64,000 bases of DNA from Eledone cirrhosa (taxonomy: Eukaryota): assembly GCA_964016885.1 (NCBI GenBank), contig OZ024763.1, positions 23,002,001 to 23,066,000 of the forward strand, written 5' to 3'. Below, piece by piece: positions 1 to 64,000 of the stretch (the stretch's first letter is position 1; each line of letters opens with the position of its first letter). The notes under the pieces were generated by a model. It had not been told where the DNA came from. It searched no databases and saw nothing but the letters and a program-made list of their open reading frames with translations. The position numbers and the translations under genes were made by a program.

Positions 1-3000
1 GGCGGTAGTTTGTTCCATGGAAGTTTTAAAGGATGCAGTGTCCTGACAGCTAACAACTGATGCAGATAGTTTATGGAGGTTTTAAAGGATGCAGTGTCTC
101 GACAGCTAACAACTGATGCAGGTAGTTTGTTCCATGGAGGTTTTAAAGGATGCAGTGTCGCAACAGCTAATAACTGATGTAGGTAGTTTGTTCCATGGAA
201 GTTTTAAAGGATGCAGTGTCCTGACAGCTAACAACTGATGCAGGTAGTTTGTTCCATGGAGGTTTTAAAGGATGCAGTGTCTCGACAGCTAACAACTGAT
301 GCAGGTAGTTTGTTCCATGTAGGTTTTAAAGGATGCAGTGTCTCGACAGCTAATAACTGATGCAGGTAGTTTGATCCATGGAGGTTTTAAAGGATGCAGT
401 GTCTCGACAGCTAATAACTGATGCAAGTAGTTTATGGAGGTTTTAAAGGATGCAGTGTCTCAACAGCTAACAACTGATGCAGGTAGTTTGTTCCATGGAG
501 GTTTTAAAGGATACAGTGTCTCGACAGCTAACAACTGATGCAGGTAGTTTGTTCCATGGAGGTTTTAAAGGATACAGTGTCTCGACAGCTAACAACTGAT
601 GCAGGTAGTTTGTTCCATGGAGGTTTTAAAGGATACAGTGTCTCAGCAGCTAATAACTGATGCAGGTAGTTTGTTCCATGGAAGTTTTAAAGGATGTAGT
701 TTCCTGACAGCTAACAACTGATGCAGGTAGTTTATGGAGGTTTTAAAGGATGCAGTGTCTCAACAGCTAATAACTGATGCAGGTAGTTTGTTCCATGTAA
801 GTTTTAAAGGATGCCGTGTCTCGACAACTAACAACTGATGCAGGTAGTTTGTTCCATGGAGGTTTTAAAGGATGCAGTGTCTCGACAGCTAACAACTGAT
901 GTAGGTAGTTTGTTCCATGGAGGTTTTAAAGGATGCAGTGTCTCAGCAGCTAATAACTGATGTAGGTAGTTTGTTCCATGGAAGTTTTAAAGGATGCAGT
1001 GCCCTGACAGCTAACAACTGATGCAGGTAGTTTGTTCCATGGATGTTTTAAAGGATGCAGTGTCTCGACAGCTAACAACTGATGCAGGTAGTTTGTTCCA
1101 TGGAGGTTTTAAAGGATGCAGTGTCTCGACAGCTAACAACTGATGTAGGTAGTTTGTTCCATGGAGGTTTTAAAGGATGCAGTGTCTCAGCAGCTAATAA
1201 CTGATGTAGGTAGTTTGTTCCATGGAAGTTTTAAAGGATGCAGTGTCCTGATAGCTAACAACTGATGCAGGTAGTTTGTTCCATGGAGGTTTTAAAGGAT
1301 GCAGTGTCTCGACAGCTAACAACTGATGCAGGTAGTTTGTTCCATGGAGGCTTTAAAGGATGCAGTGTCTCGACAGCTAATAACTGATGCAAGTAGTTTG
1401 TTCCATGGAGGTTTTAAAGGATGCAGTGTCTCAACAGCTAACAACTGATGCAGGGAGTTTGATCCATGTAAGTTTTAAAGGATGCAGTGTCTCGACAGCT
1501 AACAACTGATGCAGGTAGTTTGTTCCATGGAGGTTTTAAAGGATGCAGTGTCTCGACTGCTAATAACTGATGCAGGGAGTTTGTTCCATGGAGGTTTTAC
1601 AGGATGCAGTGTCTCGACAGCTAACAACTGATGCAGGTAGTTTGTTCCATGGAGGTTTTAAAGGATGCAGTGTCTCAGCAGCTAATAACAGATGTAGGTA
1701 GTTTGTTCCATGGAAGTTTTAAAGGATGCAGTTTCCTGACAGCTTACAACTGATGCAGGTAGTTTATGGAGGTTTTAAAGGATGCAGTGTCTCAACAGCT
1801 AACAACTGATGCAGGTAGTTTGTTCCATGGAGGTTTTAAAGGATGCAGTGTCTCAGCAGCTAATAACAGATGTAGGTAGTTTGTTCCATGGAAGTTTTAA
1901 AGGATGCAGTTTCCTGACAGCTAACAACTGATGCAGGTAGTTTATGGAGGTTTTAAAGGATGCAGTGTCTCGACAGCTAACAACTGATGCAGGTAGTTTG
2001 TTCCATGGAGGTTTTAAAGGATGCAGTGTCTCAACAGCTAACAACTGATGTAGGTAGTTTGTTCCATGGAGGTTTTAAAGGATGCAGTGTCTCAGCAGCT
2101 AATAACTGATGTAGGTAGTTTGTTCCATGGAAGTTTTAAAGGATGCAGTGTCCTGACAGCTAACAACTGATGCAGGTAGTTTGTTCCATGGAGGTTTTAA
2201 AGGATGCAGTGTCTCGACAGCTAACAACTGATGCAGGTAGTTTGTTCCATGGAGGTTTTAAAGGATGCAGTCTCTCGACAGCTAATAACTGATGCAAGTA
2301 GTTTATGGAGGTTTTAAAGGATGCAGTGTCTCAACAGCTAACAACTGATGCAGGTAGTTTGTTCCATGGAAGTTTTAAAGGATGCAGTGTCCTGACAGCT
2401 AACAACTGATGCAGGTAGTTTGTTCCATGGAGGTTTTAAAGGATGCAGTGTCTCGACAGCTAACAACTGATGTAGGTAGTTTGTTCCATGGAGGTTTTAA
2501 AGGATGCAGTGTCTCAGCAGCTAATAACTGATGTAGGTAGTTTGTTCCATGGAAGTTTTAAAGGATGCAGTGTCCTGATAGCTAACAACTGATGCAGGTA
2601 GTTTGTTCCATGGAGGTTTTAAAGGATGCAGTGTCTCGACAGCTAACAACTGATGCAGGTAGTTTGTTCCATGGAGGCTTTAAAGGATGCAGTGTCTCGA
2701 CAGCTAATAACTGATGCAAGTAGTTTGTTCCATGGAGGTTTTAAAGGATGCAGTGTCTCAACAGCTAACAACTGATGCAGGGAGTTTGATCCATGTAAGT
2801 TTTAAAGGATGCAGTGTCTCGACAGCTAACAACTGATGCAGGTAGTTTGTTCCATGGAGGTTTTAAAGGATGCAGTGTCTCGACTGCTAATAACTGATGC
2901 AGGGAGTTTGTTCCATGGAGGTTTTACAGGATGCAGTGTCTCGACAGCTAACAACTGATGCAGGTAGTTTGTTCCATGGAGGTTTTAAAGGATGCAGTGT

Positions 3001-6000
3001 CTCAGCAGCTAATAACAGATGTAGGTAGTTTGTTCCATGGAAGTTTTAAAGGATGCAGTTTCCTGACAGCTTACAACTGATGCAGGTAGTTTATGGAGGT
3101 TTTAAAGGATGCAGTGTCTCAACAGCTAACAACTGATGCAGGTAGTTTGTTCCATGGAGGTTTTAAAGGATGCAGTGTCTCAGCAGCTAATAACAGATGT
3201 AGGTAGTTTGTTCCATGGAAGTTTTAAAGGATGCAGTTTCCTGACAGCTAACAACTGATGCAGGTAGTTTATGGAGGTTTTAAAGGATGCAGTGTCTCGA
3301 CAGCTAACAACTGATGCAGGTAGTTTGTTCCATGGAGGTTTTAAAGGATGCAGTGTCTCAACAGCTAACAACTGATGTAGGTAGTTTGTTCCATGGAGGT
3401 TTTAAAGGATGCAGTGTCTCAGCAGCTAATAACTGATGTAGGTAGTTTGTTCCATGGAAGTTTTAAAGGATGCAGTGTCCTGACAGCTAACAACTGATGC
3501 AGGTAGTTTGTTCCATGGAGGTTTTAAAGGATGCAGTGTCTCGACAGCTAACAACTGATGCAGGTAGTTTGTTCCATGGAGGTTTTAAAGGATGCAGTCT
3601 CTCGACAGCTAATAACTGATGCAAGTAGTTTATGGAGGTTTTAAAGGATGCAGTGTCTCAACAGCTAACAACTGATGCAGGGAGTTTGATCCATGGAAGT
3701 TTTAAAGGATGCAGTGTCTCGACAGCTAACAACTGATGCAGGTAGTTTGTTCCATGGAGGTTTTAAAGGATGCAGTGTCTCGACTGCTAATAACTGATGC
3801 AGGGAGTTTGTTCCATGGAGGTTTTACAGGATGCAGTGTCTCGACAGCTAACAACTGATGCAGGTAGTTTGTTCCATGGAGGTTTTAAAGGATGCAGTGT
3901 CTCAGCAACTAATAACAGATGTAGGTAGTTTGTTCCATGGAAGTTTTAAAGGATGCAGTTTCCTGACAGCTAACAACTGATGCAGGTAGTTTATGGAGGT
4001 TTTAAAGGATGCAGTGTCTCAACAGCTAACAACTGATGCAGGTAGTTTGTTCCATGGAAGTTTTAAAGGATGCCGTATCTCGACAACTAACAACTGATGT
4101 AGGTAGTTTTTTCCATGGAGGTTTTAAAGGATGCAGTGTCTCAGCAGCTAATACCTGATGCAGGTAGTTTATGGAGGTTTTAAAGGATGCAGTGTCTCGA
4201 CAGCTAACAACTGATGCAGGTAGTTTGATCCATTGAAGTTTTAAAGGATGCAGTGTCTCGACAGCTAACAACTGATGTAGGTAGTTTGTTCCATGGAGGT
4301 TTTAAAGGATGCAGTCTCTCAGCAGCTAATAACTGATGTAGGTAGTTTGTTCCATGGAAGTTTTAAAGGATGCAGTGTCCTGACAGCTAACAACTGATGC
4401 AGGTAGTTTGTTCCATGGATGTTTTAAAGGATGCAGTGTCTCGACAGCTAACAACTGATGCAGGTAGTTTGTTCCATGGAGGTTTTAAAGGATGCAGTGT
4501 CTCGACAGCTAATTTGATCCATGGAGGTTTTAAAGGATGCAGTGTCTCGACAGCTAATAACTGATGCAAGTAGTTTATGGAGGTTTTAAAGGATGCAGTG
4601 TCTCAACAGCTAACAACTGATGCAGGGAGTTTGATCCATGGAAGTTTTAAAGGATGCAGTGTCTCGACAGCTAACAACTGATGCAGTTAGTTTGTTCCAT
4701 GGAGGTTTTAAAGGATGCAGTGTCTCGACTGCTAATAACTGATGCAGGTAGTTTGTTCCATGGAGGTTTTAAAGGATGCAGTGTCTCAGCAGCTAATAAC
4801 TGATGTAGGTAGTTTGTTCCATGGAAGTTTTAAAGGATGCAGTTTCCTGACAGCTAACAACTGATGCAGGTAGTTTGTTCCATGGAGGTTTTAAAGGATG
4901 CAGTGTCCTGACAGCTAACAACTGAAGCAGGCAGTTTGTTCCATGGAGGTTTTAAAGGATGCAGTGTCCTGACAGCTAACAACTGATGCAGGTAGTTTGT
5001 TCCATGGAGGTTTTAAAGGATGCAGTGTCTCGACAGCTAACAACTGATGTAGGTAGTTTGTTCCATGGAGGTTTTAAAGGATGCAGTGTCTCGACAGCTA
5101 ACAACTGATGCAGGTAGTTTGTTCCATGGAGGTTTTAAAGGATTCAGTGTCTCGACAGCTAACAACTGATGTAGGTAGTTTGTTCCATGGAGGTTTTAAA
5201 GGATGCAGTGTCTCAGCAGCTAATAACTGATGTAGGTAGTTTGTTCCATGGAAGTTTTAAAGGATGCAGTGTCCTGACAGCTAACAACTGATGCAGGTAG
5301 TTTATGGAGGTTTTAAAGGATGCAGTGTCTCGACAGCTAACAACTGATGCAGGTAGTTTGTTCCATGGAGGTTTTAAAGGATGCAGTGTCTCAGCAGCTA
5401 ATAACTGATGTAGGTAGTTTGTTCCATGGAAGTTTTAAAGGATGCAGTGTCCTGACAGCTAACAACTGATGCAGGTAGTTTGTTCCATGGAGGTTTTAAA
5501 GGATGCAGTGTCCTGACAGCTAACAACTGATGCAGGTAGTTTGATCCATGGAAGTTTTAAAGGATGCAGTGTCTCAACAGCTAATAACTGATGTAGGTAG
5601 TTTGTTCCATGGAACTTTTAAAGGATGCAGTGTCCTGACAGCTAACAACTGATGCAGGTAGTTTGTTCCATGTAGGTTTTAATGGATGCAGTGTCGCGGC
5701 AGCTAACAACTGATGCTGGTAGTTTGTTCCATGAAGGTTTTAAAGGATGCAGTGTCTCAACAGCTAACAACTGATGCAGGTAGTTTGTTCCATGGAGGTT
5801 TTAAAGGATGCAGTGTCCTGGCAGCTAACAACTGATACAGGTAGTTTATGGAGGTTTTAAAGGATGCAGTGTCTCGACAGCTAACAACTGATGCAGGTAG
5901 TTTGTTCCATGGAGGTTTTAAAGGATGCAGTGTCCTGACAGCTAACAACTGATGCAGGTAGTTTATGGAGGTTTTAAAGGATGCAGTGTCTCGACAGCTA

Positions 6001-6560
6001 ACAACTGATGCAGGTAGTTTGATCCATGGAAGTTTTAAAGGATGCAGTGTCCTGGCAGCTAACAACTGATGCAGGTAGTTTATGGAGGTTTTAAAGGATG
6101 CAGTGTCTCGACAGCTAACAACTGATGCAGGTAGTTTGTTCCATGGAGGTTTTAAAGGATGCAGTGTCCTGACAGCTAACAACTGATACAGGTAGTTTAT
6201 GGAGGTTTTAAAGGATGCAGTGTCTCGACAGCTAACAACTGATGCAGGTAGTTTGTTCCATGGAGGTTTTAAAGGATGCAGTGGCCTGACAGCTAACAAC
6301 TGATGCAGGTAGTTTATGGAGGTTTTAAAGGATGCAGTGTCTCGACAGCTAACAACTGATGCAGGTAGTTTGATCCATGGAAGTTTTAAAGGGTGCAGTG
6401 TCTCAACAGCTAATAACTGATGTAGGTAGTTTGATCCATGGAAGTTTTAAAGGATGCAGTGTCCTGACAGCTAACAACTGATGCAGGTAGTTTGTTCCAT
6501 GGAGGTTTTAATGGATGCAGTGTCCTGACAGCTAACAACTGATGCAGGTAGTTTGTTCCA
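1..6560 (-). repeat. 61-bp satellite array (with 56-bp deletion variant) derived from CR1-group LINE ORF2 3' end; about 109 units, open at window start
   Basis: Unit gcaggtagtttgttccatggaggttttaaaggatgcagtgtctcgacagctaacaactgat. Its reverse complement encodes WNKLPASVVSCRDTASFKTSM, matching the CR1 ORF2 C-terminus at about 40580-40645 and 57683-57748. The variant lacks gttcc. Confidence 0.97.
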
Positions 6561-6705
6561 TGCTTCAGAAACTCTGAGCGTGAAAAAATGTTTCCAAAAA
6601 TCATGGGAGCTGTACTGTTTTCTGACTTTGTAGGTAAGTACATGTGTGTTAGACACATGGAATTTAAAAAGGCGCTCAGGGTTGTTGTTGGAAAGATGGT
6701 TAATA
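6561..6705 (-). mobile_element. CR1-group LINE ORF2 fragment contiguous with the satellite
   Basis: The array runs directly into sequence encoding ...KVRKQYSSHDFWKHFFTLRVSEA(WNKLP), homologous to 40450-40580. Confidence 0.9.
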
Positions 6706-7059
6706 ATTGATTTTTCCCCTCCCCTAAAAAATTGCAGGCTTTGTGCCTAAATCAGAAATTATTAATTAATTGAAATAGAGTTTAATTGATTAGAAATATA
6801 GTCAAAAACAGGTAAATTAAAATCTTCCCACATAAATTTAAATCCTACAAAAGTATGAGAGGTTACCTCATTAGTATAAAGATGATGCGTAGCTGTAATA
6901 ACGAAAAGTTACCTCCCCTGAAATATCAAGTTATTTCCCCTGCGTCAGAAATTTTTTTTGTTACTTGGAGCAGTTTATAAAAAGCTTTGTTTTAGAGGGA
7001 AATTCTACCAACATTTTCAGAGAAAATATTTCATCAATGCCCACCCCCATCCAGTCCAG

Positions 7060-7265
7060 TGTACGAGTACTACCACTTTATAGGGTGTACAGAATGTATT
7101 TAATTGTGGTACCAGCACTACCATTTTACAGGGTGTACTGGGTGTATTGTATCATGACACCAGTATTACTGGGTGTATTTTATTGTGACACCAGTACTAC
7201 TGCTTTACAGAGTGTACTGGGTGTATTTTATTAGCAGAACTAACATGTTTCAATGTAGACTGGGT
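7060..7265. repeat. Degenerate copies of the 48-bp RTE-3'UTR-derived minisatellite
   Basis: accagtactaccactttacagggtgtactgggtgtatt motifs; same unit as 29775-30330. Confidence 0.75.
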
Positions 7266-7459
7266 ACAGTTTATCATATGGTATCAGACCATACCAATTG
7301 ACAGAGGGAACACAGATAATTATAGATAGTTTCTAAAATGGAACTAGACTGGTTTGGGGCTACAGGCACAGGAAAAACGGGGTCTTTGCTAAAAGTTTTA
7401 GGTTTTAATGCAGTTGAAAGCAGTCACAAACATCCTTCAAAACTTCAATACTTCCTAAA

Positions 7460-7800
7460 ATTCGACAACACTACACCTGATATTCCCCCTCCATATACAC
7501 GCATGCATGTATCTGTGTGTATCATGACTCATACACTGTTCACTTTCCTGACATTTGTACATTATTCTATGTACTATACATACACCTTTGATAAGTTGTA
7601 GTGCACCTGAGCACTGTACACAATAATGTTTATTGTTTTATATATATATAGTAAAAGAATGAAAGATAACATGGTCGGCTGTACAAAAAGAGTTTATTGA
7701 CAATTATTTCATTAGAGTCTAAAAGCTGCTGATCGTTAGAAATTACGTGATAAGTTGTAGTGCACCTGAGCACTGTACACAATAATGTTTATTGTTTTAT
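7460..7800 (+). mobile_element. CR1-group LINE 3' UTR/terminus with duplicated end (7749-7800) and an intervening short insert
   Basis: caacactacacct...ttgtagtgcacctgagcactgtacacaata matches 40660-40820. The last ~50 bp occur twice. Confidence 0.85.
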
Positions 7801-8660
7801 TATTTTATTATCTTCATCTATATCTATTGATCCATGGGATCAGTAGGTATAGATGGAGGGAGAGAGAGCGATGCATCAGCACTGTATTCTTTTTATCAAT
7901 CCCGAGATGATGAAATGCAAAGTGGCCCTTGGTGGGATTTGAACTTAGAAAGCAGACACAGAATAAATATCCAATGCTCTAACAAATTTACTAACTTATG
8001 TATTATATACATACATACGTATATGACATGATGGCTGCCCCCTCGTTATCGAGTATGGCCATTGCACAATATACCATTATTAATAATTATCAATTAATTC
8101 TATCATGCAATACCTGTGCGTGAAGATATTTTTTAAAGTGAGGAAAGACTGTGCACTGAGCCAATCCCACTCTCTGAGCGACAGTAGCTATAACCCGAAA
8201 AGAAGAAAAGATCAACATCATCAGTAACTACTGAGTCACAGGTTTTATGTAGGAATTATCCCAGTTTTCTGAGTTGCCTTCTAGAAGAATGCCCTGACAA
8301 AGGCTAGGGGGTCCTTCACTCCCAGTGGTTTAACCACGCGATCGGGTATCCAGATCGACTATTTCTATGTCCCCGCGCATATACATACACATGCACATAC
8401 ATATACATATGTACATACATATTTAAACATTTTTGGATGGCCATTCACTCTTATGAGTTCTTCCACCCTTTGTCAGGTTTTGTTTTTTGTCCTGCAGGAT
8501 GTCCAAAATCACCCTCCTCACCAAGTAAACTTACATATATACATACTATATATATACACACACAAAAATTGACATACATACATACATACACATACATATA
8601 CAATGACCCAACTTGCCTCTAGCATGGAAGATAGACGTTAATCGATGATGATATATACCT

Positions 8661-8739
<79 letters not shown>

Positions 8740-8879
8740 GGTATATATATGTACATATATATTTATATATTAACCTAACTAGTACGCATACAATATTGAA
8801 CACAACACATTATATATATATATATGTATGTAAAAGGTAAACATAAATAACAACACAATCGGTACAGTATATGGAAGGA

Positions 8880-8958
8880 ATATATTAGGTTAATGCTTGA
8901 TATAGCAGGAAGAGGGACTTAACGTTTTGGACGCTAGTCCTTCATCAGAAGAAAGAGT
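8880..8958 (-). ncRNA. Degenerate minimal hammerhead motif (Penelope-like pLTR fragment)
   Basis: Reverse complement reads ctgatga-a-ggac tagc gtcc-aaaa-cgtta: stem II intact, GAAA mutated to AAAA. Confidence 0.5.
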
Positions 8959-9224
8959 GAGAAATAAGATAGATTGAGGGGACGGGCGGGTTGGAATTGG
9001 AAAAAATGTCTTTAGATAAAAATAACAGGTCCATTCATGTTGACATCTCATATAGATAGATAGAGAGAGAGAGAGAGACGGGGAGAGACAGATTATATCT
9101 ATATAGAGAGAGAGATATATAGATAGATAGATATAGAAATGTAGACAGGGTGTGTTGTTAAAAGTATGACTTGTAATTTTAATTTAAAAAAGAGGGCTAT
9201 AATTTAAGAGTCACCCACTCCCAT

Positions 9225-9372
9225 TACCCCATCACCACCATCATCAACAACACCACCATCAACAACAACACCACCATCATCAACAACACCACCATCAACA
9301 ACAACACCACCATCATCAACAACACCACCATCATCAACAACACCATCACCACCATCATCAACAACAACACCA
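9225..9372. repeat. (CAC/CAA/CAT)n compound trinucleotide repeat
   Basis: Direct reading. Confidence 0.9.
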
Positions 9373-9569
9373 TGTGTTGGTGACTCATTCTATATAATGA
9401 CTTCAAAAGATTCATTTAATACTGAATGGGGTTTTTTGGGGGGGCTTTTATGAAGTGTGTCTGAAGTTACTTATACACTTATATTTAAATTTTTATTGCT
9501 TTCTTCACACATAAATACATATAAATATATATATATAGGTAGTAGAGGCGCAATAGAATTGCGTTCACA

Positions 9570-9710
9570 GGCGGTCTGAGGAGCTTCCAATTCCAGAGTC
9601 AGGTTCGATCATCAATAGATCGTTCCTCGAGCTGATCGACAGTGAAACATATGTAATATATAATTAAATATGTATATGATGCAACACTGATTCTTTGTTC
9701 CCTTTTATTA
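9570..9710 (+). mobile_element. Penelope-like pLTR fragment with degenerate long-stem-II hammerhead (family also at 18080-18210 and 58600-58735)
   Basis: ctgagga...agagtcaggttcgatc...gatcgttcctcgagctg...gaaa-catatg-ta; palindromic stem III, poor stem I. Confidence 0.55.
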
Positions 9711-9989
9711 TTATTATAACATATATATATATATATATACACACTCAATGGGAATCAAGAGGTATTCACAGTTAACAAAAGAGTACTCAATACATTGGTA
9801 AAGTATAGGGATCTTTATTATATCTAGAAATGACTTCTTCAGAACTAGAACTGAGTGTGTGTGTGTATATATATATTTGACCAAAGCCTATCAAAGTTAT
9901 ATACATACATATATATTTAATTAGAAAGTAAACAACACAATATATAGCTACTCCATTACCAAATGTTTCAGGACAGAGAGGCATAACAT

Positions 9990-10057
9990 CTCTGTCTGAT
10001 GAACGATCTAGACGTACATTAATATTGTCTAGGGTCCTGAAACCTTTGGTAATGGAG
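9990..10057 (+). ncRNA. Type I hammerhead ribozyme inside fold-back (arms 9914-9974 / 10034-10094)
   Basis: Stem I ctctgt/atggag (2 GU pairs); CTGATGA 9996-10002; stem II gatctagac/gtctagggtc; GAAA 10039-10042; stem III acc-ttt-ggt; GUA site 10049-10051. Confidence 0.75.
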
Positions 10058-10244
10058 TAGTTATATATTGTGTTGTTCACTTTATAATTAAATAGCTCTG
10101 TTCTATACATAGAGCACTCTTTTTTCCTTTGTTTTTTTTTTCTTCAGAAATAATTAACATACATATAAAAGCAGAATAAATGGAGAAGGCAATACGTTTA
10201 AAAACAAACTTGACATCTTACACAGTGTTTCATATATATATATA

Positions 10245-10462
10245 TAATGAAGGAAGTGTGGTAAGGAACCAGGTGGACCATAACCCACCAGAGTACTCGA
10301 TACTTCGGGTAGTAGAGTGGGTAATAGGAAAAGAGTCAGAACCCCGACAGCAGAGCTCAAGCCATTTTGACAGCTATTTCTGGATCCAAAGCCTATCAAA
10401 GTCCAGAAATAGCTGTCGAAATGGCTTGAGCTCTGCCGTCGGGGTTCTGACTCTTTTCCTAT
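10245..10462 (-). mobile_element. Penelope-like pLTR fold-back insertion (family A) carrying the 3' half of a hammerhead
   Basis: Inverted arms 10324-10384 / 10402-10462; homologous to 42103-42298 and 58870-59451; flanked by (TA)n. Confidence 0.8.
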
Positions 10463-10711
10463 ATATATATATATATGTATATATATGATTTACACATTAT
10501 GAGCTCAACGTTATATATTTTGACCTATCTAATCTATTAGCGTGGGGGAGGGGATGGGAGAGGGATGAGGCGGGTGACAGTTTGTTAAAAGTACAATGGC
10601 AGAATATTCTCAGTAATTAGATCTTAATTACTCTTAATTGATAGTTAACAATAAGTTTGGGGGGTTTCCAGCTCCATCATCATCATCACCATAACTACCA
10701 CCATCATATAT

Positions 10712-10905
10712 ATAATAATAATGAAATGATTGTGTACAGTGCTCAGGTGCACTACAACTCATTAAAGGTGTATGTATAGTACATAGAATAATACACAAAT
10801 GTCAGGGAAGTGAATAGTGTAGGAGTCATGATATACATGTGTGTATGTGTATGGAGGGGGGACATCAGGTGTAGTGTTGGCGAATCTCAGGAAGCATGGA
10901 GGTTT
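10712..10905 (-). mobile_element. CR1-group LINE 3' terminus
   Basis: Reverse complement of the CR1 3' UTR with (TAT)n tail; truncated at the catggaggttt satellite boundary motif. Confidence 0.85.
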
Positions 10906-10910
10906 ATGTA

Positions 10911-10989
10911 TAGGTTGCTACAAAAAAATGTATACACACTTCAACAGCATTCTAATAAATATATGTGTAGATTTTTGGGACACACCCTG
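10911..10989. mobile_element. Tc1/mariner-type MITE
   Basis: TA-flanked imperfect TIRs taggttgctacaaaaa / tttttgggacacaccctg. Confidence 0.55.
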
Positions 10990-11169
10990 TATGTATGTGA
11001 GCATATGTGTGTCTGCGACTGTGTTAATCTGTGTGTCTGAGCTAAGAACAAGACTTAGAGAAAACCCTTAATGAGCAGTCTTACCACTAGACCACGAAGA
11101 CTGCCTTGAAAGTAGAGTGGAAATTACTCCTTATAAACCTACTTTTCAATTTAATGGTTAAAATTGCAA

Positions 11170-11556
11170 AAAATTGAGGGAAGTTACGGAGTGGGTAGAC
11201 CCAGAAAAACCTGGGACGACATGATAAAGTCCGATCTTGCACACTTGCACCTCTCTAAGACAATGTCACTGGATCGAGATCTTTGGCAGCACGCAGTATT
11301 ACAGAAGACCTGCCTTCCCTTCATGCAAAGTTAACCTACAGTCAGTAGGCCCCTCTTAGCCAAACACACCCCAACCCACTACCCTTACTCCATCCTCCCA
11401 CTCCAAACAACACTACCCTTTCTCTATAAAGTTATGTTGGTACCACAACATCCAGTCCAAACTAATGAGGTCGTGTAGGTGTCACGACAAAAAAACACAG
11501 TCCATGCTGTAATGTGGCCGTGTAGGTAACACGGTAAAAACCTCCCAGTCCACACT
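11170..11556 (+). mobile_element. RTE-clade LINE 3' fragment
   Basis: GRPRKTWDD-coding end and 3' UTR homologous to 56400-56790. Confidence 0.8.
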
Positions 11557-11564
11557 GGAAGATA

Positions 11565-13152
11565 GCGGTCCCGTGTTCAGAGGCTGGATTGAGGCGATGC
11601 ACACCAGCATCTGCTCGAGGGCCAAGGTGAACGGCTACCTATCGGAGTCGTTCGCAATCACGCGTTCTATTCGACAGGGGTGCCCTCTCTCCTCCATTCT
11701 GTATGTATTGACTCTAGAACCACTACTGCGGAAATTGGAGCTGTTGCAGGGCATCCCTCTAGAACTGAGACTGCGCAAAGCGGTGTCGGCTTATGCAGAC
11801 GACGTGACGGTAATGGTGTCAAGCACCTCGGAAATCGGGGTGATCGGCAACTTACTGAAAGAATACGAAACGCTGATGGGAGAAAAACTAAACCCGGACA
11901 AGTCTGTCGGTTTGCAACTCGGTACGTGGAGAGGCAAACCGATGACGTCGACAGCGTTGTTGGACGCTGGACGGACGGACCGGTGAAATTGCTCGGAGTC
12001 TGGTTCGGTCCAGACCTCCAGGTGGAGAAAAACTGGAACGAGGTCACAGCAAAGGTGTTTGCACTCACCCAGAAGTGGGCAGAGTGCAAACTGTCCTTGA
12101 AAGGTCGAGCGGAGGTGGCGAACACTTTCATAGCGTCCGTCATCTACTACCGCTTGACTGTCTTGCTGACGGAGCTGCAGTCCTGGGTCAAGAAAAGACC
12201 GAAAACGATGGGCGCCTGGCACATTGAATGCGCTCACAGTCCACTGGCAAGCAGGCGCAGCAATCAGTGGAATCTCCACTTCAACATTCTATAGAGGGAT
12301 TGTACGTTACAAGGGCGACGACGTGCTCGAGAGACTCTGGGCGTCGAAGACGATGAGCTCACCAGTCTGTTTCGTAGGACTTTCCACCCGGGACCTATGG
12401 ACAACTTCCAGAGGTCCCTGGCCTGGCAGTGCTACCGAGGAGCTCTACCGGTTCGTGACAAGATCTACAGGCACGGATGCCCCGGCAGAGATCCTTCCAA
12501 GAGGATGTGTCCAAGATGCGCGCAGGACATTGAAACAGTCCTGCACGCAATTGTACACTGCCCGGGCGTAACCGACCTGTGGAACTATGCAGAACAACTG
12601 CTGTTGCGTATGGGACAAATCCAGTTGACTACCGAGTCCATAGTAAGGATCAAACCGCCAGCCTCTTTCAAAAATGAAAGAAAAGCGGTTTTCCTCTGTA
12701 CGGTGGCTATGGTGAAAGAAGTTATATGGTGGACGAGATTGAGAGGACTGAAGACAGATGCCTTTCTCTCCGGACAACAATTGATTCCCTTCTTTAAGTA
12801 TCACTTTAGAAGGAGAATCAGAGTGGAGAGAGAGGCACTGCACCCCAGTAAATTTACTGAAAGGTGAGTGAATGAAGCGAAAATGGCCCGAGTGATTGAG
12901 CCTTCTCTGTTTATAAGCCTGTAGGTTGAAGAAGAGAGCAAAAGGAAGAAAGGAGCACTTGCACAACACGCTCCTGGAGTTGAGGGTTGTTCTATTGACG
13001 GGGTATTAAACAACCCATTTGTGGCGCCTCCCCCCTATTTCGATTGTTGTAATTGTTTGTTTTTATATTTTTTACACGACAGTATGTCAAATCCCCGGCA
13101 TGTCTTTGTATTGTCCCCTTTCCTTGTGCGCCCTTGTGGCAAATAAAGAAAT
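11565..13152 (+). mobile_element. 5'-truncated, decayed Tx1-clade LINE (RT 3' half, CCHC finger, 3' UTR)
   Basis: SIRQGCPLS, YADD and CPRC..ETVLHAIVHC motifs; frameshifts and an internal deletion relative to 35660-37496; same terminus ggcaaataaagaaat. Confidence 0.93.
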
Positions 13153-25310: not shown

Positions 25311-25601
25311 GGCGTTCCTAAAGGAAGTTTGTAAGCATGTATGTAGTTTTATCGAATTTGAAGGGGAGTAGAGAGAGGTAAGCAGATTCTATTAAAGGGG
25401 TAAAGCATCATGTATTTAGTTTTATGGATTATTTCTGTAATTGTGGGTGAGTTTGAGTGAAATAAATAGTCGTTGACCTAAGTTAGACCATTTACAACAT
25501 TCTTACAGACTTTGAGTCGAATCGGTTTGAAATTGTGTAAACATGGAACATGTGCACACACACACACGCAACAACAACAATCTGCCTTTTATAGATAATG
25601 A
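25008..25601. repeat. About 110-bp inverted repeats resembling two facing Helitron 5' ends or MITE TIRs
   Basis: atcattatctataaaaggcagattgttgttg...cgactcaaagtctgt and its reverse complement at 25505-25601. Confidence 0.75.
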
Positions 25602-25676
25602 TATGATACACACACACACACACAACGAGGCATCTCATCTAACCCATGGTAGCGTGGAAAAATGGACATTAAACTG

Positions 25677-28600
25677 ATAATAATAATAATGAAATTATTG
25701 TGTACAGTGCTCTGGTGCACTACAACTTGCTCGTCAAAGGTGCATGTATAGTACATAGAATAATGTACAAATGTCAGGAAAGTGAATAGTGTATGAGTCA
25801 TGATATACACACAGATACATGCATGCGTGTATGAGTCATGATATACGTGTGTGTGTGTGTATGGAGGGGGAATATTAGGTGTAGTGTTGGCGAATCTCAG
25901 GAAACATGGAGGTTTGTTCCATGGAGGTTTTAAAGGATGCAGTGTCTCGACAGCTAACAACTGATGCAGGTAGTTTGTTCCATGGAGGTTTTAAAAGATG
26001 CAATGTCTCAACATCTAATAACTGATGTAGGTAGTTTGTTCCATGGAGGTTTTAAAGGATGCAGTGTCTCGACAGCTAACAACTGATGTAGGTAGTTTGT
26101 TTCATGGAGGTTTTAAAGGATGCAGTGTCTCGACAGCTAACAACTGATGCAGGTAGTTTGTTCCATGGAGGTTTTAAAAGATGCAATGTCTCGACATCTA
26201 ATAACTGATGTAGGTAGTTTGTTCCATGGAGGTTTTAAAGGATGCAGTGTCTCGACAGCTAACAACTGATGCAGGTAGCTTGTTTCATGGAGGTTTTAAA
26301 GGATGCAGTGTCTCGACAGCTAACAACTGATGCAGGTAGTTTGTTCCATGGAGGTTTTAAAGGATGCAGTGTCTCGACAGCTAACAACTGATGCAGGTAG
26401 TTTGTTCCATGGAGGTTTTAAAGGATGCAGTGTCTCGACAGCTAACAACTGATGCAGGTAGTTTGTTTCATGGAGGTTTTAAAGGATGCAGTGTCTCGAC
26501 AGCTAACAACTGATGCAGGTAGTTTGTTCCATGGAGGTTTTAAAGGATGCAGTGTCTCGACAGCTAACAACTGATGCAGGTAGTTTGTTTCATGGAGGTT
26601 TTAAAGGATGCAGTGTCTCGACAGCTAACAACTGATGCAGGTAGTTTGTTCCATGGAGGTTTTAAAGGATGCAGTGTCTCGACAGCTAACAACTGATGCA
26701 GGTAGTTTGTTTCATGGAGGTTTTAAAGAATGCAGTGTCTCGACAGCTAACAACTGATGCAGGTAGTTTGTTCTATGGAGGTTTTAAAGGATGCAGTGTC
26801 TCGACAGCTAACAACTGATGCAGGTAGTTTGTTCCATGGAGGTTTTAAAGGATGCAGTGTCTCGACAGCTAACAACTGATGCAGAGAGTTTGTTTCATGG
26901 AGGTTTTAAAGGATGCAGTGTCTCGACAGCTAACAACTGATGCAGGTAGTTTGTTCCATGGAGGTTTTAAAGGATGCAGTGTCTCGACAGCTAACAACTG
27001 ATGCAGGTAGTTTGTTTCATGGAGGTTTTAAAGAATGCAGTGTCTCGACAGCTAACAACTGATGCAGGTAGTTTGTTCCATGGAGGTTTTAAAGGATGCA
27101 GTGTCTCGACAGCTAACAACTGATGCAGGTAGTTTGTTCCATGGAGGTTTTAAAGGATGCAGTGTCTCGACAGCTAACAACTGATGCAGGTAGTTTGTTC
27201 CATGGAGGTTTTAAAGGATGCAGTGTCTCGACAGCTAACAACTGATGCAGGTAGTTTGTTCCATGGAGGTTTTAAAGGATGCAGTGTCTCGTCAGCTAAC
27301 AACTGATGCAGAGAGTTTGTTCCATGGAGGTTTTAAAGGATACAGTGTCTTGACAGCTAACAACTGATGTAGGTAGTTTGTTCCATGGAGGTTTTAAAGG
27401 ATGCAGTGTCTCGACAGCTAACAACTGATGCAGGTAGTTTGTTTCATGGAGGTTTTAAAGGATGCAGTGTCTCGACAGCTAACAACTGATGCAGGTAGTT
27501 TGTTTCATGGAGGTTTTAAAGGATGCAGTGTCTCGACAGCTAACAACTGATGCAGGTAGTTTGTTCCATGGAGGTTTTAAAGGATGCAGTGTCTCGACAG
27601 CTAACAACTGATGCAGGTAGTTTGTTTCATGGAGGTTTTAAAGAATGCAGTGTCTCGACAGCTAACAACTGATGCAGGTAGTTTGTTCCATGGAGGTTTT
27701 AAAGGATGCAGTGTCTCGACAGCTAACAACTGATGCAGGTAGTTTGTTCCATGGAGGTTTTAAAGGATGCAGTGTCTTGACAGCTAACAACTGATGCAGG
27801 TAGTTTGTTTCATGGAGGTTTTAAAGAATGCAGTGTCTCGACAGCTAACAACTGATGCAGGTAGTTTGTTCCATGGAGGTTTTAAAGGATGCAGTGTCTC
27901 AACAGCTAACAACTGATGTAGGTAGTTTGTTTCATGGAGGTTTTAAAGGATGCAGTGTATCGACAGCTAACAACTGATGCAGGTAGTTTGTTTCATGGAG
28001 GTTTTAAAGAATGCAGTGTCTCGACAGCAAACAACTGATGCAGGTAGTTTGTTCCATGGAGGTTTTAAAGGATGTAGTGTCTCGACAGCTAACAACTGAT
28101 GCAGGGAGTTTGTTCCATGGAGGTTTTAAAGGATGCAGTGTCTCGACAGCTAACAACTGATGCAGGTAGTTTGTTCCATGGAGGTTTTAAAGGATGCAGT
28201 GTCTCGACAGCTAACAACTGATGTAGGTAGTTTGTTTCATGGAGGTTTTAAAGGATGCAGTGTCTCGACAGCTAACAACTGATGCAGGTAGTTTGTTCCA
28301 TGGAGGTTTTAAAGGATGCAGTGTCTCGACAGCTAACAACTGATGCAGGTAGTTTGTTTCATGGAGGTTTTAAAGAATGCAGTGTCTCGACAGCTAACAA
28401 CTGATGCAGGTAGTTTGTTCCATGGAGGTTTTAAAGGATGCAGTGTCTCGACAGCTAACAACTGATGCAGGTAGTTTGTTTCATGGAGGTTTTAAAGAAT
28501 GCAGTGTCTCGACAGCTAACAACTGATGCAGGTAGTTTGTTCCATGGAGGTTTTAAAGGATGCAGTGTCTTGACAGCTAACAACTGATGCAGGTAGTTTG

Positions 28601-29445
28601 TTCGATGGAGTTTTTAAAGGATGCAGTGTCTCAACAGCTAACAACTGATGTAGGTAGTTTGTTTCATGGAGGTTTTAAAGGATGCAGTGTATCGACAGCT
28701 AACAACTGATGCAGGTAGTTTGTTTCATGGAGGTTTTAAAGAATGCAGTGTCTCGACAGCAAACAACTGATGCAGGTAGTTTGTTCCATGGATGTTTTAA
28801 AGGATGCAGTGTCTCGACAGCTAACAACTGATGTAGGTAGTTTGTTTCATGGAGGTTTTAAAGGATGCAGTGTCTCGACAGCTAACAACTGATGCAGGTA
28901 GTTTGTTCCATGGAGGTTTTAAAGGATGCAGTGTCTCGACAGCTAACAACTGATGCAGAGAGTTTGTTCCATGGAGGTTTTAAAGGATGCAGTGTCTCGA
29001 CAGCTAACAACTGATGTAGGTAGTTTGTTTCATGGAGGTTTTAAAGGATGCAGTGTCTCGACAGCTAACAACTGATGCAGGTAGTTTGTTTCATGGAGGT
29101 TTTAAAGAATGCAGTGTCTCGACAGCTAACAACTGATGCAGGTAGTTTGTTCCATGGAGGTTTTAAAGGATGCAGTGTCTCGACAGCTAACAACTGATGC
29201 AGGTAGTTTGTTTCATGGAGGTTTTAAAGAATGCAGTGTCTCGACAGCTAACAACTGATGCAGGTAGTTTGTTCCATGGAGGTTTTAAAGGATGCAGTGT
29301 CTCGACAGCTAACAACTGATGTAGGTAGTTTGTTCGATGGAGTTTTTAAAGGATGCAGTGTCTCGACAGCTAATAACTGATGCAGGTAGTTTGTTCCATG
29401 CTTCAGCAACTCTGAGCGTGAAAAAATGTGAGCTGTACTGTTTTA
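25677..29445 (-). mobile_element. CR1-group LINE 3' fragment whose ORF2 end is expanded into a satellite
   Basis: Tail and 3' UTR 25677-25904, array 25905-29400, upstream ORF2 sequence 29401-29445, all collinear with 57630-57925. Confidence 0.93.
25905..29400 (-). repeat. Second 61-bp satellite array (about 57 units)
   Basis: Same unit as 1-6560; private variants tttcatgg and aaagaatg; no 56-bp variant seen. Confidence 0.97.
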
Positions 29446-29772
29446 AGTAAGGCAATTAAGACAGGTAAAGTAGCTGGTCCATCAGGGTTAGTTGCTGAGA
29501 TGCTCAAAGTATCTGGCATGGTGGGTCACATTTTCACTTGTTCCCTCTGATCGATCGACAGGATCCCCAGACCTCATTCGCTTGTCGAGTGGGGTGGACC
29601 TCGTCAAATCGGTCCAAGGAAACAATGTTTCCATTGGTCTTTCAATTGCTGATACTATCTACACTTTAATCACTGGTATTGTAAACCAAATAATACAAAA
29701 TGATGTCATACCTAATGATTGGCGTAGCAGATCATCGTCAACTGTTACAAAGGCAAAGAGATGCTCTAGACA
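29445..29772 (+). mobile_element. Decayed RTE RT fragment interrupted by a ~130-bp hairpin insert (29530-29662)
   Basis: Homologous to KAIK..TGKAAGPS..VAEMLK..GH / IVNQ...DW..SIIVNCYKGKGDALD at 54915-55115. Confidence 0.75.
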
Positions 29773-29774
29773 CC

Positions 29775-30330
29775 TTACAGAGTGGACTGGGTGCTTTTTG
29801 TTATAGTATCAGCACTACCACCTTACAGGGTGTACTGGGTGTATTATATCATGACACCAACACTACCACTTTACAGAGTGTACTGGGTGTATTATATCAT
29901 GATACCAACACTACCACTTTACAGATTGTACTGGGTGTATTATATCATGATACCAATACTACCACTTTACAGATTGTACTGGGTGTATTATATCATGATA
30001 CCAACACTACCACTTTACAGATTGTACTGGGTGTATTATATCATGATACCAATACTACCACTTTACAGATTGTACTGGGTGTATTATATCATGATACCAA
30101 TACTACCACTTTACAGATTGTACTGGGTGTATTATATCATGATACCAACACTACCACTTTACAGATTGTACTGGGTGTATTATATCATGATACCAATACT
30201 ACCACTTTACAGGGTAGATTGGATGCTTTTGAAAATGGTTCAAGGACTATGATCTGACAGGGAGTACTGGGTGCTTTTTATCATGACACCAGCACTAACA
30301 ACTTATGGGGTGTATTGGGTGCATTTAATT
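29775..30330. repeat. 48-bp minisatellite derived from the RTE 3' UTR internal repeat
   Basis: Unit gtactgggtgtattatatcatgataccaacactaccactttacagatt; resembles ccactttacagtgtgggctgggtgcttttt at 41553-41582. Confidence 0.88.
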
Positions 30331-30707
30331 GTGGCAGGAGTGTACATAAAGAAAGGAATAAAATGAGATGATAAACAAAAACGCAAAGAAGAAAAACTGT
30401 TTGCCGTAAGTTAATACAATAGTCCAATGTCACATAAGAAAATAACTGAAGCTAAACCCTACTTAAACAATACCAACAACAACAATATGATGAAAAGAAA
30501 CCTTATATAACAAAGGAATTATAGTTTTCAAGTGCTGCCCTTGAAAAACTATATAAACTTAAAGTACTTTACTCGTTGAATTTTGACATTCTCCCACAAA
30601 ATATATGTTTATGATATATAATTTCATAAAATGTCTACTTAATTTATATTATATATTTTTTTTCATCTCACAAAAGAAACACACACACACGTATATATAT
30701 ATATTTA

Positions 30708-30768
30708 TTTAATATAGAAATGGCTTCTACAGGACTAGTACTGTTACCCCCGATTGAACCCGGGATAA
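30708..30768. mobile_element. Minimal pLTR fold-back (family B)
   Basis: Minus-strand hammerhead 3' half fused to plus-strand tail end accccgattgaacccgggata. Confidence 0.7.
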
Positions 30769-30935
30769 ACTTATATATATATAAGCAAATGAATGAATGA
30801 ATATATATATATATATAAATGTAATCTGAGTTTTTCGAATATTAATAATTGTTTCTACTTTAGGCACAAGGCCAGCAATTATCCAGTGCATTACTGGTAT
30901 AATAATATTCGATTCGTTTGCAACACACAGACATT

Positions 30936-31157
<222 letters not shown>

Positions 31158-31173
31158 TACATATATATATATA

Positions 31174-31218
<45 letters not shown>

Positions 31219-31293
31219 ATCCCGGGTTCAATCGGGGTAACCACAGTAAGGTACTCAATACATAGCAGAGTTTAAATATTTAATATAGAAATG

Positions 31294-31343
31294 GCTTCTA
31301 CAGGACTAGAACTGTTTCATTCGAAGGAAATCATCAGGAAAGC
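31294..31343 (-). ncRNA. Type I hammerhead (family B) in pLTR fragment 31219-31430
   Basis: Reverse complement: gctttc-CTGATGA-tttccttcgaat-GAAA-cag ttctagtc ctg-TA-gaagc; weak stem II. Confidence 0.6.
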
Positions 31344-31444
31344 TGACAGTCAATGTGATATGACGGTATTTATACATTTTTTGGTGGTTAGGGAAGGTGG
31401 TGATTGGGATGGGTGGAGGTCATTCGTTGATGGATTTAACCCTT

Positions 31445-31873
31445 TAGTATTTACATTACTCTATTGTATTTTCACAGTAAAGGCTTTACCTCACATAATA
31501 TCTCATATCTCACATAATATCTCACATAACATTTACATTACTCTATATATACTATTGTATTTTCACAGTAAAGGCTTTACCTCACATAACATTTACATTA
31601 CTCTATATATACTATTGTATTTTCACAGTAAAGGCTTTACCTAACATAATATCTCACATAACATTTACATTACTCTATATATACTATTGTATTTTCACAG
31701 TAAAGACTTTACCTCATATAATCTCACATAGCATTTACATTACTCTATATATACTATTATATTTTCACAGTAAAGACTTTACCTCACATAATATTTCACA
31801 TAACATTTACATTACTCTATACTATTGTATTTTCACAGTAAAGGCTTTACCTCACATAATATCTCACATAACA
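31445..31873. repeat. 72-bp tandem repeat from the MITE subterminus; resumes at 37497-37543 and 40841-41066
   Basis: Unit ttttcacagtaaaggctttacctcacataatatctcacataacatttacattactctatatatactattgta. Confidence 0.92.
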
Positions 31874-32084
31874 TCTCGTATACGAGAGACGTGTGTTGAC
31901 GTGTGTGAACAAGCTCGGCTACCGAGTTGGATTTACTTACTCAAGAGTGAGTTTTGATTAATTTTTTTATACTGTAATATACGTTAACCCCTTGCCTGGG
32001 TCGTCAAACTTTGAGTTTATTTATCTTCGCCCCTTTTTGGGTCGAATTTTCCTTTTAAAAATTTATTACGGCAAACTGATAGAA

Positions 32085-33833
32085 ATGGATGGAATTTTCA
32101 CATATCATCCTAACGAGAAAGCCACACCCCCTAAGAAAGGTGATACAGAGAAGCTAGAAGCACAAGGCTCTAAGTCTTCCCTCCTCACTTCTGCAAAAGA
32201 AACATGGAACACGGAATTAAAAGAAAAATTTGTAAAAATGGGTGAAAACCCAGAAAGTCACATAAACGCAGACAAAAACAACAACGACAATAACAGCACG
32301 ATCAACAACAGCAATAGTCACAACACCAACCAGGGAAAAAATAACGATAACACCAAACAAAGCGAACCCACTACTGGTGCTTCCTTTGCACAGGTGGTCC
32401 GAAAAACACAGACCTGCAAGCAACTGGACATTACAACTCTGAGAGAAAAGATGAAGGAAGCAAAACAGTATGTAACTTTCAAAGAAGGAGGAGACTTCAC
32501 AATCACCTCCCCACAAGAAATCAAAAGAGACACGACACTAAGAACGATATCTTTCAGAACAATTTCCAACATAACAAGGAAACCAGCTCAATTATCCCAA
32601 AAAGAAATTGAGCTCGTCCTAAAAAATGTGTGGAGTGATATATCGTTCATACAAAAAGGGCCACTCTATGGGAATATAACGGTGCTAATGAAGGATCAAT
32701 TGACGGCCAGGAAATACTCTGTGTCGCCAATTGTTTCCAAGCTACACACATTTTTCCCCACATATTTGGGGAAAAGAACTCAAAAAATAAGAGTCTCCGG
32801 AATCCGGCCAAATGCATGCATTTCCTGGGTACTAACAGGATTTTTAGAAGACGAGGACGGAATCCTCTCAGTAGGAGAAGTCACCACAGACGTTTTCGGC
32901 GGTTTAAGCGTGGAGGTTCTGGTCCAAATGAGACCAGAACGAATAGCTAGAATACCACAAAGGGTGTCCCTCGATGGAGAAACATTTATATACATTTCAG
33001 CCAAGGGTAGGAGGCCCATATGTTACTACTGTTCAAGCAGGGGTCATCTAAGGGCTGCCTGTCCTCAATTGACAAAAAAAAAAGGCTCTTTTGCCTACAC
33101 CCCACACACCACCACTGCCACCACCACCACCACTACCACCACCACCACCACCACCACCACCACAACAAAAACAACAACAACAACAACAAAAACAACACAA
33201 GATACGGTCCCACCCAAAACAACTCCCAAAACACACACAAACACAACAAAACCCCAAAATACACAACTACCCGACAGCACGGACGAGGACCCAGCTGAAA
33301 CGGCACCTAGTGATGAAGAGGGGGAACCCTTCCAACCTGTAAAAAGAAAAAAAAGAAAACACCACACGAACATAAACAAAACAAACACACAACCACCAAC
33401 AAAAACAAAACAAACAGAACAAACAAAATCCACCCCACCCCAAAACATAACACATACAACAAAACGCAAGCACACACAAGAACAACAAACAAACACAACA
33501 CAAATAAAACAGTATACATACATTAACACAAATAACAAAGAACTAGTAAAAACGATACACAAAGACCCTTCGGTGGAAACTGAAGGGCAATTCTTTGCAA
33601 GCGCGGCCAACAAACCGCATTTAAAAATGATAAGACTCCCAATGGACACCTATGCAAAACTAAGAGAGAACTTTCCTGAGGACGTGGGGAAAACATGTAC
33701 TCGACCCTGTAACCGCGTCCTCTTGAAACGTTTCCCCACCCACACCTCACCAAACACCCCCACCCCACCAAACAACCCCTCCAATATGCCCATGGATATT
33801 GTGCAACCTGCTCCTCAGGAGCCGAACAGGTAG
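32085..33833 (+). CDS. Tx1 ORF1 (gag-like; zinc knuckle, poly-Thr, basic NLS-like patch)
   Basis: First in-frame ATG at 32085; CYYCSSRGHLRAAC knuckle; KRKKRK; uninterrupted. Confidence 0.88.
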   Translation: MDGIFTYHPNEKATPPKKGDTEKLEAQGSKSSLLTSAKETWNTELKEKFVKMGENPESHINADKNNNDNNSTINNSNSHNTNQGKNNDNTKQSEPTTGASFAQVVRKTQTCKQLDITTLREKMKEAKQYVTFKEGGDFTITSPQEIKRDTTLRTISFRTISNITRKPAQLSQKEIELVLKNVWSDISFIQKGPLYGNITVLMKDQLTARKYSVSPIVSKLHTFFPTYLGKRTQKIRVSGIRPNACISWVLTGFLEDEDGILSVGEVTTDVFGGLSVEVLVQMRPERIARIPQRVSLDGETFIYISAKGRRPICYYCSSRGHLRAACPQLTKKKGSFAYTPHTTTATTTTTTTTTTTTTTTTKTTTTTTKTTQDTVPPKTTPKTHTNTTKPQNTQLPDSTDEDPAETAPSDEEGEPFQPVKRKKRKHHTNINKTNTQPPTKTKQTEQTKSTPPQNITHTTKRKHTQEQQTNTTQIKQYTYINTNNKELVKTIHKDPSVETEGQFFASAANKPHLKMIRLPMDTYAKLRENFPEDVGKTCTRPCNRVLLKRFPTHTSPNTPTPPNNPSNMPMDIVQPAPQEPNR

Positions 33834-33854
33834 GTCCTTCCTCTTTTAACCAAC

Positions 33855-36800
33855 ATGGCTGATATAAGAGTTGGGTGTCTGAATGTACGCGGCCTGGGAC
33901 TATCTTGGAAACAAGGCAAACTTTTAAACGATCTCAAGTCACATAGAATGGATGTAATGGCTATTTGCGAGTCCAGGATCAGCAGCGAGTGCCAACTGGC
34001 GCCCCTCTTCGACGACTTTGAGATCTTCGCATCTCTCTGTCAACCGGGGGGTGGGGGTGGAGTTGTCGTTCTGCTGCGAAAACACCTGGACCCGGAGGGT
34101 CGACTGGTGGTTTTAGACGTCGGCAGTAGTGAAAGTGGAGCCCTTAGACTAATTGCTGTGTACGCCCCTTTTTGGGCAGCGCGGCCGGACTACTTCCAAC
34201 GTCTGGAAACTTTTTTAGGAACGTCCCGCTCCTTGCTTTTAGTGGGGGACTGGAATGGTATCCTGGATGCACGTTGGGACTATGTAGGGGCATGTGCCAA
34301 TAGAGGGGGGTGTAAAAGCCTTAAAAGGTTAATCGGCCGATTTGACCTGGCCAAGAGATATCGACTAGATTTTCCGACTGTACTACTATGGACGTGGACC
34401 AATCGCAGCGGAACATCTAGGTCGTACCTAGATAGGGTCCTAGTTAGAGAGAAGGATAGGGACACATTTAGCTGTCCAAAAATGTTCATGGTTGACTATT
34501 CGGATCACAAGTTAGTGACCTGCATAGCCAACCTTGATAGAACCCATAGACAGGGACCCGGTTACTGGAAGCTGAACTTGTCCTTACCGACAAGCAAAGC
34601 TTACAGTAAACGGATTAACACGTTAGTTAAGCAGTGTTTGACAGGGGCAATTGTCAACAACAGGTGGTGGAGTTCTCTTAAGAGAGCAATTAGAATAGAA
34701 TCGATAGGTTTTAGTCAGGAATTAGCAAGGGATAAGAACAAGACGGAAAGGGAATTAGTAGATAGAGTAGAAGAGGCGATTAGGAGTGGCAATGTAGCCA
34801 GCGTGCTGGCATCAAGAATGGCCTTAGACCAGTTCTTTGATGTGAAGCACGAGGGCTGCGTTGTCAGGAGTAAAATACGTGCTCTGGGTAATGAGGGAGC
34901 CAAAGCTGTTAGCTGGGCCCGAGTGACAGAGGCAAAAAGTGGGAACAAGTCCACGATTCGGTCTTTGAAGGACCAGGATGGGCGTGTGATCCTTGAACCT
35001 GGGCAGATGTGTGCGGCCTTTCAGCGGCACTTTGCACGACTGTTCGAGAGGGGCGGCGCGCTGGGTGAGACTATGGATTTCAATCCATACCTCGACGGTC
35101 TGCCGCGCCTCTCGGACGGGGAGGCGAAGTCCTGCGAAAGGCCGATTTCAGCTGCTGAGATAGGGGCGGCGCTGAGCCAATGCGGCAAACGCAAATCCCC
35201 GGGTCTCGATGGTCTACCATACGAGCTATATGTAGCAATGCCGGACTTGTTCTCCGATATCCTCGAAGCGGTCTACTGCAACTGGCAGCAGAACGGGAGA
35301 ATTCCCAGTTCTGTGACCAAGGGCGTAGTTACGCTGGTGAGGAAGGATGAGAACAAGGGGGATGACATAAGTAACTTCAGGCCCATAACTCTGCTAAATA
35401 CAGAGTTAAAGATTTTGGCCAAGGTGTTAGCGAAGAGGTTGGCGCTTGTCGTCGGAAACCTGGTGGGAGAAGCGCAGACATGTGCAATCCCATCCAGGTC
35501 CATTCACGACAATCTCCACCTTATGCGATACATCATAGAGAGGGTAGGGAATGAACCCGGCTTTGGTGGGGCCCTGATCAACTTGGATCAATCTAAAGCT
35601 TTCGATAGGGTTGACCATCGTTACCTGGATGCGGAGCTCGCGGCGGCAGGCTTCGGACCCGTTTTCAGGGGTTGGATTGCTGCGATGCACAGCAGCAACG
35701 TCTGCTCAAGGGTCAAGGTGAACGGCCACCTCTCGGAGCCGTTCCAAATCATGCGATCCATCCGACAGGGATGCCCTCTCTCCTCCCTTCTGTATGTGCT
35801 GGCTCTTGAGCCACTACTGCGGAAGTTGGAGCGGTTGCAGGGCATCCCTTTGGAACCGGGATTGCAGAAAGCGGCGTCGGCCTATGCCGATGACGTGACA
35901 GTAATGGTGTCGAAAACCTCGCAAATCGGTGAGATCGGCACCTTACTGGAGGAATATGAAAGGTTTACAGGAGCCAAGCTGAACCGGGACAAGTCCGTCG
36001 GTTTGCAACTCGGAACATGGAGGCAAACCGATGCCCTCCAACGACGTCGTCGGACGCTGGACGGAGGGCCCGGTGAAGCTGCTTGGGGTTTGGTTCGGAC
36101 CAGACCTCCAGGTGGAGAAAAACTGGAACGAGGTAACGGCCAGGGTGTTTGCACTCACCCAGAAGTGGGCCCAGTGCAACCTATCCCTGAAAGGTCGAGC
36201 GGAGGTGGCGAATACTTATATAGCATCCGTCATCTACTACCGCTTGACCGTCGTGCCTTGCCCAGTGAAAAGACTCGCCAAAATGGAGTGCGCGCTATTC
36301 CAATTTCTTTGGAACAAGCGGACCCCTTTGGTGAGGAGATCCATCTGCTGTCAACACCCTTCGAAAGGAGAGCTGGGGATACCGTGGCTACAGATGCGTA
36401 AACACGCATTAAGGCTACGGCACCTCCAGGTATTCCTCACCGGTCAACCGGTGTGGGCCCCGTTTGTGAGGCGAGCCTTTCCCAGACTCGTCTCGCTCAC
36501 CGAGCTGCAATCCTGGGTCAAGCAAAGACCGAGAAAAGTGGGCGACTGGCACATTGAATGTGCCCAGGCGCTCACGGCTCTCTGGAAAGTGGACCCGGCA
36601 ATCAGTGGAGACTCCACCTTGACATTCTATAGAGGGTTGGTACGCAGCAGGTGCGACGATGCTCTCGGAGAAGCTCTAGGCATGGAGGAAGATGAACTGG
36701 CCAGTCTGTTCGGTAGGACGTTTGGCCCTGGACCAATGGACAACTTCCAAAAGTCCCTGGCTTGGCAGTGCTACCGAGGGGCTCTACCCATTCGAGACAA

Positions 36801-37263
36801 GCTCCACAGGCATGGGAGCCTGGGTAGGGATCCTTTGAATAAGATCTGTCCGAGATGCGTGCATGACGACGAAACTGTTGGGCACGCATTCGTACACTGC
36901 CCAGGCATTGCTGACCTGTGGGGCTATGTGGAACGACTACTGTCGAGGGTGGGACCAATCCGGTTGACCACCGAGTCAATTGTCACGATCAAACCGCCTC
37001 CCCCTTTCAAAAACGAAGGAGAGGCGGTTTTTCTCTGTGTGATAGCCATGGCTAAAGAAGTTGTATGGTGGACGAGGCTGAAAGGGCTGAGGTCAGACAC
37101 CTCTCTCTCCGGCCAACAACTGGTCCCCTTTTTCAAATACCATTTTAAAAGAAGGATCAGAATGGAGAAAGAGGTGCTCTACCCCAGCAAGTTTTATGAA
37201 AGGTGGGTGAAAGTAGGGAGAATGGCCAGAGTGAATGGGTCTTCTCTCTATATCAGCCTGTAG
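33855..37263 (+). pseudogene. Tx1 ORF2 (APE endonuclease, RT, CCHC) with one frameshift near 36020
   Basis: LNVRGL, GDWN, YLDR, SDH, KSPGLDG, RPITLLN, DQSKAFDRV, QGCPLS, YADD. Reads tggaggcaaa versus tggagaggcaaa in the paralog at 11927 (2-bp loss). Confidence 0.92.
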
Positions 37264-37543
37264 GTGAAAGAAGAAGAAAAAGAGGAGACGAGGGAAGCAC
37301 TTACTCTTTGTGCTCCTGAGAAGGGTTGCACATTTTTTCCGGGGTGTGTGCGACCCATGTTAATGCCCCCTCCATATTGAGGACTTCGTTTGTTGTTGTT
37401 ATTTCATTGTTATATTTTTGTACTCGTTAATTATATGTAAACTTCCCCCCTTGTATCTGTCCCTACCTTTTGTGCCCTGGTGGCAAATAAAGAAATCACT
37501 CTATATATACTATTATATTTTCACAGTAAAGGCTTTACCTCAC

Positions 37544-40500
37544 CTGAGGCAATCTCATACCATCTGGCCTCTGTTAAAACTGGGCGTGAAAATCGGATTA
37601 CCTTCCGAACATACCCAGGCCTACCACCCCATGTACGTCCAAAGCTCCGTTCTGCAGCTTCCTTGAATCGGAACTCAGCACAACATGAAAGTTTTAGTCT
37701 GCGTGATGATGGGCAGATCTGGAGGTTTGTTAAGGCTGGTGAAACATGGAAGAGAGATACCAGCTGGTCTGAGCGTGCTCTACCCACAATAACTGGCAAT
37801 GAAAAAACTGCAACAACTCTGGGAAACTAAACCAGAACAACTCTGGGAAACTAAACCAGAACAACCTGCCACCCTCTACACACCATCATAAACTGCAAGC
37901 AGGGTACAAATTGTTGTCCTTAAATGCTCGCAGTTTATGCAACGAGATACATCTGTTTGACTCCTATGTCAGAAGCATCGACCCTGACTTCATCACAGTC
38001 ACGGAAACATGGGCACATTCCTTACTCTGTGATGGGGTTTTCAGCATTACTGGGTACAACCTTTTCCGCAAGGACCGCATTAATTGCCGAGGTGGTGGTG
38101 TGATGGTCTACGTTCGTTCAAACTTTTCGGTAATTCCTTGCGTTGATTTGAACGAATCACAGTAAGAAGTTTTTTTCTGTGACATACGTATGACCATGTC
38201 AACACTTCTGCTTGGTGTTGTTTATCGCCCCCCAAACTACCATCCGGACACACAGCTTTGCGATATCCTCAGAGTTGCTGCCAAGAAAACAGTCACTTAT
38301 GTGTTTATTGCAGGTGACTTCAATCATCCTGAGATCGATTGGGAAACCTTTCGTTGGCCACAAGGTGCAAACGATTTCCTTGAACTAGTGCTGGACTCAA
38401 ACTGGTCACAAGTAGTCACCTCTCCAACAAGAGGTGACAACACTTTGGACCTGATCTTCACCACTACTCCTGAAGTGATTATCAGTTGTACTACTGAGGA
38501 ACCTCTAGGCGACTCTGATCATGCTATGATCATTGCCAATCTGGCTCTTGTGGGCAGCAACAAAAACCAGAGCCATCTCCAATCTGCTTGCTTTGATTGG
38601 AAGAAAGCAGATTGGAACTTGTACTGCACTGAGCTACAGCGCCCAAACTGGCATGAGATGTATAACTCTGGAGATGTGAACACTATACTCCAGAGCATCC
38701 TGGACTCAATATGGATAGCGTGTGCAGCATCGGTGTAACGTAAGCAGAAAAAAAACCACCCCAAAAGTGCAATTTGGGAAACTTCAGCGGTCCGACTTGC
38801 CAGGAAGGAACGTCGGAACGCTGAACGGGAATATAAACTGCATAAATCAGATGCCAACAGAAAAAAGCGGAATAAATCTTCTAACCATCTCAAGCAAGTG
38901 ACAAAGAAGGCAGTGCCTGAATTTGAACAGTGCATCGCAACCAATCCTGACAGTAAGGTGTTCTGGAAATATGTTCATTCAAAGCAGAGACCTCACTCTC
39001 CAGTTGGTCCTCTTTGCAATCCCCACACAAGCCAGATCACTGACGATCCCAAAGAATGCGCAGAACTCATTGCTGAGTGCTATGCAAGTATTTTTACTGT
39101 TGAAAACCAGAATGTACCATCTCCACCATCTCTTACATCAAATTCCATAAAAACTATGGAATTTACATCTGCAATGTTGCGACGTCACCTTAAGAATAAG
39201 CGCAACTATGCCTCCCCTGGTCTTGATGGTGTGACATACCTGCTTCTCAAACGTGGCGGGTATTTCCTTTTGCGTCAGCTTTCTTTCTTCTTTCAATACT
39301 GTCTCAACAATGGTGCTACTCCGGAGCAGTGGAAAACTGCCAGTGTCATTCCCCTGTTCAAAAAGGGCAACCGCATGTCATCTGTCAACTATCGTCCAGT
39401 CAATCTTACTAGCTGTATTGCCAAACTGATGGAATCCTGTGTCAGAGAAACACTTTGGAACTTCTGGAGCTCTCACAGCCTCATCCGGCCCTCACAGTTT
39501 GGATTTATCCCTAACTCCAGCTGCTGTGATCAGCTTATCGAGTTCCTTGAAGACATCACCCGGATCACTGACAGCGGCTCATGGGTGGATGTTGTTTACC
39601 TTGACTTTGCTAAGGCTTTTAATTCTGTGCCACACAAAAGACTTATGGCAAAACTCTCTGCAATGGGTGTGAGGGATGATCTTTTCGACTGGTTGAAATC
39701 CTTCATTCTCAGCCGAAAAGAGGTAGTCACGGTTCTAGGACAGCATTCTTCACCATATGAGATGTCATCTGGTGTACCACAGGGATCTGTTCTTGGTCCC
39801 CTTTTGTTTGTGGCATATATTAATGACATAGATGCCAACTTACAGAATGCCACGGTACTGAAATATGCAGATGACATCAAGCTGTACCTTGAGATCAAAA
39901 GGACTGATCCTGAAATCTACAACTCTTTCCTACAATCAGACCTGGACACAATGCAGCAATGGATCACAGACTGGCAACTGAAGCTGGCTGTGGACAAGTG
40001 TACCACCATGCATTTTGGGAGTAAAAATCCAGCGTCCACATACTCCCTCCACAACACTGATATCAAGAAGTCCTCTTGTGAACGTGATCTGGGCATTACT
40101 GTCAGCAGCGATTTGCGTTGGACAAAGCATGTCTCTAAGATTGTCAAGAGGGCCGAGGGTGTCTTGGCATCACTCAGCAAGACCTTTGTTAGCCGCTCTC
40201 CAGCCATCTATTTAAAACTGTATACAGCTATGGTACGACCACACTTGGAATTCGCATCATCAGTCTGGAACCCCTATCTTGCTCAGAACATTGACCTCCT
40301 GGAAACTGTTCAGAGATGTGCAACCAAGCGCATACCCTCCATCAGACACCTACCATACTCTGAACGCCATGCTTCCCTGGGCATGGATTCATTGAAGCTC
40401 CGACGTCTGGCAATGAACTTGGTAAATACCCACAAAGTTATTAACCATCTCGCCAATTGCAACCCTGAGCACCTTTTTGATCTCCATGTGTCTAACACGT

Positions 40501-40840
40501 GGACATGCCTACAAAATCAGAAAACAGCACAGCTCCCATGACTTTCGTAAACATTTTTTCACGCTCAGAGTTGCTGAAGCATGGAACAAACTACCTGCGT
40601 CAGTTGTTAGCTGCCGAGACACTGCATCCTTTAAGACACTCATGCTTCCCGAAATACGCCAAAACTACACCTAATGTACTCCTTCCATACACATGCACAC
40701 ATGAGTGTATCATGACTCATGCACTGTTCATTTTCCTGACGTTTGTACATTACCCTATGTACTATACATACACTTTTTGATGAGTTGTAGTGCACCTGAG
40801 CACTGTACACAATATTTCATTATTATTATTATTATTATTA
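37544..40840 (+). mobile_element. CR1-group LINE (complete decayed ORF2, 3' UTR, (TAT)n tail)
   Basis: LNARSL, VTETW, YRPP, GDFN, LDL, SDH, YRPVNLTS, DFAKAF, GVPQGSVLGP, YADD, WNKLP; stops at about 38165 and 38738, frameshift near 40500. Confidence 0.95.
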
Positions 40841-41346
40841 TACATTATAATATCTCATAACATTTACATTACTCTATATATACTATTGTATTTTCATGGT
40901 AAAGGCTTTACCTCACATAATATCTCACATAACATTTACATTACTCTATATATACTATTGCATTTTCACAGTAAAGGCTTTACCTCACATAATATCTCAC
41001 ATAACATTTACATTACTCTATATATACTATTGTATTTTCATGGTAAATGCTTTACCTCACATAATATCGTATCTATGAGATTTTGATATCATATATTTTG
41101 AGAATTATACCTTAACATCAGTATGAGTAACCGGTTACAGCCGGTTCGAGCAGAAAGAGGTGAAAGAATTCTGGCCGGTTTAAATGTTAAAGGATTAAAG
41201 AATGGGGATTCTTTGAAAAAACTTTGAGAAAAATATACAGAGGGATACAAAAGCAGGCACTCCTTATTTTTCAAGGTTCAATTATGTTAAGCAGACAAAA
41301 GGTTTTTCATTAACTGGAGGTATAGAACTGTTTCATTGGAAGGAAA

Positions 41347-42090
41347 TCATCATCATCACCATTTTACGTCCGTTCTTCCATGCTAGCATGGGTTAGACGG
41401 GTTGTCCTGTTGTGGGCAGTGTCTGGTCGGCTGACCATGCCTTACTCATACAGGAACTGATTTTGGCTTGATTTCTACAGCTGGATGCCCTTCCTAACAC
41501 CAACCTCATTTACAGTGAGTGCTGGGTGCTTTTTTCCGTGGCGCCTACACGTCCACTTTACAGTGTGGGCTGGGTGCTTTTTTGCCGTGGCACCTCCATG
41601 ACCACCTTGCAGTGGGAGGGTGTGGTGGCATGTTGTCTATATGCTTCAGCTTGTACCCATGGGAGGTCTGTATTACTGCGTGACGCCAGAGGTCACGGTA
41701 GTGTCATCGCCTTTGAGAGGTGTAATTGGGTAAGGTCGGCTTTTATCACCTCATCCCAGGTCTTCTTGGGTCTCCCCACTCTGCGGTATGCATTGACTTC
41801 TAGTGCTCTGCACCTTTTTATGCAGCTGTCATCCTTCATACGCATCACATGTCCATACCAACGCAACCGCCTCTCCTGCACACAGCATTTGATTCCTCTT
41901 ATGCTCAGTCTCTCTCTCAATTCCTTTATGCTTTGTCGTTCGCGTATATTACTATTACACATCCATCGGAGCATGCAGGCTTCGTTTCTTTCTAATCTAC
42001 GTAAGTCTTCCACCTTCAGCGCCCAGGTCTCACTACCATGTAACATTGCTGTTCGGATACACGCATCATACAGTCTGCCTTTCATTTTTA
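41347..42090 (-). mobile_element. RTE LINE 3' fragment, near-identical to 46660-47421
   Basis: MKGRLYDACIRTAMLHGSETW...RLRWYGHV; shared 3' UTR and (GAT)n tail. Confidence 0.92.
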
Positions 42091-42102
42091 TTATATATAT
42101 AT

Positions 42103-42298
42103 AACGAAGGAGTTGTGGTAAGGAACCAGATGGACCATAACGCACCAGAGTACTCAATACTTAGGCTAGTAGAGTGGGTAATAGGTAAAAGTAAGCCCTG
42201 ACGGCAGAGCTCAAGCCGTTTCGACGGCTATTTCAGTCCAGAAATAGCCATCGAAATGGCTTGAGCTCTGCCGTCAGGGTCTTACTTTTTCCTATTAC
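42103..42298 (-). mobile_element. Penelope-like pLTR fold-back insertion (family A)
   Basis: Arms 42178-42234 / 42241-42298; matches 10245-10462. Confidence 0.8.
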
Positions 42299-42591
42299 AT
42301 ATACACCCACCCACACACACACACACACATACATAATACATGATGGCTGCCCCCTCGTTATCGAGTATGGCCATTGCACGAGGAGAAAAAAAAATAATAA
42401 TAAATAAATAAAAAAGAAAATAAAAAAATATATATATATATATACACATATACATATACATACATACACACACACATACATTAATAACAATAATAATAAT
42501 AATAATAATAATAACAACAATAATAATAACGACAACAACAATAATATACATACATATATACACATACACGCACACACATAAACATATCTAT

Positions 42592-45515
42592 ACACACACA
42601 CACACGATAGCAACTAACAGCGCTGCGATCGAATGTGGCTTTTTAGCCCAGCCAATGATCTAAAATGTCTTGCACAGAGTCGGTAACCAAAACATTCACT
42701 GGGAATAGTCGGCTGTGGTTGGAGTTTGTGTACTTTTGCATGTCGCTTGAGCCCTCCTGCTGATTTACATTCTCTACCACATGTTTGGCAAGCATGATGA
42801 GTAGCATCTCCAACAGCAGCCTGGTAGTCAACCACTGGTCTTACTTTATGACTGCGAAGATGACTTTCGAGTCCAGCTTTGCTTAGGCAGAGTCTCGCAC
42901 AGACGCTGCATGTCAGCATCATAGGAGGACCCTCGCCGTCTGGAAGTGCAACAGCAATGCTCTTCCTCACATCCCGCTTTACTTTCTCGTATGCGATTCG
43001 AGATGCCTCAAAGGCAACTTTTCCCTCATATACAGTCTTTCTCCATTTATTACGATCAGCAGCAATATTTTCCCATGTATCAGCAGAGATGTTAGCGTCT
43101 TTCAAAGAGGCTTTCAAGGAATCCTTATACCTCTTTTTTGGTTTATGTGGCGGTCGTTTTCCTTTAACCAACTCTCCATAAAAGAGTTGTTTTGGTATTC
43201 TAGAATCCTTCATCCTGGCAAGGTGACCACTCCAACGGAGTCGTTGCTTAAGCACAAGAGCTTCTATACTGTCACACATAGAGCTTTCCAAAATCTCGAC
43301 ATCACTGATGTGGTCCCTCCAGTGAACGCCATGGATCCATCTGAGACACATCTGATGGAAACACTCCAATTGCTTAAGGTGGTGTCGATATGTGACCCAG
43401 GTCTCGCAGGCATAAAGAAGACAAGAGAGCACACATGCCTTGTATACCTTTACCATTGTCCTCCTGCATATGTCTCGCCGACCCCAGAGTTGCCTTTCTA
43501 GCTTTCCGAAAGCATCACTTGCTTTCCTAATCCTAAGTGAGATTTCACTGTCAAGGTTGCTGTATCGATTGACACTGCTTCCCAGGTAGACAAACTGATC
43601 AACCACTCTAAGTCGTTTACCATACACATAGATATTTGGTTCAGTGTTCTGCTTACCAGGGGCAGGATGGTACATGACGACGGTTTTCTTGAGACTGACA
43701 GTCAATCCTAGAGCATTCAAATGCAAGCGTCAGAAAATGCATTCAAAATGTGCGCTACAAGATCGCAATCATCTGCATACAAGAGGTCTCTTATGATTGA
43801 TGTAAATACTTTTGTCTTTGCAGCAAAGCGCCTGATGTTAAATATGCTGCCTGAGGTTCGATATCGGATGTAAACACCATGCTCGCAATTCCTGAATGCA
43901 ATACAGAAAACCATTGCAAAGTATATGGCAAACAGGGTCGGTGCTGGAATATCCCTCTGTTTCACTCCATTTTTTACTGAGATAGGCTCCGACATGTTAC
44001 CTCTGACATTAACCCAAGCCTTCATGTCATCATGGAAAGACCTAACTAAAGCAAGGAACTTATCAGGGCAACCAAGTTTCTGGAGAACCTTCCATAATGC
44101 ATCTCTGTTAACAGTATCGAAAGCTTTTGTCAGATCGACAAAAACCTGATACAGATCCAAGCCTTGTTCCATGCACTTCTCCTGGAGCTGTCTAGCTGAG
44201 AAGATCATATCAGTAGTGCCGCGTCCAGCACGAAAACCAGATTGACTTTCAAGAAGAACACAATCTGCAATGTGTGTCAGCAGACGGTCCAGAAGCACCC
44301 TACATAAAACTTTCCCTACGACAGAAAGCAATGATATACCTCTGTAGTTCCCACAATCATTCCTGTTACCCTTTCCCTTGTACAAGACCACCATTACTTC
44401 ATCTCTCCAGTCCTCAGGTACGGATTCATTAGCCCATATCCTGCCAAACAAAGAGTGAAGATGTTGCAGGAGTCTCTCACCACCATATTGTAGGAGCTCA
44501 GCATGTATGCCATCCATACCTGGAGATCTTCCACTGTTCAGCTTCGAAATAGCCACTGCAACCTCCACAAGCGTCGGAGGTTCTGCGAGAGCTACTTTCA
44601 CAGGACTTTCTGGAATGAGATTGAGGAAATCTTCACTGACGACAGAGGGCTGATTCAAAAGATCATCAAAGTGCTCTCGCCACCTTCGTAGAATTCCTTG
44701 TGAGTCACAAAGAACTTCTTTGCCATCCTTGCTGCGAAGCGGTGTCACCAGAGAAGAAGACGGTCCATAAACCTCACGCAAGAGACTGTATAACAGCTTT
44801 GTGTTATTGGAATCTGACGCAGTTTGTATCTCACCAGCCTTCTCACTCCACCACTGATCCTTCATTTGAGAAAGACTCCGCCTAACACGTGATTTTACAT
44901 CCTTGAGTTCCTCATGCAACATATTCCTCTCCTGTGGTTTTGCCGTCAAGTAGCATGACGAGCACGCCTCTTATCAGCCAACAAGTCTTCTATATGTACA
45001 TCATTCTCATTAAACCAGTCCTGATGTTTTCTCTGCACCAATCCCAGAACACGCCTGCCTACATCATAAACAGACTTTTTAAGGGTCGGCCAATCCTCAC
45101 CAAGATCTGCAGCCTGCATCTCTTCTTCCAATGTCCTCTTCACATTTTTATCCTTAAGACAAGCAGCATTCAATCTTTTGGGCAGGGCAACACCAGGAGC
45201 CCGGATTTTACGTTTAGTGATTAGTTTCACTTTTGCGCGTACCAGGCGGTGGTCCGTCCAGCACTCAGCTCCACGAAGAGCACGAACACACTGCACATCC
45301 TGTCTGTCACGCATCCTGACTAGGACGTAGTCCAAAAGATGCCATTCCTTAGATGCAGGATGCATCCATGTGGTCTTGAATTTGTTCTTTTGTTGGAACA
45401 TGGTGTTGGTAACACACAGATCCAGCTCCTCACACATCTGCAGCAGGAGCATACCATTGTTGTTACACTTTCCCACCCCATGCCTTCCGATTACATTCCA
45501 TGTGTTAAAATCCCA
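42592..45515 (-). mobile_element. RTE-clade LINE (second lineage), 5'-truncated, two frameshifts, three C-terminal C2H2 fingers, (GT)n tail
   Basis: ORFs 44946-45476 (LDY, TDH), 43717-44949 (YRGISLLS, DLTKAFD, YADD), 42614-43726 (RLRWSGH; CxxC-x12-HxxxH repeats). Confidence 0.93.
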
Positions 45516-45531
45516 ATATTTTCATTTATAT

Positions 45532-47421
45532 ATGCTGAAGGCATCTGGGTCTGTAGGTCACACTATAACCACACGTATCGTTAACCAGGTAATACTAGAA
45601 GGGGCCATACCAAAAGATTGGTGCAGTAGCATCATTGTCAACTGCTACAAAGGTAAAGGCGATGCACTAGATAGAGGAAACTATAGAGGTATAAAGTTGA
45701 TGGACCAGGTCATGAAAGTAACAGAAAGAGTTATAGCACAGCTGATTAGGGACCGGGTGAATATAGACGAGATGCAATTTGGGTTTGTACCAGGGAGAGG
45801 CACCACTGATGCCCTCTTCCTTGTGAGGCAATTACAGGAAAAGTACCTAGCTAAAAGTAAGCCACTCTACTTGGCATTTGTCAACCTTGAGAAAGCCTTT
45901 GACAGAGTTCCACGTGCGGTAATCTGGTGGGCTATAAGAAAACTAGGAGTAGATGAATGGCTTGTGAAAGCGGTACAAGCCATGTATAGGGGAGCAGTCA
46001 GCAAAGTTAGGATTAGCAATGAGTATAGCGAGGAATTTAGCGTACAGGTTGGGGTCCACCAGGGCTCTGTTCTTAGCCCTCTCCTGTTCATCATAGTCCT
46101 GCAGGCAATAACGGAGGAGTTTAAGACCGGATGCCCATGGGAACTCCTGTATGCTGATGACCTCGCACTCATAGCTGAATCTATGGTAGAACTAGAGAAT
46201 AAATTCCAAACCTGGAAGCAGGGACTAGAGAGAAAGGGCCTCAAAGTCAACATGACAAAGACTAAGGTCCTTGTAAGTAGACGAGAAAACAGAACCCAGA
46301 TCCCCTCAGGGAAATGGCCTTGCTCAGTATGTAGGAAAGGTGTAGGTAGGAACTCCATTCTCTGCCCCAAATGCAAACAATGGGTACACAAGAGATGTAG
46401 CGGGATCTCAGGAAGCTTAATTAAGAATGTAGGATTCACATGCAGCAGCTGTGCTGAAACAGCAAGCAAACAGCCACAGGAAACAAGTACCACCAATCTC
46501 TGGGAGGGCCCTGTAGAAACAGTAGACAGCTTCTGCTACCTAGGTGACCGAATTAGCAACAGAGGTGGGTGCTCAGAAAGTACAATAACTAGGGTAAGAA
46601 CGGGATGGAAGAAGTTTAGGGAACTACTACCACTGCTAGCTGCAAAAGGCTTCTCCCTCAGAATGAAAGGCAGACTGTATGATGCGTGTATCCGAACAGC
46701 GATGTTGCATGGTAGTGAGACCTGGGCGCTGAAGGTGGAAGACTTACGTAGATTAGAGAGAAACGAAGCCTGCATGCTCCGATGGATGTGTAACAGTAAT
46801 ATACGTGAACGACAAAGCATAAAGGAATTGAGAGAGAGACTGAGCATAAGAGGAATCAAATGCTGCGTGCAGGAGAGGCGGTTACGCTGGTATGGACATG
46901 TGATGCGTATGAAGGATGACAGCTGCATAAAAAGGTGCAGAGCACTAGACGTCGATGGAAACCGTGGAGTGGGGAGACCCAAGATGACTTGGGATGAGGT
47001 GATAAAAGCCGACCTTACCCAACTACACCTCTCAAAGACAATGACACACGACCGTGACTTCTGGCGTCACGCAGTAATACAGGGTACCCGACCTCCCATG
47101 GGTACATGCTGAAGCATATAAACAATATGCCCCCACTCCCCCCCACCGCAAGTTGGTCGTGGAGGTGCCACGGCAAAAAAGCACCCAGCCCACACTGTAA
47201 AGTGGACGTGTAGGCGCCACGAAAAAGCACCCAGCACTCACTGTAAATGAGGTTGGTGTTAGGAAGGGCATCCAGCTGTAGAAATCAAGCCAGATCAGTT
47301 CCTGTATGAGCAAGGCATGGTCAGCCGACCAGACACTGCCCACAACAGGACAACCCGTCTAACCCATGCTAGCGTGGAAGAACGGACGTAAAACGGTGAT
47401 GATGATGATGATGATGATGAT
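45532..47421 (+). mobile_element. 5'-truncated RTE LINE (PHD-containing lineage)
   Basis: NYRGIKL, GVHQGSVLSP, YADD, C4HC3 finger, (GAT)n tail. The first ~55 aa of ORF 45370 are antisense read-through of the neighbouring element. Confidence 0.93.
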
Positions 47422-47431
47422 ACATATATAC

Positions 47432-47511
<80 letters not shown>

Positions 47512-47691
47512 ATATATATATAGGTTTTGTCTTAATAACTTTGTGGTTTTTGAATTTGCCACCGACGCAGAGGCAGTGATTTTCTCAATGGCTAGGAATT
47601 CAGTCCACGCTTTGCTATTTTCTATCCACTGAATTATTTTTTAATAAATTTCCAGTGTCCATGCTTTGCCTGGATACTTAGATGAGAATAG

Positions 47692-47773
47692 ACTTCCCTG
47701 ACGACGGAATGCTTCTCTGTATCTTCTTCGGAAAATATATTTATTCCATTCCAGAAACTAATTAGTTGGAAGT
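47692..47773 (+). ncRNA. Type I hammerhead ribozyme
   Basis: Stem I acttcc/ggaagt; CTGACGA; stem II ggaatg/cattcc; GAAA 47754-47757; palindromic stem III actaattagt; GUU site. Confidence 0.8.
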
Positions 47774-48213
47774 GATATTTTAGTAAGTAAGTTAATTCTA
47801 TAATTTTCTTATTTTACGTGTCTCATATTATTGTTCTGCAACCCCATGCATTGAACCACAAAGTTACTAAGACAAGACCTATATATTTGATAGCATTGAT
47901 ATGCATCTGTATGTATATATATGTTACTAGATATTAATTCTTTATAATTATCTCCAAATTATTTGTCGAGCAATATTGGCCATGACTGCTGCTATGGTAG
48001 CAGGCAGGCCGCTGTCTTATTAGCAAACCACTTTCCACTGATTGACCTCGATGTCACGTGATTGATTCTTTTTGAATTTGCCACCGACGCAGAGGCAGGG
48101 ATTTTCTCAATGGCTAGGAATTCAGTCCACGCTTTGCTATTTTCTATCCACTGAATTATTTTTTAATAAGTTTCCAGTGTCCACGCTTTGCCTGGATACT
48201 TAGATGAGAATAG

Positions 48214-48295
48214 ACTTCCCTGACGACGGAATGCTTCTCTGTATCTTCTTCGGAAAATATATTTATTCCATTCCAGAAACTAATTAGTTGGAAGT
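48214..48295 (+). ncRNA. Type I hammerhead ribozyme (second tandem copy)
   Basis: Same sequence as 47692-47773, offset 522. Confidence 0.8.
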
Positions 48296-48345
48296 GATAT
48301 TTTAGTAAGTAAGTTAATTTTATAATTTTCTTATTTTACGTCTCT

Positions 48346-48395
<50 letters not shown>

Positions 48396-48521
48396 CATAC
48401 ACATACAAAGATCGGAATTAAGAGTATTCCGCAGTTCACTGTAATAATAATAATAGTATTAGCTCAAAGAAGAATAGAGAATTTCCTTCTGAGCTCAAAT
48501 GCAAATATATTACACAAAGAG

Positions 48522-48611
48522 AAGTGTGTTACACAGTGAGATATGTGTAAAGAATTATTATAAGTGAGTTTTACCGTTATAATTCTTTACACACATCTCA
48601 CTGTGTAACAC

Positions 48612-48615
<4 letters not shown>
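48522..48615. repeat. Fold-back inverted repeat (about 37-bp arms) at the end of a (TA)-flanked insert
   Basis: aagtgtgttacacagtgagatatgtgtaaagaattat / ataattctttacacacatctcactgtgtaacacactt. Confidence 0.85.
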
Positions 48616-48646
<31 letters not shown>

Positions 48647-49101
48647 AAGCCTCCAGCCCACATGCCAATAAACACTAACAGGCCATAATTCTCCAATAAA
48701 TACTAACAGGCCATATTTCTTCAATAAATACTCATACACAGCTGCTGGCTCTAACAGTCTTGCAGTCTCAGAAGACCTATAAACAGATAAATGGATATAT
48801 CTTAATATCTAAATAGCCCCCACAAGAGGTATATTAATATCATCATCATTACCATCATCTGACATCTGCTTTCCTGGCTGGCAACATGTATGTCTGTGAT
48901 AGACACGCACACAAACATGTATATGTGTGTGAATGTATGCATGAGCATATTATATATATATATATAAGTAGAAGGGATATTTAATTTGTTGGAAATCCGG
49001 CAAATATAAATGTTTATAACTGATTTAGAGCACTCGACAAGTTTCTGGAATAAATATTCAATGATATTAAATAAATGAAACTATATTTATAAAACCATAT
49101 T

Positions 49102-49164
49102 TATTTTATTATATATATTTCAAGGGTACCAAAACACTTTGGTACACTTTCCTCAGATAAAATA
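49102..49164 (-). ncRNA. Type I hammerhead (left arm of fold-back 49059-49223 / 49239-49404)
   Basis: Reverse complement of 49298-49360. Confidence 0.8.
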
Positions 49165-49297
49165 CAAAGTTTGTTTTATAAATAGAGGCATACCCAGGAA
49201 AATCATACCTTATCAGTTGAATATTCTCTGGATAGTAGTATCCAACTGATAAGGTATGATTTTCCTGGGTATGTCTCTATTTATAAAACAAACTTTG

Positions 49298-49360
49298 TAT
49301 TTTATCTGAGGAAAGTGTACCAAAGTGTTTTGGTACCCTTGAAATATATATAATAAAATA
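49298..49360 (+). ncRNA. Type I hammerhead (right arm)
   Basis: Stem I tattttat/ataaaata; CTGAGGA 49306-49312; stem II aag-t-gtaccaaa/tttggtac-c-ctt; GAAA 49341-49344; palindromic atatatat stem III; AUA site. Confidence 0.8.
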
Positions 49361-49407
49361 AATATGGTTTTATAAATATAGTTTCCATTTATTTAATATC
49401 ATTGTAT

Positions 49408-52400
49408 ATCATCATCATCATCATCATCATCGTTTAACGTCCATATTCCACACTCGCATGGGTTTGGACAGGAGTTTTCCCACTTGAGGCAAGAGTGGTT
49501 GTCTTGCTCGCATAGGACTGTCTGGAAGGTTTTCTACAGCTGGATGCCCTTCTTAACACCAACCACATTTACAGTGTGGAACTGGGAGGTTTTTACCGTG
49601 TTACCTACACAGCCACATTACAGCGTGGACTGTGTGTTTTTTTTTGTCGTGACACCTACACGACCTCGTTTGTTTCGGGCTGGATGTTGTGGTACCAACA
49701 TAACTTTACATTGAAAAGGGTGGTGTGGATGGAGTGGGGGTAGTGGGACGGGGGTGTATTTTGTTTGAGGTGCCTACTGCTGTAGTAGGTTTTACTTTGC
49801 ACTTAGGTAAGGCAGGTCTTCTCTATTACTGTGTAGCGCCAAAGGTCTCGGTCCAGTGATATTGTCTTGGAGAGGTGTAAGTGTGTGAGGTCGGAATTTA
49901 TCAAGTCGTCCCAGGTTTTTCTGGGTCTGCCTACTCCGTGGCTACCGTCTATTTTTATTGCCCTGCACTTTTTTATACAGCTGTCGTCTTTCATGCGCAT
50001 CACGTGACCATACCAACATAGCCTTCTCTCGAGTAAACAACATCTGATCCCTCTTATTTCTAATTTTTCCCTTAGTTCGTTTATGCTTTGACGTTCACGT
50101 ATATTACTATTACACATCCAGCGGAGCATGCAAGCTTCGTTCCTCTCCAGTCTGCGTATATCCTCTGCACACAAAGCCCAAGTCTCACTGCCATGCAACA
50201 TTGCTGTTTGTATGCAGGCATCATACAGCCTGCCTTTCATTTTTAGGGAGAACCCTCTAGCGGCTAATAGTGGTATAAGCTCTCTGAACTTTTCCCATCC
50301 AGTTCTGACTCTAGCTACTGTACTTTCAGAGCACCCTCCCCCACTGCTGATTTTGTCACCCAGGTAACGGAAGCTGTCCACTATTTCTATAGAACCATCT
50401 GTGCAATGGAATGAGCTAGTATTCTGTGGGGACTTGTTGCTACTTATTGCACCAGAACACCAGCCACATATAAAATCTATGTTCTTAGTTAGCTTACCTG
50501 TGATCCCACTACATCTTTTATGCACCCATACTTTGCATTTGGGACATAAAATGGAGTTTCTACCTACTCCTTTCCAACACACTGAGCATGGCCATTTCCC
50601 GGATGGGACCGGTGCCCTATTTTCCTTCCTACAAACTAGAACTTTAGTCTTAGACAGGTTAATTTTAAGGCCTTTTGATTCTAGGCCATGCTTCCATGTT
50701 TGGAATTTCTTCTCTAGTTCGGCCATTGATTCAGCTATGAGCGTTAGATCATCTGCATATAGGAGTTCCCACGTGCAGCCGGTCTTGAACTCCACTGTTA
50801 TAGCCTGAAGGGCGATAATAAATAGTAGGGGGCTAAGAACGGAGCCCTGATGAACACCAACTTTTACACTAAACTCTTCACTATATTCGTTGTTAATTCT
50901 AACCTTGCTGACTGTTTCTTTATACATGGCTTGTATAGCTCTCACAAGCCATTCATCAACACCTAGTTTTCTAAGAGCCCACCAGATAATGGAACGGGGG
51001 ACTCTTTCGAAGGCTTTCTCCAAGTTGACAAAAGCTAAGTATAGGGGTTTACTTTTAGCTAGGTACTTCTCCTGTAGTTGTCGTACAATGAAAAGAGCGT
51101 CTGTGGTACTTTTGCCTGACACAAACCCGAACTGCATTTCATCTAGATCAATTCTCTCTCTGATTAGTTGCGCTATTACTTTTTTTGTGACCTTCATGAC
51201 CTGGTCGATTAATTTAATGCCTCTATAGTTACTCCTATCTAGGGCATCTCCTTTACCCTTGTAGCAGTTAATGATGATGCTGCTACGCCAGTCCTTCGGA
51301 ACAACCCCATTCTGTATGACTTGGTTTACTATCCGGGTGACCATGGTGTGTCCCACCGTTCCAGAAGCTTTCAGCATTTCAGCAACTATTTCCGAAGGCC
51401 CAGCCGCCTTACCCGTCTTCATATCTTTGATTGCCTTACTTATTATACTACCTTCGACTAACACTGCTGGTCCTTCTATTGGGTCGATGTGGGGGAGACT
51501 GTCTTTCTCCCATTTATTCTCCTCATTTAGTAGCCTTTCGTAGTGACACTTCCAAGCTACCTTCTTATCAGTGTCAGTGATGGCAAGTACACCATCATCA
51601 TTAAGTACACACTTCTCCCCGACAATATCACGGTTTTCCTTGACACATTGCCTAGCAATCCTGAACACCTCGCGTTGTAGAACATGCTTGAACTTTCTTT
51701 CCTCAGCTTCCCTTCTTGCTAAGTACACTTGTCTCCTAGCTTCCCTCCTGGCCACTTGGTAGTCTTCTCTACTTCCCCCATCCCGCCATACTTTCCAAGC
51801 CTGCTTTTTGGCCTTAATTGACTCCTCCACCTTACTGTTCCACCACCATATTACTCTCGTTCTGCCTATAGGCCTGCTCCAGTCACAGACTTCGTCTGCC
51901 GCCATCAGCAGGTTTGCTTTCAGGAATTCCCACTGTTCCTCTATATTGTACGACTCTAAATGCTCTTCCTTACTGTCAAAAGCATCAAGTAATATGCTTT
52001 TAAATTTATTTCTGGCTGTGGGGTCCTTTAGCTTCCATATTTTTCTCCTGAGGATAGTCCTCTTCTGCTGTCTAGTACGTCTTGTCCTGACTATGAGGTC
52101 GCTAATTATCAGTCTATGTTGGGAGGTGCATTCTTCATGGGGGAGAGAATTAGTGTTTACAACAGACCCTCTGTCACGTCTTCTGGTAAGGATATAATCT
52201 ACCTGGCTGGTATGTTCCCCTGATCTGTAGGTGATCAAGTGATTGTCTCGTTTTTTGAAGTTAGTGTTACAGATAGTTAGGTTATTTGCGTCACAGAATT
52301 CCAGGATTCTGGAGCCTTCCTCATTTCTAGTACCAAACCCATAGCCTCCGTGGATTCCATCATAGCCGTCACAATGTTGTCCAACGTGACCATTTAGGTC

Positions 52401-53000
52401 GCCAGCAATAATTATATAGTCACTGTCAGTTATTTGGGAGGTAGTGAGCATCAGTGTCTCATAGAATCTGTCTTTTATAGCGCCAGGCAGTCCGGATTGG
52501 GGCGAGTACGCAGATATTACTGTCACAGTAGTTCTATTTAGAACAAGTCTTATTTTAATTATTCTGTCATTCACTCTATTTACGTCTATTATCTTATCCA
52601 CCCATTTTTCTGCTAACATGATTCCTACCCCACCCAGCCCATTGTCATTTCCCACCCAGAAAAGCTTATAGCATCGTTTTTTACCCTCAATGAATCTAGC
52701 AGACCCGCCCCTCCACCTGGTCTCTTGGATACAGCAAACATCAACCTCCTTACGTTCAAGCATTTCTACCTCGTTAGAGCAGCCTTTTAAGGTGCCTACA
52801 TTCATGGTACCAATTCTGAAGTTTTGGAGGGAGGGGTGAGGGGGATGGGGTTGGGGTTATGTTGGCCATCCGCGGCCGCAACAAAGAGGAGGGGGCCTTG
52901 CCCTTTCGTCCGGCAGCATGAGGTGAATTTGTCGTTATCTTTGGCATTGTCTTCGAGTGTCCAGATTCTTCAGACTCTCCAGAAATTCCTTAGTCCATCC
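49408..53000 (-). mobile_element. Near full-length RTE-clade LINE (5' boundary uncertain)
   Basis: Single APE-RT ORF, 3' UTR, (GAT)n tail. Confidence 0.93.
49803..52805 (-). CDS. RTE ORF (APE endonuclease, RT, PHD finger), open for 1000 aa but with RT motif-A Asp-to-Asn
   Basis: NVGTL, IQETRW, SAYSPQ, GDLNGH, VDYIL, SQH; FVNLEKAFER; YADD; C4HC3. Confidence 0.9.
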   Translation of the reverse strand: MNVGTLKGCSNEVEMLERKEVDVCCIQETRWRGGSARFIEGKKRCYKLFWVGNDNGLGGVGIMLAEKWVDKIIDVNRVNDRIIKIRLVLNRTTVTVISAYSPQSGLPGAIKDRFYETLMLTTSQITDSDYIIIAGDLNGHVGQHCDGYDGIHGGYGFGTRNEEGSRILEFCDANNLTICNTNFKKRDNHLITYRSGEHTSQVDYILTRRRDRGSVVNTNSLPHEECTSQHRLIISDLIVRTRRTRQQKRTILRRKIWKLKDPTARNKFKSILLDAFDSKEEHLESYNIEEQWEFLKANLLMAADEVCDWSRPIGRTRVIWWWNSKVEESIKAKKQAWKVWRDGGSREDYQVARREARRQVYLARREAEERKFKHVLQREVFRIARQCVKENRDIVGEKCVLNDDGVLAITDTDKKVAWKCHYERLLNEENKWEKDSLPHIDPIEGPAVLVEGSIISKAIKDMKTGKAAGPSEIVAEMLKASGTVGHTMVTRIVNQVIQNGVVPKDWRSSIIINCYKGKGDALDRSNYRGIKLIDQVMKVTKKVIAQLIRERIDLDEMQFGFVSGKSTTDALFIVRQLQEKYLAKSKPLYLAFVNLEKAFERVPRSIIWWALRKLGVDEWLVRAIQAMYKETVSKVRINNEYSEEFSVKVGVHQGSVLSPLLFIIALQAITVEFKTGCTWELLYADDLTLIAESMAELEKKFQTWKHGLESKGLKINLSKTKVLVCRKENRAPVPSGKWPCSVCWKGVGRNSILCPKCKVWVHKRCSGITGKLTKNIDFICGWCSGAISSNKSPQNTSSFHCTDGSIEIVDSFRYLGDKISSGGGCSESTVARVRTGWEKFRELIPLLAARGFSLKMKGRLYDACIQTAMLHGSETWALCAEDIRRLERNEACMLRWMCNSNIRERQSINELREKLEIRGIRCCLLERRLCWYGHVMRMKDDSCIKKCRAIKIDGSHGVGRPRKTWDDLINSDLTHLHLSKTISLDRDLWRYTVIEKTCLT

Positions 53001-53325
53001 ATCATATCGAAAGCAACCAGAAATGATAGCATAGGCCGTTGACTTGTGATTGGTCCAAATAATAAAGGTGGAGAGTGGGTGCGGGAGGGAGGGGTATGGG
53101 GTAGTTAGCAAGGAGAAGATTATTTAGAACAGTGAGACAGAATTATAGAATAGCAATTATGAAGTAGGATTTGGATTCTGGGCGATTATAGATATATGGA
53201 TGAATGAACCGAAGGGTGGGGTGACAAGAAGAAAATGTTATTTATACATCACATTTCGTAGAAGTCGACTGACCATTAATAAGAGTTGACAAATTCTGAG
53301 TTTTGTCCCTCGTAACAGGCTTATT

Positions 53326-53816
53326 TATATTTGGTGCAAGTAGGAAGTGAGAGAGAGAGGGGGACGTATATGTTAGAGAGAGTGGGGGTAATAGCGATTT
53401 TGAGGGGCGAGAGAAGCCATTTTTATGAATCCTGGAAATCTTTTTGGCCAAAATGGTAGCGAGAAGATTATTTAGAACAGTGAGACAGAAATATATATAT
53501 ATATAAATTATTCATACCCACCTCTCTATGTATATATATATATATATATTTTCTTTTTATATAACAGACTGAATGAGTTGGGGTGTGTAACCCAACGATA
53601 CTTAAGTACCTGTATATGTCACAATTGTAACTAAATATATATATATGTGTGTGTGTGTGTCATCATCATCATCGGTTAACGTCCATCTTCCACATAGGTT
53701 AGACGGTTTTGTTCCATTTGATGCGGGAATGGTCGGGAGACCATGTCTCGCTCACATGGAAGTGTCTCTGGCAGGTTTTTTTTTTAACAGCTAGATGCCC
53801 TTCCTAACACCAACCA
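53326..53816 (+). repeat. About 490-bp local direct duplication (second copy 59485-59973)
   Basis: Near-identical, including microsatellite lengths and an RTE 3' end. Confidence 0.92.
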
Positions 53817-54169
53817 TCTCCGCCCATATTTTTCATGGTCTTCTTCTACTGTGTCTTCCTTCTACTGGGATTTCTTGGCACTTTTTTACCCAGTGGTCAT
53901 CCTCCATGCGCATAATATATATGGAGAGATAAAGAGAGGAAATGAGAAAGAGATATAGAGGAAGAAGCGACCCCAGTACTAGACTGGTATTTTTTTTATC
54001 AACCATGAATGGATGAAAAGCAAAGTTGACCTTGAGCAAGATTCGAACTCTAACATCAGAGACCCAGAACTAAAACCCACAAAGCCTTCTATCTGATGCT
54101 CTAACGACTCAGCTAATTCTCTGCCTCTATACATACATATATAAAACACATGCTTTCCTTCTGTGAAAA

Positions 54170-54300
54170 AAAATATATTTTTTCCTTTTCTTTCTTCCCG
54201 CTAGTTTATCTTTTTATTTCTTCTTCTCTCACAGTCTTTCTTCCAATGAAAGACTGACATCTGAACTGTTGACACTCCTTTCTACTATATCAAGCGCTAA
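54170..54300 (+). repeat. pLTR-like fragment; inverted copy at 56982-57095
   Basis: Direct comparison; resembles the reverse complement of 8880-8958. Confidence 0.8.
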
Positions 54301-54302
54301 AT

Positions 54303-54333
<31 letters not shown>

Positions 54334-54562
54334 ATATCATCATCATCATTTTACACCCACTTTTCCCTCTTGCAAGGGTGGGACGGGTCTTATATATATA
54401 TATATATATAGGAGGCGGATGCATTTGTGTGTGTATGCATATATATATACATACATATACACACACACACATATATATATATATATGAAAATGAAACTTC
54501 CTCGTTTTCTATTATATATATATTATGGAAAAACGAGGAAGTTTCATATATATATGTATATA

Positions 54563-54597
<35 letters not shown>

Positions 54598-56962
54598 GGA
54601 AGCTAGGAGAGAAGTGTACTTAGCAAGAAGGGAAGCTGAGGAAAGTTCAAGCATGTTCTACAACGCGATGACCAAAAACGTGAGGTGTTCAGGATTGCTA
54701 GGCAATGCGTCAAGGAAAACCGTGATATTGTCGGGGAGAAGTGTGTACTTAACGATGATGGCATACTTGCCATCACCGACACTGATAAGAAGGTAGCTTG
54801 GAAGTGTCACTATGAAAGGCTACTAAATGAGGAGAATAAATGGGAGAAAGACAGTCTCCCCCATATCGACCCAATAGAGGGACCAGCAGTGTTAGTCGAG
54901 GGGAGTATAATAAGTAAGGCAATCAAGGATATGAAGACGGGTAAGGCGGCTGGGCCTTCAGAAATAGTTGCTGAGATGCTGAAGGCATCTGGCACGGTGG
55001 GACACACCATGGTCACCCGCATAGTTAACCAAGTCGTACAGAATGGGGTTGTTCCGAAGGACTGGCAAAGCAGCATCATCGTTAACTGTTATAAGGGTAA
55101 AGGAGACGCCCTAGATAGGAGTAACTATAGAGGCATTAAATTAATCGACCAGGTCATGAAGGTCACGGAAAAAGTAATAGCGCAACTAATCAGAGAGAGA
55201 ATTGACCTAGATGAAATGCAGTTCGGGTTTGTGTCAGGCAAAAGCACCACAGACGCTCTTTTCATAGTACGACAACTACAGGAGAAGTACCTAGCTAAAG
55301 GTAAACCCCTCTACTTAGCTTTTGTCGACTTGGAGAAAGCCTTCGACAGAGTCCCCCGCTCCATTATCTGGTGGGCTCTTAGAAAACTAGGCGTTGACGA
55401 ATGGCTTGTGAGGGCTATACAAGCCATGTATAAAGAAACAGTCAGCAAGGTTAGAATTAACAACAAATATAGTGAAGAGTTTAGCGTAAAAGTTGGCATC
55501 CATCAGGGCTCTGTTCTCAGCCCCCTACTATTTATTATTGCCCTTCAGGCTATAACAGAGGAGTTCAAGACAGGCTGCCCATGGGAACTCTTATACGCAG
55601 ACGACCTGACACTCATAGCAGAATCAATGGCCGAGCTAGAGAAGAAATTCCAAACATGGAAGCACGGCCTAGAGTCAAAAGGACTTAAAATTAACCTGGC
55701 TAAGACCAAAGTTCTAGTTTGTAGGAAAGAAAACAAGGCGGCGGTCCCTTCTGGGAAATGGTCGTGCTCGGTGTGTAGGAAAGGCGTAGGTAGAAACTCC
55801 ATTTTATGTCCTAAATGCAAAGTATGGGTGCATAAAAGATGTAGTGGGATCACAGGTAAGCTAACTAAGAACATAGATTTTACATGTGGCCGGTGTTCTG
55901 GTGCAATAAGTAGCAGCAAGTGCCCACAAAATACTAGCTCTTTCAATTGCGCAGAGGGTTCTATAGAAATAGTGGACAGCTTCCGTTACCTGGGCGATAA
56001 AATCAGCAGTGGGGGAGGGTGCTCTGAAAGTACTGGTTGGAAAAAGTTCAGAGAGCTTATACCACTATTAGCTGCTAAAGGGTTCTCCCTAAAAATGAAA
56101 GGCAGGTTGTACGATGCCTGCATACGAACAGCAATGTTGCATGGCAGTGAGACCTGGGCATTGTGTGCAGAGGATATACGCAGACTAGAGAGGAACGAAG
56201 CTTGCATGCTCCGCTGGATGTGTAACAGTAATATACGTGAACGGCAAAGCAGAAACGAACTAAGGAAAAAATTAGAGATAAGAGGGATCAGATGTTGTTT
56301 ACTCGAGAGAAGGCTATGTTGGTATGGACACGTGATGCGCATGGAAGTCGATAGTTGTATAACAAAGTGCAGGGCAATAAAGATAGACGGTAGTCACAGA
56401 ATAGGCAGACCTAGAAAAACCTGGGACGAGCTGATAAACTCCGACATCACACACTTACACCTCTCCAAGACAATGTCACTGGACCGAGACCTTTGGCGGT
56501 ACTCAGTAACAGAGAAGACCCGCCTTACCTAAATATATATAGTAAAACCTACTCCAGCCAGTAGGCATCTCTAACAAAATACACCCCGTCCCACCACCAC
56601 CACCCCCACCCCATCCACACCACCCCGTTCTATGTAAAGTTATGTTGGTGCCGTGTCATCCAGGCCGAAACAAATGAGATCGTGTAGGCCAAAACAAATG
56701 AGATCGTGTAGGTGTCACGACAAAAAAACACACAGTCCACGCTGTAATGTGGCCGTGTAGGCAACACGGTAAAAACCTCCCAGACCCACACTGTAAATGT
56801 GGTTGGTGTTAGGAAGGGCATCCAACTGTAGAAAACCTGCCAGACAGTCCTATGCGAGCAAGACAATCACTCTTGCCTCAAGTGGGACTACCCCCGTCCA
56901 AACCCATGCAAGCGTGGAACACGGACGTTAAACGTTGATGATGATGATGATGATGATGATGA
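54598..56962 (+). mobile_element. 5'-truncated RTE LINE (PHD lineage), RT motifs intact
   Basis: ORF 54685-56532 with FVDLEKAFDRV, YADD and PHD; 3' UTR and (GAT)n tail. Confidence 0.94.
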
Positions 56963-57120
56963 TATATATATATATATACATATAGTAGAAAGGAGTGTCA
57001 ACAGTTCAGATGTCAGTCTTTCATTGGAAGAAAGACTGTGAGAGAAGAAGAAATAAAAAGATAAACTAGCAGGAAGAAAGAAAAGGAAAAAATATATGTA
57101 TATATATATGTGTGTATGTG

Positions 57121-57930
57121 TTCTTGGCCTCCTTTTGTTTGTGGCATATATTAATGACACAGATGCCAACTTAATATCAAGAAGTCTTCTTGTGAACGTG
57201 ACCTGGGCATTACGGTCTGCAGCGATTTGCGTTGGACGAAGCACGTCTCTAAAATTGTCAAGAGGGCTGAGGGTGTCTTAGCATCACTCAGCAAGACCTT
57301 TGTCAGCCGCTCTCCAGCTATCTATTTAAAGCTATGGTGCGGCCACACTTAGAATTTGCATCACCAGTCTGGAACCCCTATTATTGGAACATTGACCACT
57401 TGGAAACTGTTCAGAGACGTGCAACCAAGCGAATACCCTTCATCAGGCATCCACCATACTCTGAATGCCTTGCTTCCCTGGGCATGGATTCATTGAAGCT
57501 CCGACGCCTGGCAACTGACTTGGTAAACACCCACAAAATTGTTAACCATCTTGCCAACAACAACCCTGAGTACCTTTTTGATTTCCATGAGTCTAACACA
57601 CGTGGACATGCCCACAAAGTCAGAAAACAGCACAGTTCCCATGACTTTCGGAAACAATTTTTCACGCTCAGAATTGCTGAAGCATGGAACAAACTACCTG
57701 CATCAGTTGTTAACTGTCGAGACACTGCATCCTTTAAAACCTCCATGGTTCCCGAGATTCGCCAACACTACACCTAATGTTCCCCCTCCATACACATACA
57801 CACATGTATATCCTGACTCATACACTATTCACTTCCCTGACATTTGTATATTATTCTATGTACTATACATGCACCTTTGACGAGTTGTAGTGCACCTGAG
57901 CACGGTACACAATAATTTCATTATTTATTT
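57121..57930 (+). mobile_element. CR1-group LINE 3' fragment with internal deletion; carries one unamplified satellite monomer
   Basis: MVRPHLEFA...WNKLPASVVNCRDTASFKTSMVPEIRQHYT, then 3' UTR. Confidence 0.92.
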
Positions 57931-58033
57931 ATTTATATATATATATGTGTATATACACACACACATATATATGCAAGCAAAGAAAAGCGGACGTAAAATG
58001 ATGATGATGTATATATATATATATATATATGTA

Positions 58034-58114
<81 letters not shown>

Positions 58115-58306
58115 GTATTTAAGAAAGCCACAACAATGCAAAGGGAAATCTCGAGGTAGGAAGTGAAATATAGATAGGAAAAACAGGTGAAAGTGAAAAT
58201 TGAGAGAGACAAAGATGAAAACAAAACTTTTCGGGCTCACGCCCATCAACGGGGGGAAAACAGGCCAAGCGGAGAAAGTTGTGATGTCGTTAAGACAGGA
58301 ATGCCG

Positions 58307-58366
<60 letters not shown>

Positions 58367-58401
58367 ATATATATATGTATATATGTATATATATATATGT
58401 A

Positions 58402-58467
<66 letters not shown>

Positions 58468-58785
58468 CATATATATATATATATATTTATAATTGGTGTT
58501 GGATGCTTAAAGCATCCGTATGTGGTAGGCCGTATGAGCACTCAATGCTCTCATAGATCAGAGTATGATATCACAGAAAATCAGCTTTGTAGAATCGAGA
58601 CGTATCAAGGGACCGCGCGATTTCAGAGTCAGGTTTGATCACCACATCGATCGTGCCTCGAGCTGGTTGCCCGAGAAACAATTGTTATATGTCCAATAAA
58701 TTCCTTTCGTCGCAACACTGATTCTCTTTTTTCTGTGATATATATATATCTATATACACACACACACATATATATATATGTATCT

Positions 58786-58872
<87 letters not shown>

Positions 58873-58884
58873 GGAACCAGTAAG

Positions 58885-58978
58885 ACCCCGACAGCTGAGC
58901 TCAAGCCGTTTCGACGGCTAATTCTGGACTAAATGAAAATTTATCCTGGTATTTAAATAGCCGATCTTCTCAAGGGGT
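58885..58978 (-). ncRNA. Type I hammerhead, U3-A8 variant (left arm)
   Basis: Reverse complement of 59265-59358. Confidence 0.78.
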
Positions 58979-59264
58979 AATTCCATATATGGTCAAAGTG
59001 ATTGTCAAAAATCAGTAGTAATTCTGTGGTTGCAAATTAGTAGGGGAGATGGTGGCTAAACCTGCCAGTAGGAGAAAGAGGGGAGGGGGTGGAGTAGACC
59101 CAATCAAGCGTTGGTAGTGCCAGCTACAGCTGGGCATGATTGGGTCTACTCCACCCCCTCCCCTCTTTCTCCTACTGGCAGGTTTAGCCACCATCTCCCC
59201 TACTAATTTGCAACCACAGAATTACTACTGATTTTTGACAATCACTTTGACCATATATGGAATT

Positions 59265-59358
59265 ACCCCTTGAGAAGATCGGCTATTTAAATACCAGGAT
59301 AAATTTTCATTTAGTCCAGAATTAGCCGTCGAAACGGCTTGAGCTCAGCTGTCGGGGT
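59265..59358 (+). ncRNA. Type I hammerhead, U3-A8 variant (right arm)
   Basis: Stem I acccc/ggggt; core TTGAGAA 59270-59276; stem II ga(t)cggcta/tagccgtc; GAAA 59331-59334; stem III acggc/gctgt with palindromic tgagctca; GUC 59351-59353. Confidence 0.78.
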
Positions 59359-59449
59359 CTTACTGGTTCCTATTACCCACTCTACTACCTCAAGTATTGA
59401 GTACTTTGGTGCGTTATGGTCCACCTGGTTCCTTACCACATTTCCTTCG

Positions 59450-59492
<43 letters not shown>

Positions 59493-60134
59493 GTGCAAGT
59501 AGGGAGTGAGAGAGAGAGGGGGACGTATATGTTAGAGAGAGTGGGGGTAATAGCGATTTTGAGGGGCGAGAGAAGCCATTTTTATGAATCCTGGAAAATT
59601 TTTTGGCCAAAATGGTAGCAAGAAGATTATTTAGAACAGTGAGACAGAAATATATATATATAAATTATTCATACCCACCTCTCTATGTATATATATATAT
59701 ATATATTTTCTTTTTATATAACAGACTGAATGAGTTGGGGTGTGTAACCCAACGATACTTAAGTACCTGTATATGTCACAATTGTAACTAAATATATATA
59801 TATGTGTGTGTGTGTGTCATCATCATCATCGGTTAACGTCCATCTTCCACATAGGTTAGACGGTTTTGTTCCATTTGATGCGGGAATGGTCGGGAGATCA
59901 TGTCTCGCTCACACGGAAGTGTCTCTGGCAGGTTTGTTTTTTAACAGCTAGATGCCCTTCCTAACACCAACCACATTTACAGTGTGGACTGGGAGCCTTT
60001 TCACCGTGTCTCCTACAGGACCACTTTACAGTGTGGACTGTCGTGTCATCGACACAGTGGACGGAACGGGAGAGGGAGGATGGGATAGGGTGTGGCAGTG
60101 GGGTGTACATTGAGTTAAGAGGTATATATATATA

Positions 60135-61441
60135 TCATAATCTATAAAGCTCAGTGTGTGGTCATGCTCCTTTCTTATAGAAATCTACGATATAGAATTT
60201 CTTCAATTGAAATTTACAATTCAGTATTCGAAATAGCTTCGATTGCGTCTTGGCACATCTAATTTTTTCAATTTCACCCAGAATTACGCAAAAAATAGAT
60301 AAAACTCAATATTTTACGATTTTTCTGTCATTTAAACTGCTAAACTCTTTCCACTACCATTCAAAATCTATACAACTTCATACTTTCTGCTACTTTCTCT
60401 TTTATACTTCAAACTTACTGATTTATTTCCAAACGCATACAAACACACACTCACATAAATTGATCAAAAAAAATTTAAAGCAATTAAACAACGTGCGGGA
60501 TTTATAACCACAAATACACGACTATTCATTAACTTCCTTTCTTACACTCACTTCAAATGATAAAAAACATTTAAAGCAATTAAATAACGTGCGTGATTGC
60601 CAAAGAGAGAGAGAGAAGAGAGTGAGAGGGAGTGAGAGAGAGAATGTTTATTATTACATAAAGTACCAGTAATGTACTGGGTAATTGCTGGCCTTGTGCC
60701 AAAAAAGTAGAAACAATTATTACATTTCATACGTAACGACAATTATTCAAAAGCAACAGATACATTTATTCAACAAGCGATAAATCTTTTTTAAAACCTC
60801 TTTTCCAAACGCATACAAACACACACTCACTTCAACAACAACAACAATCTGCCTTTTATAGATAATGATAAACAATAATATCCTCTATGAGGTCACTAAA
60901 CCTGCTAGAAACAGCAGCTAACTCTCCCCCATATCACACCCCTCAATACTGTCTTAAATTTAGAAAACATATCTTCTATGTGGTCACTAAACCTGCTAGA
61001 AACAGCAGCTAACTCTCCCCCATATCACACCACTCCCAACTGTCTTAAATTTAGAAAACACATATCCTCTATGAGGTCACTAAACCTGCTAGAAACAACA
61101 GCTAACTCTCCCTCATATCACAACCCTTCCTACTGTCTTAAATTTAGAAAACACACAGACAACCATGCAGAACAACTCCATCGCAGCTCTGTTGTTCGGC
61201 GGGCATCGTCTACGCGCGTGTTGCGCAAGTACTGTGAAACAATAAATTTCAACACTTTTTTGCACCAAGATAATATCCATAGGCGAAACTACAATTGTCA
61301 CTGCTGGCGCAGCTCCTGCTTCCAGGTCTGCAATTCATTCACCCAGTGCCTGGCAGACAAAAAAGTGGTGCCATAAAATGGGTGGTGCAACCTAACTTTG
61401 GTAACCTAATGACCCCGAGCAACGCCGGGCTTTAATGCTAG
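60135..61441 (+). mobile_element. Non-autonomous Helitron
   Basis: A|TC start (tcataatctataaag); subterminal GC hairpin cccg(a)gc-aac-gccggg about 8 nt before CTAG|T; inserted in (TA)n; no TSD. 5' end less certain. Confidence 0.75.
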
Positions 61442-61636
61442 TATATATATATATATATCCAGGGAGTGTAACATGGAGTTACTGTAGGTTCACCTGGGTG
61501 AGCAATCGATGTTTAGGTTCACTTCAGTGTCGAGGTGTAGAGCTATACAGAGTGTAATATAATTATTATATATATATATAGTTATTCTGTAGCCTACATA
61601 GAGCACTCTCTTTTTCTTTACCTTTCCTATGGAAAT

Positions 61637-61692
<56 letters not shown>

Positions 61693-62191
61693 AGTATGTA
61701 TGTATACGTACATACATATATGTATACAGACGTACAGTAGCATGCATATATATATATATACATACAGGTACACATACATATATGTACGTATCAGTTTAGC
61801 GGACGCTTATTATAGCGCCCGCTTTGTTCGTTTGTAAACAAACTGAACAGCCTGAATTTATGCCGCACGGTGTTAAGGCAACCACGTCACCTTTTTGTTC
61901 AACACTGACACAGGAACGATGTACTAGTTTCAAGCTTGTTAGCTATCATCAGCACCGTATACCCATCTGCCAGATAGTTGAACGTTCGAAAGTATATACT
62001 TTCCTTATGAAAATTAACGGCTGAGCAGCCTAATTTGCATATCGAGTGAGTTAAATCGGTCAGGCGCACCGAAAACGATGAGTTGTAATAAAATGAAAAC
62101 GAAATTTCATTTCTCACTCTTAGTACGGCACTTACTTAAATGTAAGTATGTATGTATACGTACATATATGTATGTGTACCTGTATGTATAT

Positions 62192-63360
62192 ATCATCATC
62201 ATCATCATCATCAACGTTTAACGTCCGTGTTCCACGCTTGCATGGGTTTGGACGGGGGTAGTCCCACTTGAGGCAAGAGTGATTTTCTTGCTCGCATAGG
62301 ACTGTCTGGCAGGTTTTCTACAGTTGGATGCCCTTCCTAACACCAACCACATTTACAGTGTGGGTCTGGGAGGTTTTTACCGTGTTGCCTACACGGCCAC
62401 ATTACAGCGTGGACTGTGTGTTTTTTTGTCGTGACACCTACACGATCTCATTTGTTTCGGCCTGGATGGCGCGGCACCAACATAACTTTACATAGAACGG
62501 GGTGGTGTGGATGGGGTGGCGGGTGGTGGTGGTGGGACGGGGTGTATTTTGTTAGAGATGCCTACTGGCAAGGCGGGTCTTCTCTATTACTGAGTACCGC
62601 CAAAGGTCTCGGTCCAGTGACATTGTCTTGGTGAGGTGTAAGTGTGTGAGGTCAGAGTTTATCAGCTCGTCCCAGGTTTTTCTGGGTCTGCCTATTCCGT
62701 GGCTACCGTCTATCTTTATTGCCCTGCACTTTGTTAAACAGCTATCATCCTTCATGCGCATCACGTGACCATACCAACGTAGCCTTCTCTCTAGTAAACA
62801 ACATCTGATCCCTCTTATTTCTAATTTTTTCCTTAGTTCGTTTATGCTTTGTCGTTCACGTATATTACTATTACACATCCAGCGGAGCATGCAAGCTTCG
62901 TTTCTCTCTAGTCTGCGTATATCCTCTGCACACAATGCCCAGGTCTCACTGCCATGCAACATTGCTGTTCGTATGCAGGCATCGTACAGCCTGCCTTTCA
63001 TTTTTAGGGAGAACCCTTTAGCGGCTAATAGTGGTATAAGCTCTCTGAACTTTTTCCACCCAGTTCTGACTCTAGCTACTGTACTTTCAGAGCACCCTCC
63101 CCCACTGCTGATTTTGTCACCCAGGTAACGGAAGCTGTCCACTATTTCTATAGAACCCTCTGCGCAGTTGAAAGAGCTAGTATTTTGTGGGCACTTGCTG
63201 CTACTTATATCCCCAGAACACCGGCCACATGTAAAATCTATGTTCTTAGTTAGCTTACCTGTGATCCCACTACATCTTTTATGCACCCAAACTTTGCATT
63301 TGGGACACAAAATGGAATTTCTACCTACGCCTTTCCTACACTCTGCGCATGGCCACTTCC

Positions 63361-63363
<3 letters not shown>
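62192..63363 (-). mobile_element. 5'-truncated RTE LINE (PHD lineage), very close to 55750-56962
   Basis: ORF 62552-63310; shared 3' UTR details. Confidence 0.93.
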
Positions 63364-63424
<61 letters not shown>

Positions 63425-63530
63425 TGCTACTGTACGTCTGTATACATATATGTATGTACGTATACATACTTACATTTAAGTAAGTGCCATACTAAGAGTG
63501 AGAAATGAAATTTCGTTTTCATTTTCTTAC

Positions 63531-63576
<46 letters not shown>

Positions 63577-64000
63577 TCATACATACAGACACACACACAT
63601 ATATATACATATCTGACTCTGTATATGAAAGATTGACTCAGTGAATTATTTGCTAACAGATTACATTGAGTTCTAACTACGGTATAGACCCTACCACGAA
63701 AGGTAGACCACATTGTATATATATATATATGTCTATATATTACACATGGTTAAAAAGCTGTACATATTTCAAAGCTGCTCAGGAGCAACGACTCACCCCA
63801 CCCCCTACGGCAAGCTTAACGTTTGTGAAAGAATATAGGAGCTGGGGCCCTATGAGGGTGGAAAGTGGTTGCCAAGGTTTGTAAAACAGGCGTTCATCCA
63901 GAGTTACCTCCCCTGTACTGTGTTGTCAGTCAATAAATGTTTTCTTATATATATAATAATCATTTCTTTATTAATAAAAAAAATAATAATGAAAATTATT

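Follow-up and report, generated by a model that had tools for sequence, protein, structure and literature searches.

A probable young head-to-head insertion of a Hydra-clade Penelope-like element underlies a perfect 237-bp inverted repeat in Eledone cirrhosa

What is a perfect inverted repeat, with an outward-facing variant hammerhead ribozyme in each arm, doing in the genome of Eledone cirrhosa? The repeat lies in a stretch of 64,000 nucleotides (contig OZ024763.1 of assembly GCA_964016885.1, positions 23,002,001 to 23,066,000, forward strand), hereafter the window. A first-pass annotation, made from these letters, had seen in it a special structure that might act as a self-silencing switch or as a defined source of dsRNA. 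We reach a plainer reading: with a probability of about 0.85, the 582-bp stub is a young insertion of a Hydra-clade Penelope-like element (PLE) into (TA)n, in which two hammerhead-bearing 3' ends stand head to head. The locus is one ordinary stub among many of a very abundant element, and its main value lies at the level of the family.

The arms are exactly complementary over 237 bp on either side of a 30-nt spacer (Table 1), and pairing extends to 240 nt (58870-59109 with 59134-59373) with one mismatch. Folded as a whole, the 582-nt hairpin has a predicted energy of -496.7 kcal/mol (z = -57 against shuffles), the small hairpin of the spacer included. The left arm and spacer (58870-59139) match, at all 270 nt, a unit of a tandem array at another place in the genome (L069), and the right arm and tail match the same unit from 59137 on; the sole difference is base 59136, which comes from the end of the left copy. 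Other copies of the family traverse the spacer without a break in the left-arm orientation. The spacer is thus native sequence continuous with the left arm, and the two copies, each truncated at its 5' end, abut at a microhomology of 3 nt. The first description of two outward-facing U3-A8 hammerheads on a perfect repeat is upheld, each arm having its type I hammerhead, and so is the view of a very recent event, given the identity of both copies to the array. Of what was said of the spacer, the length and the small hairpin stand, and the designed loop gives way to ordinary element sequence. The 24-mer across the hairpin junction occurs once in the 3.0-Gb genome, which rules out a Foldback- or MITE-like element, where the hairpin would be amplified as a unit.

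Table 1. Features of the insertion and its target, in window coordinates
Feature	Position	Strand	Remarks
Left (TA)n-rich target microsatellite	58738..58869		
Left arm, outer end			family site A (...GGTTCCTAT), adjoining (TA)n; mirror of 59373
Left arm	58870..59106	-	inverted, 5'-truncated copy of the element 3' end (pseudo-LTR)
Predicted type I hammerhead, left arm	58885..58978	-	core 58973-58967; predicted cut after 58890; mirror via 237-bp identity
Spacer	59107..59136	-	native element sequence by which the left-arm copy extends further 5'; holds small hairpin
Junction microhomology	59134..59139		3 nt exact (59137-59139), 5/6 over 59134-59139
Right arm	59137..59373	+	5'-truncated pseudo-LTR copy up to site A
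Predicted type I hammerhead, right arm	59265..59358	+	predicted cut after C59353
78-nt tail	59374..59451	+	reaches family site B (...TTCGTTAT)
Right (TA)n target microsatellite	59452..59489		target-site duplication not readable within it

The element behind the stub is readily found. Compared with its own 3.0-Gb genome, the arm plus tail yields 228 candidate regions, and the best 40 of the 228, which were scored, are 97-100% identical; a 30-mer of the young subfamily has 2,092 exact matches and the U3-A8 core in its context has 3,072. Long copies extend upstream into an open reading frame (ORF) for a reverse transcriptase (RT) with a C-terminal endonuclease. Tandem arrays repeat a unit of 3,528-3,537 bp (~3.5 kb) with this frame at 716 aa, and there the 78-nt tail leads into the leader of the next ORF, whose ATG follows ~92 nt later. 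The window copy itself has no ORF. The 716-aa frame holds the RT motifs FIQFD and YRDDG and the endonuclease motif VIY..AYIG, and has 2,215 homologues. A Pfam search of the family ORF gave no RT or GIY-YIG match, one homologue has a single weak Pfam GIY-YIG match (E 0.006), and a PDB sequence search with the ORF gave nothing useful. Full-length arrays lie at C2 51.27-51.29 Mb, C1 377.71 Mb and C1 91.47-91.49 Mb (a five-unit tandem). The units of one array (L067, 3190-5541, minus strand) have an uninterrupted 784-codon frame; in L069 the unit frame is open for 567 codons and stops close to a C-run.

Craig et al. 2021 (PMC8557442) mark the Hydra clade by RW[K/R], DKT, a CxCX5C linker, CxxC, CxH, a C-terminal endonuclease and the lack of CCHH. 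The family protein has RWR, DKT, a CNC-PDRSI-C linker, CNLC and CKH, one Cys between VIY and YIG, and no CCHH; of 12 aligned proteins, 11 keep these motifs and the last is truncated at its C-terminus. Family copies show the clade's preference for (TA)n, and the wider features of EN+ PLEs are present as well: a single RT and GIY-YIG-type ORF, tandem or partial-tandem pseudo-LTRs (pLTRs) with a predicted hammerhead fold, an inverted 5'-truncated copy and a one-sided tail. The unit exceeds the clade's usual size of generally <3 kb, which is a tendency rather than a definition. On its motifs, its homologues and the one weak GIY-YIG match to a homologue, the family appears to be a Hydra-clade PLE. 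The Neptune clade was dropped after the Hydra motif check of the protein. Retrozymes have been described as PLE derivatives (bioRxiv 10.64898/2026.07.22.740005); a non-LTR retrozyme, made of short non-coding tandem monomers, is ruled out here, the repeating unit being a 3.5-kb coding element.

How usual is the head-to-head form? The first 100 of the 2,092 young-subfamily matches, all on contig C1, fall into 62 clusters, and 28 of these hold an outward-facing pair. Copies of the family end at one of two fixed places, site A and, 78 nt further 3', site B. We classified the ends of 73 chains in 60 of the 62 clusters, the two left out being too long. Both ends were classified in 40 chains, and 39 of them pair one A with one B (binomial p 4e-11), as the window insertion does; the exception is A+A (L129), and the other 33 chains have one or no classifiable end. 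An apparent B+B case (L036) is among six long loci. In older subfamilies, where 20 loci were chosen as close pairs, all 17 that were fully classified are A+B. Over both samples the rule holds in 56 of 57 classified insertions, drawn from 80 regions of one contig. Outward-facing pairs, with arms from ~40 nt to >3 kb, are the usual insertion form of the family, and the window repeat thereby loses the special standing first given to it.

The two arms of an insertion also carry the same template alleles. Across 31 pairs they share subfamily alleles in 114 of 125 cases (91%, against 18% when permuted, with 0 of 1000 permutations as high), a figure to which arm-to-arm gene conversion could add, and they diverge by 0.9% within and 2.5% between insertions. 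Perfect arms are found in 6 of 20 insertions with at least 200 nt compared and in 9 of 29 overall, in a sample biased to the young. Overlaps of at least 3 nt mark 12 of 23 insert-free junctions, against 20.5% of 400 simulated ones (p 0.0008), and 9 of 32 junctions have inserted bases instead. The window holds two further, older mini insertions of the same superfamily (10244-10462 and 42101-42298; 84-89% identical), also head to head, in TA-rich sites with the B end left and the A end right, both truncated within the hammerhead. Sites A and B (59364-59373 and 59427-59451) end in TAT, matching the TA target. Both are preceded by TGGTTCCT, a possible recognition motif, and the tail is conserved across subfamilies.

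We propose a model where the RT-endonuclease of the element would cut both strands of (TA)n, after which the two target ends would prime at different places, one at site A and its partner at site B, with either a single RNA or RNA from a single source locus as template. Each cDNA would stop early (at ~270 and ~315 nt in the window copy), and the two would then join at the 3-nt microhomology. The hammerhead would belong to the tandem precursor RNA of the element; as both cDNAs span its cut site, the template would have been uncut, or religated, there. Such twin priming from both cut target ends is likely, to judge from the genomic products, and would make the head-to-head pair a routine by-product of insertion; the sharing of template alleles between arms fits priming at two fixed start sites. 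As a term, 'twin priming' did not occur in the four Penelope papers listed, in a coverage of the literature that is partial. Biochemistry of the anole element PAc (Frangieh et al. 2024, PMC11167929) offers a precedent: in vitro, both target strands are cut and extended at an AT-rich target, two RT start sites bound the tail, the RT-endonuclease is a predicted dimer, and ribozyme cleavage is dispensable. Its two strands are alike in their start site, which does not account for the coupling of one A with one B.

Arkhipova et al. 2013 (PMC3846280) favour another route for the palindromic junctions of rotifer Penelopes. In such self-priming a single cDNA, or a copy made on an antisense template, would fold over at a short inverted repeat within it and serve as its own template, which would equally give both arms the same template alleles. 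The window junction does coincide with an imperfect inverted 6-mer inside the element, which flanks a small hairpin, and junctions at several other loci (L114, L116) are near-palindromic. The loop-holding arm of the window copy starts at A, however, and copying back from it cannot yield the 78-nt tail. Of the 32 two-piece junctions, 19 (the A+A locus included) have the A-ended arm reaching further toward 5', as it does in the window copy, and fold-back of one cDNA cannot give such copies; where the B arm is the longer, the exact stop at A is left unexplained. We therefore think self-priming unlikely, and hold to twin priming.

The next explanation on offer, a selected regulatory device, turns on what the ribozyme can do. 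In the right arm, stem I (59265-69 with 59354-58) leads into the core UUGAGAA (U3-U-G-A-G-A8-A, 59270-59276); stem II has 8 bp and a 37-nt loop, GAAA stands at 59331-34, and stem III has 6 bp and a palindromic loop. Every pair of the helices is standard, the Watson-Crick 3-8 pair included, and the cut site is of the UH type. Taken alone, the arm has the hammerhead as its MFE fold, at an energy no better than that of shuffles (z = -0.35): 68 of 200 shuffled sequences do equally well. Predicted helix probabilities are 0.7-0.9 in 59255-59375, ~0.45 in 59137-59451 and <0.1 once the spacer is added (59107-59451). By this modelling, the predicted fold of the arms is a genuine type I hammerhead. That standard patterns would miss the variant core, as the first-pass annotation had said, agrees with an Rfam scan of 54-64 kb of the window (E<=1), which returned sub-threshold hairpin-type families and no hammerhead family. 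A strict type I motif scan of the window did not recover the ribozyme either, because stem II is bulged. The U3-A8 core is indeed known from nature, in active-type cores (Perreault et al. 2011, PMC3088659) and in the minimal hammerheads of the Cercyon PLEs of Schistosoma mansoni (Cervera and de la Pena 2014, PMC4209133).

Two further features of the ribozyme may be recorded. The stem III region (59334-59353) is self-complementary, with a predicted dimer at -26.5 against a monomer at -5.0 kcal/mol, as in dimeric PLE hammerheads. In loop II (59284-59316), TATTTAAA ~29 nt before TTAGTC resembles a TATA/initiator pair, which would start an RNA inside the ribozyme; the TATA-like part differs among subfamilies.

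The arms are laid out as first claimed, one ribozyme behind its own antisense in a transcript of either strand, and read-through would form a perfect 237-bp duplex. It is tempting to see here a self-silencing switch, with ribozyme and duplex in competition, or a defined source of dsRNA, since small RNAs from inverted Penelope copies are reported in rotifers (PMC3846280). No such competition is predicted. A hammerhead forced upon the full transcript reaches -347.8 kcal/mol, ~149 kcal/mol worse than the duplex fold, its helix probabilities in that transcript are 0.0, and its 5' strand is predicted to be paired already before the 3' half emerges. Read-through RNA would hold a dead ribozyme within the duplex. 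The junction, moreover, is unique, and the arms of its many siblings have other lengths; a copy identical to a young, source-like array lets no selective retention be read. Most of the longer ORFs that were scanned in the window are of LINE type; 9 of 11 have RT, PHD or zinc-finger matches, the proteins being those of LINEs or other repeats, and no host gene emerged among them. A selected device is thus very unlikely. The window copy is likely inert by these models, with dsRNA a possible by-product if the locus is read through; more broadly, wherever read-through happens, long dsRNA would be readily supplied by young inverted insertions with perfect arms. A library or assembly fold-back chimera is the least credible account: the arms are perfectly identical, TA runs break reads and four read runs gave no independent record across the junction and none of an empty site, but the palindrome halts exactly at site A, leaving out flanks that differ left from right, and the A+B form recurs in nearly all of the classified insertions, many with 1-3% arm divergence.

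The core itself has a history that the first reading, a simple double change from C3-G8 to U3-A8, does not capture, as the visible ancestor in the genome is C3·A8. Beside the U3-A8 matches, the same context occurs genome-wide with C3·A8 in 1,961 cases, with C3-G8 in 13 and with U3·G8 in 12. The C3·A8 matches (core CUGAGAA, 1,961 pLTRs) belong to older subfamilies and have conserved stems. In a tree of 116 of the 142 collected copies, which leaves out short copies and is rooted at its midpoint only, the U3 copies fall into a single group (100/99) within a C3·A8 grade, and those with C3-G8 are dispersed among old C3·A8 ones. Divergence within groups is 6.3%, 3.4% and 2.7% for C3 and 0.7% and 0.6% for U3; over five subfamilies, 4 of 50 columns vary in core and stems against 115 of 255 upstream. 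Judged from these copies, U3-A8 arose as a later second step, after C3·A8. Three metagenome contigs, distant relatives, carry one identical hammerhead with the canonical core CUGAGGA. The order C3-G8, then C3·A8, then U3-A8 is likely on such sequence comparisons, its first step lying outside the range shown by the genome.

We considered whether the 13 C3-G8 matches could be a canonical sister lineage that would prove covariation, and rejected this. One of the 10 examined is unrelated, the five copies on the tree need four changes among old C3·A8 copies, and the ratio of 13 to 1,961 resembles that of the U3·G8 mutants, 12 to 3,072. A looser canonical pattern likewise gave 13 matches only, mostly in the same places.

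It may be, though we would put it somewhat short of even odds, that the family records a natural break and repair of a catalytic pair, and that an asymmetric RT dimer primes the two target ends at separate sites of a single template, to which the strict pairing of one A with one B also points. Several successive subfamilies (~2,000 surviving pLTR matches) would then have spread with a C3·A8 mismatch in a conserved hammerhead, until, in the lineage active today, a single C3U change brought back Watson-Crick pairing between 3 and 8. If so, either the C3·A8 form still cuts in vivo, assisted by protein or damped on purpose, or the fold has been kept for another job, such as binding the RT. That a C·A mismatch at 3-8 would impair cleavage is suggested by C3G and G8C data (PMC11167929) and by general knowledge. 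C3U is possibly a neutral change at that site rather than a selected repair, and the older C3·A8 core also allows a second register, without N7. Beyond PMC4209133, we found no published report of a C3·A8 stage, of a CUGAGAA core or of G8A/C3U data, in a coverage that leaves subscription journals mostly outside.

Much of what the insertion displays is already published for Penelope elements, including cores of the U3-A8 type, hammerhead pairs on opposite strands and tails at one end only. As in the Hydra clade (PMC8557442), there is a single RT and EN ORF with the same motifs, a 3' type I hammerhead, a (TA)n target and an inverted truncated copy, the last described for Penelope-13_HM. Unlike the published elements, mostly <3 kb, the unit here is 3.5 kb with a ~1.3-kb 3' region; the tail is 78 nt rather than the 30-40 nt typical of PLEs, and the hammerhead differs in its 37-nt loop II and 6-bp stem III. 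The Hydra hammerheads of File S2, found with a canonical descriptor, are all CUGAnGA, whereas the core here is U3-A8 or C3·A8, and the family ribozyme differs from that listed for Hydra-1_Obim. Cercyon (PMC4209133) shares the U3-A8 core in the pLTR, the palindromic loop III and paired hammerheads on opposite strands, 100-700 bp from each other; unlike in Cercyon, a monomer fold is predicted here, stem III being of sufficient length, and the core has a C3·A8 stage in its history. Inverted 5'-truncated copies and one-sided tails are on record for PLEs (PMC8557442, PMC3846280), and the insertions of Arkhipova et al. resemble ours in the head-to-head inverted pLTR with a tail at one end only. The tail is called optional in the available text of PMC3846280; here one A and one B are counted in 56 of 57 insertions, with template alleles shared between arms. 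The PAc system is alike in its two RT start sites, the extension of both strands and the AT-rich target.

What the family adds is a pair of test beds. The near-strict A+B rule and the single-template alleles bear on how tandem and inverted Penelope insertions, and the tail, arise; natural C3·A8 and U3-A8 alleles in almost identical context bear on whether a pLTR hammerhead must cut. Both the A+B rule and the C3·A8-to-U3-A8 series can be put to direct test.

Other repeats were noted in the window. LINE RT ORFs lie at 33834-36401, 38739-40541, 43717-44970, 45331-47112, 49803-52856 and 54640-56532, and in three of them the ORF also encodes a PHD finger, located past the start of the RT core. Constant GC of ~0.42 with a GC skew of ~+0.27 over 1-6000 and 24000-30000 suggests long tandem arrays, and a 92-nt tandem repeat in three copies, 93% identical, occupies 60878-61153.
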